64,000 nucleotides of DNA, from positions 27,534,401-27,598,400 of the forward strand of contig CM120641.1 in the NCBI GenBank assembly GCA_051362555.1, given 5' to 3'. The translations under genes and the position numbers were made by a program. How positions within the stretch are numbered: the stretch's first letter is position 1; each line of letters starts with the position of its first letter. The stretch comes from Lingula anatina (lineage: Eukaryota > Animalia > Brachiopoda). Below are positions 1 through 64,000 of the stretch, in pieces. The notes beneath the pieces were generated by a model. It was not told where the DNA came from. It saw nothing but the letters and a program-made list of their open reading frames with translations, and searched no databases.

Positions 1-114
1 TATCAAGATTTGAAAGGTCGCCATTGATAATCAACAATTTTGCGACTGACATCTACAGTGAAACATTTATTCATTCCACGTTTTTGTTTTTTTTTTTCAC
101 ATCTACTCGAATGA

Positions 115-3100
115 TTATTGATCAAAGGCGGGATTGGATGTACCGTTGCCATGGAGAGTTTTTGCCTTAGAATCGGTGTCGTAGATTGTCCCCGCGCGGT
201 CTTCTGCACGTGCAGGTCCCCAGTCAGCTTGCGGTGATCCAGCTCTCTTCAAGGCATAAAAAATCATACGCACACATTATGTAACTATGGCATATTTACA
301 GGTATCCATGGAAATACTATTATCAGTCTGATTCAGTTTGCACATTTGAATATTTGACCTAGTATAAATCAAAACAGCACTTGCAAATGTACTACTTTAC
401 CTAATAATTCTATTGAATAGCAGATGACTGAGATAAAGAAGGACGGTTTGCCAGCCTTACAGTGCCCTTTTTAAAAACCCATTTTATTTTCCTATGCAAT
501 GTTAGGTGTAGAAACTTAGGTGCAAAACAAGGCTATGGTGAAAACTTAAGAAACTTGTTAGATGTAAAAAATGGGGCGATATACAATCTACTTAATGCGA
601 CAACATCGTCTTAATCTAATATATACCAGCGGTTTCACTGGAAATTCAATGCATTTTCACATAAGTGCAAACAAGGAAGTGCTGCTTTAATATTAATCGC
701 TACCAACCTGGAAGCCGCCGTCGTAGCAGTATCTTCCCAGGATCCAGGCAGGGATGAGGGCGACGGGGGTCAACTGAATCATCCACCCCAGGACCTGAGC
801 CCACACAGGGAATGTATAGCCATGATACACGTATGGCTTCAGCTGAATGAATTTGAATACTATGACAGCCTGCAAAATACGTACTTGAAATTATAGGTAA
901 GACAAACTTACTTCACGAAAATAGTGAAATTCAATTTCCGATTTACCGTCTTAGCAATATTCGAAACTTGAATAATATCTTACTATGCATTTACATTTCA
1001 CATTTAACGGTCGAGGTTTATCCTAATGGTCACTTACCAACATAAGAAGCGGAGATAAACAACACCAAGTGATCCGAAAGTAGATACCAGGCTTCTTGCC
1101 AAGCATTATTTTCACGTCCTCAGAAAACCTGGACCATCCTAGAGTGAAAACAAAATAAGACGTGATGAAAAGTGATAACATAATTCAATTTAAAACATTG
1201 CCATGAGCCTACAAATTTGCTTTGTGATTTTAACGCCAATTCTTCCCGATATGTGTCACTAGACGTGTTTCTCCTGTATTAATCAGATAATTTCTGGATT
1301 CCGTAAAACAACACGGGTCATCAAGCTATCGGTGCGACTGACCAAACCCTTCTGACAATATTTTTATTTATTTTTATATCCTATAAAAAAGATGGAGCGC
1401 ATGAAAATATGTGATTCCTATAGTAAGAGATATCGATTACCTTTAACCTTGAAAAACAGCAGATTTTCGAGTAAAGCAAGAACAAATTACCCCTTACTTA
1501 CCATAGACCCACTGTAGAACTATGCATTCAAATAAGCTAACAAACAGCAACGGAAACCCTCCAACACTGTGATCCATTAGGTCTAATAGATAGTGGCCAC
1601 CCTGAAATTTGTGAAATGTGAAAAGATGTCCTTTGGTATTTCTTTAAGTTATGCATTTGGTCGGGTTTTGTGGCAAAAACTTGCCTTCAAATGCATCTTT
1701 AAGAATATTTACATTGGAATGCCAATCATTGTTACCAAACAACGTGTCAATACATATAACAAAAACAGATAAAGATCAGAGATTGTTTTTTTTTCTTAAA
1801 TACGTATATGAACCGAAAGAGATCTTACAAGAAATCTTACCCTTGCACACATCGGCAGGCCAAGCAGAAAACACACTCCACACACGACGCCCCTCATGAT
1901 GGTTTCACTCCATTTACTAACACGTAGAATATGTGGATATTCGTCCATTATACTGCTCAAAACGGTCTCTGCCATGGAAAACTGTGCACTGAATCCTAGT
2001 AACAGCATCATGGAGAAGAACAGAATGGCCCACAGTGTCGGTAACGGCATCTGGGATATGGCCTCTGGGTACACGATGAAAGCAAGACCAGGGCCTGAAA
2101 TAACCAAAGCTCTGTGTTATCTTATGTGTTTACTCGTATGTGAGAATGCCACAAGTCACTGAATGGGAAACTTTTATATTTTTTCTTATCTGAAAAGGGT
2201 ATTTTTACATTACCACCAACGACACGGAAACATTCATCACTATCATTAGTATCTTATTTTATCATTTATGCGCTCGCGCCATATCGTTCATGCATTTTGC
2301 TCTTGTGTCATCGTTTTCAAGTACAGACCATCTTAGTGTTACGAAAACCTCCTGAACTTGATATACAAATACACATACCTTGACTAGCAACATCAGCCAC
2401 ATCTTTTCCAGATATATGCGCCATGTAGCCAAGCACGGAGAAGATGACCAACCCAGCATAAACGCTAGTCCCGCAGTTCATAAGGGAACAAATTAGTGCG
2501 CCCCTAAGAAAAATATAACGTGTTTGTATTGTATTTCGTCGGTTGAACAAGTATAGCATTAGGTTTCACAGACAATCTTGAAATAATACTGTACCAGCTT
2601 GGGACGACAAACGTACACCACCCCGTTTTAAATGTCATGATGTCTATATTTAATGTATACCCAATTTCTCTTTACCTTTGTTTCAAAATAAGCTTTAAAA
2701 CACAAAAACAGACATTTATCAATTGAGAACATATTTTGAAAACAGATGAATACAACAAATGGTATTTATAAAGAATTTAAAAACCCTCAAAGACTGAACA
2801 AGTATTTGGCATTTTTGTGCATAACGCGTGTTATATGACTGTAGGCCAGACACGTGAGCATTCATGTACCAAATTTCGAGCAATTAGGGTTTTTTACTTT
2901 CTTCAGAACACAAATATAATCTAAATTATCCGAACATCTCGTCTCAATGTTTACCAGTATATAATGTTGAAATAGCGCATTAATAAACTGAGATGAAATC
3001 CAACAAAACCATATTAAGCCTATTAGAGCAGAGTATAAATAATCATTCGTAACAGTTTTTGTTTAACAGCCCAGTTTACCTGAAGCAGTTGTTGTGGAAT

Positions 3101-6100
3101 TTGTTGTAGCTTGACATCGCTATCAGGCCCCCAAAAGACACGCTGAGTGAATAAAAATTCTGAACGACTGCGTCACTCCACACCTGATAGATAAAAAACG
3201 GTAAAAACAGTTAACTAAGGTAATCGATTAACCGAATTAATTTTGCAGTATACTTATGTAGTCGGCATTAAGGGGGGGGGGGTTCGATACGTTGTAGAGG
3301 CCCACATTTGGCAAAATATCTTTTATGTCTCCTCCATCTCAGTGTACCACAAACTTTTATAGTCTCATTCATAGCAAGAAAGAAGGCAACAAGGAATATT
3401 GTTTGTTTGTGATTTGGCCAAACCAGGCCGCTTTTATTTTTCTTGTTTCTTTCATGTTAATATAAGTGAAATAAAGATAAAAATATTTAAGTGTAAAAAA
3501 CCTTTTTGTTTTATTCACCAACCAATGTGCATCTGCAAAAACGCGTTAATTGTCAATTTAGTTGCTTTGTCCCTATGTGTGAGATAGTGATCAGATCCCA
3601 GCGAAACTCTATAACTATAAACTAGAAGGATATTATTATAAAATATGCCATATCCTTTACTAAGATATATACAGATTTATATAAAGCAACTTCTGCTTGT
3701 AGTATCACTTTCCGAACTGGTTTGACGGATAAAAGAAGGGAAGCTATACACTGACCTTAGAGTCTAGAAGTCGACTAAAATCAGGTGTCAGATAATACTT
3801 AAGGGGTCTAGGATATTAAAAATACGTCTAAAACTCGATTTTTAGTTTTTTATACGTTAGAAATAATCAATTTTGTATCTAATACTCAATTAAGTTATAT
3901 TTGTGAAACACGGACTAAAAATATACATTTGGACGAGTTTTTCTACCTGTCCTGACTGGTACGGGTGGCAGGCTTTAGGCTCCGCCTCCGTTGTCAAGCA
4001 CCGTTACTATGGGGGGCGGGGCAAGAATGGTTGTCTAACTTCTTAAGCTGTTACGCGTGCCCTGGCAGCTCATAGGTCTTACGTCAGCTAAGCAGAACAC
4101 AGTTATATACAGTCATGGGAAGAAAGAAAGTCGTGAGAAAACGGATGAGCGAGGAAAACAAGAGAATTTTGAAAGAGAGTGTACGATATATTAAATTTTC
4201 TACTATAGAGTCTAAATCACGTCTAGGTAAAGACTCGAGATCACACTTGAACTGCTGAGTATTCGTACAACGTCTGGGGTTGTCAGAAAAAAATCGTTAG
4301 GCAATCATTTTATGCACAATAAAGATTGTAATAGCAAGCAAGTTTTTAAGTAATATTGCCACCCAAAACATTTTCAAATTCGCATATTACGGTCTTGGCA
4401 CTCTGTGGCATCATGGCATATGCGTACCCACATTCGGCCATTTCTCGGAGTAAATCTTGCTTTGCTTTCTCAATTTTCGTGTCTTGGTGTGTAGAGCGGC
4501 GTCCACGCACGACGGGTGGCAAATTTCCTCTGCTGGCACGCCAAGTAATCCTCTTTTTGTTTGTAAGCGCTTCCTTAGACACTTCCTAGACAGTGCACAG
4601 ACTCCTACTGCGTCAGGCACAATTATGATTAATTACGTCAGTGAAACGAGAGAAGGTAGACCTACTCAGCTGTCAATCATTTCTCAGGGAAGAGCGGCTT
4701 TCGTGGTACGAATAAGTTTGCGTACAAAAGTAAGATTTTCTGGCATCTAGATAGAAACAAACAACCCAATTTTAACACGTAATGGTGTATAGACCTTCCC
4801 GATCAACAAGATGATAACAGGTAAGGTGGAGGTGCAATTATTTTGCTTAAATAGCCCAATTACCTGAGCAAAATGGTTTAGGAGCGATTTCTCAGCTTTG
4901 AAGATTGATAACATAGTCTAAACTTCAATACCCATATCTCATTCTGTAACCGTCAGATTGACATGAAATTTGATGTGTCTCTGTTTCAGTATAATATCTA
5001 GTCGACTGAGTCTTGGTTTTTGGATTGACCTTTTATTTTTGAAGTTATTAATACTGAAATTGGAAGGTCCATATATATTTCGTAAAATTCACGTTTTATC
5101 AAAATAAAATCAAAAGCAAAAATAAAAAGAGAAAATCCTGACAGAGATCACTGGAGTTTGTGCTAACTTTTAGATAGCTATTTCAATCGTATTAATAGGG
5201 CTTTTTGTTTAAGAGAAATTCTTGATTAAAAAAAAGACAATTTTAGCCTCAAAACGCTGATATTACGTCACTCGTGTTACACTGTGACTACAAACTTTGA
5301 AAAATTGTTTGGCTTGCTAGACATTATCTTTAAGTTAATAGGAAATTTCATTAGCTGCATTAGTTTTGGAGTTTTTCGTTAATATCCAAGATCCCTTAAT
5401 GCCTTCTGCGGATCCTTCCAGTAAAACACCACGTACAAGGAGAATGGCCAAGATGACATGAGGGAAAATGGCAGTAAAATAAACAGCCTGTAAAGTATAA
5501 ATATATTAAGTGTATCTTTGTTTTTGGTAACTTAAAAAATGTGAACGGTCTGACTTTAACATGTACTGTACCTACTGTGCGTTCATTTGTCTTGAAGGAC
5601 ACTTAACTACACTAAAATACTTTAATTAGCCCCAACTGCAGGGTAGGCACATACCAATTAAGTTTGGACTAATCTAATAGAAAATGGGTATATATAATAA
5701 ACAAAAGAAAATGACAAAATATGATCTCAAAAATGGAAGTATTTTAAAACCAAGATTAAGTAGAAATGCCTGGAAAAAGAGGAGGTACATGATGTATACA
5801 TGTACAACTTGTTTCTATTATGTTTTACTAATAAGTGCTTGGTCACAAAAAAAAATTTGGAACCGCTTCTGCACCACGTGACACAAACTAAAAAAATAGA
5901 TCGACAGAAAGTTGGAAGGACATGCGTTTATTTGCTGCCATTTTGCTCACCTTCCCCAGGGACTTTATTCCCTTAATCAAGACCAGGAACACGATCAACC
6001 AGGCCAGCAGAAGGCACAGGGAAAGGTCCCATTTGAGACCCCCTGAATTGTCTATCCCATCAGTCATCTCCAGGACTTTACGGCTATACAAATAAAAATG

Positions 6101-6617
6101 AAGTGCACGCAGTCAAATAATCTAAAGTTTTTTAATTAGTGTCTATTTATATTTTAATATAAAAATATAAAAATATTCTAAATCTTACGTTTCTTACGAT
6201 ATATATATTCGATTAAAAACTTTTTTGCGCCAAGAACAGCAATAGGCAGACTTTTCGGAAAGCACTCATCAATCTTCATGGTATTATTATCTTACTAGAA
6301 ATACTCCTCGCTTGGTGAAGTGGCGATGACCTCGGTAGTATCGGTAGTATTCAGAAGCGTTGTTCTACTGGTGAAGTTGGTGGCGTTTGTTTGCGTACCT
6401 TCGCCAACTTTGAAACAAATGATAAACAAATTTACATTTACACGGCTCTTGTACATAAACTGTTAACAGCACAATCGTGCTTTAAATTAAACGGATTACC
6501 CAAATAAACATGTATTCGATCATATAAAACTAAAGCAGTGAGACTTACTATAACGTGAAAAAATTACCGACTATGGTGTTTTATATGGATGCAAAATGGT
6601 AGAAATATTGCATCCGC

Positions 6618-6649
<32 letters not shown>

Positions 6650-8599
6650 CAGCCACGATACAGTATTCATTTGCTTACCTACTAAACATGCATCCGTATT
6701 CCAAGTATTCCCACAAGCAGACCACGGCAAATTAGCCGTCATTGAGGCGAAGAGGTAGTGAAGGATGTAGGCAATTATAACATTGTAGTAAATACCGATG
6801 AACAAAGAAATCATCATCATCCCATAGCCAATACCTAAATGTAAGGCATAAAAGATGGAAAATTAAGTAATTAAGTATTGTTAGTGTGAACCAAATAACA
6901 TATATATATATTGGTCAACTGTGAGGAGCAACCATAGCAAAAATAAGGAAAATCCGATTCCCAAAAGAGGAATGTGTTTGAGTTTTTTTAACATAATCTT
7001 TAAATTGTTCATTTAAAGTAGACAAAGAGTTCGCTTTAAAAAATAAATGAGGGAATCATGCACAGTCTTACCTTTGAACAAGGGGCTAATTTTCCAAATA
7101 GTGATAGGCCCAAGACTGGCAAACTGGCCAAAACATAATTCCATGAAGAACAATGGAAGGCCAACCAAGAACGAACTGACGCAGTATGGTATCAAAAACG
7201 CGCCTAAAAGCAAACGGTTTGTTATTAGTCAAGAGTATAAACAGGTCTTTTTAATCATAGACTGGTTAACGAAATTTTAGCAAAAGTAACATCGCCTAAT
7301 GCATTCCTGACTCTTACACATGTACAAATGTTTTGGGGATTGAGGTAGTAGAGATTTTAGCCCCGATGACACTTACCTCCACCGTTCCTGTAACATAGAT
7401 ACGGAAAGCGCCATACTGATCCCAGACCAACAGCACAGCCGACACATGTTATAATGAATTCCAACCGGCCTCCCCAGGTGCGACGCTTGTTGTCTTCCAA
7501 GGAATCTATCTTTGAGTCCAACCGACCCATTTCTACGCAAGGGTCGGCTTTCACGGAAATAGGGTTTACCTTCAAACAATAAACGGATAAGAAGTGAAGA
7601 CTTTCAAGTAAATAGATACGAGATATGTTTTTCAATAATCGTATATAAGATTGTTCCTTTATTTAAAATGTACAAAAAGAAAAAAGTGATTTATGCGTCT
7701 AAAAAATAAGTACAGATATTGAATGGATGAAACTGAGAAAGTAACACGGGACCAGTATAAATATGCAACCTTCTAAATGAAGAATGTTCTCCGAATATTC
7801 TTTATGAAAGTAAAATAAATGAAAAATCAATGCCATGGACACAACAGTGTTTTGATCACGATGAAAATAATAATGACAGGTCTTTAAAACGAAATAGTCA
7901 TTAGTGATCACGAGCTTCGGATGGTAGCAAACGCCGAATTAACGACACAACCCCGCGATTTTGTGGCACGAACGCAAAATATTTGGTCGCGAGCACCACG
8001 ATGATAATTTCAACTGAATCAAAATGTTTCTTAACTGTACATGCGTTAAGGTGGTTAATAGACTTTTTAGACTTGCAAGATAATAACAATACGAACGTTC
8101 CCGTTAAATTAAAAAAAACTGCAAGACGATTGCAACGTTTTTGGTTAAATCAAGTCCCACATTTGTATCAGCCTACATGCAGTTACGTTCGGATATCAAT
8201 AAAAAACACACGCCGATATTCCAGTAAACATCAGGTGACTATGAATTTATATTTGTTACTTTTCAACCTGTAATTTCAATGACGCTACTTCAGTTTCACG
8301 TAAACGGCATTTTCTTCTTTATTATGAGTAAGTGGTAAGTGATGCGGGGTTGAACTTATCAAACACCACGCTCAATGAAAATCAAATGATTTTTTCCAAC
8401 GTGAACGCCAAAATGACATAAAATGACACAAAATTTTGAAATGCATTTGTAAAGAATAATTTTTAAAGTATCAGCTAGCAAAAGGATAAAACTAAAAGAT
8501 AAATATAAGTCATATCTATATATCATTTTCTGTTACGTGAAATGTATATTTTACAATAAGAAAGAAAGAAAGAAAATAACTTACTATTTCTTCCTGCAT
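115..8599 (-). pseudogene. SLC6 amino-acid-transporter-like copy 1, probably disrupted (~620 aa if repaired)
   Basis: Exons in transcript order: 8585-8599 (MQEEI), 7377-7569, 7072-7203, 6679-6834, 6296-6407, 5951-6083, exon 7 split into 5396-5487 + 3756-3798, 3080-3183, 2379-2503, 1841-2094, 1502-1601, 1038-1138, 708-869, 115-255. SLC6 motifs [25 protein letters not shown] and SYNKFHNNC are present. Lesions: 1.6 kb insertion in exon 7, last acceptor AT instead of AG (256-257), and a stop 4 codons earlier than in the paralogues. Confidence 0.88.
3803..5395. mobile_element. Non-autonomous TTAA-targeting DNA transposon (Kolobok-like) inserted in exon 7 of copy 1
   Basis: TTAA duplicated at 3799-3802 and 5396-5399. 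Termini GGGGTCTAGGATATTAA and revcomp GGGATCTTGGATATTAA match at 15/17. Purine-purine 5' ends with a TTAA TSD are the Kolobok signature (piggyBac starts with pyrimidines). Removing the element plus one TTAA restores the 135-nt exon seen in copies 2-4. Confidence 0.85.
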
Positions 8600-8669
8600 T
8601 TCTTGTAGACTATTGTACTTTATCTTGTCACCTTTTTCGTGCGTTGTGAAAAATTAATGCTTTCCTGGG

Positions 8670-8677
8670 TATTTATA
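8670..8677 (-). promoter_or_regulatory. TATA box of copy 1
   Basis: TATAAATA ~70 nt upstream of the exon-1 ATG; the GAGTATAAATAC context is conserved in copies 2 and 3. Confidence 0.7.
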
Positions 8678-9439
8678 CTCGTCAAATACTTCGCACTTGG
8701 TTGGTTGTATAAGGCTTGTTTTTCTAGTTGTTCAGAAAAATCTTATCTAAGACCTTGTACGGTTGGCCGCTTGGTTAAAAACATCCCCAAGTGTTAGGAA
8801 ATCAGATGGAGTGTTTGTGTTTTGAACCCGTAGTAGATCGTCACGGATAAATCACTACAACGCAGTGCATTTCATATTTCACACATCCCTAATTTCCTGT
8901 GATTTTTTCCAAGCAGAATGCATTTAAACATTAATTTAAAAAAGACTTATTAAATCACTCTTTGCATTTTTAATATTTTGGTCATATAATTGGAAAACTT
9001 CAGTGGATTCCGCTGTAAGTTTTGGCGTATCTGTTTCACGGTATTACCCGAAATTTTGAAATTTAATCACGCACTACGACGTGCACACGAAAGCAATAGA
9101 ATGTTGTTGCATTGTGGGTTCTTTAACTCAAAATAGCATTGCGAAGCATTAAGTAAGTTGGCGATAAAAGTTGCGAAAGAAGTTCTTAAAAAATTGAAAG
9201 GAAAAAGGTATAAGTGTAAGATATTAGAACATTGGCTCGCGCAAAATAGTGTTAAAAGAACTTTGACAGGGTTCGTTAGGGATTTTTTACTTGTCCGTTA
9301 GGGATCTTTTACTTTTTTACTTACATAATGCGGATATTATCAATTTTCGTGATATGTGCAACAAAAATATGTCTGGGCGAATGTGCTTATTCGAGCTGTT
9401 AACATAAATTAAAAATTAAAAAGGCACTCATGTTTCCAC

Positions 9440-9900
9440 TGATTTTTAAACATTCACCGTCTCGCTGTCAACGAGCCAGTGCAGATCAGTGCAGACAGGT
9501 CGACTTTTCTCCTACTCGGGGAAATAACTTACATGCAAAACGGTGTTGACATGACGAAAAACAAGTTAGAGCTAAAGCACATGTTGAGCACGTATTATAT
9601 ACAAATTAAAGTGCTTAATCGGTTGATCATCTCCGGCCTCAAACACGTTGAAGTCAACATGTATAATCTCGGACGAATAAAAACTTCTATTCGTCGAGGT
9701 TATTATGATAATACTCTTGCCTTGCAGAAGGATGGTACAATGAGGTTTAGGCGCTGACATCAGCCTTGTCGAGGCACAAGTAGCCAACCGAATAAAATTT
9801 TCGCATTAGTTACAAGACGAGTGAGTAGATTGAAAGGAAATTTTTATAAAGGAAAGAGCATTCAATCAAAACAACTACAACTCACAAAATAAGAAGGTGT
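9440..9900. repeat. Dispersed repeat, unclassified (inverted copy ~18330-18800; partial copies ~9915-9960, ~10420-10740, ~35200-35340)
   Basis: Shared blocks such as CATGCAAAACGGTGTTGACATGACGAAAAACAAGTTAGAGCTAAA and TTTAGGCGCTGACATCAG...AGTAGCCAACCG. Confidence 0.7.
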
Positions 9901-10020
9901 TTACGATTAGTCGTCCAGGGCCGTCAACCGGGAAATACCGAACATGCAAAACGGCGTTGATAATTAATTATTATTATTACTACACATGTAAGAAGAGGAA
10001 GAAGAAATAATGATAAAATA

Positions 10021-10285
10021 TTTATTTATATATTTATTTATTTATTTAAAGTCTACAATCCATAAAAAGTACATGTATGGTTTGTAGACCTTACAAATAA
10101 AATCTTAATTTAAGAAGATGTCCAAGTAAAATATTTTGTAAAGAATATTTTGTTCAATCATAATTTTAAACAAAAGATAAGTTTTCCGTTCTTATAAAAA
10201 ATTATCTGTTGATCTTATATTTCTCAGCTCTGATGGTAACTGATTCCATTCGTTTTTGTCTCCAAATGTTTTAAGTCTTGCACAC
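10021..10285 (-). mobile_element. 3' fragment of L2/CR1-type LINE
   Basis: Minus strand encodes RLKTFGDK..WNQLPSELRNIRS, similar to 17870-17965, followed by an (AAAT)n-like tail. Confidence 0.65.
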
Positions 10286-13200
10286 TGAGGTTTTGATAAT
10301 GATTGGTTCTTATATCTTAACGTGCGATTCGTTGTGTACAGGGTGCATAAAAAGCAGCAAGGGTGTATATCAAAAGTTTCAATAAAATCCGTGCATTGAC
10401 ATAAGACGCAAAACAACCTAGAGCTACATATAATGGATACGCACGTGTTAATGATGGTCTCATCTACAAACTGTTTACTAGGTCGTTGACCTCTTACCCC
10501 AAACACCATATTTATGTCGTGCCACAAAAAGCAGCAGGTTGGTACAATAAGCTTTAGGCGCCGATATCCGGCTTGTTATAGCACAAGTAGCCAACCGCCT
10601 AAAATTTACGCAACAGCTACAAGACGAGCGCGCAGGCTGAAAGGGACGTTTTATAAATAATATAATACATCCAAAACAAGTCGAACTTTTATTGGATAAT
10701 GTTTGTACAAAACAAGAACCCACAAAACAACTTGTTGTAAACATCAAGTAAGTGGTTCCTAGTACAAGTACGGATTAGGCAACATTTTAACAGAAACTCG
10801 GAAATGCAGCCTTGATTACGCTCTGTTCTGCTGTTATACATCGACGTCTCCCCGCATTTCTTTGTGAACCGAAACATTTAGTACAACACTACCGACTGGC
10901 GCGGGCGCACTTGGAAAAAGCCAAAACGTTATCTTATAAGTTAGCGAAAATGACGTAACGGCGTTATGATTTTTGTGCACAAACACACAAACATGCAGTA
11001 ACAAGACAGTAGTACCCATGCGCTCATGACTTTGCAAAATACTACTGCTTTGTAAAAACGTGGAATGTTAACTTATTTTTTTTTCAATATTAATACTGTA
11101 AATCAACGGAAGAGAATAAGCTGTTTTTTCTTCGTTTTGATCAGTTTGCACTTTTTAAAATGAACGGTACTTTGTTATTTAGTGGAAGAAACTGACTTGT
11201 AGCATAACAGATTCTAGTATCTTCGTTTTATAAACTGACAACGTTCCATATTATTATCATCAGTTGTATACTTAAAATTTTGTTATATGAATTAATAGTC
11301 AAATCCATAACAATTAACCAACACCAAGTGCATTGAACAGAATGATATTATTCGCATTCTATTTCGGGGTCGCCTATATAATTTTTATTTGTATTATATT
11401 AGACGGGTTGCAGCGTCTGTATGTAGACCGTGCACACTACAAACCCTTTCTAGACATATTTCTATATTTTTTTAATCCAGATTATGAATCTACTGCAAAT
11501 CTCAATAATCTAAAACAATGAACTTATTTTCACAAAATCCAAGGTCTCCACCAAAGGAGGGAAGGATACTGGGGGTGGGGTTAGGTGCACCTAAAACCAT
11601 TTCCATCTGACTAAAATTTTCTTTTATCAAGTCAACATACCGCGTGCTAACTGGCATGGTTAGCTGTGCCCCACGGCGATATTACTACAATAAGATGAGG
11701 ATTAAACATGCACTGACCAACGCAAAATAGGAACTTGTAAGTATGGCGACCACATGGGTATCTTTTTCACCTCACTGATACTCAGCTTGAGGTAAAAATG
11801 TGGTCAACTGCATCCCGTGACGATTTGATTACAGTAAAGCAGGTGATTAAATTTAAAAGCGTTGGCAAAGTTAACCAGAGCGCGCTTCAACGGTGGCTTA
11901 ATAAACAAGCTGTATACCTCAATCTTCAATTTTTCGACTTTTTTTATTCATTTTTAAAGAACGACTGCCGTGGTTTCAAAGAACTGTCTTTTGCATCTTT
12001 CTGACAAGTATTCCATGATGGCGGACCGCAGAGGGGAGGGGGAGGGGGGGCGTGGAGAGAGCAAGAGGGTTCGAACTAACAGACGAAACGATCCAAATAT
12101 ATGGGAATTATTTTCTACAAGAAAAAATTGATAGTGCTGTTGGGTCAAGGGAGTACTGGGACGTCTTGTACTCAACCTGGCAAGAAAATTAACGGAATTC
12201 GTTTGAAAAGCGAAAATTGAGAACAGACTATTTAAAAAATTGACACCTATTCCCAACTGAAGTTTTCAAAGAAAGAATAGATTTTGAGGTTTAAAAACAG
12301 TAACTTGAAATGTTATATATTTTATAAGCTTTTTTGATACGCGAATTGCAGTATTGTAGTGTGAACGCAAAAAAAGGTCAACCACACATGAAAAATGCGA
12401 AAAAAGTCTTTCACCCCTGCACATATACTGTATGCTTATTTGAGGATACGCAAGGCGATGAGGGAAGACATTATTCCCTTTCACCCCGCCCTAGGATCAT
12501 CCATTGCATTACACCATGATAATAAGCCAGCGATTGTAAAGTTTAATCGGACATGCAGCTTTGAATGAGGTGCCGACTTGCGTGATGACATGAAAATAAC
12601 TTGTTTTGGGAAGGTCTGGTACACAACATCAAACACATTCAAAAGACGTACGTGGCACCTAAGCACGTTCGTCACAGCTTCATTTTCATCAAAACCGGGT
12701 GTCATTACTTTACGGTTAGCAGGACAAACGTAAGAGGTTGTGTAGCTGAGAACCTCCAAAAATTGACCTTTTTACCACAGATTAATTGTGTGCACTATTT
12801 TGTACCCTCTGATAGCAGGGGCTTCTAAAATAGAATTCAAGTATCGGCTATACAATAATTTTGTAACACCCTGTGGTCAGAGAGTAATTTTTCTGCAAGT
12901 TACAGCTAGACTTAGCGCTTTAGTGCCCGTTACTTAATCTGTCTGGGTCAGCTTTCACCAAGGCTAGATAAAAAATGGCCGCTATCCTCTGGATAGCTTA
13001 TCAAGAGCATAGCAGTGTGACATCAACAGTGGATAGCGTTATCCAGAGGATAGCATTGTAATGCTAATTGTGTGCAAATTTGGTTATACTTTTTTTTCAT
13101 TATGGGACCATGCGATATTTTGTGTCAACGGAAATTATGGAGCCATCCTCCCTGACCTATACCACTTTCAACCTTTGCCATGTTCTTTGATTGGAACAAC

Positions 13201-16200
13201 GTTTGAAAAAGCACAGTGACAAAAGAATGAGAAAAATGTATAACAAGTCCTGACACAAGCCAAAGGAAATTACATTGGAATAAAATTTTTCTAATATCGA
13301 TTCTTTTCGGAGTTAAGGAAAAAATGGATAGTATGTTCAACTAGTATCAAAATTCAAATCTGGGGATATTGTTTTTTTTTCTTTACATGTTTTATCAATT
13401 ATACAGACATAACAGTTTTGACCAAAGACATCAAAGCTCAAATTCATGGCAATTATCAATATTCAAAATGTATGTTTGATGACCTTAGACTTACTTGAAG
13501 TTTTCCCCGCCGATGAAGTAGTGGTAACACCCTTGTTAATATTGGTGCTCGTAATAATAGAAGTAACCCTGGTAGGTCTGCAAGTTGGTGGCCTTTGTCG
13601 TTCTATTTTGACCGATTTAAAAAAGTAATAATAACGTACGCCCTCGTAAAAGGACTCAAGTAAATAAAAACTATTATCATATTTAAAGCACCATTTCCAG
13701 TTCAACAAAACATCGTGGATATAGTTACGTACAGTGACGATGCAAAAATCATATGCACAGACCAGACGGTTTGATGTTAAGTGGAACAGTTTATTTATTA
13801 TTATACAATTAAAGGCTTTTGTAGAGGTTGATATGTTGTTTTCCAGGCTTCATTAATTCAGGCTACTACTTTTTACTGTCAGTGCCAAAAAATAATATGG
13901 GGAGCAAGTTAAAATCAAATTTAGCATTGATAATAAACTGTACAGTAAACGCAAAATATGATGCCTTTTGATTTAGTGGTACATGTACCTTGTACAGTGT
14001 ATTATCAAGACTTCTGGTCGAACCGAAAACAGTCGTGATTAGCAAATAGTGTCGCCATTTAATTTGTTATGGACGCAGCATTAAATCTGGATAACATGAA
14101 AATAAGAATGTTGAGAAAGTTTTGTTCAAGAAGAGTTTTTTTTTTTTTTTTAGGGGGAGGGGATTTATTCTCCCGGTAATTCACCGTGTCATTTAAGAGT
14201 TCCCATCGAACCACTGTTTGTGTGTGGATGGTTATGTCACAATGTGATTTGCACAAGGGTGATACATGTATATATATGAGGAATAGCCGAGGAATGCAAA
14301 TTGTGTTAGCTGCGCTATTCACAAGTAGCGTGTAGTAGTGTGCCACATGTAGCTGTACAGTGTTCTCTAATACAATAGAGATGTAAGAATGGGGCTGAAA
14401 CACTATAGGACCTATTTATTAGCAGCTGAAAAGGAAAAAATGGATAGTATGTTCCCTTCTGAAAATAATGACAGAACTTTGTAGGATACCTCAAGCCATC
14501 ACAAATTGCACCCAAGAAATATTGCATTTTGACAATCAAAAGTGTTAAACTTTCCTTTTTAATTCTTCTCGTTTCCAAAAAAAAAGTGTTCATGATTATT
14601 TCGTTGTGCACTGCTTGGGACACACACCAGCGTTGCATCTCGGCGTCCCAGTCCATGCAGTCAAGCTAAAAAAAATTCAGAGAGGGAGAAACATATTGCT
14701 TTTTTCCTGAAAATGATAAGACAAGGAGCACAAAGTTCTGTTGGCGGTTTCATAGGTGCTACATACCAGGATGAGTACTCGTGGTTTTAGTCCCGACCCG
14801 CCGGCTCCGCGCCATGTCAGCGGATACAAGTCACCGTAACCGCTTCTCCTCCTAGACAAGAAAGGCCTGTGTCCCAGTCTCTTGGATTTAGGCGACATAT
14901 AATTTCAACTCGATCCCCATAATTTCAACTTGATCCCCTTAGATTTTGGGCGCTGTTGGTTCCTTAACCTAGGCGTGACGCTTGTCGCAATGCATCCTTG
15001 TCGGAGCTTTTGAAGTCATATATCATTGGCTAACTTTATTTTGAACTTTGATCTACTTTTCACCATAAACTGAACTTTGCAAAATTTTCGGCCTTTACAT
15101 GTTTAACTCCAAAGATATGCACGTGGTTCTTGGATTTGAGTTGAGACCCCTTGACTTGAAACCCCATGCATTAATATTCCTATGGCAAAAGTCGGCGATC
15201 TCTAATTTTTCAAAAAGCCCCCAGAAACACGCTGTGCTATAGAAGGATTAGGGATGTGGAAAACATAGAGAGAAACAAACTTTTTTTGATGAGAATCATT
15301 GACGATAAGTATTTTTCAATAGAATCCCATAAATTGGCGGCCATCTTGGATTTTTTTACCAAACGAAATTATTTTCCTGAGGGTTACAAGGCTTATGTGA
15401 TTAAGAAAACCCCATGCCAAATTTGCTGCTTTTATCCTCCGTGTCACGATTTAGTCTTTTACGCTAGGCCAATCCACTCAGTTATTGTCATATTATTTAC
15501 GCAAATCGGCATCTCTTTACAGCTCCATGTCCGATAAGATTTGACAATTGTTAACTTATTAGCATGGTGTTATGCACTGGTTGATCCCCAACTCCACTGC
15601 CAACGTGTACTTAATTGCAGAAAATAATTCCCATATATTTGGACTATTTTGTCGGTTGGTTGGAATCCCACTCCCAACCACCCCACCCCCCTCGCCACCC
15701 CATCCCCCCGGCTACGGGTTTGCCATCATGGAATACAATAAAATTTTCTCAAGAGATCACAGGGACCGTGCACTGGAACCACGGCAGTCTTTCTTTTATA
15801 GTGAATGAAAAAGTCGAAACATTGAAGATTGGATATAGAGCTCTGTTTATTAAACCAACATTGAAGCGTGCTCTGGTAAACTTTGCCACTAGCTCTTCCA
15901 AACGCGTTTTAATTTAATCACCTGCTTTACTGTGCATCAAATTGTCACGGAATGCAGTTGACCACATTCTTACCTCGAGTTGTGTATCGGTGAGGTGGAA
16001 AAAGAAACCCTTGTTGCCTCCATACGTACAAGTACTTAAATTAAGCTTATTTTTCGTTGGTCAATGCATGATTTATTTTCGTCTTATTGTAGTAACATCA
16101 TCGAGGGGCAGAGATACCCATATCCGTGTGTTGGTTAAGTGTTGGTTATGCGTAAACACAGTACTTTGTATGTGGACCGTTTCTTATCTATAAAATACAA

Positions 16201-17127
16201 AATTACGTCTGGCAATCAATATGTTCTCTGTGCAATTAATTGATTAATTAATTAATTTAAATCACTGATAATATTAACCATGACAATGATTGAAACACTC
16301 CTTACACTCATGTACTCCTAACAATATTTAAGGTAATACCTGCAAAATAAATAAAACCTCAACTGCGGCAGTATTGAAAGTGTAATTAAAATGATTAAAA
16401 CGATGCGCTTTAACCATTTTATGAAAACAAATTTTAGTCAGATGCGAATAATTTAAGGTGCACCTCACTCCATCCCCAGTTACCCACCTTCCTTTGGTGG
16501 AGATCTTGGATTTTGTGAAAATAAGTTCATTGTTTTAGAGTTTTGAGATTTACAGTAGCTTCATAATATGGATAAAAAAGATAAAAAAGAAATATGTGTT
16601 CTTGAAAGGGGTTTGTAGTGTGCACTGTCCACATACAAACACTGAAAGACCGTCTAATTTAATACAAATGAAAAATAATAGAGTCCACCCCGAGAAAGGA
16701 ATCGAATATTATCAGATTGTGCAATATACTGGGTGTTAGTTAATTGTAATGGAAACGACTTTCAAATGACATGAAAGAACTGTACGAATGCAATTTATGA
16801 TAATAACCTGGCACGTTGTCATTTAATAAATATAATGAAGACACATGATAAGAAATCAGTTTCTTCCAATTAACAAAGTATAAAGTGGACAAAGAATAAA
16901 GTGGACAAAGTGAAAACTGATTAAAACGATGACAAGACAACTTGTCTCTTTTCATTGTAAAATAAAGTATGTCTCTTACAAAGTCATAAGCGTATGGATA
17001 CTTCTGTTTTGTTACTACAGGTTTGTGTGTTTGTGCGCAAAAATCATAACTCTGTTTTGTCATTTTCACTAACTTTTAAAATTACATTTTTGCTTCTTCC
17101 TAGTGCAAACGCACTAGGCGGTAATGG

Positions 17128-18050
17128 TGCTCGAAAATTAAAATTAGATGACGGTAAAACAGAATTTATAGTTATCACCCAACCACACTATTTAAAACAC
17201 TTAGCTGAAACACTATCTGTATACAAATTTTATATTCAAAACTAGGGGTTCCACCCACGCAAACAAATAGGGGTTTACTTTGATACCACCTTCACCATGG
17301 ATGATCAGATAGCCAATGTAAAAATCCTGCATGAATCATACCCTCTACCAGGGCGACAGATTGATTTTTCACAGATATTCACAGATATGTCTCTAGATAA
17401 ATAGACAGTCATTTTGGTCAGATGTCTCAGCAAAAAATGCCCACAATAATAACTGCGGCCCTGGTAGAGGGTACATGGATCATATGAAAAACATTAGCCC
17501 TCTGCACAGGATTCTAACCGACCCTGCCACTGCCACGATTGTCCATCCCCTACACACTTCAAAGCTTGTTTACTGTCTGTAACTCCTTGCTCTATATGGT
17601 TGCAGCATGTAGGAAGAAAAAAGAAACTTCGACGCAATCCATACATCTCAGCTCGTCTCCTTAATAGGACTTATTTAGGGGATCACATGGCACCGATTTT
17701 AAAAGAATTTCACTGACTGCCTGTAAATGCACGGATTTTATTCAAACCTTCAACATACGCTCATGTGGTTTTTTATGGACTTGCACCAGATTATCTATGT
17801 GAAATTGTATCTCATTGCACACCAAATGGCACGTTAAGATGTAAGGACCAACTGCGATTAAATCTCAATGCGCAGTCTTAAAACATTTGGAGAAAAATCT
17901 TTTGAATTTGCAGCTCCGTATGAAGGGAATCAGTTTCTACCAGAACTAAGGAATATACGCTCAGAAAATGACTGTAAAAAGCACTAAGAACTTATATTTA
18001 AAAAAAAATTTATGATTGAACATTTCATACTTTACAGAACCTTATAATTG
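17128..18050 (+). mobile_element. Degenerate 5'-truncated L2/CR1-type LINE
   Basis: Relic peptides KLKLDDGKTEFIVI, GVYFDTTFTMDDQI, HMAPILKEFH*LPVNARILFK and KTFGEKSFEFAAP are typical of the C-terminal part of L2 ORF2; stops and frameshifts are present. Confidence 0.8.
17341..17471. mobile_element. 131-bp MITE with TA TSD nested in the L2 relic
   Basis: TA-CCCTCTACCAGGG ... CCCTGGTAGAGGG-TA; perfect 13-bp TIR. Confidence 0.75.
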
Positions 18051-20019
18051 GCCATTTTTTCTGTTTACTTTTCATACCATTACTCTTTAATCAAAATTAA
18101 TCCTTTTAACTTTGCATTTCATTTGATAAGTCTACAGAAGATATTTTTATGGATTTTAGACTCTAAATAATTTATTATATAATATATTAAATGTTTCAGC
18201 TTATGAACAAATGTGGGAGACTTCGATGTATAAGAACAGCACATAACAACTGCAAGTGTCTGATAGAATGTTGCCTGACCCGTGTTTAGTTTTGTACTGG
18301 GATCCAATTAACAATAAAAATTCTCATAGCCACAAGTTGTTTTGTGGGTTGTAGACGTGGTTTGCAATTCATTGCATGATTTTTTCCTTTATAAAACTTT
18401 CCTTTCAATCTGCTCACTCGTCTTGTAACTGACGCGAAAATTTTAGTCGGTTGGCTACTCTTGCCTCGACAAGACTGATGTCAGCGCCTAAACCTCATTG
18501 TACCACCCTTCTGCTTTTAATTACAAGGCAAAGAGCATTATCAGTATACCCTCGACGAATAGTTTTTATTTGTCCGAAATTATACATGTGGACTTCAACG
18601 TGTTTGAGGCCGGAGAGGATCGACCGATTAAACACTTTGTAGATAACACGTGCTCAACATGTGCTTTAGCTCTAACTTGTTTTTCGTCATGTCAACACCG
18701 TTTTGCATGTAAGTTATTTCCCGGTTGACGGCCCGGGTTGGAGAAAGGTCGGCCTGTCGTCACTGGCGCTTTGACAGCGAGACGGTGAATGTTTAAAATT
18801 CAGTGGTAATATTTATTATGCAACAAGAGTGCCTCTTTAAAGTAATCTAGTAACAATTGTTTGATTCCAACCCAACTATAATACATGATTAATGTAACCA
18901 AATGTTCACAAGCACAACATAGCTCTCTTTTGCTTAAAAGTAAATAAGACTTATGCCATATGACTGAAAATTGTTATTTATCAAAATGGAGAAGAAGTAA
19001 TGTGATACAAAATTTCAATAAGGCAGCAAGGCTGTCAAATGGACATCCGTAAAAAAGTCAGAACTAAAAAAAAATACAAATTGCTACAGTCAATGGCTTC
19101 ACTGATCAGTCTACACTGCCATAGATTTGAATAGGCTTTATATCAATGATGTCTTTAAAACTGGTTTTGAGCATATCAACAAATCAAGTATATTTAAGAC
19201 TGGTCTTGAATTGGTCCAGCTAATCAATATGAAAAACGATAAGCTATCTATTTAAAAAAAGTAGAGCTTCAAAAGAAAACATAGCTTTGGTTTGAGAGTT
19301 AGATCTGTATTTTATTCCTATAACTTATTCCTGCAAGTTTTGCAAAAATACTTTGTTTTTGGTTAATAAAGATTACTGTGCGTCATCATGAAAAAATGTG
19401 CAGGTTGCTGTTATGTCATCAGTTCGAACATTTAACAAATTCTCCCGGATGTATTTTTGTTGCAGCAGCATTATCACATAATTACATGTTATTGTTAATT
19501 TTCACAATATCTAAGCGGAAAAGGAAAATTTCCCAACTTATCGAACGCAGTTTGGGCTCTTTAGAAAAAAGTGCACCAGTTAATCTTTCTACAGCTTTCC
19601 CATAGACTTTATTTTACCAAAAGGCTTTTTATAATTTTTTTCGCAACTTTCACCGACCACTGACTCCCCACTACTCGAAGCCATTTAGAGTCAAGAAATC
19701 ACATTGCGACAAGATATTATTGTTTTCGTGTTCACGCAGAATTGCAAGATTTAGGGTGTAGTCAGGAACGTAAAAAATTCATGGGAAATCAAAGGTGAAA
19801 CATGGAACGTATTGGGTTGTAGTGATATAACCTTGGCGAATTATTGGGTTCCGAAACACAAACACTGGACATCAGTCCCAAACACGTGACGATGCTCTTA
19901 CACAACGGTTGTGACATCATATCTTAGGTAAGACTTGATTTTGTGACCATAAGAACATTTCTGTACAACTAGAAAAAAAGAGCTAAAAACAACCAGCCAA
20001 GTGAAAATTATTTGGTAAG

Positions 20020-20027
20020 TATAAATA
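20020..20027 (+). promoter_or_regulatory. TATA box of copy 2
   Basis: TATAAATA 70 nt upstream of the ATG at 20097; homologous to copies 1 and 3. Confidence 0.7.
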
Positions 20028-20096
20028 CTCAGGATGAATAAGGAAAGCTTTATTTTCTCTCATCACACCAGACTGGTGACCAGAAAAGTGCAGGAA

Positions 20097-22715
20097 ATGC
20101 CGGAAGAAATAGTGAGTCATTTCCTTTTTTATGGTAAAATATACATTTATCCTAAAAGAGCATTAAAGAGATGTGATTTAGATTAGTTTTATTCTTTGGC
20201 TGTCTGTATATTTTGAAAATATTCTTTACAAAAGCATTTCAAAATATATGTGTCATCATTTTGATAACAATTATTACAATGTTTCAACGCCTTGCGCATT
20301 TAAAAGCAACAATTTTTTGAGGAATTAAAGGCTTAACTTTGGAAAACTTCAGACAATAACACTTCATGTTTCTTCATTGAGGGCGTTAAACTTCCAACCA
20401 TTAACTCATAAAAAAGAATATAATGCCGTTGATATAAAACAAAAGAAACGTCAATCGTCATTAAATTTTCATGCTGACAGTAAACAAATATAAATTTATA
20501 TTGTTACCTGATGTTTACTAACATGTTTTATTGATATCCGAACGTAATGGTGCTGTCACATCTAGCGTATTAAGAGGCACGTATGGTTTGAAATCGATTA
20601 TACGCATAACTTAGAGCGTATGAAATCACCATTTTTCAAAAAAGCAGGGTACAAATACCGTATTGATATATTGCGTATTTACACTGTAATTAATTGTGTT
20701 TGAATATCGTACATGTATGAGACACTACATGAAAGTGGCAGCTATTGTGAGGGTGATTTGTTGACTACATTTTCTCAATCCCGAACTATTCGCAATTCGG
20801 GGGTTGTGCGCTCTCGACAATCTCCGGCATATACGTAACATACCGTTCGGGTATTTCAGAAGATGAACTAATTTTACGTTTGTGCCATGTGTGAATTTGC
20901 GGGTTGAGTGGTTAATTTGGCGTTTGTGATCAGATATCCGAGGTTTGAACAACAATTTCGTTTTAAAGGCCTGTCATCATTTCCATCGTACTCAAAGCAC
21001 TGACGATTACTGTGGTGTCATGGATTGGGGTTGCCTTTTATTATTTTTTTTTTACTTGCCCACTTTTACGTTTTTATCCATTTAATATTCTCCATTTTGT
21101 TCTTACGCTCTGTACGAATAAATCCCCCTCTGTTTCTAATTTGCATATTGCTTATTTGCAGAGATTGTGAACAAAACGTATATCATTTTTCTTTAATGTC
21201 TTCACTTCTTTTCCTTTCATTTTTCCAAAGGGAACCCTATTTAGAATTATTTGCTCATGGGTGCACTGGTAGACAAAAACCCTCAGCCATGTAAGTAGTC
21301 CTTCTTGACCTGTCAGCGGCTTTTAAACCATCAGTTGTTTCTCACTTTCCCAAAGGAAAACATCGGTATCAAAAGCAAACCCGTTTGAACTTCTCTATTT
21401 TCCGACCTGTCAGAACTAGTTCATGGTGTCCCCCAAGGAAGTGTGCTGAGTCCTGTCCAGTTTTGTATCTACAAACAACCCCCTCGTGAAATCACAAGCT
21501 TCCACGGAATTAACTTTCACACATTCGCTGACGATACTCAGCTCTATAATCCCTGTAACATCAAGAATCCTGAAATTTCCTTTACCAAAACGAAAAGCTG
21601 TATTTCCTAGGTGGGTAAGGACAAACAAATGATAAATGGCAGTAAAACTGAATAAGTGGTCATCACACAGCCTCATAAACAAACACACTGCAGCAACCCT
21701 TCGCATTGATATCAAGATAGGTGACAGTGTGGTCAATACTTCTTCTCATGCGAGAAATCTTGTGCATACGTGGGCACCTCTCCGTCTGTGGATAAATAAA
21801 TATCACAAATGTCTAAATCATGCATGTTTCACATCAGAAACGTAGCTTTGTTGAGAAACCACCTAAGTGACTCCTCTACGGCTCGACTAGATTACTGCAA
21901 TTCTCTTCTTTATGGATGTCCAAAAAAAGTCTGCAGCGTACAAAATATCTCTGGTCGAGTTCTTACCTGCACACCTGGCGACAGCCACATTACCCCTATT
22001 CTCAAACAACCTCACTAACTGGCTACCTGTAGGAGCACGGATTCTTATTTTAAACTTTTAGTATATGCTCACGTCCTTTTAAAACGTTGGCTCACCATAT
22101 TTATGCGATCTTGCATTAACTCTTAAAAACGTGTAAAGCTATATAATTGTCTCAAATTGTCTGGTGACAAATCTTTTAAAGTCGCTGCACCTAGGGAATG
22201 AAATTTACTTACATTTTTTCTACGCACATGTAGGATAGACTGTCCTGCTACTTTTAGGGTGCATTCCCAGAGATTTAGATCGATCCAGAGATTTAGATTT
22301 AGATCGACCTAACTCCCTGGGGATTCACGCTAAATTGCAGTCAGCTTAGCGCGCACCATAGTTAATTACCCCCTTACAGCTTTTAGTAGGCGGGACAGAC
22401 GCTTAAACCGGCTAAGCTAACAGTAATCTAATGAGACTCCCCACAGGGATAGATCGATCTAAAACCTATGGGAATGTGGTTTTAAAAGAGAACTCAAGTT
22501 TTTTGTAAACGACTTTTTGAAGGGAGTGATGAAGTAACATTTTCAATTTCTACTAAATTTGTTTTTATCAATTTTTTCTGTTTTAATAATTTTTCTTTTC
22601 TTTTACCACCCTATTTAATCATTTATTCACATTGCATTGTAAAGTCTACCGATCAAACTTGGATTTTAGCCTTGTAATGTATATTATTATTATTATCATC
22701 ATTATTATCATTATC

Positions 22716-22754
<39 letters not shown>

Positions 22755-23670
22755 TCCGTTAAGGCTGAGCCCTGCGTAGAAATGGGTCGCTTGGACTCAA
22801 AGATAGATTCCTTGGAAGACAGCAAGCGACGAACCTGGGAAGGCAAGTTGGAATTCATCATTACATGTGTCGGCTATGCTGTTGGCCTGGGATCAGTATG
22901 GCGCTTTCCGTATCTGTGTTACAGGAACGGTGGAGGTAAGTGCCATCGGGGCAAAAATCTCAACTACCACAATTTGCGCAATATTTGTATAAAAACCAGG
23001 CTCCAAATGTATTCGACGAAGTAACTGTCTTTTGCTCGACTTTTGTTAACCAGTCTATGATTGAAGTGACTTGCTTATGAAATATACTGTTGCTTAATAA
23101 CAAATCATTTGCTTTCAGGCGCGTTTTTGATACCATACTGCGTCAGTTTGGCCTTGGTTGGCCTTCCGTTATTCTTTATGGAACTATGTTTTGGCCAGTT
23201 TGCCAGTCTTGGGCCTATCACTATTTGGAAAATTAGCCCCTTGTTCAAAGGTAAGATTCATTTCCTCATTTATTTCTGTATTTCTGTAAAGTAAACGTTT
23301 TGTTTACTTTAAATTAGAAGATTATATCCGATACTTTAATTTTCATCTCTTGTGCCTTAGGTATTGGCTATGGGATGATGATGATTTCTTTGTTCATCGC
23401 ACTATACTACAACGTAATAATTGCCTACATCCTTCACTACCTCTTCGCCTCAATGACGGCTAATTTGCCGTGGTCTGCTTGTGGGAATACGTGGAATACT
23501 GATGCATGTTTAGTAGGTAAGCAAATATATACTGCCTCTTGTCTGATATGATATAACCCAGCGAACATAGAACGTTATTATAACGTTACCATAGCGTTTA
23601 TATAATCAAAACACGTTATGGTAGCGGTAACATTATGGTGAGGTTATAAAACGTTCTGTGTCTTCTGGGG

Positions 23671-23712
<42 letters not shown>

Positions 23713-26700
23713 GATTTAAAAAATGAAGACAATATTTTTGCTTCCATTAAAAAGAACATCAGAGTTAGCACTTTTTCACTTTATAATGAGTCCCACTGTT
23801 TCAGTTTTAAAATGATTTCTATTTCAGTTAATTAAAAAGAGCAGTATAAATGCACATTTGTTTATTATTTGTTTCAAAGTTGGCGAAGGTACTAGTAGGC
23901 TAACAAACACCACCAACCTTACCAGTAGAACAACGGTTCTGAATAAAACCGAGGTCATCTCCGCTTCACCAAGCGAGGAGTATTTCTAGTAAGATAATTA
24001 AACCATGAAGATTGATGAGTGCTTTTCAAAACTCTGCCTCTTGCTGGTTCTGGCACAAGAGAAGTTTTTCAACTAAAACATTCATTCACATATTGCGAAA
24101 CACAGTCAACTTGAAAATTAGTTTATTAATGTTATTAAGTTATTAATTAACTGCAGATCGTTTGACTGCATAAATCGACGCTATCGTCTACGCGTTATTA
24201 CCTCCGACAAATGAGGAGGTAATGTTTTTGTAACCGTTTGTTTGCAACTTCAAAATCTTTCAATTTCGAAGTATGTTGGTCAGTGGGTTAAATTAGTTTT
24301 TAATTTTTTATAAATTATTTAATTATGTACAGATTCTAAGTGCTTTACTGGTTTTATATTTGTAGCCGTAAAGTCCTGGAGATGACTGATGGGATAGAGA
24401 ATTCAGGGGGTCTTAAATGGGACCTTTCCCTGTGTCTTCTGCTGGCCTGGTTGATTGTGTTCCTGGTCTTGATTAAGGGAATTAAGTCCTTGGGGAAGGT
24501 GAGCAAAATGACCTCGTGCACATTAGCTAATATTATGTAGTAGACATGTGATAACCTTGGGTATTTGTACTACGGTAGTAACCAACAGCTGTGCATTTTA
24601 AAAAGTGCATGTATACAACATTGGTCAAACAGGTTGTACATGTCTCATCTCCAATTCCATGTGCTTATATTTACATAGTAGCAAACATAAGCTACGCAGT
24701 AGATACACACGCTATTAGACGCGTGACCTTTTGCGAACACACCCTAATTTTGCTGATTGTTTGTAAATTTGGTGACATTGCATGGCAGTCGTTTAATAAT
24801 CATTCCTTTACCTATGAAGAAAGCACAGTGTAACATCAGATTTGCAGGGGTACATGTTATTTTGAATAAATGGTATAATTTATGGATATCTTCATCGTTA
24901 TGTTGTACATTCTGCACCACTAACGATGTTAGATATGGTATCTGGAATAAAAAGTACTGTTTATAACAAATGACACCCGTGAGATAATGATTTGTAAATA
25001 AAAGCACATGGAATTGGAGGTGGGGCAACCTTTTTGACCAATCTTATTTACATGTATTTATCCCTCCTAAGTTTGGTCAGGTTAAGGTAACTCTATCTTT
25101 TATCCGTATCAGCTGGACTCTATTTCTGTCTCACATAAATCTCTCACATACTCATTTTGTGCAAAAAAAAATACGATTCAGATATCTATTCTGACTAATA
25201 ATAATAATTATTATTATGTAATGGGTGTTTAATCTTGAAAGTAATTATATTTTCTTTATGGTTGAAAGTTTTTTTTTATTTAATGCTTCATTATAATCAC
25301 ATTTTAAAGTTTAATAGTAAATTTTCTACCTGTCTCAGTTTGGTTCCCGTGGTGCAGCAGCGGGTCCTAGAATTTATTTTTCACATATCGTATTGTACAT
25401 AAATAATTCACATGGGGTGTTTTTATTTTTGTCAGTGTATTTTCAGTATTATTCTTCCAAGACAGATTAAAATGCGTTTAAGTGAGATGGCTTCACGTTT
25501 TTTAAGTTACCGAAACAAAAATACACTTAATATATTTTTGTGTTATTCCTTCAAAACAAATGAACGCAGGTACATTTTAAAGTCAGACCGTTCCCGTTTT
25601 TTAAGTTACCAAAAACAAAGATACACTTAATATATTTATATTTTACAGGCTGTTTATTTTACTGCCCTTTTCCCTCATGTCATCTTGGCCATTCTCCTTG
25701 TACGTGGTGTCTTACTGGAAGGATCTGCTGAAGGCATTAAATATTATCTGACGCCTGATTTTAATCGACTTCTAGACTCTGAGGTAATTCTGTGTTCACA
25801 TCTTTTATTATTAAAAAAATTTGGAAAGTCAAACTTAAATATGTATGTACATGTCTTGGTTAAGAATATTACTTAATATTGCGAGAATTTTAATACTACA
25901 CAATCTGGTTGAAAAATTATTGTATTTAATTTTATAATTTAAAACATCTGAAGAATCCTCTACACAATTTCAAGAATGATTCATCACGGGCCGGATGTAA
26001 AGCTTTGGTAGCTTTAATGACTTTTCTGCAATTCGATTAAATGATTGCCTTAGTTTCTACCGTTTTCAAATGTCAGGTGTGGAGTGACGCAGTCGTTCAG
26101 AATTTTTATTCGCTCAGCGTATCTTTGGGAGGCCTGATAGCGATGTCAAGCTACAACAAATTCCACAACAACTGCTTCAGGTAAACTGAGCTGTTTTACT
26201 GAACTCCATTTACTTGTGGGTGTTTTTTTAACATATGTTTTATGAAGACATAGGGGCGAAAGTTAGTTTAGTTTAGAATAATTATACTGTATGTTTGTGT
26301 TATGAAAAAGGTAAATGATCCACATTTAACTTGGACAAGTTACGTTTTGCTTAATCACAAATTTGTTAAGACAGCATTTTGTTAGTAATGAAGCAATAAC
26401 TGTTCATGAAGTGGTAGACGTATCGCAAGCGCAAAAGCAGTATATATATTGGGTTCTTTAACTTTATCTGTAAGATCTAGCAATGATTAAAACAATACAA
26501 ATACATGCCATAATTATTCCTAGGGACGCGCTAATTTGTTCCCTTATGAACTTCGGGACTAGCGTTTATGCTGGATTGGTCATCTTCTCTGTACTTGGCT
26601 ACATGGCGCATATATCTGGGAAAGATGTGGCTGATGTTGCTAGTCAAGGTAAATATATGCCATGTTCCGGTTTTCATTTCAGCAGGTTGCATAGTTTTTA

Positions 26701-29326
26701 CTCAAATACGACACAAAAAGATGCATGCACACGCGCGCGCAAAAATTGATAAAATAAAATTCTTATAAAAGTGATAAATGTCACCATGTTGTTGGCGTTA
26801 ATGTCAAAGTAAGGTCAAACCCTTTTTAGATTAGAAAAAAACGTAAATTTTGCCATTCTGCGCCATGCAATGTGCTCACATAACACAGAGCTTTGGTTAT
26901 TTCAGGCCCTGGTCTTGCCTTCATCGTGTATCCAGAGGCCATATCCCAGATGCCGTTACCGACACTGTGGGCCATTCTGTTCTTCTCCATGATGCTGTTA
27001 CTGGGATTCAGCGCACAGTTTTCTATGGCTGAGACCGTTTTGAGTAGTATAATGGACGAATATCCACATATTCTACGTGTTAGTAAATGGAGGGAAACCA
27101 TCATGAGGGGCGTCGTGTGCGGAGTGTGTTTTCTGCTCGGCCTGCCGATGTGTGCAAGGGTTAGTTTTTTCTTTTTTGTAGGATCCTTTCAAATCATATA
27201 GATGTTCTAAAATTTCAAAATGATTATTTTTATCTGTTTTTGTAATCTGAATATAATGTGTGGTAGGCCTACCAACAATAATTGTCATTTAAACGTAAAT
27301 ATTCTTCGCGTTACTTCACATTGTTAATGGATAAAGTGGGCGAATAGTTGGCGCAATACCGCATTATCCGTATGCATTTTTCATAGCAATATCAACTGTA
27401 TCTCTTTTAAACCTGTGTTCACAGACGCGTATCCTTGACCATTTGTTTTACCTGGCCCTTTGCGATGGAATTCCACCTTATCCCATGAAGAGCCTCATTG
27501 TCAATGTGTTATATCCTGTTTCGTTTAATAGCTATCTTAGCTCAAATAAAAAAATTTAACGCCACACTTACTTTTAATCACACGTGGTTTCAGGGTGGCC
27601 ACTATCTGTTAGATCTAATGGATCACAGTGTTGGAGGGTTCCCGTTGCTGTTTGTTAGTTTATTTGAATGCGCAATACTGCAGTGGGTGTATGGTAAGTG
27701 AGGGGTAATTTGATCTTTTCTTACTCGATTATCTACTCATATACTTGTTTAAATCAGATTACGAAGCGTAAGAAATACATTTTCCGAACGCTGATTAAAC
27801 GTTAGGCATACGCTAAATACGCTTATCCATCGTTACAGAATCGTTCAATACGTTACTCGTTCGCGACCATTACGTTACTTATGCGCTTCGCAAAGGCAAG
27901 CTTTTATCAGTCACCGTATGAGAAAACGTACCTGAACGTAACATAAACGCCATTCTACCTTATGTCTATCGTATCTGTAGCGTATGGATGACGTATGGGT
28001 AGCGTCCAACTCTGACGTTCGAATACGCAAAAAGTTTCGAACATTCTCAAAAAATTCCCTCTACGAAAGTGAACGTACACCAACTTTTACCCGCATACGC
28101 AAAACGTATAGGGTGATTTCATAAGCTCAAAGTTTTGAGTAAAATCAAATCCTTATACTCACTTTTTTACGCTAGATGAGACATAACCTTTACTACGCAA
28201 CGACAGTGCGTGCCTCAGCTAATTGTTTAATCTAATATAGATCATATCATATATTATCAGATTTGCATTAAAGAAACACATCTAGGGATGCCTGTACATA
28301 TTAGGAGGAATTGCCATTAAACCCATAAGCGAATGTGGAAGCTTATGGCATATATTTAATTTCGTTTCATCGCGACTTAAATGTTTTTTGTTTCACTCTA
28401 GGATGGTCCAGGTTTTCTGAGGACGTGAAAATAATGCTTGGCAAGAAGCCTGGTATCTACTTTCGGATCACTTGGTGCTGTTTATCGCCACTTCTTATGT
28501 TGGTAAGTGAACAATGAAAGTGAAAGCTTGGCCGTTAGAATTTATGTATAGTCAGACTTTTTTCATATTTCGAATATTGAAAAGATGTGAGCCAGAATTG
28601 AATTTTAATCTTTCTTTCCACGTCGGAAGTTTGTCTTACCTATAATTACAAGTGCATTCTATTGCAGGCTGTCATAGTATTCAAATTCATTCAGCTGAAG
28701 CCATACATGTATCAAGGCTATACATTCCCTGTATGGGCTCAGGCCATAGGATGGGTAATTGCCTTGACCCCCGTCGTCCTCATCCCTGCCTGGTTCCTGG
28801 GAAGATACTGCTACGATGGCGGCTTCCAGGTTGGTAGCGATTGACAGTAAAATAACAATTCCTTGTTTGCAACTTAAGTTCTACTACTAATATTAACTTT
28901 AAATAGGAGAATTAAGTTTGTTTAAACAAGGGGAACGGAAGAGCGTCGGAACCCATATTCCGTCTTTCATTTTTTCAGTCACGTGCAAGCTCCTTACAGG
29001 CGTAATCAGTTGTTTATAATGTGCACTGTCTATTTTAGGTGAATTACTTGTAGTATATTTGGAAGTAAAGTTTTGACTTATGCCCGGCCAAATATTGAAA
29101 CGCATATCTTGATCAAATTACTTCCATACAGTAATAGATTGTTACGCCATAGTTATACATATATGATTTTTAGACCTTAAAGAGAGCTGGATCACCGCAA
29201 GCTGACTGGGGACCTGCACGTGCAGAAGACCGCGCCGGGACAATCTACGACACGGATTCCAAGGCAAAAACTTTCCATGTCAACGGTACATCCAACCCCG
29301 CCTTTGATCAATACTCATACGAGTAG
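20097..29326 (+). CDS. SLC6 Na+/Cl- dependent amino-acid-transporter-like protein, copy 2 (616 aa, 14 exons)
   Basis: Exons 20097-20111 (MPEEI), 22764-22935, 23119-23250, 23361-23516, 23880-23988, 24366-24498, 25649-25783, 26077-26180, 26524-26648, 26906-27159, 27594-27693, 28402-28502, 28668-28829, 29174-29326. All GT-AG, phases consistent, total 1851 nt; SLC6 TM1-TM12 motifs present. Confidence 0.92.
20549..20720. mobile_element. Terminal fragment of a putative PIF/Harbinger-like MITE (inverted homologue at ~27760-28188)
   Basis: GGTGCTGTCACATCTAGCGTA...GCGTATGAAATCACC matches the revcomp of GGTGATTTCATAAGC...TACGCTAGATGAGACATAACC; absent at the homologous site in copy 1. The superfamily call is tentative. 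Confidence 0.5.
21243..22755 (+). mobile_element. Degenerate L2/CR1-type LINE (RT relic) with (ATT)n tail
   Basis: Relic motifs VLLDLSAAF (~21298), [10 protein letters not shown] (~21425), FADDTQLY (~21525), [11 protein letters not shown] (~21884), HITPILKQ and FKVAAPRE; ends in ~70 nt of (ATT)n. Confidence 0.85.
22262..22476. mobile_element. MITE family A copy nested in the LINE
   Basis: Inverted ends CATTCCCAGAGATTTAGATCGATC / GATCGATCTAAAACCTATGGGAATG; core TAGGCG(G/T)GACAGAC shared with 43214-43405 and ~59495-59670. Confidence 0.65.
23557..23669. mobile_element. Small MITE in intron 4 of copy 2
   Basis: TIRs CCCAGCGAACATAGAACGTT / revcomp CCCAGAAGACACAGAACGTT; absent from the homologous intron of copies 1 and 3. 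Confidence 0.65.
27760..28188. mobile_element. TACG/CGTA-rich transposon remnant in intron 11 of copy 2
   Basis: Dense TACG/CGTA subterminal-type motifs; right end homologous (inverted) to 20549-20630; absent in copy 1. Confidence 0.5.
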
Positions 29327-30016
29327 ATGTAAAGAAAAACTGGAATGAACATACACTGTATTCTTCACTGTAGATGTGAACATGAAGAAGTGTTTATTAT
29401 TATTATTATTATTATTAAACAGTGAACATACTCATTTACAAGCGGGAACTCGCAACAGAATTTACTTGTATGACAATTCTGTGAGCATAGCACAGCGACG
29501 CTCACGACCGTTTCCTTTGCTCTGTTGAGTAAACACAGAGTTGAAACCAGGCGTTATTCCGATACACCACTGAAGGAGCGTATATGCACATATTGTGTCT
29601 TGAATTAAGTTTAAAACGAGAAACATTTTTTTACTTATTATTAACTTGATTTATACATAAGAGAAGATATTTTGAACTCTGCTGTGGTTTTAAAATATTT
29701 TAACACATTAAATGGCGCAGAAATGTTCACTTTTCTCATATAAAACAAGTACACTTTATTATGTGAAGAAGTATCTACAAAATAGAGCAGAGAAATTAAA
29801 AATGTTTTAGATTAAATCTTTATGCTTTTATCCGGTTCATTTACACATTGACGTATTAAAAAACTTTAATGTATTTTAACTCTCTATATTCAGGTTTTAG
29901 TCCCTCAAGAGTCATACAATGTAATTCTTTAAGAGACTAAAACCTGAACAGGGAAGGGTGGTTTTTGTATATGAAACGTGAGACGTTAATAAATCATCAT
30001 CATCATTATTATTATA

Positions 30017-30051
<35 letters not shown>

Positions 30052-31323
30052 ACAACTTCAAGTTGGGAAAATACATCTGACAGGTCGCCAACCCTGGGTT
30101 TTGGGGGTATAGTAGACGATCTTGTTGAAACTACTAGTTTTCATATGTCAAAGAAATGTAATGTAATTTTTCGGGATAATATTGTGATAAAACGATATTC
30201 TAAATTCATGAATAGCGTAACTAACAAAGATCGCCTGCTATAAAAATCGAAAGATTTTGCCAGATATTTTTCTAGCATCTTTCTGTAGCATCCATTAAAT
30301 CGTACATACTTGAAGATATAAAAACATCGAAAGATTTTGACAGGTGAGATATCGGTCACATCAGTGATTTAATCAGTGGCCGACTACCAGCAGTAATTAT
30401 GGGCCAATAATTTAACACTGGCAGATCCCAGGGATACATTTGATATCGAGCAGATCAAACGCACTCTCCCGTGTATGTCTGGGTGACAGTGGTAGGTCTT
30501 GCGAGAAATCTCCCCCCCCCCCCCCGTCAACTTCATATTTATTCTAATACTGACTGTCTGTGTCACTTTCATACGCCCTAACTCCCTGGACTCCAGTGAA
30601 TAGCGTACCTTTGGGTATGATATGGTATGGGGAAATTTCGAGTTCGTCAGGTGTGTCTTCAATCCCGAATATCGAATAATTAAAATGTGCTCAAGTCATT
30701 TGACTGCATGATTTTATACTTAAAGGGATATTCTTTATTAAAGGCTTGTTAAAGAATAGAAAAGACATTAAATTAAATAACCCCCCCCCCTCCCTGCCAG
30801 AGAAGCGAATGGGTATTGGCTGCTATCTGGAGTTTGGAAACTCATCTACAAGACAGCATATATATAGTTTGATAGCTTTTGTGTGTGTGGTGGAGTGCTT
30901 ATACCACATCTTTTTTCTAAAGATCGATTGTTTTTATACATGTAGGGTGGTTATCAATTTCAACATATCTCTATCTGTACAGATTGGATGCTGGTTCTCC
31001 AAAATTCGAGAACTGGATTTTACCCTAATTTCTTTTAAATATGCATACGAAATCTTTTTTTTTTCTTTTTTTTTTTTTGCTACAAAAGTCGACCAAATGT
31101 CACCACGTAGTTGCAAATATTTTGAAAAATACCAGAAGTCATCGTTTCATATTACCCGAAAAATGATATTTGAACGGATTTTTCTGCTTGCTCTCTCTGC
31201 TGTATATATAGGCCTAAATGGGCCGCCAAACATTAGTGAGGACATTCATGACACTTTTTAAGCAAGAGTTAAAGTCGATTTTTAAGGATATAAGTAGCTT
31301 TAGTTTAAGGCCAAAAAATTTAA

Positions 31324-31483
31324 AGGTGCAGTTTACAGCTCATTTATGGCTGATCGAGTGATTAATTCGGTTTATTCCTTAGCAAGTCGACTTTATTTGA
31401 ATCGTATAAGATACTAATAGAAGTGATTTCTGGGGGGTCACTGGGAATCCATGCCCCACCATCGCTCGGTTCAATATGTACCT
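31324..31483. mobile_element. Possible small TTAA-flanked (Kolobok-like) element
   Basis: TTAA-AGGTGCA ... TGTACCT-TTAA; only a short imperfect TIR. Confidence 0.35.
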
Positions 31484-32135
31484 TTAAATTGAGCCTGAAG
31501 TTGTGATGAGAATACGTGAAGGGAGCTAGGCTGGTCGGTCACTTTTAGCTTGATGTACTCGTGAGCTTAGACGTTGTGTACGAAGACACGGATTTCTCAA
31601 CGGTATAGTAAGACAAGCATTGTCTCTCTTGATACAAATGTACTATGGGTAGTAAAAAAACGGGACACAGTGTATGCAAGCGTGTTTCATATCTTGAAGA
31701 TAACTGTCAATTTTTTTTTTAATATGTCGCTACAAAAATGAAAGTTTGGAGCAGCCAAACGTCAATTGATGGTTATGACGTTTTTTTTTTTTTTTTTTTT
31801 TTTTTTCTAATTGTGGTTTATGATTTCAGTAAATGTGTGTTTGATCGTAATCTTCCCGTAGCTTTTGCAATAGCACCAGAGGGTATCTTCAATTTGAGCT
31901 TGCGCATTTCGATTCGACCTCAGTCTCAAAGCAGACAGCGGCTGCTAGACGCATTCACAAGGGCTTTCAAGTAACAGAAAAAAATTCAAGATTATCGCAA
32001 GTAAGTGATCATGTCATTGTTATACTTGGTTATATACTAGTTCATAGACTCCACAGTTTTACTGACAGCAATTATGATTCTAGAACTTTTCCTGATTTTG
32101 GTTTCGACAGTATTTTTTGACGGAGCTCCAATTAC

Positions 32136-32248
32136 GTGTGAGATAATACACTGTCACCCGTGCGATATATGCCATAACACCTCGAGCTTCAGCGAGAGGG
32201 GTTCATGGCATATATCGCGAGAGGGTGACAGTGTATTATTTGACATAC
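32136..32248. repeat. Long imperfect palindrome (~50-bp arms)
   Basis: ATAATACACTGTCACCC-GT-GCGATATATGCCAT...ATGGCATATATCGC-GAGA-GGGTGACAGTGTATTAT. Confidence 0.85.
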
Positions 32249-32871
32249 ATACCGAGAAAAAATATGGCCATTTCACCCTAAAACACCCCTAAAACCGAAT
32301 AAAGTGACCCTATATCACGCTCTAGAGATGTTATATGGAATTAACTCGTCTACGTGCACTGGTCACCTCCCGCCAAATTCTTATGTAATGTCTGAGCAAT
32401 TTTGTCAGTTTTGCTAAATACTTGTTATGGAAGTTCAACTCGCTTGAACAGTATTTAATCAACCGTCGACACTGACCATGCGCGTCTCAGTTGAGCCACA
32501 CCTAGCTGGGACTGCTGCGGAAAGAAGGTCCCAAGGCAAATCCACTTCTTTTAAGTGACATTTCTGGTAAACCAGGAGTGTCGGACCAGAATATAATCAA
32601 ATTAATTTTTCACAAGTGCAAAGTAGAAAGAAATTCACGTTTTTGTGATATTTCTGACAACGAGGCAGTTTTGTAATATAATCAAAGTCAGACGGATGTT
32701 TATTACAAGTCCACAGGAGTAATAATTCTACGTTTTAAATGGTGACATTTTTTACTACGAGACGGTGTCGAAATATAAATGTGATTTTTAAGAGTGTGAG
32801 AGATTTTAAATTTGTCTATGTATATAACGCAAGCAAAGTCGCTATCCTCTTGATGCCAAAAGGTTACATGT

Positions 32872-33039
32872 CAGGGTCGGATCCAGAGATATTTTCTGAG
32901 AGTCTGCCAAATTATCTTTGTTGATCCATCCTCCATTTTTGACCTTCTTCCGACAGAAAAAAATAGATACCCGTCAATGTAAACTTGAAAATCTGCCCGT
33001 CTTCCGGAAGACCCAGAAGACGGCCTAAATCCGCCCCTG
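32872..33039. mobile_element. CAGGG-type MITE
   Basis: Ends CAGGGTCGGAT / ATCCGCCCCTG; no clean TSD. Confidence 0.5.
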
Positions 33040-36000
33040 AAAAGTTACGGAAGATAAACAAAATGAAAAAAGATTTTTGAATTAAACTCTTGAATACCCC
33101 ACCATCCAAGAAGGCCCGTGGGTACACAAAGAAATGCTTCCTTAATCATCAAAGTGGCGATAATGTGCGACAGAGCTACATTAGTATGTTTAACTTCAAC
33201 TGCTTGAGATGTTAACTAACTTTATAGTGTAAATTTATTGGGTAAGGTCTATCTGTATCTATCCAAAAAGTCATTGCCAACGTCTTTCAGTTCTGTGGCA
33301 TGTTTTAAGTAAAGGAATTACCATTGAAAAGGATGTATACAACGATATTAGCGCGTGAATGTCTTAATCATGTGCTAATACATTTCTAAAATGAAATCGT
33401 ATTTCTGATTGTGTGTTAATTTACTTTATATTGCAAATTTATTGGGTAAGGTCTACCTACATCTATAACATTAAATAACTTTTCTGTAACTGTATTACAT
33501 CTACATGCGTTTCTGCACGTCCACATATTTGGCCAAGAGTTAACCGTGGGACCTTTACGTTTGGTTAATTTTACTGTGAGAATGAGATCGTCAGAATGTA
33601 GCATGAGAAGAAATTGAATGTAAGAAATTTGCCTGATTTTTTTTATTAAATTCTTGACCACTCCGGCATGTAAGAATACCCGTGGGTACAAATAAAACGT
33701 GTCCTTGATCATTGAAGTGGCGATAATGAGTAGGCCTATGTTTGACTTCATTTGCTCCTGCTGTTAACGTACTATAGTACATGTACGTTATGTTGTAAAT
33801 TAATTGGGTAAGGGATATGTATTTCTATCTAAATTAAACATTATCGACGTTTTTCAGTTCTGCACAATCTACATAAAAGCCAAACAAACCAAGGTTCAGC
33901 TTTTAGTCAAATTCTACTGGGTCCTAATATGTAGTGGCAAACATTAAAACCCCAGGGAAACATGTGAAGAATACTAAATTTTAGAGCGACTTTTTTCAAT
34001 ATAGATGTTCATATATCTAAGCCAATATACCGATATTTTTGACGCCATCCCTGTTGTATATGCACAGCACTTATCCATGGAACATCGTTGCAGTATACAA
34101 AAATCATATTTCATTCATCCATACATTACAGATACATACAAGGTTTAATCATGTGATACTAAAAACATGGCTCATCCCCATCCCATACCCATGGCCAGTA
34201 AGTAATTTATTAAATTTCTATTAGTCTTTCAATGTTTGACATGCAATATTGGTTATATACATGTATCTAGTAAAGGATTTCGTCCGCTATTTTATTCATA
34301 TCAATAGTTAAACAAGTTAATTTTTGCATTCCGATAATTCAATGTCCATCACGCCGCTTTCAGCGCGAAAGCTCGATCAGCTGCTTGCACACCTCAGGTA
34401 GAAGTGACAATCAAGCCGTTAGCCTACTTCCCTAAGTTACTAGGATATATTTCTTTCTGTAAAGTTAAGATTTCTTTGTAAAGCCCATAAAATTCCTTTT
34501 TTTAATTAAAAAAATTGTTTTATCTCTCAAACCTTTCGAAATCTGAACCAAAATTTGGTCTAGATACTGTGAATTTCTCAAGTCGGGTCAGCTAGGAGGG
34601 TTGTTGTCATTTAAATTTTAAGTGAGGAAGCAATTGTAACAAACAATGTCCAAGCACTGTCTCGGTTCCTTTCCCCTAGGCAACATGCAACAGTGTTTGG
34701 GACGGTGCTCAAACAAAGACCCGACGTGATTTTTTCTTTGGCATTTCATCCTCATGGCCCCATAAAGGTTACTGGAGGAGACATGATTGTGCCGGAAGTG
34801 CGCGTCGTATGACGTCGAATAGTGTAAGACGTGAAGCTGCCTGATCATTTTAGCTGGAAGTACACGGGAGTAGAGTCATGTGTGCAATGTTGAAGCGCAT
34901 TTTCCGCATTTTTTCTTTTGGTCTTTTGGTATTTTGAGCAGAGAATACTTGTAGAAATACGGGGTGCCACGAAGCTTGAAAGTGCCAAACTGTGTTCATT
35001 TTTAGTCAGCTTGTCTTTTAATAACTTGCTGCATCGACCGGCAGCGCGACAAAGAACGTCACGATGGAAAATTCCCGCAACTATTATATTATTTGAAATT
35101 TTCTCTGACGAAATTCTGAGAATTATCTTCAACTACAGACATTTCTGGGAATATCTAGTGAAAAATCAATCTGTGGTCCTGGCAGAGGGTAGGGTAGGAG
35201 AAGGTCGACCGATTTAATAGTTTGTAGAACGCGTGTTTAACACGTGCATATCGTTTAGCTCTAACTTGTTTTCATCATATCAACACCGTTTTGCATATAT
35301 GGTATTACGACCCAGGTCGGAGAGCAGTCGGCCTCTCGTAGACACCGACCTGGTAAACGTTTAAAAGCATATGCAATATAAACGTTGCAACATGGAATGC
35401 CTTTTAAAGGTAATCTATTAGCAAGTTTTTGATTGCAACCCAATTATAATACAATTTATGTAGCCAATTGTTCACAAACACAACGAGGTTCTCTCTGTTT
35501 TTGCTCTAAAGTAAATACGACTGAAAATTGTTATTCGTGAAAATACAAAAAAGCAATATGATGCTAAGTATCAAAATGAGACATGATCAAAAACAACATT
35601 AAGTTATCACACATGCGTTCCCCATACAAGGGAGGAAAATGTTGGCGAAAAAGAAAGACAATGGCTGCATCTCCTGCAACCAATAAATAATAATGATAAA
35701 TCACAAAAACGAACTAGTGCTTAACGACTTTTTTATTTATAACGATCACGGCATTAGCCTTTTTTCTACTTTGATCATTAGTATACATGTTCTTAAACCA
35801 GATATCAACTAGCAGTTTTTTTATTGTATTCGTAACATGTCCTAGATAAAACACCTATATCCTAAATTACACAAGTGTCTGTTTGCGACAGAGACAGGGG
35901 GGTTTAGAGATGGATAGCAGGAAAGAAAGGGATGAGCGAGCTTGGGCAAGTACGAGTATGGTAGAGACGAACTACATGTATGCTCACGCAATATTCCCAT

Positions 36001-37191
36001 CATTTGAAAAAGTCATCTTTGATATAAGCGCAATGAAAATAAACATCTTTACAGCACAAACTCACTTTTAGTTGCTCTATTCACCTCAAACGCGCTTCTG
36101 GACATACGTGGCCAAGAGTTAATCATGGGACCTTAATCGTCAATTTTGCTGCCAGATAGTGATTGGTTTCCGATCAGGAAACTTTGCCTGATCAACGACT
36201 AGGGTGATAACTGCAATCAAGTGTCTACGTTTGATTTTTCTTCATTTTGTTTAGGAGTTTTGGGATACTAATTATGATTTTCCATTAAACAAAGGCATTC
36301 AGTCCCCTCTCTATTGATAAAATCATAAGTAAACCTTTCAAGAAATCCCTGGCACCACATCGTAGTTCTCAATTTTTTGTGATTAAATCGGCGACAAAAC
36401 AGTGCTGTCATCTGTTAAGGTGAGCGAAATTTGTTCGAAAGTAATGTTACAGTTTTAACCCCTAAAATGCCACTGTTATGTCATCAGCTCGAATTAACAA
36501 TTTCTCCTGGATGCATTATTGAAGCGGCAGCATTATCACATCTATACATGAAAATGTTAATTTCTGCATAATAAACAGACAGGGAAAAATTCCAACGTAC
36601 CGAACCCCAATAAGGCTCTTTTAACTAAAGTGCTAGAACCAATCTTCTTACCATTCGACTTTTATCGGCCACACTCTCCCCGCTTCGCTATTTTGAGTTT
36701 AAAAAACGCGATGAAAAAATGTATTGTTATTAACGTGTTCACGCAGAAGTGAATGCTTAAACACCGTAAAACTGATTCGTAAAAGCTCGCACCCAAATCG
36801 ACCGAAGTTTCCCGATTATATGACCAAAATATAAAAAAAAAATTGCAGAGATTTTGAGATTTTAATAAGTATTTTAATTTATGATCATTGCGTTCTGCGT
36901 GGAAAACAAATCATAGGAAAGGAAGGGTATGTGAAATATGAATTGCACTGCGTTAAAGTGATACATGTACATGTATTTATAAGCGTGACGATCTACCGGG
37001 CACTAGGCCCCAAAACACAAACACTCGACATCAGTCCCAAACACGTGACGACGTTTTTAACCAAGCGGTCGACATCGTACGTTGGACATCAAATCTAAGA
37101 TAAGACTTTTGATTTTGTAACCACGATGACTTTTCGAAAAAACTAAAAAATAAGCCTTAGACAACCAACCAAGTGAGAAGTTTTTGACGAG

Positions 37192-37199
37192 TATAAATA
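37192..37199 (+). promoter_or_regulatory. TATA box of copy 3
   Basis: TATAAATA 60 nt upstream of the ATG at 37260. Confidence 0.7.
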
Positions 37200-37259
37200 C
37201 CTAGGATAGCCGTACTTTCTCTCATCACACGAAAACGGACACCAGATAAAGTGAAGAAA

Positions 37260-40200
37260 ATGCAGGAAGAAATGGTACGTTACTCACTTTCTTTCTTATA
37301 GTAAAATATACATTGAATGTAACGAATAAATTAAAGTGATGTGGTTTAGATTTATCTTTTTGTTTAATCCTTTGGCTTCGTGTGACTTTTGAAATTATTC
37401 TCTACAAAAGCATTTCAAAATGTTTGTGTCATCATTTTGATAATAATTTATAATCAAGCTAAAAGTTTTGAAAGAAATTATAGGTTTAAGGTACGTGTAG
37501 ATTGGTCGTTACGTAATTAGACGCTCTGCGCAATTTCTGCGCATCGCACATCCTTACCATCCTTACGTGATATATGATTCTGACAATTTTGTAAAATAAA
37601 TTTTCATTCTATGTGAAAAACAAACAGTTCTACCTTTTGTATTTAAACCATGTAATATTAAAGGTTTAAGGAAGATCAGTCGTTACGTAATGTGACGCTG
37701 TGCGCAAATCCTGTGCATCGTCAATCCTTGCCAACGTAGTAATAGCTGATTTTGTCGATTTTGTTAAATAAAACCTCTTTCCGTGTGAAACAAACACCAT
37801 TTTGTCTTTGTATTTATCCCGTGTAATATTAAAAGTTTAACGAGTGTGTTCCATGTGGAAAATGTTGAACGTACATGTTGAACGTACATGGACATGTAGG
37901 CCTATTTGCGGTACAGAACCTGCAGATTCACCATATCAATGCTGTAGTCGTGATTATTGCGAGTAGGGGCCTTCGAAGTGTGTTACGAGCCATATTTCAA
38001 AAACTCTGCCAATTAATCATTAGATATCATACAAGAGACAAATGATTTACTTTGGTATCTCACGCAAACACACAATATCAAACGACGATTTTTTTATTTC
38101 GACCAAAGCTTTTTTTTTCCGCTAGCTAAAAATAGCACACGAGTTTTGCCCCATTTGAGCCAGCATTTACGCCCCAAACATCAAAGAATTGCAGAGAAAT
38201 GAGCATGCATTATATTTCATTACTTGTTCTTAATTTTATTTGAAATAAACATAATGTCATGAGGTAATTTTGTTATGATATCAAAGATTTTAAAAAGCAC
38301 CCACTATTCCATTGATATGAATGGGCATTAGTGCGTCACGCAGGGTCTAATGCACTTCAACTGGGCCTAGTTCACTTATCTGATCAGTGACCCCCATTTT
38401 TTTCCACACGCACCTTCACTGCAGGGGTCTAGCAATTAAACCTCGAAGCCAAAATCGATCCGTGTGGAGGCGGGGAGACCATTGAAGGATTAGGCGGTCT
38501 TGCTTTCATGTAGAGTCCGCCATATTCGACCCGAGGACCAGTAGATCCGAGGATCATCTCTTCTGAATCCGACCTTACTCAAAAAAGAAAATGCAGTTGA
38601 CATAAACCTAAAGTAGCGTCAAATGTCAGTAAATTTACATGTTGAAAATGAACAAATATTAATATATTTCGTAACTTTATGTTTACTTATATGCCGGGTA
38701 TGTTTTATTGATATCAGAACATAACCGTAAACTGATTATCAGATATATATGTTAGACTTAATCCGCACACAATCCGGACTTAATCCGAACGTAATTATGG
38801 TTGTGGCAAGTATCACATAAAAGAACATGAACAACTTGGCCAGTTTTCATAAGGGTCTCTCGTTGTTTATATACAGATTCTTTTTTGGATTCTTTTTCTT
38901 AATCAACTTTCAATGCGGTAGTTATGCGATCTCGACAAACTCCGGCACTTACGGGCCATACCGAACGGGCAGTTAAGCGAATTGGCGGTTCGCATTTTTC
39001 ATTGCGGTGCTCGCAACCACTCATTTTAAGTTTGCACCGTGTATAGAATCGCTGGTTGAGTCGTTAAGTCGGCGTTTGTGATCAGATAACCCGATGCTTG
39101 AAGTCCTATTTCGTTTAAAAGATCTGACATTATCTTTCGTTATCTTTTTTTCATTTCTTTTTTTCTTCTTCTTCTTCTTTTTTACTTAAATAAAGAATAT
39201 TCATTTAAATTAAAAGATAGCATATTTATTCTGGTCAAATGTTACTTTCACATTTTTATCCATTCAATATTGTCGGTTAATTCTTAGGCCCTAAACCAAA
39301 TAAATCCCAATTCTTTTTCTTATTTGTATATTTTAAATAAAGGAACAATCTCACGTACACTTGTGGACAAACATATTTTGTATCGATTTTAATTGATAGT
39401 CTTCACTTGTTATCCTTGAAGGCCGAAGCCTGCGTAGAAATGGGTTGTTTGGACTCAAAGACAGACTCCTTGAAAGACAACAAGCGTCGTACCTGGGGAG
39501 GCCAGTTGGAATTCATTATAACATGTGTCGGCTATGCTGTTGGTCTGGGATCAGTATGGCGCTTTCCGTATCTGTGTTACAGGAACGGTGGAGGTAAGTT
39601 CCATCGGGGCCAAAATCGCAATTTGTACAGCAGTCGTATAAAAATCACGCTCCAAATGCATTAGACGAAGCTACTCTCATTTGTTAGAATTCCGTTAACA
39701 AGTCTATGGTTTAAATAGCGATCTGCATATGCTGATTGTCTGATAACAGGTTGTTTGCTTTTCAGGCGCGTTTTTGATACCATACTGCGTCAGTTTGCTC
39801 TTGGTTGGCCTTCCATTATTCTTCATGGAACTATGTTTTGGCCAGTTTGCCAGTCTTGGGCCTATCACTATTTGGAAAATTAGCCCCTTGTTCAAAGGTA
39901 AGATTCATTTCCTCATTGATGTATTGATGTATAACTTAAATGTAAGCTTTTTGCATACTTAAAACGGGTAATTAGAAGATTACATCCGATACTTAAATTT
40001 TCGTCTCTTATGCTTTAAATGTAGGTATTGGCTATGGGATGATGATGATTTCTTTGTTCATCGCACTTTACTACAACGTAATAATTGCCTACATCCTTCA
40101 CTATCTCTTCGCCTCAATGACGGCTAATTTGCCGTGGTCTGCTTGTGGGAATACGTGGAATACTGACGCCTGTTTAATAGGTCAGCAAATATATACTGTT

Positions 40201-43200
40201 TCGTTTAAGATAATAATAATAATAATAGATAAAAATAGCGAAGACAATATTTTGACCATTTTTGCATCCATTAAACAGAACATCATGGTTGAAACTTTTT
40301 CACTTCATAATGAATCTCACTGTTTTAGTTCTAACGTGATCGAATATATTTGTATAATCCTTTCAGTTTAAAACACATTCGTTTTGTTTTCAGTTAATTT
40401 ATAAGAACGGTATAAATGCACATTTGTTTACTATTTGCTTCAAAGCTGGTGAAGGCACAAGTACACGGACAAACAACACCAACTTAATGAATAGAAAAAC
40501 CCTTCTGAATACTACCGATACTACCGAGGTCATGGCCACTTCACCAAGCGAGGAGTATTTCTAGTAAGATAATCATTCCATGAAGATTGATGAGTGCCTT
40601 TCGGAAAGTCTGCCTCTTGCTGCATTTGGCGCAAGAAAAGTTTTAAATGCAAGACATTGTATATATGCACGAAACAAAGTCAACTTAAAATTAAGATTGT
40701 TTTAACAGTATATGAATAGTTATTAATTTTAAAATATGAATAGTTATTAATTAACTGTAGATTGTTTGACTGCTTTAATCGACGCTATGGTGTACATGTA
40801 GTTTAACAATTGTAGCCGTAAAGTCCTGGAGATGACTGATGGGATAGAGAATTCAGGGGGTCTCAAATGGGACCTTTCCCTGTGTCTTCTGCTGGCCTGG
40901 TTGATTGTGTTCTTGGTCTTGATTAAGGGTATAAAGTCCCTGGGGAAGGTGAGCAACATGGCAGCAAATTAACGCATGTCCTTCCAACTTTCTGTCGATC
41001 CATTTAGTTTGTGTTAAGTGGTGCAGAAGCGGGTTCTAAATGTATTTGTTACCAAGCACTTATAAGTAAAACAATACAAAAACAAGCTGTACATGTACAC
41101 CATGTACCTCGTCTGTTTCCAGGCATCCAACTTATTACTGCTTTTGATGTTAATGTCAGATGTCAGATCGTTCACGTTTTTTAAGTAACCAAAAACAAAG
41201 ATACACTTAATATATTTATCCTTTACAGGCTGTTTATTTTACTGCCCTTTTCCCTCATGTCATCTTGGCCATTCTCCTTGTACGTGGTGTTTTACTGGAA
41301 GGATCCGCAGAAGGCATTAAGTATTATCTGACGCCTGATTTTACTCGACTTCTAGACTCTGAGGTAATCATGTTTTCATTTCTTTTATTCTTAGAATTCT
41401 ATTCAATGGTGATGTTATCCTTGGTCGCTTTAATGACCTTTGTGTGAAGGTTATGATTGCTTTAGTTTCTACTGTTTTTAATCGTCAGGTTTGGAGTGAC
41501 GCAGTCGTTCAGAATTTCTATTCGCTCAGCGTATCTTTGGGAGGCCTGATAGCGATGTCAAGCTACAACAAGTTCCACAACAACTGCTTCAGGTAAACTG
41601 AGCTGTTAAACAAATTCTTACTATTCAATATCTGTTTACAATTGAATTATGCCTGTTTTTTGGTTTTAAACTTCTTTTAAAGCTTAAATAAGGAAAAATT
41701 GAATGAGCATATCGATAAACATCAAACTTAGACATAGTAAGTTTAATATGCATTTTTGTTAAGACAATAATTTGTTAGTAATAAAGCACGAACTCAACGG
41801 GCGCGGAGTGGAAGACGTACGGCAAGCACTAAAGCTCTAAAAGTTTGATGAAGTGAATAAATGTTGGCTTACTTTAAATTTATCTGTAAGATCTAACAAT
41901 GTATAATATAATACAAACACATGGCACGATTATTCCTAGGGACGCACTAATTTGTTCCCTTATGAACTGCGGGACTAGCGTTTATGCTGGATTTGTTATC
42001 TTCTCCGTGCTTGGCTACATGGCGCATATATCTGGAAAAGATGTGGCTGATGTTGCTAGTCAGGGTACGTGTGTTTGTATGTCAAGTTCAGGTTTTCATA
42101 ACATCAAGATGGTCTGTACTTGAAACAAGAGTAAAATGCAGGCACGAGATGACGCACGCGCGCATAAATGATACAATAAAATACACATAATGATGAATGT
42201 TACCATGTCGTTGGCGTTGGTCAAAGTACCCTTTTCAGAAAAGAAAAAAATGTAAATTTTCCCATTCAGTGACTTGTGGCATTCTCACTTGGAGTAAACG
42301 TAAGATAACACAGTGTTTTGTTTCAGGCCCTGGTCTTGCCTTCATCGTGTATCCAGAGGCCATATCCCAGATGCCGTTACCGACACTGTGGGCCATTCTG
42401 TTCTTCTCCATGATGCTGTTACTGGGATTCAGCGCACAGTTTTCCATGGCAGAGACCGTTTTGAGCAGTATAATGGACGAATATCCACATATTCTACGTG
42501 TTAGTAAATGGAGGGAAACCATCATGCGGGGCGTCGTGTGCGGAGTGTGTTTTCTGCTCGGCCTGCCGATGTGTACAAGGGTTAGTTTTTTTTTTTTTGT
42601 AGGATCTTTTCAGGTCGTATAGGTATTTGAAATATCAAAACGATTATATTGATCTGTTTACGTTATTTGTTATAGAAAGAAATCATATGTCACTTCTCGC
42701 CACAAAAATCCCAGATGTGCTATCCCCGGCCGTGTATTAAGTGACAGTTATGCCACCCCCGGCCGTGTATTAAATGACAGTTACATGTATGCCACTAACA
42801 TATTAAATCCTAAACAAATTTTATTGAAATCATATATAGTTTAAAAATATTTCGAAACTAACAAGGAAAGTGTAGCACATATTGCCTTTACTTTTCGTAT
42901 GGTTTCAGGGTGGCCACTATCTATTAGATCTAATGGATCACAGTGTTGGAGGTTTCCCGTTGCTGTTTGTTAGTTTATTTGAATGCGTAGTTCTACAATG
43001 GGTCTATGGTAAGTAAGGGGTATTTTTTTCTTGTTTCTCGGTAACCTGCTGTTTGATAGTGTTCAAGGTTAAAGGTATTCAATATCTTTTACTATATGAG
43101 TATTTTATTTCATCTTGTATAAAGCACCTAAATACAGAAAAATTAATGGCAGAAGTGTTTGGTCAGTTGCACCAATATAGCTTGATTTCCCGGGCTGTCT

Positions 43201-44764
43201 TCTGAGACTAAAGGACTGGGTTCCCGTGCCGAGATCGATCCATCTGGATCGGTCTAACTCCCTTACTCCTTTAATTATCTTTACCCCGTAGCTGATTCGG
43301 TAGGCGTGACAGACATTTAAGCAGGTTAGCTGGTAGCAATTTAGTGAGACTCCCCAGGGAGTTAGACCGATCCAGATGGATCGATCTAGGCATGGGGACC
43401 CAGTCTAGCTCTGTGCTAGAGTAATCATTGGGGCCAGTGTGATCTGGTTAACAGTTAATGCTGATTTCTGGAAAGCGAAGCACGACGTTATGATAACGTC
43501 AAGATACCTTACTACGTAATGACAGTGCGTGCGTCAGTTATTTGTTTAATCTGATATAGAAATTATATGATTAGTACTGAAGTAACACGTCTACCGACTC
43601 ATATTGGGAGGAATTGGTGTTAAAATCATGAATCGAATATGTACGCTATAATAAATTAATTTTTTTTCATCGTTACCTACATGTATGTATTTTTTTTCAC
43701 TCCAGGATGGTCCAGGTTTTCTGAAGATGTGAAAATAATGCTTGGCAAGAAGCCTGGTATCTACTTTCGGATCACTTGGTGTTGTTTATCTCCACTTCTT
43801 ATGTTGGTAAGTGAACACTGGTAATAAAACCTTAACCGTTGAATGTGAGATGCAAATGCTGTTTTTTTTTTGTTTTTTTTTAATTTCCAATATTGCAAAG
43901 ATGAAAAACCGTAATTGAAATTGGCCTTTTCTTTCCTAGCCGAAGGTTTGTCTTACCTACATGTATAATTACATGTACAAGTGCATTCTTTTGCAGGCTG
44001 TCATTGTATTCAAATTTATCCAGTTGAAGCCATACATGTACCATGGCTATACATTCCCTGTATGGGCTCAGGCCATAGGTTGGCTTATTGCCTTGACCCC
44101 CGTCGCCCTCATCCCTGCCTGGTTCCTGGGAAGATACTGCTACGATGGCGGCTTCCAGGTTGGTGGCGATTGTTGATAACGAAAGCAACTACGCCTTGTT
44201 CACACTTATATTAAAATATTTTGTATTTTCAGTGAAGCTATTGGCATCTATAAGTCGGAAACGACATTGTCGCATTTAGTGGATTGAATATCGATCGCCC
44301 CATGCAGATACAGCTTTTAGATCTTATCAGTTTCATTCGTGTCCATCTCTTTCTTGTTTTGCACTTGAGTTTCTACGCCTTATATCAACTTTGCGTAGGA
44401 AAATAAAATAAGATTTAAACAAGGGGCACTGTAAGTCTGGTAGACCGTATTTCGTTTTCTCAGCCACGTGCTTTTCAATAGAATCTCTAGGTAAAGTAGT
44501 ATACTGGTAAGTACTATTGTGATTTATTCCAGACCAAATATTCAAATGTGTGACCTCATCAGATTACTTCCATATATTAATACGCCAAAGTAACATGATG
44601 TATGATTTTAGGCCTTGAAAAGAGCTGGATCACCGCAAGCTGACTGGGGACCTGCAAGAGCAGACGATCGCGATGGTACAATATACGACACAAAATCCAA
44701 GGCAAAAAATCTCTATGGCAACGGTACGTCCAACCCTGCCTTTGACCAATATCCATGCCAGTAG
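37260..44764 (+). CDS. SLC6 amino-acid-transporter-like protein, copy 3 (619 aa, 14 exons)
   Basis: Exons 37260-37274 (MQEEM), 39422-39593, 39766-39897, 40025-40180, 40446-40563, 40816-40948, 41229-41363, 41489-41592, 41940-42064, 42327-42580, 42909-43008, 43706-43806, 43997-44158, 44612-44764. All GT-AG, total 1860 nt, in frame. Confidence 0.92.
37490..38575. mobile_element. ~1.1-kb insertion in intron 1 of copy 3 with internal ~180-bp tandem duplication
   Basis: Flanks align to the copy 2 intron 1 but the insert does not. It begins after TTAA (GGTACG...) and ends ...CCGACC-TTA; 37480-37668 is repeated at ~37660-37840. Confidence 0.5.
43214..43405. mobile_element. MITE family A, near-perfect ~48-bp TIRs
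   Basis: GACTGGGTTCCCGTGCCGAGATCGATCCATCTGGATCGGTCTAACTCCC ... GGGAGTTAGACCGATCCAGATGGATCGATCTAGGCATGGGGACCCAGTC. Confidence 0.85.
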
Positions 44765-45709
44765 CAGTCCAAAAAATTAATAGAACAGTGGAATGGATGT
44801 ATGTTTCACTGTTTCATATGTGAACTGCAGAGTTTGTGGATTAAAAAAAGAAATTAAATTCCTTTATTCTTTATAAAATCAGGGCATTTTGCCCCACCTG
44901 GAACTGTTGTTTTGTTCATTAAAAAAGACACACATGTGGGAGGTCTTGTAGATAAGAATGGCGACTTTCTAAACCTTGATGATATTTGTTGTTTAAAAGA
45001 CCATCGAACGCCTACCAGTGAAAATTAATATACCTGTACAGTAATTGCTCGATACTTTCAGTGGGCAAAAATTATCACAGTTTCAGATTAGTAATATTAT
45101 AATCGCAAATATTATATTTCTTTACAGCTTTTGTGGTTTATTTACTACAGATAATAGAATTATAGAGTAGGCATCTTTCTAATTATGTTGCCAACACTCA
45201 AGAGAAATGTTCTAATCAAAAGAAAATAAATACTTAAAAAATTCAGTATTTGTAAAATTTGACCCCTCCCCTCCCCCCAGTAAAAAGATCGAGTAATTTC
45301 GTGGTTCACAATGATATAAAACTCACAACGTTACATACAGTCTGTCATAGACATTTTTATAATGGATGTAAAATACTTAAATGCCATTTTGAAGGCAAAA
45401 CTTTCAAAAAGAAAAAACCGAGTCAAATGACATGAAAAACTCTGGATTGAAATTTAGACATAAGCTTACGACCATTGACTCCCAACGCTAAGATATAATT
45501 AAGATAATGACAAGTGTTCTTTCTATGGAAAAGAAAAGGAAGACTTCATATCTATGCTACAGAGAAAGATATCTATGAAATGAGCTAGAACAAACAATTT
45601 TAAAAGACCGGTAACAAAGTATCGTTTAACATGCAGAATATTTTGGTAACACTTGCAGTAGGTTCAATCCAATCCATGATGCACACATACATGTATGACC
45701 AAATAGACA

Positions 45710-46145
45710 CGGTGGGGTGAGTCCAGTCCATAAGAGGGGTGTTGGTCGGATTGATTTCATCCCATAGGAGGGGTGTCAGGTGGGGCGAGTCCATTTTATA
45801 TGAGGGGTGTCAGGTGGGGCGAGTCCATTCCATGCAAGGAGTGTCAGGTGGGGCAAGTCTATTACATTGGAGGGGTGACAGGTGGGACAAGTCCATTCCA
45901 TTCGAGGGGTGCCTGGTGAGAGTCTATTACATTGGAGGGGTGACAGGTTGGTCAAGTCCATTACATTCGAGGGGTACCAGGTGAGGCGAGTCCATTACAT
46001 TGGAGGGGAGACAGGTGAGACGACTCCATTACATTTAAGGGGTGACAGGTTGGTCGAGTCCAATCAATGGGGAAAGCCTATTCCCTTGGAGGGGTCTCAG
46101 GTTGGGCGGGGCTATTCCATTTACGGGGTGTGTAAGGTGGGGCTT
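45710..46145. repeat. G-rich minisatellite, ~28-29-bp unit, roughly 14-15 degenerate copies
   Basis: Consensus approximately GAGGGGTGACAGGTGGGGCGAGTCCATTACATT. Confidence 0.85.
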
Positions 46146-47058
46146 TTCCAATCAGTGGTAGGGGAAATTTTAAAGGGTTTTAAATTTACCTATTTTGCAA
46201 TGAAATCACACAGGTTTATTGCACTTTATAAATGTATGAAGTTCAAAATTGTTTCCTAAAATGCGCGAATGTAGCAGAAATATACTTCTTATATATTATT
46301 TCTAATTATCTCAATTTGGTTGAGAACAAGAACTGAAAAAATGTTTTAAAAAATCTGAAAAAAAAACTTTCAAAACCTAAATTTAGGCAAATTTCAACTC
46401 TCAAAAAATCTGGTTTAAATTTACATGTCAATCTTTCCACTTTTTCATTTTTCTTTTCAAATTTAAAATTGAAGTATCAATAAAACAGTTCACGGTAACA
46501 AAATTCAGAACCCATTTCCGACTTTCTGCAACCCCACAAAATTCTTTCCTTACTTATTATTATTATTATAGTTTTGATCAAGTCATATTTTAGTACTCGG
46601 CAATAAATTGCAGATTTACTTTTTGTCTCGTGGCCAATTACTTAATGAAAATTTTGTGTTAATTCTCATAACCGTTTGGCATTAATAAAAGCGGCCTTAA
46701 CTGGTCAAATATCAATCAGCCTTTATACTGTTTGTAAAGTTACTTTACTAATGCGATCATATACTACGCGATATGGAGGAGATATGAATCTAAAGTTATA
46801 CAAATTTGATCTATAAACGTATGGTGTTGGGAACTATTTTGGATTTTTCTTCGGTGTTTTTAAACAGCTTAAATACTCAAATCCCAAAATCGCCAATCAC
46901 AAAAAAAAACAAGGATATTATTTACAGATCGGAGTAAGCATATCGAATTTGAAAATTCTCAAACACGAAATAATAAAACTCATTTCATCTTATCATTATT
47001 TATATCTTTATCATCACAATTTCATAACAAAATGAAAATAAAACGTCTTATTTCAAAA

Positions 47059-47477
47059 TTTATTCAGTTTTCATATAACGGATGCTCGAAGGAGGTTCCT
47101 ATGTGTGAAACAAAGGCTAGGCACCGTAGGTTGCTTGCAGGCATGCTGTGCAGAATCCCGTTGATCTTCTGAAAAGAGAAAATAATGCTTACAACATTGG
47201 ACTAAACAAACAGGCTTTTAACAAACGAATAATGCATTTTATAACGCAAGGAGGGGGTACTTATAACTGAAATGACGTGCCTGTTTATTGAATTGTCTGA
47301 TGTTCAGGCTGAGCTTAAGCAAAAAAAAAACAACTAAGTAAGCCTTACGCCAAAGTTATGCTCTGGAATTAATTAATGATATAACTATTTGACCCCTCTT
47401 CCCAAAAAACATTGATAACACAACCTGTTTCATTTGCGGCATGGGGGATGTTATTACTGTGACTGTGTTGGCACAGT

Positions 47478-47541
<64 letters not shown>

Positions 47542-48310
47542 ACCGCCAAAAGGAGTGCTAACACAAGAATTTTCGTGCTAGTGTAAGCGCTGCTATGAAA
47601 ATAATTTATAAAACCTTAAATGAAAAAATTACAAATACTTATTTACAAGTGAAAATCAATAATAATGAATGAAACCCAGAAGAGACAAAATTAGCCAAAA
47701 GATCATTTTAAAGGTTTTTTAATTCCTTTTTATACTATCGCAATTGTCGTCAGAAGGGACGTTTGTGTTGTTGATAAAATTAATTTGACTATGACGTGAT
47801 ACACACGTTGATGTTTTACACTTATCCTTGGATCAGTAAATCAGAACTGTAACAAGCTCCATCTAATTAATAAATCAGTGATCTTGGTTGTAATGCTTAC
47901 ATTAAAACACACTCGACATTCAATTACATCAAAATATATTCGAAATCAAATGTCATGGGCCACACAAACTGTTCAAACAGAGCTTAAAGATTTCAAGCAA
48001 ACGTGCCGGTAGGTTATCATAAAAAGTCGACTGAGAGCACCAATGCATTGCAACCAAAAAATTCTACCATTCTGAGTGACATACAATTAACAATGGTAAT
48101 AGTATTACAAATATTCATGCCTATAAATATTTGTCGAAAAAATCCTTTCATTCGTCTGCACCTTTAGCATTTAATGGTTATTGAAGAAATGGTGATACTC
48201 ACAAACATGATTTGCTTTTACGCCTTATAAAAGCTCGACCTTGTGACTGCACCACAGTGTTGCGTCTACACCCGACGCCGCCCAACTACCGAGTGAGGAC
48301 TGGGGAAGAC
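47059..48310 (-). other. Putative small spliced transcript (ncRNA or 36-aa micropeptide)
   Basis: CpG-rich first exon ending ATG TTT|GTGAGT (48203), strong acceptor TTTTCTCTTTTCAG| (47168), AATAAA at 47059-47064. Confidence 0.45.
47482..47536. repeat. (TA)n microsatellite
   Basis: ~27 AT dinucleotides. Confidence 0.95.
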
Positions 48311-49845
48311 AGCTCGCACTACGGTGAGCAGCTTATTGTTATGCAAATTACGACAGGTATGGCTCATTTATTGTGAGAGGTCATTACTGAAACCCTCGGC
48401 CCCGTAACTCGAAAGCATCGCGTTTTGCGAATAGCGATATCACATAGAGGCTACAGTGTAGTATATGGGGCGAGTATGGGCGAGTTATGGAATCGAGACG
48501 CTTATTTATAAGACAAAATTGTTTTTATTTGCTACATATAGTAAATATTCAGATATTTTTGTTTCAGAGTTTTTCATTTTGTCGAATTTTTTCAAAGTCA
48601 GTTTGGGAAAAATAACTGAAGATAACAATCCGGAATCATGTACACATAAAAGAAACAAACGACTATGTCTAAGTCACCTATGGTATCTTTTGCGTGGTTT
48701 TCGGTGTGCCTCCGTGTCACTGTCATGCTCATTACCAAACTTTCATAGCTTCTTGTTGTACACGTAGGTCTCCTTTACCCAGTGTTTTTTAAAACACACT
48801 TTCATTAGGATTATCCTATCCCAAGAATGATATTTTTTTCTAACAAAATATCTAGACAATAAAATACATATTGTTACTCGCCAAATTTACTTCTAACTTC
48901 ATGTTTTACATGTTCGAACATAAAGTCGGCATTGACTGAAAAGAAGACATTTGAATGTATATTAAAATATACGACCTTTGGTGGCATTTTAAGGACATGT
49001 CTGGTCGACAGGTAAAATTGCTAAACGCTGAAATTATAAGACAGTGCAAGGCACTCGTGTTATATATCCGTATGGAACACTGCTCATCACGTTTCAAACG
49101 GCAGGTTTCCATTAGGTAGGGTAGAAACCTCAATATATCTACCTCGTTTGAACTACTAATTCATCAAATACTCTAAAAATCAGTTTAATGAAATACAAAT
49201 GTGTACATATACATTTCAGGGCATTTACATGGAATACTAGCTGTACAGTGTGCCAACTTGTCCCGACCCTGGGGCCCCCTTGACGTCAGGTATGGTTTTT
49301 GTCAAATTATGGGCCATCTGGCATTATACTTCAATTTATATTTCTTTTGCAAAAAAAAAAAGTAAATATTTGATAAAGCTTTCTGTGATTCAGTATGGTT
49401 TACTAAACCACACAGACATATAAATTGATATTACATTAAATAGTTTTAATCTTAAAGGACAACACATTAGAATCAAAGGGGACGTTTCTTTAATTTTCTC
49501 ACAATAGTCGTTATTGAATGTATAGAATGGAGTATGCTGAATAATAATTACAAACGGCTTTGGTTTTTTTGTACATTTATAAAGAATACAGGTATATGTG
49601 TCCACTTTTAGAACATACAAGTCGCCGTGTAGAATAGTTTGTAGAATATCTTGATCTCTAGTGGCATAAAATAAACCCACACTATTCACTCTTTAAATGC
49701 ACGCTTTTTCAAGAGCAAGTAAAGCTCCTCATCAAAGCCACATGGGTGTTATATTTCCATGCTAACAAGAAAACGGTGAGTTTGTCCAAGAGTTCTCGAA
49801 TCTTCAAAGTATCTTTTACTCATACAAAAGTTCTGTGGTTGAGAG

Positions 49846-51615
49846 TTATTCGTAGGAATATTGATCAAATGCAGGGTTGGATGAACCATTGCCATAGAGC
49901 GCTTTTGCCTTGGATTTTGTGTCGTACTTTGACCCTTCGCGGTCTTCCGCATTTGCAGGTCCCCAGTCAGCTTGCGGTGATGCAGAGCTCTTCAAGGCCT
50001 AGAAACGAAACATACACATAATATTAAAAAACTAAACTATTAAATCTTAAAAATTAGGATAAGTTTTATTTGTTTGTGTTAAAATATCGTCGTTCAATAT
50101 CAATCGCCACCAACCTGGAAGCCGCCGTCGTAGCAGAATCTGCCAAGGAACCAGCCGGGGATGAGGGCGATAGGAGTAAATGCAATCATCCATCCCATGG
50201 CCTGGGCCCATACAGGGTAAATGTAGCCCTGGTACACGTGTGGTTTCAACAGAACGAACTTGAATGCTATGACAGCCTGCAAAGAAAACATGAGAAGGAT
50301 ACAGGACATCAAGAGGAGGGACAATCCCCAGGGAACCGTTTACGTATTGTGTATTATATAAATTTGCGGCAAAACAATGCCAAATTTGAAGAAAAGTTCA
50401 GATTTTAATCAGTTTTCTACATTTTTATCCTGCGTTCTTCACTTTCGAGTTACAAATGACTAAACTACTGTAATGCTATTTTTGCAACATGGGCAGCTGT
50501 CTTAAAACTGACTGACAATTCAGTAGCAGCTTGCTACACGTAGTAAGACATTTAAACTGACATGGTAACTGTATTTCCACCAGTAAAGTTCTCAGAGTCA
50601 CTTACAAACATGAGAAATGGTGAAACGTAAACCCACATAATCCGGAAATATATGTTAGGTTTCTTGCCAAGCATCATTTTGACGTCCTCAGAAAACCTGT
50701 CCCATCCTAGAAGAAAGAATTTTTTTAAAAAAAATCTGATTAACTTATTCGATAAATGAAACTGGAAGCCCAAGTCACTAGAGAGCAAATAATAGTAACA
50801 GTCATAATGACCATAATAGAAAAAATACAAATCTGGTGAAATCCTACATGTTAAAGGGCGGTTGATCGAAAATGGCACGTCAATGAGGAAACGACACATA
50901 CCATAGACCCACTGCAGCACTATGCATTCAAATAAGCCAACAAACAGTAGCGGGAAGCCGCCAATATACGTGTCCACTAAGTCAAATAGAAAATGACCAC
51001 TCTGGAAATCGAAAAAAAATACATATAAAGAGCATAATAAGCGGACACCAGTAGCATTTACAAAGAAAGGTTTCCCCATGTCCAATTTACGTGTTAAAAT
51101 TTCATTAAATAACAACAATATTCAAAGACAACATTATATAGTTATATTAATTTTTTTCTATTCCATTCGTACCCTGTGAATTAAAGATGCCTGTAATCTG
51201 TATAAATAATGGAATTAAAGAGAAACAATATGAAGTGCATAGACTTACCTTTGTACACATGGGCAAACCGAGCAAGAAAAACAATCCACACGCGACACCC
51301 CGCATAAGGATTTCCCTCTTTTTATTAACGCGTAGAATATGTGCGTAATCATCCATTATGCTGCTCAATACGCATTCCACTATGGAGAATTGGGAGCTGA
51401 AACCTAGCAGCATCATCATGAAAAAGAACAGAATGGCCCACAGTGTCGGTAACGGCATCGTGGATATGGCCTCTGGATAAACGATGAAGGCAAGACCAGG
51501 ACCTGAAATATGGCAATCACAAATCTTTGCAAAAATTCTAAAACAAAATATCACTTGCAATTCCACAACCATTTTCTCTTAAATTATGTCCTTCAAGTAA
51601 TGACGAAACTCCCGT

Positions 51616-51666
<51 letters not shown>

Positions 51667-54600
51667 TTTGCAGCGGGATGAATTCTGATCCCTTCAGTTA
51701 AACGGCATACTATTTTTTTTACTTCTGTTGCACAACTATTTTACATGTACCACTTACCCAACGTCTCGGGTGGCTTTCTTTTACAGGCACACGTTAAATC
51801 GAATAAATGAATCACTCAGCATCTTTACTGTTTGTGGTCTTAATTTTTTTCTATATCCAAAAAATCATAAGAATTTCATATTGGCAAACAGGACTCAACG
51901 TACCTTGACTAGCAACATCAGCCACCTCTTTACCAGATATATGCGCCATGTAGCCAAGCACGGAGAAGATAACAAATCCAGCATATATACTTGTGCCACA
52001 GTTAATAAGAGGCACAATCAGAGCGTCCCTAAGAATATACAGTCAATTATAAATATGCAATTCGTCAATGCATCATTGATTTGCGTAAAGGCTTGGAGCA
52101 ATACAAAGTCAAATAACACAGCAAATGACCACTGCATTCAACAGAAAAACAACTATGTTAGCCACTCAAAAGGTGTTTTTTAAAAATACATTTAAAAAAA
52201 TGTTAAGCAAATAAACATGTTAAGATTTAGTAAATGGTTAGATTAAATATGGTCAGATAAATACTGTAAGTAGTTCTATTAAAGCCTCAGCGATAGGACA
52301 AATAATATGCAGGTATTAAAAAAGAACAGAAAAAAAGCAGTCAACGGCAATGGTGAAGTACCCGATGAAGATATATATAATAATTACAGAACTTGATTAC
52401 TATACAACGTTTACAGTGCATGACATTTAAAGCAAAGTGCAAAACAAAACATGCAAACTCATGCAAATTATATAAAGGATATGTACGTCAAATCAGATTG
52501 ACTAAAGAGGAGGGAGATTAAGAGGGACAGGCAAGCCCAAGCCATCGATTTCATATCCACACGAAGTGTGGTAAAATATCCATACACAAGTACCCAGGTA
52601 TCCATTCACATAATATTCAAAGAGAATTAATCCCCTATGCATGCATGATTATAGGTATAAAAATCAAACCAAACCATGCTAAGTCTATCAAAAAAAAGGG
52701 TAAATTCCACCTAAATAAGGTACATCCCAATAGTCTGACATGGGACAAACGTTGTACTGTATTTCACAGTCCAGTCTACCTGAAGCAGTTGTTGTTGAAT
52801 TTGTTGTAGCTTGCCATCACTACCAGCCCTCCTGAGCATGCGCTGAGAGAATAAAAAATCTGAACGACTGCGTCACTCCATACCTGGCAGGTATAAATGA
52901 TAAGAACCAAGTCAACCAGGTCTACTCTAACATAAACTTATTGAAGATAAAAAAATATAAAGAACCATTTTATCATAATTTGTGCTTGCTGGATCTTATT
53001 TGGTATAATTTTCATCATGGCTAATTTTGTCTTTACGGGTCTCTTAGTATAACTTCAATCTATTGGTTGCCGTGATCTTAATCAAAATATTATTTAGATG
53101 TAACAGATCTGCATCAAGATGCACGTACACATAGCATTCCCTTGAACACATCACTGTTTGATAAAGGAGGTATTGGATTATGCCGCTGAAAACTTCCCTT
53201 GAAAGATTTAAAGACATCACAAAGAAGTGTCTTTTCTGTTTTTTTTTTTTCTATTTAAAACTTTTTTCATAAAAATAAATATATGAGGACTAAGAGAATT
53301 TGAACGATACATGTACATTACTTTATACGGACTTTGACAACACTTTTTAAGTCAACTTCTTTTGCTATTTTGTTTTTCAAATGATTCATAGATTTTAAAC
53401 AATCATTTCTTAACGCTGTATTGGCATCTCAGTGCTTTTTGTACACCATATAAACATGTGAAAAATATGAGGATGTGAAACAACGATAAAGAGGCAGGTG
53501 ATAGTGACCAAATGTATAGGTGATGTTGCAACTGTGCTGATGACAAAACAAACACTCGATCACGTACGGTGACAAAAATGATATGTCGTGAAGCAAACAA
53601 AAAGAACACTACGTTTTGCTGAGTCATGCCGGATGTGTTTTATATTACAAATTGATTGTGCTCAAACAGGGAGATGGGAGGAAGTGACATGCTGCGCGGC
53701 AAGTAGTCAAAATACGGTAAAACAAGAGCATTTTCAACAACGCGTCAAGCAGGCCAATACCTGAATGCGTTCGTACGAAATTTGTTAAAGCTAGCCATGG
53801 TTATCAGTCCACCAGAGGAGACACTTAGTGAATAGAATATTTGAACCACTGCGTCGCTCCAGACCTGTTAAAACCAACATGTTAGTATCTTTACGTGTCT
53901 GATATACACTAATTAAAAACTGTCATTCGTTTCGCTTTTTTCGTCTTTTTCTTTCTTCCGTTTCATATTCCCTATCAGTGTCGTCGATGGTGAAATTGCC
54001 TTTGTAAACAGAAAAAATGCTTTTGTTTGATCACATTTTTATGTCACACTATCTATACCCAAGTTTACTAGGAAATAATTTTGCGTACTTCACGGAAATA
54101 TCACTTTTTTATTTGCGTTTGAATGGAATGGGCTAGAAAGTAGTCTGGTGTGTAAAGGGGATTGCACCTGAAACGTAATAAAATAGCAACTTCTTGCCAA
54201 CTTCTCCATTGCCGTTTTCTCGCCATACCGTTTGTGTGTAGGCCAGTCAAAGAAACATGGCTGCCCGCTTTCTGCCGCAACTTGAATCATTTACCTGTAG
54301 CAGTTATTATGGAATTTCCCAAAACTAGCCATTACGATCAAACTTCCTGCACACACACCCAAAGAGTAGAATACTTGAACACATGCGTCGCTCCATACCT
54401 ATTGTAAAGTCCAAATCTTCAAGTATTGAGGAAGATTAACCTTGACATGCCATCCTCGGGAGGAAAACCATGTGCAAGGTGCAGGAAAGCCAAGACGGCT
54501 TCATCAGCGACACGATACAGTTAAGTCAAAGTTTGTTCAAGCATAAACCAAGCATATATGTATCTTTTTGCTGGGTTACTTTTGGGAGACGCCTCTACAC

Positions 54601-57600
54601 ACATAATTTAGAACAAACCCATGCCATTTACTTTTTAGTATATACATATATAGACGGTTGAATATGGGACTAGGCATACAGGCAAAACGTACATTGCTCA
54701 AGACATTTTGCTTATCGATTGTTTTTTACTTTTAAATACTTTAAAGTATACATTTGAAAGATAACCATCATACAATGTTTGGAACAGTAAACATAAATAC
54801 AAGTTTTAAGAACTTTATCTTATCCATATTAGCTGATACACAAACGAAAGCATTACCTCAATGTCTGCAAGACGTGTAATATTAGGCGACATGTAATATC
54901 GAATGCCTTCAGCAGATCCCGGCAGCAAAGCGCCGTTTACAAGGAGAATGGTAAGGATGATGTAGGGAAAAATGGCGGTGAAATAGACAACCTAAAAACC
55001 AAATAAAGTTATCTGTTTGACCGAAAACGAAAAAGTTTGAAAGAAGTAAGTTTTCTTAAACATCCGTTAATCTTGGTACGCAACTTTTTGTGTTAATAAT
55101 GAAAAGAAGGTTATTTAATGAATATATATTACAAAAACATTCTATCACTATGCTATTAATCTAGAACGACACAGTGAGAAGATGTCAGGAAAATTCTGAG
55201 GGGGAAGTGGATGAGAGAGATTATTTTGTGAATGTTTTTTAGTACATCCCAGTACGTGAAATGACTCACTTTCCCTAGGGACTGGATTCCCTTGATCAGG
55301 ACCAGGAACACAATCAACCAGGCCAGCAGAAGACACAGGGAAAGGTCCCATTTGAGACCCCCTGAATTGTCTATCCCATCAGTCATCTCCAGGACTTTAC
55401 GGCTATAAGTAAACAACCATGTGCAAAGTATAGGGTATATGTGTAACAATCCAGTAGTGATTTTATATCTTTTTTGACCAGACTCTCAATTATAGAATTT
55501 TTATTTTGAGTAGATACTAAATGGTAAAAGATGAGATGCATCTTTTTTGGAAGACATAACAATAAAATGTTATCTTACTAGAAGTATTCCTCGCTGGGCG
55601 ATATACGGGAACTGGTATTGGTAGCGTTCATAAGCATTGTAGTCATTGAAGAACTAGCAGTGGTGGTCACTGCAGAACTGACAGTTGTGGTCATATTGGT
55701 CGTGTTCGTCGAAACGCCTTGGCCAACTTAAAATTGGTTGAAATTTTTTCAAGATTTAAAAATAAAGATTAAGATAAGTACGAATATATTATCAAAGCAA
55801 TGTATTACACCCTCGCAAACTTAATGAATGGGAACTTGAAAAACCCAATGTAACCATAATGCACATAATTTTAATTAAAAGGCCTGACATCATTTCATGG
55901 CTTTAAAATGTTTACTCTGACTCCCCCTTTTTTAATTTGTGTTCCAAAAAATCCATTGGCATGAGCTACAGAGCGGATCTCTTCCATGTCATTACCTTCT
56001 AAGCAATCTTTAGTGTTCCAAGGATTCCCACAAGAAGACCACGGCAAATTGGCCGTCATGGAGGCGAAGAAGTAGTAAATACAGTAGGCAATGATAACGT
56101 TGTAGTATAGACCCATGATTAGAGACACCATCACCATGGCATAGCCGAGACCTGAAGAAACGCAATGTGGGGTTTTAAAATCATTTTTTAAAATAAAAAT
56201 GACTAAAAGTGTACTACTTTTTTTTTCACGAATGTACAGTACTCATCTTGCCAATACCCGTTCGCTTATTAACTCCTGTCTTTGTGATGTTGAGCAAAAC
56301 AGAAATTGGTGAGAAAAAGCGGCATGAACATGAACATGAACATTTATTATCTTTATATTATTGATTATTAAATAATTACAATACACAACGTGTGTGCGGG
56401 GGGGGGGGGGCAATTCATACTTAGGCAAATAAACGAGATACTCCGCAGCTGAATATAGCTTAATAAAGATAACCTACCTTTAAACAGTGGACTAATTTTC
56501 CAAATAGTGATAGGCCCAAGACTGGCAAACTGGCCAAAACAAAGTTCCATGAAGAATAAGGGTAGACCCACAAATGCCAAGCTGATGCAGTATGGGAGAA
56601 TAAAGGCTCCTGGAAATAGAAGGATACTGAGCAACAATATGTCACACGGCTGTCATTAATTCAATTCAGAGAGGTGTTTCTTCTTAACATCTACTCACAA
56701 TACTTAATCACTGAATGTTAGAGATAGTTACAAAATTTCAACAGAGTAACGACAGCCCTTAAAGCATTTCAAGCTTAATTATCAAATAAGTTTGTTACCC
56801 GTATTGCGGTAGTTGAGATTCGAGTCCCAAATTGGCTTACCTCCACCGTTCCTGTAACATAGGTATGGAAAGCGCCATACATTTCCCAGACCTACGGCAT
56901 AGCCGACACAGGTTAAAATAAACTCTATCTGGCCCCCCCAGTTACCGCGCTCATTCAATTCACTCGCCATAAGATCAGCTTGAGAGTCTAAGCGACCCAT
57001 GTCGGCGTCAGCCGCGGCTTCCAATTCTTTGGAGACCGAGTTCACCGTGGTGGGTTTTCCCTGGAAAGAAATTTTGTTTTTACAACTATATTACAACTAG
57101 AAAAGTTGTCATAAGTGGCCCAAACTCGCTTTGTTTCGATATATAGATATATCGTTCATCTTTAATATAAACACTTTTGAAGTGGTATTACATGTATCGT
57201 TGGTTTCATCGTTTCTTAGATGAAGATATAAAAAAATCTCATGGTTTCATCATACTACTCATATTGATCCGCTCCCTATCTGTCACAGTTTAGATCAATG
57301 AATTTGAGAACCATCACTGCCTCCACATGCCCTTTCAATACCGTTATCTTTATTCATGTAAGACATGATTTGAAGTGCACCGCAAACATGTGACGTTATA
57401 TAGCCAAAGTACCATTTGAATCTGTCGACATTCTGAAGAGATGCATTTTGCATACAATACGCTGCTCGTCCCGTTCCAAACCGCAGCCGTGAGACCGAAT
57501 TTATCAACACAGATACTACACAGTTGTCCGTCTGTCAGCACTTGTTGACTAGGGTGATAAGAACGCTCAAATTGCACGCAATAAAGTTGTCAGTTTATGG

Positions 57601-60600
57601 AGACTATTCACGGGACAATAGCATAAAAACTACTTTTTAAATCTATATGATTTTTTATCGACCGTTGACATTCAAAAATTAAGAGATGAAATGTCATGAA
57701 ATACTACTTATGAAGGTTATATTCTCAATTACGCCAGTTAAAGACTTACTCATAAAAAAGTAATGGAAAAAGAAAGAAAAAGGAAAGCCAAAGTTTTTTT
57801 CATTCGTGTGAGTGAACATATTGCTACTGAACTTCTGTTTTTCGTTTCAACTGCTTTTTCTTGGGGGGGGGGGGGGGAGGATTCCGGATAAAGGGTTGGA
57901 AAACGTGGGAAAGATAAAAATAAAATAAATTAAATATATATGCTTGAAAGTTAAAATAAAAAATATATATCAAGCACTTTTTAATTGTTATTTATAAGTG
58001 TGCCATGTCGTTTTCGTTTAATACGCAATCTATTTTACTGAATAAATGACAGCAACACGCTTTCTTCATTTTCTCTTCTATTTTCATTACTGTGAAACAC
58101 AGGTCACGGTGCTTGGATTTCTTCGAGTGTCCTTTCAATAAGCCATAAGTAGCCTCAATAAATAACTTCCTTGGGCCAAGCTAATTCTAGCATGTAATAA
58201 ATAGATAAGACGTTAGGACTTGTGTAAGAACGTGTGCAAAAGCAGAGATGATAAGCTTAATCCTGACTATTTAAATCAGTGTTTGAAAAGGTGGAAAAAC
58301 TGACCATGCTATATTGACAAATTGACACGATGACAAACAGTGTGTTCCATACTTTTGAGCTTAAGAGAGGGTTTGTGGAGTTTCTACTGCCGCCAGTTAC
58401 ACCTAATTCCAGATATGCCTCTACACTTCACTGTACATGCCCCATTCTTGTAGCGATGCTTACTCAGAGTATTTACAATTTATACTTTTTGCAAAAAACA
58501 TAGAAAGTGTACTGAAGGACACTTGGCGTTACTAAGCGTGTTTCCTTTGCCTTCTACCCCAGTACGTGCAGCTACATGTACGAAGTCACTTTTCCCATCT
58601 AAATAAAATGACGGCAACTCACCACGCAGATTCTTATGACCTTGTTTACCTCGATTTCCATCACCAAATCAGTTTTCGTACTGTAAGAATCAAATTACGC
58701 AATCACTCGGTGAAAAGTGATAAACTCATTTTCAGCCGAAGAAGCGTCAAAGCGTGCGCCGTGCGATTTGTCACAAATAGAAATTGTGCCATGAACTTCA
58801 GTGATAGGGCCAGGTTGATGGGATTTTATTTTTGCCGTGAGCGAGTAGAATGTGAGAATATTCTCAGCACAAAAAGTTAAATTAAATAAACGATTAATTT
58901 AGCGAACGCATCCATAAGACAAAACATGATGAATCTAACTTCACCTGGTTCGTCGGAGGGTTTTATTAGTGCTAGAAAATATTACGCAATCACTCTGAAA
59001 GTAGTGATGAACTCAATCCCAACCAAAGAAGCGTCAATGGGTGCTTCATGTAAATTGTTCACCAAAAACAAATGCAAGGTTTAATTTCATTATGGGGTCT
59101 ACAAGGGGAATCCCAAGCGGAAAGTATCTTGAGTAGTTACGTGAGTCCTGACAATTTTGCCTTTCTTACACACAATATACTCATTTGATATCACCTTGAT
59201 TTTCGTCGTCATACATGTAAAATGTAGTATAAGCTACTGAATGCCCCGATGTTAGTGTGCATTTAGTGAGCCTTCCGTTGCATCTATACGGTATATAAAT
59301 TGAATGGTATATAAATTCCAAAATGAAATGTTTAAAGTGTATATACATATTAATACTGTTCTTAGTGACTCCTTTACACCTCTTTCTCGAGTCACCTATG
59401 CCAAAACTTCTAGAGCCACACCCCTTTTGTTGAATAGAACCCATCACCAATGGTAAAGAACAATGTGTCATTATTATTATAATGATAAGATAAGACTGGG
59501 TTCCCATTAACCTAGCGTACCAGCAGGATCGACATAACTCCGAGGGGGATTCTTGCATTCAGTTTAAGCGGTTTAAATGTCTGTCACGCCCATTGAAGCT
59601 GCTAAGAGGGTAATTACCTTTCGCGCATGCTTAAGCTGAATTCAATTTAGTGAAATCCCCTCGATCCTGTTAATACGATAGAGTTATGGGAATGATCCCT
59701 AAGTTACAGAGAGAAACTTTATCAACCAAGGATCCGTTTGTAAGCACCCCATCAACATATGTCAAACCCCCTGTCAGGGGAAAAAGGAAAAGACAATAGG
59801 AAGAAAGTTCCGACAAAAAGGTCTCATCATGACCTTCATTTAGCATAATAACCTGATATAAAATCATCCGTAACCATTCAAAGTGCGTAGTGAAAACAAT
59901 GACAATATGTCCGTTGTCTTTGGATTCTGTTGACAGCTTTATGTAAAAACATCTTTGGAAATTGATATACTCGACTTGCACACGGAAAAAATAATTCTGA
60001 TAAGACTTTTTAATTCTGCTTTATGTGGCATCACTAATATCAAAGGTTAAAGTAGAAAAGATTGAGAAAAAAGTCGAAAAAATGAAAAAGAACATAAAAA
60101 TTGCAATTCAACAACAATTTCACATTTAAGAGACGGATATAAAAAGGGTTAAACAAAAAAAAAAGGGAATGAAAAAGTCCAAATTCGAATGTGCAGTCAA
60201 ATATTTAATGTTACTATTCTCAAGAAAATGTACAGGTTGAGTTTAGATACCAAGTCCCTAACTATTAATTTTATTCAGTAGATAATATCTAAATTTAAGC
60301 CAAACATATGCTACAATCTTTTGCAGTAACACAACTCACGCCTATGAACCTTTTTTTACCAATTCAGTTGTGACAAGATTTAGATTTATAATCGCTTGTG
60401 AAAAACGGCACTTACACAGCTCAATTTTCATGTGGCATCACAGATATCAAAGGTAAAGTTAAAGTAAGAAAAGTGACTAGACAACATAAAACAATGTAAT
60501 TCAAAATCTATTTCACGTTGAAGAGAGGGTTGAACCTAGGGTTGAACAAAAAATTGCTTAATCTTGTCGCGCAAAGGAATGAAAAAATCCTCAAATTGTT

Positions 60601-60907
60601 CAGCAGAAAAAATCAAAATTTTACACAATACTTTTGTGCTTTTCTTTAAAGTTGGAATCTCAATTGCTTTAACATTGCGTTGATACCTTTAAAAGTTTGG
60701 GAAACCTAACCTCAGTGTCAGCCAAGTCACCGACCCCGTATAAATGCCACGATAAAGAACTCATTAAAAAGCAGCCGCAAACAAAAACGTGGCGTAAAAA
60801 ATGAAAAGACAAACCTTCTTATCATTATTTCAAGAACACATATACCCTAATTTTGAAATAAGAAAAGGAGAAAAGAAGATACCAGTACTCACGTTTTCTG
60901 CCTCCAT
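49846..60907 (-). CDS. SLC6 Na+/Cl- dependent amino-acid-transporter-like protein, copy 4 (645 aa; three alternative TM6 exons)
   Basis: Exons 60893-60907 (MEAEN), 56841-57060, 56478-56609, 55996-56151, 55579-55726, 55270-55402, 54857-54991, one of [54295-54398 / 53761-53864 / 52780-52883], 51904-52028, 51249-51502, 50902-51001, 50606-50706, 50115-50276, 49846-49998; total 1938 nt. Canonical [24 protein letters not shown] and [10 protein letters not shown] motifs. Confidence 0.93.
51615..51669. repeat. (TTTA)n microsatellite
   Basis: ~13 tetranucleotide units. Confidence 0.9.
52780..52883 (-). CDS. Alternative TM6 exon 8c of copy 4
   Basis: cag|[34 protein letters not shown](R)|gtagac; 104 nt, no stops. 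Confidence 0.9.
53761..53864 (-). CDS. Alternative TM6 exon 8b of copy 4
   Basis: cag|[34 protein letters not shown](R)|gtattg; 104 nt, no stops. Confidence 0.85.
54295..54398 (-). CDS. Alternative TM6 exon 8a of copy 4
   Basis: tag|[34 protein letters not shown](R)|gtaaat; 104 nt, no stops. Confidence 0.85.
59495..59670. mobile_element. Degenerate MITE family A copy in intron 1 of copy 4
   Basis: Starts GACTGGGTTCCC like 43214; core TTAAATGTCTGTCACGCC is the revcomp of the 43302-43320 core. Confidence 0.6.
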
Positions 60908-62129
60908 CTTTCCAGGTCGGGTTTCTCATGTGACGTGCGGTAGACGAGCAGCTTTACGTATCTGCAATGTCGCAACGCCAAATAAACAACTCTGGTTGGT
61001 TATCTTAGACTATTAAAGCAGTCAAGTCTATCTGGCCAGCCGCACACCCCTTCCCTAAAGTAATCAAAATCTTAAGATAAACCCTGATATCAATCTGAAA
61101 ACTTGGCGGCACGACAGAAAAACCTATTGATCGGTACCTCTGGATCCTGTGCTTGAAGTTCTACCTATGTCTACCCCAGTGTGATTGGGTAACATTTATA
61201 CACACGCATATGCAGACCAGTGTCTCGACTGGTCTTTTGTCGCTCTCAGGCCGCATTCACAACAGCTGATTTACTAGTCCGCGGATCAAATATGGCCCAC
61301 CCACTTGAATGCTTGTTGCGTAATTTCCCGCGAGGAATCGATTCAGTGTCTATTACGGCTTGGTCAAGACATCAACCTTCACTTGATTGCAATCACCTAA
61401 AGTGATCAAGACCACCGACATCCATAATGATACGTGTGAACTTGGCCCTGTTCAGCAACTCGCTGAATATGTAGATATTTTATTAAGAATACACTTTGAA
61501 TCGCGATACACGTCTCTTACGCAGTGGCATTTCATAACAGCTATGTTAATTTCTATTGTTTTAACTGCAAACGTGCCAGAATGGAGTGCTTGGACAATGG
61601 CCTGCAGCTTTGGAGGAATGTCGGTGACCCCTTCCCGTTGAATGATAGAAGTAATGTCATATGTCGAATTAAATACTTTATACAAGGGAAACTGGACCGA
61701 ACCTATCTAATCCGCGTTTACTATGAGACAGAGAGGTGGACATCAACTCATTTTACATCTTTGCGCAAATGAAGAATATTGAAATGATTACTTTTGTATT
61801 TTTACTGATAACAACAGGAAAGTAGTTTTCAAAATTTAAATGTCAAAAAAAGTCTCAATTAGAAAGAAAAATAAGGTCACAGTACAGATGCTGGGAATCT
61901 GCATATCTGAGAGGAAGAAAGGCAGAAGCACAGAGAATCAAAACGCTATCCAAAACAGACTCTTACCATCTATTTCTTATCAGCTGTTTAAACATTAAGC
62001 AAAACTGTAGGCCTAAACGTAATAGTTCAATGAAGCATGGAAGTATAACAGTCATACTTTTATGATTGAAGAAAGTTATTCTGAATAAGGGCCATTGGAT
62101 TTCTTCAAAAAATAATAGTTTTAACCATC

Positions 62130-62359
62130 ACCCAGGGCGTTATCTAGAAGATGACTGATCCCCCTGCCTGTGCCTTCGCAACATAAGTGGACAGGGACTC
62201 TTCAAATTCCGGACAACCTCTAGGTCAAGCCGCCTCCTAGTTACGGCAGTATTAGAAGCTTTGTTACCTGTATCTACTGGTCAGTAAATTGTGTAATCCC
62301 AAAAGTAAACAATGGGTCGGGCCCTCTTGTAAGGTTCTGGGGACGCATCCATTCGAGGG

Positions 62360-62404
<45 letters not shown>
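62130..62404 (+). mobile_element. Possible retroposon 3' end with (AAT)n tail
   Basis: GC-richer ~230-bp block ending abruptly in ~15 AAT units (62360-62404). Confidence 0.35.
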
Positions 62405-62408
<4 letters not shown>

Positions 62409-64000
62409 TAACAATAAAAATATTTATTTATTACCAAAAGTTGGACGGTACATATATAATACTAAAGTTTATTGTTACATGTAGAAAGATGTATTGGATA
62501 AAATACATTGTCTAAAGCACATTCTTTTGTATTAAGGAGAGTATCCTTTAAGACGACCTGTAATTTGTTTTTTTTATTATTATTTTTCATAAAGCAACAT
62601 GTGTCACATTTTATGCGATACTTGATATTTAATGCAAAGTTTAAATGTGCCACATTTTTACGACAAGCGCAGATCCTTTTCACACATCAGGAAGTAATTA
62701 AGAACTACTTTATCAAATTCCGGATTTTGTAAGTTGTTCTAGAAACTAGGGTTCCACTAAGTTGTGTTTAAAAAAAATTGAAAAAAAAAAAAAAAAAACA
62801 TTGCCAACTTTTTATGTGGTGAGAGAGCCGACTTTTACAAACAATTTTAATAATTTTAATTTTATAGATATCTCAAGATTCATTTTAGTCATCTATTTCA
62901 AATACTATAGCTGAGCAGATTTTTTCAAAAATTTTTTCTGAATAGTTAAAAGGTAATTATGTTTTGAGATATTTTGCACATAGATTCTTTGTAAGACGAG
63001 GACCAGTGTTGGGTGGCCATTCTTTATGTTAAAATTCTCGCCCCGCCACTTATTTCGAAAGGTGGACCTTTCTGTGAAATTTTATTGCACGACAAGACGA
63101 ACTCTCTTTAAAAATTGTCGCACTGGGTGATTTTTATTCATTTACCTCGATTTCGACCCTTTAAAGAAAAAAATCGGCAGTCAACAAAAATGAAATGTCG
63201 TGGAATTTCCATTTCACTTACATAATCTTATAAAAGAAAAAACAAATGTTGGCGGGGAGTAAAACAAGGTTCAAAAACCAGTGGCCTTAATACGTTTTAA
63301 ACATATTTTCTTGTTTATAACATCACTTTTGTTTTTATTTACTTGGTCACAATTTTGCTGGCCCACTTTTCCCCAACCCCACCCTCCCAATCTTTCGTTG
63401 CTCCAACCCAGAGTATAATCGGTTTTCAGACCGTGCCGTCAAATCTTATCAGTCATTGAAACAAGGTCAGTAATTTTCCATCCTCCGTCAAGCAACGACG
63501 GCGATCACTAAACCCCCTCACGATTTGTCTGTGAATTCAGTGGTGTTAATTTCTCTGCATAGTTTGGTAACTTAGTAATAAGCTGCGACAGGTCAGATGT
63601 AATAGTACTTTATCTTCAGGGACGGATAGTAACTTCCTAAGTTAACTTCACAAGTTCCGTTCCCTCAGCGTTACGTTGTCAGAACTCGCTAGCAATACGA
63701 CATTCAGGCAGTAACGTTTTTCCATGCGGGTTCTAAAATATGCTTGTACATTAAAATCTTTATTTACAAGTACCTTTTTGCGAGTGACACATTTATAAGT
63801 GCCAATCCCACCTTTGAAACGAAAATGGAAAGTTTGGATGCGTCATCAATTAGTACTTTGACTGGTGACGCCGTTAAAAATCCGGTTAGTACCGGTACAT
63901 GTATCTTCCAGATCTGCATTTTTTTTTTCGGCAATGCTTTTATTTGCTTCTAGCTTGATTGCAAGGCTGTGCTTAGAAATCACTGCATTCTTTCTTATTG

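Follow-up and report, generated by a model that had tools for sequence, protein, structure and literature searches.

Three tandem exons for transmembrane helix 6 in an SLC6 transporter gene of Lingula anatina suggest a splice-selected substrate pocket

The locus described here raises the question of whether one transporter gene can yield several proteins that differ in the substrate pocket itself. The window, i.e. the whole stretch of 64,000 nucleotides of Lingula anatina contig CM120641.1 (assembly GCA_051362555.1) that was analysed, holds four similar copies of an SLC6 gene; copies 1–3 carry one exon each for transmembrane helix 6 (TM6), and copy 4 carries three in tandem (8a, 8b and 8c). 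A preliminary description of the sequence had proposed that these three exons are mutually exclusive, and that one gene gives rise to three transporters of different substrate selectivity. We consider it probable that the three are old tandem exons that are spliced mutually exclusively into three transporters, with predicted differences in substrate range or affinity.

The protein encoded by copy 4 shares its general features with characterized SLC6 transporters. Its exon 7 is identical at 45/45 residues to L. anatina XP_013390656.1, a protein of 645 aa that carries 8c, is the sole member of its protein cluster, and represents the one isoform modelled by RefSeq; both 8a and 8b are missing from the annotation of this species. 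Two N-terminal residues differ between XP_013390656.1 and the window, which therefore probably represents another allele or assembly. The Pfam SNF domain (PF00209) matches residues 43–589 with a score of 682 bits. An AlphaFold model, which is of the 8c isoform only (pLDDT 87), has helix breaks at residues 61–62 and 327–331, with TM6 divided into a TM6a helix (312–326), an unwound segment (327–331) and TM6b (332–338). The top Foldseek matches of this model are GlyT2, GlyT1 and PROT (TM-score ~0.8), and the amino acid identity to the best vertebrate matches, GlyT1 and GlyT2 with PROT and ATB0,+, is 45–47%. The residues at the chloride and Na1 sites are Q321, S325, N357 and S361, which we take to be the counterparts of LeuT Q250, T254, N286 and E290 (the last replaced by serine). 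In TM1 the position of LeuT G24, as assigned through the GlyT alignment and a table in PMC12655857, is occupied by G62, and is glycine rather than aspartate in 86/86 aligned sequences, as in SLC6 carriers of amino acids (carboxylates). The copy 4 product fits an amino-acid transporter of the Na+/Cl−-dependent SLC6 type, for which Na+-coupled transport is predicted.

The features of the cassette and its surroundings are listed in Table 1. The three TM6 exons are real, and as originally described each has 104 nt between AG and GT, is entered in phase 0 and left in phase 2, and contains no stop codon. The alignment also bears out the motifs at LeuT positions 256–261, which are GVCAGS in 8a, SVSSGG in 8b and SACSGG in 8c, as well as the retention of Q250 and S254 (LeuT numbering) in all three. 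The claim that only single inclusion gives protein holds in the gene model of copy 4, in which the reading frame is open in 3/8 inclusion patterns, these being the three single inclusions; any one of the TM6 exons gives 640 aa counted from exon 2, or 645 aa with the first exon. The other 5/5 patterns stop early, at 316–363 aa (316 aa if all three are skipped, 355–363 aa for the three double inclusions, and 355 aa for the triple). This architecture supports mutually exclusive exon use as the likely mode. Nonsense-mediated decay of frame-broken transcripts is an established mechanism, and in Lingula it would remove the wrong exon combinations.

Table 1. Positions in the window of the copy 4 gene, its TM6 cassette and candidate RNA elements, and the TM6 exons of the paralogues.
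Feature	Position	Strand	Remarks
Host gene copy 4, whole coding span	49846..60907	-	SLC6/SNF transporter, 645 aa, matches XP_013390656.1
First exon of copy 4	60893..60907	-	5 codons, bringing the protein to 645 aa
Exon 7, constitutive, upstream	54857..54991	-	TM5-EL3, 135 nt, phase 0 out
TM6 exon 8a	54295..54398	-	Gly256, Ala259 and Ser261 (LeuT numbering); absent from RefSeq protein
Candidate selector	54200..54224	-	~70–95 nt after 8a; 16/17 bases complementary to docking candidate
TM6 exon 8b	53761..53864	-	Ser256, Val257, Ser258, Ser259; no RefSeq annotation
Weaker candidate selector	53181..53201	-	between 8b and 8c; would pair with docking candidate at 52336..52359
TM6 exon 8c	52780..52883	-	SACSGG; the exon in RefSeq XP_013390656.1
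Candidate docking site	52336..52359	-	intron after 8c; putative, borderline statistics
Exon 9, constitutive, downstream	51904..52028	-	TM7-EL4, 125 nt
TM6 exon, paralogue copy 1	3082..3183	-	Phe at 259; 85% nt identity to 8c
TM6 exon, paralogue copy 2	26077..26178	+	Leu at 259; 87% nt identity to 8c
TM6 exon, paralogue copy 3	41489..41590	+	Leu at 259; 85% nt identity to 8c

The duplication is confined to TM6. An nhmmer search of the window with a profile of its six TM6 exons recovered exactly those six, as it must by construction, with the next match at E 2.1 and thus no seventh TM6 exon, and a permissive search of positions 49601–61000 with 13 exons gave no duplicates of other copy 4 exons. 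All four donors are ordinary GT and, as judged by eye, none has a U12-type look; roughly 21 nt upstream of 8b there is a branch point motif close to the consensus, and the polypyrimidine tract of 8a is the weakest of the three (45% pyrimidines).

In a cluster of four similar genes, with the cassette read in one assembly, the array could in principle be an assembly artefact composed of collapsed alleles or of pieces of the paralogues. However, the three exons are merely 66–70% identical to each other at the DNA level and the introns that flank them cannot be aligned beyond the splice sites, unlike alleles or collapsed copies, and neither 8a nor 8b matches any paralogue exon (63–73% identity); we regard an artefact as highly improbable. 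The exon pairs share 22–26 of 34 residues, and 12 of the 19 residues that are invariant across all three are written with more than one codon. Silent differences had been taken as a sign of purifying selection, and a comparison of silent and replacement sites sustains this for the long term, with a pairwise pS of 0.74–0.86 against a pN of 0.15–0.23 (Fisher p 1e-5 to 3e-9). In simulations of neutral decay, 0/5000 copies retained the AG, the GT, an open frame and 22/34 residues at 0.5 or more substitutions per site, and 2293/5000 copies were still intact at 0.1 substitutions per site. The synonymous saturation, the low pN and the decay simulation argue that all three exons were under coding selection through most of their history, and a recent loss of function would stay invisible because of the many copies that survive at the shorter distance. 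The three TM6 exons thus appear to be old and to have been held by long-term purifying selection.

The relationships to the paralogues place the cassette before the gene duplications. The TM6 exons of copies 1–3 are closest to 8c, with 85–87% nucleotide identity as against 63–73% to 8a and 8b, and in copy 3 the identity at third codon positions is 0.79 to 8c and 0.38 to both 8a and 8b. No decayed remnants of 8a or 8b were found in the introns of copies 1–3. These later whole-gene duplicates appear to have retained solely the 8c-derived exon and then to have replaced residues of its pocket, with Leu or Phe now at 259. A rival reading has 8a and 8b as now-silent relics of a cassette that once worked, with 8c alone in use. 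In its favour, the TM6 exons of the window's three paralogues all derive from 8c and those genes lack 8a and 8b, RefSeq has 8c only, the 8a polypyrimidine tract is weak, and recent silencing would leave about half of all copies intact at 0.1 substitutions per site. Yet both exons would have to have been silenced recently, after selection up to synonymous saturation, both keep their AG, GT, length and frame, and an 8b-like exon is part of an annotated isoform in the nemertean Lineus (see below). Silent relics are therefore quite unlikely, and it is very likely that more than one of the three exons is still used; 8a and 8b would be spliced in Lingula.

Direct evidence from transcripts is sparse. 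Four of nine RNA runs (chosen by species label) were sampled to between 6 and 26% of each, giving 16 reads in total (14, 2, 0 and 0 per run) that trace mostly to the paralogues; in these the depth is 0 on 8a and 8b and 0.32 in the bin over 8c. Among 12 differences in the reads, 10 equal alleles of copies 1–3 and two match neither, and a loose read end is found in copies 1–3 and is missing from copy 4. Expression of copy 4 was not seen in these 16 reads, mostly traced to paralogues, and they say nothing on its splicing. A protein search with exon 7 (73 candidates) gave seven matches, none of which is a transcript-derived Lingula isoform.

A parallel to the Lingula cassette is found in the nemertean Lineus longissimus, whose proteins XP_064646770.1 (X1) and XP_064646771.1 (X2) are annotated as 'glycine transporter 1-like' and known here from protein models alone. 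Both are 630 aa long and differ at 12/35 positions of the exon and at 0/595 others. RefSeq isoforms are usually backed by RNA alignments. A two-way TM6 cassette already has its place in the annotation of a nemertean relative. It is of the same family and clade and swaps the same 35-residue TM6 segment, differing in that two variants are annotated, as database models only, compared to three exons in Lingula. X1 is closer to 8c (28/34 residues identical, versus 24 for X2) and X2 is closer to 8b (27/34, versus 23 for X1). The five residues V15, S16, I21, T22 and F26 are common to 8b and X2, and the set occurs in one of 124 distinct TM6 segments, X2 itself, with the proviso that the positions were picked after the match was seen and that the 124 segments come from the proteins compared. 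A set of four residues of 8c is present in 5 of the 124, including 8c and X1.

In 25 protein clusters examined, the Lineus pair is the one case of same-gene isoforms that differ in TM6. No TM6 variation was seen in 10 mostly molluscan clusters (one of them represented by 15 of its 53 members), an 8a-like partner exon was not found in a same-gene isoform within the 25 clusters, and the best 120 of 1907 matches to the Lineus X2 region include no further nemertean or brachiopod orthologue. Two near-identical proteins of Tubulanus polymorphus differ at 13/35 TM6 positions and at 16/422 elsewhere, and the deviant TM6 is similar to the one in a third paralogue, which is more distantly related. This is as expected if duplicates of a cassette gene each kept, or were annotated with, a different exon, and it would fit gene conversion too. 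In Owenia, an isoform pair is limited to the TM7 exon (11/42 positions differ, versus 0/612 elsewhere), and pocket-exon cassettes look to be recurrent in invertebrate SLC6 genes.

Trees were built from 124, 39 and 28 rows, with fused and fragmentary proteins left out and the TM6 segment removed. The 28-row gene tree puts the genes of Lingula and the nemerteans in a single lophotrochozoan group of weak support (90/77) without placing them together; constraining them to group lowers the log-likelihood by 1.7 units and is not rejected (AU p 0.43). Both one old cassette and two independent duplications are possible on these comparisons.

Exon positions 14–18 correspond to the unwound segment of TM6, given the break in the model at residues 327–331, and position 14 aligns with GlyT2 S479 and position 17 with W482. 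The model and this alignment both support the earlier placement of the variable residues in the unwound segment. GlyT2 S479 and W482 are equivalent to LeuT S256 and F259, PROT G300 and F303, ATB0,+ S324 and W327, and GlyT1 G373 and W376 (PMC12655857). In GlyT2, S479G leads to sarcosine transport and W482F widens the substrate range to admit alanine and leucine (PMC8602798). For MhsT the size of the pocket is reported to be set by the unwound TM6 loop (bioRxiv 10.1101/2020.04.03.022970), and the TM6 pocket residue has been called a volumetric sensor (bioRxiv 10.1101/2020.04.03.022970; PMC9599917).

Apart from 12 residues or fewer surrounding the selectivity loop, the predicted isoforms are identical. 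Exon 8a has Gly256, Ala259 and Ser261, and both 8b and 8c have Ser256, Ser259 and Gly261; 8b and 8c are distinguished by eight differences, at 257–258 and in the loop, including a divergent end of 8b in intracellular loop 3. The best-supported difference between the isoforms is that of Gly256 in 8a and Ser256 in 8b and 8c, which on sequence grounds corresponds to the sarcosine switch between GlyT1 and GlyT2. By analogy, the best-founded prediction is for 8a to accept N-methylated or imino substrates; it would take sarcosine and proline, as Gly at LeuT 256 allows GlyT1 and PROT to do, and the substrates of 8b and 8c would be primary amino acids, handled with different affinity or kinetics. The proposal of three differing selectivities is thus upheld as a prediction for 8a versus 8b and 8c, and is weakened for 8b versus 8c, which are the same at 256 and 259.

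Attention had been drawn to a small residue at 259, and all three exons do have one (Ala, Ser and Ser), but the point is overstated, since such a residue is common to the lophotrochozoan clade as a whole; in 99/124 homologues with a TM6 match this position is S, T or Q, and in 10 it is F or W. Alanine, as in 8a, is found in 0/124 distinct TM6 segments, and SACSGG is the commonest motif of the clade (48/124). The suggested enlargement of the pocket is uncertain, in that methionine at the LeuT V104 position, which only the copy 4 gene has (1/86 aligned), may refill the space. Because it does not have the glycine-restricting tryptophan at LeuT 259, the copy 4 protein is not a glycine-restricted GlyT. 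Its RefSeq name is a similarity label, and the product is likely to be a broader amino-acid or osmolyte carrier.

Mutually exclusive splicing could also serve isoforms that take identical substrates and are distinguished by ion affinity, turnover, leak or trafficking, in the manner of NKCC2, where ion affinity and trafficking depend on which exon is used (PMC7818487). Consistent with this are the shared Ser256 and Ser259 of 8b and 8c, the location of 4/8 of their differences towards the loop, at exon positions 26–33, and the contacts that GlyT2 S479 also makes with ions (PMC8602798). Against it, the change to Gly256 seen in 8a has been measured to affect the substrates of GlyT2, 259 and 261 are changed too, and the columns that vary are concentrated in the unwound part of TM6. 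We regard shared substrates as unlikely, and think that the isoforms probably differ in substrate range or affinity.

How one exon might be chosen over the others is suggested by the introns. Steric exclusion by the closeness of the exons is unlikely, with gaps between them of 430 and 877 nt. An inverted repeat that includes G and C bases pairs 16/17 bases of 54200–54216, after 8a, with 52343–52359, after 8c, and is the best duplex between those introns (−28 kcal/mol). In a permissive energy model 25/100 shuffles reach this duplex, which is not significant, and in a strict one 3/300 do so for that intron pair and 18/300 over all six pairs, which is borderline. The second selector (53201–53181) is reached in 4/150 shuffles, given the docking site, and the intron before 8a gives 15/150. 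Selectors in the introns would compete for one docking site after 8c, such that pairing of 54200..54224 would loop out 8b and 8c, pairing of 53181..53201 would loop out 8c, and 8c would be the default exon without pairing. Control of the cassette by a downstream docking site and selectors is a possibility that we put forward tentatively. Its geometry is like that of insect 14-3-3 zeta, Mhc and MRP1, in which the docking site lies in the intron after the cluster and the selectors after the upstream exons (PMC6071210), with the difference that the Lingula candidates have borderline statistics from one sequence.

CAT-2A and CAT-2B, the forms of SLC7A2, differ in affinity. SLC7A2 resembles copy 4 as a transporter of amino acids with homologous exons that are mutually exclusive, and differs in having two exons, in another family and in another segment of the protein. 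Two human catalogues list this annotated pair in their supplementary data (PMC5740500, PMC8373072). Homologous mutually exclusive exons are common in transporters. The closest precedent is NKCC2 (SLC12A1), a transporter of the LeuT fold with three tandem homologous exons (4B, 4A and 4F) that are used one at a time and give variants differing in apparent ion affinity (PMC7818487); in the human set this cluster is given as the sole known three-way homologous cluster (PMC8373072). There are two differences. First, the NKCC2 exons swap TM2 and a loop outside the ion-binding vestibule, whereas the Lingula exon is TM6, which lines S1; secondly, those exons are of a 96-nt type (32 residues) that keeps the frame, and inclusion of more than one of the 104-nt Lingula exons shifts it. 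Among GlyT1 (SLC6A9), GlyT2 (SLC6A5), PROT and ATB0,+, Gly and Ser alternate at LeuT 256 as they do between 8a and 8b or 8c, but the split is between genes and not exons, and residue 259 is Trp or Phe, found in no Lingula exon.

The preliminary description knew of no three-way TM6 cassette in SLC6. The string 'SLC6A' gives 0 matches in the supplementary data of either human catalogue, PMC5740500 (in which the control SLC7A2 is found) or PMC8373072, and none of the full-text matches listed concerns a cassette of TM6 exons in SLC6, subscription journals and the Drosophila mutually-exclusive-exome catalogue lying outside that search. The claim survives to that extent, qualified by the three-way cassette of NKCC2 and the two-way one of Lineus. 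As read from the genome, the Lingula locus is an apparent three-way cassette of the NKCC2 type, set in an SLC6 transporter on the loop that governs S1 selectivity.

A broader reading, which we consider doubtful when all of its parts are taken together, is that the cassette derives from the ancestor of brachiopods and nemerteans, that it alternates between a mode for imino and N-methylated acids (Gly256) and one for primary amino acids (Ser256), that it is governed by a docking-site RNA switch outside the arthropods, and that it served as a nursery for duplicates each fixing one pocket. If so, splicing would reproduce the split between GlyT1 or PROT and GlyT2 or ATB0,+ that separate genes make in vertebrates.

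The locus is a case in which annotation overlooks two coding exons, and one cluster holds splice variants and gene duplicates of one pocket side by side. If spliced as predicted, the cassette would amount to a natural exchange of TM6 on an otherwise constant SLC6 backbone, and would allow the rules of S1 selectivity to be tested in a lophotrochozoan clade that is large and uncharacterised, and that carries the database label 'glycine transporter' even though it is without the glycine-restricting tryptophan.

An overview of the features in the window that accompany the three tandem TM6 exons (8a, 8b and 8c) of copy 4 is given in the table, and several patterns emerge among the paralogues, in copy 4 itself and in other species.

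Features of copy 4 and of the neighbouring paralogous genes, in window coordinates
Feature	Position	Strand	Remark
Paralogous gene	100-7600	-	single 8c-derived TM6 exon
Paralogous gene	22750-29330	+	single 8c-derived TM6 exon
Paralogous gene	39400-44760	+	single 8c-derived TM6 exon
16-nt element, two occurrences	52503-52518 and 53487-53502		13/16 identical
Extracellular loop 2 exon	55579-55726	-	Thr/Ser/Met-rich

First, the three paralogues have Asn after Q250 and either Leu or Phe at 259 (LeuT-equivalent numbering). In all three, the S355 position is occupied by Ala and the I359 position by Met, and Ser replaces Asn in the TM1 GNVWRF motif; the paralogues have thus diverged in their pockets and ion sites. 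Expression is seen for at least one of them, and the coding sequence of copy 1 seems to stop early, near 115, within the C-terminal tail. The regions upstream of the head-to-head copies (8200-21200 and 35200-39300) are themselves duplicated and inverted with 70-82% identity, a sign of recent segmental duplication.

Secondly, the copy 4 protein (P0001) has its own peculiarities. The extracellular loop 2 exon encodes several N-x-T/S sites, is modelled with low confidence at residues 185-212, and has no match in the paralogues by tblastn. The pocket position that corresponds to LeuT V104 is residue 135 (exon at 55996-56151), and the Met found there in P0001 has no counterpart among 86 aligned homologues. 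The 16-nt element lies about 260 nt past 8c and likewise past 8b, with a spacing of 984 compared to 981 for the exons, and is partly complementary to the constitutive exon 9 at 51917-51932; it may be a duplication remnant, a splicing element, or chance.

Thirdly, the TM6 segments of the near-identical Tubulanus polymorphus paralogues P0019 and P0135 are very different, and that of P0135 clusters with the TM6 of the more distant paralogue P0030; the pattern points to either a hidden cassette or gene conversion. In Owenia fusiformis, two annotated isoforms of one homologue, CAH1788345.1 (P0016) and CAH1788344.1 (P0130), differ at 11 of 42 positions (residues 341-378), all inside the segment equivalent to exon 9 (TM7-EL4), with no differences in the core outside it; this confinement suggests a separate mutually exclusive exon pair, one exon downstream of the TM6 exon.

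Follow-up and report, generated by a model that had tools for sequence, protein, structure and literature searches.

The locus studied here raises the question of how a single transporter gene carrying three consecutive versions of one transmembrane exon could employ just one of them per mRNA. The gene is located in a 64,000-nt stretch of genomic DNA of the brachiopod Lingula anatina (the window; all positions refer to it unless a locus is named), where it occupies positions 49846–60907 on the minus strand. It corresponds to RefSeq protein XP_013390656.1 (P0001): the peptide encoded by its exon 10 is 100% identical to that protein, and the gene model with exon 8c equals a 620-aa suffix of it. 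XP_013390656.1 carries the PF00209 (SLC6) domain and is similar over its full length to solved members of the SLC6, or neurotransmitter:sodium symporter, family, and human GlyT1 (SLC6A9) matched the Lingula protein with an E value of 2.6e-186, identifying the gene as a GlyT-like amino-acid transporter gene of this family. The first coding exon was read by eye at 60907–60893 (minus strand). Here the window encodes MEAEN in place of the MQAEN of RefSeq, and at 57060–57030 TTVNSV in place of TTVSSV, indicating that the window stems from a different allele or assembly.

Between constitutive exons 7 (54857–54991) and 9 (51904–52028), the minus strand contains three exons of 104 nt encoding transmembrane segment 6 (TM6): 8a (54295–54398), 8b (53761–53864), and 8c (52780–52883). 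Exon 8c is the copy of the RefSeq model, from which 8a and 8b are absent. All three share length and phase, have intact splice sites with AG/GT ends, and are identical to each other at 69–73 of 104 nt. Inclusion of any one of them yields a reading of 620 aa, counted from the second Met, while skipping, the three double inclusions and the triple inclusion (all 5 combinations) run into a stop at 296–343 aa. Only single inclusion therefore preserves the reading frame, as in frame-dependent exclusivity. Between the copies, pS was 0.78–0.93 and pN 0.15–0.23 (0.19–0.23 for exon 8a); with synonymous sites saturated and pN low, the copies must be old and under purifying selection. Two simple routes to exclusivity were ruled out. 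The introns between the TM6 exons measure 430 and 877 nt, which excludes steric hindrance; about 400 nt separate the 8a donor from the TACTAAC at 53881–53887 (minus strand), a branch-point-like motif before 8b. Incompatibility of U2 and U12 splice sites was dismissed as well, as the donors (gtaaat, gtattg, and gtagac) are unlike the U12 donor consensus.

Three SLC6 paralogs are located in the same window, at 106–7569 (minus strand), 22758–29323 (plus strand), and 39416–44752 (plus strand), each with a single 8c-like TM6 exon (QNFYSLSVS). Their TM6 exons are identical to 8c at 89–91 of 104 nt and to 8a or 8b at 66–76 of 104 nt, so that the triplication is likely older than the gene duplications, with the paralogs having retained the 8c type. 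The paralog at 106–7569 has a premature stop 4 codons before its end and a partial match to exon 7. By eye, a degenerate tandem repeat with units of about 37 nt was noticed at 45740–46100, between two tail-to-tail SLC6 genes.

Transcript evidence was sparse. RefSeq contains just the 8c form of this gene, as a cluster of one member, and three RNA runs gave 7, 0, and 2 reads on 51880–55010, none of them with an exon joint. A loose end common to 6 RNA reads turned out to be the exon 9–10 junction of the paralog at 39416–44752 and was discarded; the RNA reads of run X12 derive from this third paralog. In a DNA run from one other individual (X4), contigs span all three exon copies, and 8a shows 0 differences whereas the neighboring 420 nt of intron show 7, an observation of little weight. 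We regard it as very improbable that 8a and 8b are dead or arose through misassembly, which would leave the helix described below nothing to regulate. Such an explanation could point to the missing RefSeq annotation of both exons and to a decaying TM6 copy in the related locus L037 (496–600), but the exon copies of Lingula have kept their amino acids and splice sites although their synonymous sites are saturated, are identical to each other at no more than 69–73 of 104 nt, and, with the weak weight just given, are found with an unchanged 8a in a second individual.

To see what an exchange of the exon would mean for the protein, we aligned it to GlyT2. The TM6 exon spans the positions of F476, S479, and W482, all part of the substrate pocket. 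At the S479 position 8a encodes Gly, whereas 8b and 8c both encode Ser; the W482 position is Ala in 8a, Ser in 8b, and Ser in 8c. According to PMC13273173, F476Y together with S479G enables sarcosine transport by GlyT2, and changes of W482 let larger amino acids in, Trp keeping the pocket small. None of the three exons encodes the Trp at 482 that marks the glycine-specific GlyT1 and GlyT2. With Ala or Ser at this position, strict glycine specificity is unlikely, and the protein probably carries a wider range of amino acids than the RefSeq name implies. By analogy with the GlyT1/GlyT2 data, the isoforms may differ in substrate range, and the choice of a single exon would retune the pocket, as 8a places Gly at S479 and 8b or 8c places Ser there. 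The human GlyT1 (SLC6A9) and GlyT2 (SLC6A5) belong to the same SLC6 family. Their Gly/Ser difference at 479, which in humans separates two genes, separates exon copies of one gene in Lingula, 8a on one side and 8b/8c on the other.

The initial annotation of this DNA had pointed to a 17-nt intronic duplex that might direct the choice among the three exons. The arm following 8a, arm A (54200–54224, minus strand; core 54216–54200), reads AACGGCAATGGAGAAGT in its core, and the arm following 8c, arm B (52330–52359, minus strand; core 52359–52343), gives AACGGCAATGGTGAAGT as the reverse complement of its core. The cores form 16 Watson-Crick pairs out of 17 positions with a single A-A mismatch, as claimed, at an energy of -23.3 kcal/mol. 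The short flanking matches that had been noted are likewise present: 5 additional pairs extend the helix to 54224–54200 × 52359–52336, at about -28 kcal/mol. Arm A starts 79 nt downstream of the 8a donor, in agreement with the earlier estimate of about 80 nt, and arm B ends 315 nt from the exon 9 acceptor. As proposed, 8b and 8c both lie within the 1840 nt that would be looped out by the pairing. This position corresponds to that of a docking-site system of the downstream type, in which an upstream exon is followed by a selector and the last exon by the docking site complementary to it. Among all helices with an 8-bp Watson-Crick seed within 57100–49800, A × B ranked first.

An origin of the arms from a transposon or inverted repeat was rejected, since no other copy exists in the window: a search of the 64 kb for either arm with up to 3 mismatches returned a single 3-mismatch match. 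Rfam gave 0 matches at E values up to 1. Both arms are missing from the three paralogs with a single TM6 exon, which says little because their introns cannot be aligned with those of this gene. Other inverted matches of 16/17 occur in the window at 12981/13038, 13927/13992, 17338/17458, 24620–25026, 32141/32225, and 43227/43376, all with arms within about 400 nt of each other; at 24620–25026 two arms are nested, so that this match may represent a small inverted-repeat element.

To determine if the helix exceeds chance, we compared its energy with those of shuffled introns, the check suggested in the initial annotation, and with real sequence of the same geometry. With seeds permitting G-U pairs and windows of 25 nt, A × B was reached in 4 of 1200 shuffles (0/300 in an earlier round with the same method) and equalled by none of 286 other real segments. 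With 7-bp seeds and windows of 23 nt, which clip the A × B helix, shuffling of the two introns reached its energy in 9 of 600 cases, as did 7 of the 286 real segments; when any of the six intron pairs was allowed, 6/120 shuffles reached it. Any 16/17 match, unfiltered for energy, appeared in 37 of 1000 shuffles of cluster size and in 46 of 300 of gene size. A × B hence exceeds chance with a p value of roughly 0.003–0.025 for this geometry, a real but moderate significance that varies with the method, and of about 0.02–0.05 if six intron pairs are allowed.

The helix is also favorable in folding. In a partition-function fold of 54560–52280 the A-B pair had a probability of about 1.0, bearing in mind that global folds of 2.3 kb take no account of co-transcriptional folding or proteins. 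After subtraction of opening costs the net energy of A × B was -14.9 kcal/mol, with both arms fairly accessible; the mean paired probability of arm B in its local fold was 0.29. Among 144 real segments of 877 nt, A was the top non-self partner of B.

These results bear on an explanation to which we assign an appreciable minority share of the probability, namely that the three exons are true alternatives and the duplex is a product of chance, exclusivity being brought about by protein splicing factors together with decay of frameshifted double inclusions. The frame alone eliminates every combination other than single inclusion, and PMC5740500 notes that frames are incompatible in many clusters of mutually exclusive exons. 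The 6/120 shuffles over six intron pairs, the 7/286 real segments obtained with the shorter windows, and a related locus (L023, see below) whose exon is duplicated without any significant helix fit this explanation as well. It is opposed by the full-length windows, in which 0/286 real segments and 4/1200 shuffles matched A × B, by the location of the helix in the geometry that the docking model predicts with fairly accessible arms, and by a second pair of a flanking and an internal intron that is likewise an outlier.

This second pair was found when all six intron pairs were compared. Two of the six were significant, both combining a flanking with an internal intron, while the other four were unremarkable (32 to 195 of 300 shuffles). 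It comprises a candidate upstream docking element before 8a, Ud (54460–54484, minus strand), and its predicted partner before 8c, Ds (53119–53142, minus strand), a candidate downstream selector of 8c. Ud × Ds (54484–54460 × 53142–53119) has an energy of -26.9 kcal/mol, crosses A-B, and would loop out 8a and 8b. Shuffles equalled it in 1 of 300 and, in a larger set, 6 of 1200 cases; of 271 other real segments, 1 did. Both of its arms are locally folded and poorly accessible, leaving a net energy of -3.8 kcal/mol, and the stem did not form in the fold, even with A blocked. In run X4 a variant at 53125 affects a base that is unpaired in this candidate stem, which carries little weight; the X4 contig covering arm A has 0 of its 7 differences in that arm, which is uninformative as about 0.3 would be expected there. 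Three further pairings were dropped on their net energies: 54496–54475 × 54284–54263 (+1.7 kcal/mol), 54520–54502 × 53989–53971 (-4.6 kcal/mol), and 54108–54086 × 53595–53574 (-6.9 kcal/mol).

A docking site would be expected to have competing partners, and a weak candidate for an 8b selector, S2 (53180–53200, minus strand), pairs with 52349–52330, overlapping the site of arm A. By hybrid energy S2 was not significant (34/250 and 136/300 shuffles). When accessibility was included it exceeded all of 93 shuffles, a null that is lenient, as the control intron reached 5 of 75. Against real sequence with accessibility, 5 of 141 other segments were equal or better, placing S2 in the top 4%; the B window for this comparison was picked once S2 was already known. 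In a fold with A forced open, B paired with S2 instead. These data speak to the idea that the helix is functional as a mere silencer, hiding 8b and 8c or blocking double inclusion, and is not one of several competing selectors. B having one strong partner, the weakness of S2, and the position of arm A at 79 nt from the 8a donor would suit such a role. We nevertheless consider it improbable, given that B shifts to S2 in the fold when A is blocked, that S2 ranks as high as it does among real segments, and that 8c, the form modelled in RefSeq, could never be included if the helix were permanent. The docking-site/selector reading in the initial annotation is partly supported: the triplicated exon and the geometry of the helix are upheld, and the helix exceeds chance and is accessible, whereas the second, competing selector, by which the mechanism is defined, stays a weak candidate.

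Taken together, we favor with some confidence a model in which B acts as a downstream docking site and A as the selector of 8a, within three TM6 exons that are likely mutually exclusive. According to this model, pairing of A with B in the pre-mRNA would reduce the 2266 nt that separate the 8a donor from exon 9 to an effective distance of about 400 nt and hide 8b and 8c in the loop, so that 8a would be spliced in. More tentatively, S2 (53200–53180) might compete for the B site and select 8b, and 8c might be included if B stays free or 54484–54460 × 53142–53119 forms. Messenger RNAs with zero, two, or three copies would be shifted in frame and removed by nonsense-mediated decay.

The cluster is likely a new case of the class with downstream docking sites. 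PMC6071210 and PMC4691838 describe such control for Drosophila 14-3-3zeta, Mhc, MRP1, and Dscam1 clusters 4 and 9. These have tandem homologous exons with a selector after the first exon and a docking site after the last, and pairing loops out the later exons, as predicted for Lingula. Lingula differs in being a brachiopod, in the gene being an SLC6 transporter, and in having a single strong candidate selector. The two significant pairs of Lingula, both flanking × internal, match the enrichment of this kind of pair, as opposed to internal × internal pairs, that PMC6071210 gives for the class. In exon 4 of Drosophila serpent (PMC4691838), two crossing stems, one from the upstream intron and one to the downstream intron, each favor a different exon, and the candidate Ud-Ds stem would cross A-B in a similar manner; Lingula has three exons instead of two, and its upstream stem is unconfirmed and poorly accessible (net -3.8 kcal/mol). 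Outside insects, competing long-range intronic pairings around duplicated exons are found in human ATE1 exons 7a/7b, which, unlike Lingula, comprise two exons and five conserved, experimentally tested elements (PMC7797038). The tested cases of docking type that we found come from arthropods and a few vertebrate genes, and the mechanism itself is known. In a mostly open-access literature, no report was found of docking sites in a brachiopod or of an SLC6 gene whose TM6 exons are mutually exclusive; the main texts of PMC9013439, PMC9741552, and PMC5740500 do not mention SLC6, and their supplements could list such genes. What Lingula would add is a regulated exon that encodes a substrate-pocket helix and has been duplicated in other lophotrochozoans as well. 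If the docking reading is correct, splicing exchanges this helix at the residue separating GlyT1 from GlyT2. The two predicted isoforms with 8a and 8b are unannotated, and the set of isoforms is open to direct testing of uptake specificity.

Evidence for alternative TM6 exons was obtained from the nemertean Lineus longissimus, whose RefSeq isoforms X1 and X2 (XP_064646770/771; 630 aa each) differ in 12 residues, all inside the TM6 exon. Among the Lingula copies, the X1 exon is nearest to 8c (29/35) and the X2 exon to 8b (28/35), and the two carry Ser and Gly, respectively, at the S479 position. This was the sole pair from the same gene among 251 retrieved proteins with usable flanks. The exon swap in Lineus, together with the frame logic, lends indirect support to one exon per mRNA in Lingula. 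In a survey of metagenomes covering 79 loci from the best 80 of 176 matches, many of them short or intronless, 6 of the 79 loci had two TM6 hits. Four of the six were tandem genes and were set aside; the remaining two, L023 and L037, have duplicated TM6 exons and resemble Watersipora protein P0156. In L023 both exons are intact (1056–1160 and 1284–1388), 123 nt apart, with Gly and Ser at the S479 position, and the first is identical to the exon of Watersipora P0156; at 31/35 identity between the copies, a separate and recent duplication is suggested. In L037 the first copy is the decayed one mentioned above, its splice sites being retained.

A helix between the middle and downstream introns was unremarkable in both L023 (171/200 shuffles; the locus ends 266 nt past the second exon) and L037 (137/200). 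Between its upstream and downstream introns L037 has a perfect 14-bp helix (323–350 × 1102–1127; 0/200 shuffles) that would loop out both copies. No orthologous intron alignable to that of Lingula was present among the 79 loci. A quick tree was built from 49 proteins, chosen by hand from 320 and stripped of their TM6 exon; in it, the genes of Lingula, the nemertean, Watersipora, Owenia, and Capitella grouped together with an SH-aLRT of 84, which is weak support. Common ancestry and convergence would both fit the TM6 exon duplications of these relatives.

On this basis a wider proposal can be made, which we put forward as speculative and hold to be rather doubtful: a three-way RNA switch (A-B for 8a, S2-B for 8b, Ud-Ds for 8c) would produce three transporters with distinct pockets, within a repeated lophotrochozoan duplication of TM6 with a Ser/Gly split. 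If so, brachiopod, nemertean, and bryozoan-like animals would have made the same move repeatedly at the position of GlyT1/GlyT2 selectivity, pairing-directed exon choice would extend to lophotrochozoans, and the isoforms would represent a natural domain-swap series for SLC6 selectivity.

Some further observations were made on proteins of these relatives. A 648-aa oyster model (P0270) was rejected as a double-TM6 protein, as it does not have two TM6 exons. The Tubulanus polymorphus proteins P0018, P0133, and P0150 were rejected as isoforms, being separate paralogs. They are near-identical and in tandem, with TM6 exons identical at 22/35 compared to 28–30/30 in the flanks; this divergence could stem from alternative exons having been lost, or being used, differently among them. 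Finally, P0161 and P0245 of the annelid Owenia fusiformis show 11 residue differences confined to the next exon (TM7), which suggests a duplicated and alternative TM7 exon beside the pocket in the same subfamily.

Follow-up and report, generated by a model that had tools for sequence, protein, structure and literature searches.

How does a gene that carries several copies of one exon come to use them one at a time, and could pairing between its introns bias the choice? The question is raised by a minus-strand SLC6 (neurotransmitter:sodium symporter) gene of the brachiopod Lingula anatina, found in the window (the whole 64,000-nt stretch of DNA that was analysed), in which three 104-nt copies of one exon sit between exons 7 and 9, each with AG/GT ends, in a cluster spanning 2.8 kb. 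According to the original prediction, one intron duplex encloses the first copy, a second encloses the later two, and the two compete as a bidirectional RNA switch. We find that the exon cluster is better supported and more interesting than the RNA duplexes. The mechanism class is known from insects, and the Lingula cluster is a candidate further case of the bidirectional pairing described for Drosophila srp. If true, a brachiopod case would support a wide origin of RNA-structure control of duplicated exons.

Three tandem copies of exon 8

The cluster is bounded by two constitutive exons, exon 7 upstream (54857–54991, AG/GT ends) and exon 9 downstream (51904–52028), both on the minus strand, as are the exons and arms described below. 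Both match XP_013390656.1, the gene's one RefSeq model, which comes from Lingula anatina and is 100% identical to exon 10 of this gene. Between them lie exons 8a (54295–54398), 8b (53761–53864) and 8c (52780–52883), of which the RefSeq model uses 8c. The reading frame stays open through exon 10 only with single inclusion, whichever copy is chosen; an early stop follows when no copy is included, when any two are, or when all three are. Silent-site differences between the copies are saturated (0.78–0.93) and replacement sites differ at 0.15–0.23, so that all three copies look old and selected. The window holds three SLC6 paralogs, each with a single exon-8 copy; these are 85–87% identical to 8c, which is much closer to them than 8a or 8b. 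The acceptors contain 9 (8a), 11 (8b) and 15 (8c) pyrimidines per 20 nt, making that of 8a the weakest and that of 8c the strongest. Exon 8a is also the most divergent copy, with a best match of 24 of 34 residues among 204 distinct exon-8 peptides. The copies agree in length and phase, keep their splice sites, fit the frame only when included singly and are under purifying selection. These are the features by which tandem duplicated mutually exclusive exons are recognized, and the three copies are likely to be spliced one at a time.

Nonsense-mediated decay clears messages with early stops. Messages that contain zero, two or three copies shift the frame or stop early and would presumably be removed in this way; given the single-inclusion frame rule, decay could make the mRNA pool exclusive without any RNA structure.

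Evidence for use of the individual copies was sought among proteins and RNA reads. The protein cluster of XP_013390656.1 has one member, and no 8a or 8b transcript was found there; among 120 listed of 184 shorter-protein matches, no fragment exceeded 71% identity to 8a or 8b. Four of nine raw RNA runs gave 16 (X12), 2 (X18) and 0 (X15 and X17) reads. None of these was 99% alike to the gene or could be assigned to it; judged by eye, their fixed differences, like their loose ends, fit the neighbouring paralogs.

Two crossing intron duplexes

On the transcribed strand, 54602–54592 pairs with 54158–54148 over 11 bp with one G–U pair (inner helix) and 54628–54618 pairs with 54132–54122 at 10 of 11 positions (outer helix), just as had been predicted. 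The two helices share one register and enclose exon 8a, forming a two-helix stem (duplex A) whose whole arms are A1 (54628–54592) and A2 (54158–54122). The spacers between the helices, which had been called identical, agree in length (both 15 nt) and differ in sequence. Folding extends the outer helix by two pairs, which leaves a 13 × 13 internal loop, and gives the isolated duplex an energy of −30.3 kcal/mol. Duplex B joins arm B1 (54200–54216) to arm B2 (52343–52359), with 16 of 17 positions complementary, at −23.3 kcal/mol in isolation. The order A1, 8a, B1, A2, 8b, 8c, B2 is correct, and the topology is one of crossing helices.

Whether duplex A alone exceeds chance is borderline, the answer depending on the statistic. 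With helix scores from our own simplified Turner model, its best single helix is matched by 285 of 800 shuffles, and an in-register two-helix score, a statistic shaped on the observation, by 1 of 800. The original prediction named as a sign against itself that comparable duplexes be common in shuffled sequence. For duplex A alone this is partly so: a general duplex score that charges a cost per base is matched by 207, 60 and 164 of 400 shuffles at three costs. The two-helix score is matched by 6 of 800, this favourable statistic having been picked after duplex A was seen. Among tiles of the window with the same geometry, which overlap one another and take in exonic and intergenic sequence, 5 of 254 match the two-helix score and 75 of 254 the general score. 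The 521-nt domain as a whole has a fold z-score of −0.74, with 25 of 100 shuffles folding as well. In a sliding analysis it scores −1.25, within the range of −1.73 to 3.38 covered by 19 other windows, and nothing stands out. In windowed energy, other intron pairs do as well or better (−34.1 to −37.6, against −32.7 for the pair that forms duplex A).

Much of this would be expected if duplex A were chance complementarity, with splice-site strength and proteins choosing the copy, and the frame rule together with nonsense-mediated decay giving exclusivity. Neither helix is unusual by itself, the general score is ordinary, a quarter of the domain's shuffles fold as well as it does and only single inclusion keeps the frame. 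The comparison with other loci points the same way. At least 2 of 80 metagenome loci carry two tandem copies of exon 8, a floor because many contigs are short. In these two (L016 and L027), which are distant and perhaps not orthologous to the Lingula gene, a duplex around the first copy is matched by 143 and 147 of 200 shuffles, respectively, and one around the second by 151 and 56 of 200 (two-helix score). In L027 both copies together are enclosed by a 14-bp helix, matched by 1 of 200 shuffles, in a layout that differs from that in Lingula; the first copy of L027 appears decayed.

The evidence against chance comes from the ensemble and from the two duplexes taken together. The ensemble of duplex A contains 25 pairs that enclose the exon at p > 0.9, and 5 of 82 shuffles have as many or more. 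Duplex B is matched by 2 of 400 shuffles, or by 3, 13 and 4 of 150 on the general duplex score, and by 7 of 224 tiles. The cluster allows 12 tests in all (six intron pairs by two statistics). Its single best result is equalled in 8 of 285 shuffles and in 39 of 224 real tiles, the latter figure again agreeing with chance. For the score combined over all intron pairs and statistics, none of the 285 shuffles does as well and 10 of the 224 tiles do; an upstream-plus-downstream pair of duplexes as good as A and B occurs in none of these shuffles and in 2 of these tiles. Duplexes A and B together are thus uncommon, at about the 1–5% level against real DNA. We hold chance complementarity to be only slightly less likely than the biasing mechanism proposed below.

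A further reading is that 8a is nearly silent, masked by duplex A and by local helices, with no regulated switch. In every fold run, stretches of intron 7 within 54502–54544 are predicted to form helices with the opening 30 nt of 8a (54544–54534 with 54381–54371 and 54513–54506 with 54392–54385) at p 0.8–0.98. Of the three copies, 8a is also the one with the weakest acceptor and the greatest divergence, and it lies outside the RefSeq model. Against this reading, 20 of 400 shuffles give local helices as good, and the preserved length, frame and splice sites of 8a, together with few replacement changes where silent sites are saturated, argue for use. We consider a silent 8a very improbable.

Other pairings in the cluster are leads only. 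A candidate duplex around 8a and 8b (54483–54461 with 53141–53120) is matched by 3 of 285 shuffles, but by 26 of 224 tiles, and one around 8b (54108–54079 with 53602–53574) has p of about 0.8 in the full fold and 0.05 with the arms of B blocked. A second partner of B2 (53200–53181) is likewise a lead; it is ordinary, as is the second partner of A1 (52082–52092), to which the inner part of A1 (54592–54602) is complementary, the two being matched by 258 and 130 of 285 shuffles, respectively. A search of 51800–55100 against Rfam gave no match at E ≤ 1, the cluster's four introns contain no direct repeats that would point to duplicated arms, and the introns of the window's paralogs lack the arms of A and B. 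Arm matches of 10 to 12 bases near two paralogs were rejected as chance, being not collinear and in one case inside an insertion.

Competition, timing and exon choice

The inner helix of duplex A forms at p 0.89–1.0 in three fragments that lack B2, and the outer part of A1 (54618–54628) pairs at 0.7–1.0 in such fragments. A fold of the full 2,836-nt cluster restricted to nested helices turns this around, with B at 0.94 and A at 0.04, and the inner arm of A1 shifts to 52083–52092 (p 0.66). Taken at face value, the flip favours a strict switch, in which A and B are mutually exclusive and the fold state decides between 8a and 8b/8c. It arises because the model bans crossing helices: when the arms of B are blocked, A returns at p 0.93, and the inner arms B1 and A2 have no base in common and lie 41 nt apart. 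Nothing in the folds or coordinates forces A and B to exclude one another, and the predicted competition between them is not supported by these models.

Drosophila srp bears on both sides of this question. The choice between alternatives of its exon 4 is described by Yue et al. 2016 (PMC4691838) as set by the relative strength of two non-overlapping crossing pairs; the authors allow for a long-range pseudoknot and argue for competition or kinetics from mutants. Ivanov and Pervouchine (PMC6071210) add that the srp pairs use no common site. That Yue et al. favour competition despite non-overlapping arms is a point for the strict switch in Lingula; set against the crossing-free origin of the flip and the 41-nt gap, it leaves that reading quite unlikely.

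The Lingula cluster has the srp-type layout of interleaved upstream and downstream duplexes. As in srp (PMC4691838), an upstream pair surrounds the first exon and a downstream pair the later exon or exons, the pairs cross and share no site, and a pseudoknot is possible. In srp there are two exons, conserved arms and mutational proof, whereas the brachiopod Lingula has three exons and arms predicted from sequence and folding, and its two duplexes leave the choice between 8b and 8c uncovered. Of the bidirectional switch as first proposed, the topology stands; strict exclusion is not supported, and the 8b-versus-8c choice is left unexplained. Docking-site and selector systems (Dscam exon 6, 14-3-3zeta and Mhc; PMC6071210) likewise loop out copies through long-range intron pairing, and in Lingula both A1 and B2 could also pair at a second site. 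The cluster does not fall into that class: A and B share no base, the second partners are ordinary and no repeated selector was detected in it.

We propose, at a probability of about 0.4, that the two crossing duplexes bias exon choice as in srp, by looping exons out. Duplex A would hide 8a and duplex B would hide 8b and 8c, with the bias set by timing and relative strength and no arm shared between them. By the coordinates, transcription finishes both arms of A some 1.8 kb ahead of B2, so that timing favours A. With A predicted in the nascent RNA at p > 0.9, the default would be to leave out 8a, whose acceptor is moreover the weakest of the three, in agreement with the annotated 8c form. Formation of B would bring the 8a donor near the exon 9 acceptor and so allow 8a to be used. 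Selection between 8b and 8c would require some further factor. The compact 2.8-kb cluster suits minigene work.

The TM6 pocket and the descent of the cluster

The best solved-structure matches of the protein are GlyT1 and GlyT2 (SLC6A9 and SLC6A5). Exon 8 aligns to TM6 of GlyT2 and bears the equivalents of GlyT2 F476, S477, S479 and W482. In PMC8602798, W482 is described as confining the GlyT2 pocket to glycine and S479G as letting in sarcosine, as in GlyT1; residue 482 is called a volume sensor in PMC9599917. At the equivalents of 479 and 482, exon 8a encodes Gly and Ala, and 8b and 8c both encode Ser and Ser. The same TM6 pocket positions are thus at issue as in GlyT1 and GlyT2, but the tryptophan described there as restricting the pocket to glycine (PMC8602798) is absent from all three copies, replaced by Ala in 8a and Ser in 8b and 8c. 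The gene also belongs to a lophotrochozoan clade that is distinct from the sequences bearing Trp. The database name is no evidence of glycine specificity and, with Trp replaced at this position, the Lingula carriers are unlikely, on sequence grounds, to be glycine-specific. The residues that vary suggest that exon choice is likely to tune substrate range. Duplexes aside, transporters identical except in TM6 offer a natural test of the Gly/Ser and Ala/Ser pocket positions in SLC6 substrate range. The titles and abstract openings listed from the open-licence literature included no report of an SLC6 gene with alternative TM6 exons.

Of 30 protein clusters, 4 of them with a single member, one contains isoforms of the same gene that differ at exon 8. 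The case is the nemertean Lineus longissimus, whose annotated isoform models X1 and X2, both of 630 aa, differ at 12 positions, all within the exon-8 segment. The closest match of 8b is Lineus X2 (27 of 34 residues among the 204 exon-8 peptides), and a 12-residue run is common to these two alone; the best match of X2 is in turn 8b, tied with the first copy of L016. Gly in at least one copy and Ser in another at the 479 equivalent recurs in Lingula, Lineus and L016. A tree built without exon 8 places the Lingula and Lineus genes in one lophotrochozoan clade (support 0.835), with a sister relation unresolved. These similarities point to an exon cluster that was likely inherited from a common ancestor of the two.

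The fullest account would be that an SLC6 gene of ancient lophotrochozoan origin, predating the brachiopod–nemertean split, remakes its substrate pocket by swapping the TM6 exon and so toggles the Gly/Ser position that distinguishes the substrate range of GlyT1 from that of GlyT2, the swap in Lingula being driven by srp-type crossing duplexes outside arthropods. We regard this account as rather doubtful.

Separately, Tubulanus carries two near-identical paralogs that differ in the exon-8 block.

Tandem exon copies and exon-8 differences between paralogs in other animals

Two of the 80 metagenome loci carry tandem 104-nt copies of the homologous SLC6 exon, at 1056-1159 and 1284-1387 in L016 and at 496-599 and 773-876 in L027 (coordinates of each locus). 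The two copies in L016 exhibit the Gly/Ser dimorphism at the position equivalent to GlyT2-479, at which exon 8a encodes Gly and exons 8b and 8c encode Ser. In L027, a 14-bp helix encloses both copies, the first of which looks decayed. Two SLC6 proteins of Tubulanus polymorphus, P0019 and P0134, are near-identical paralogs, encoded on contigs of one length class, whose sequences diverge strongly across the exon-8 block; one possibility is that the gene is present twice and that the annotation chose another of the alternative exons for each copy.

An acceptor-like site beside duplex A

A strong acceptor-like site, comprising a pyrimidine tract followed by CAG, is present on the minus strand at 54167-54160. 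It lies between B1 (54216-54200), an arm of the crossing duplex B, and A2 (54158-54122), 8 nt upstream of the latter, and the reading frame that follows it has no likeness to exon 8. A cryptic site at this position might be masked by the predicted duplex A, in which A2 pairs with A1 (54628-54592).

Patchy identity and an interrupted exon in the SLC6 cluster

The focal gene and one paralog are nearly identical in DNA across exon 6 (55270-55402 versus 40817-40949) and, within exon 10, across its first half (51249-51502 versus 42328-42581), yet their exons 7 share about 68% protein identity, a pattern that suggests patchy gene conversion in the cluster of four SLC6 genes.

Exon 7 of another SLC6 paralog, on the minus strand, is interrupted by a 1.6-kb insertion (3803-5394) with TTAA at either flank and imperfect terminal inverted repeats of approximately 17 nt, features that resemble those of a piggyBac-type element. 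As P0004, a related RefSeq protein, is uninterrupted, the insertion may be haplotype-specific. Elsewhere in the cluster, a GC-richer, tandem repeat-like block (45720-46260) lies between the convergent SLC6 genes.
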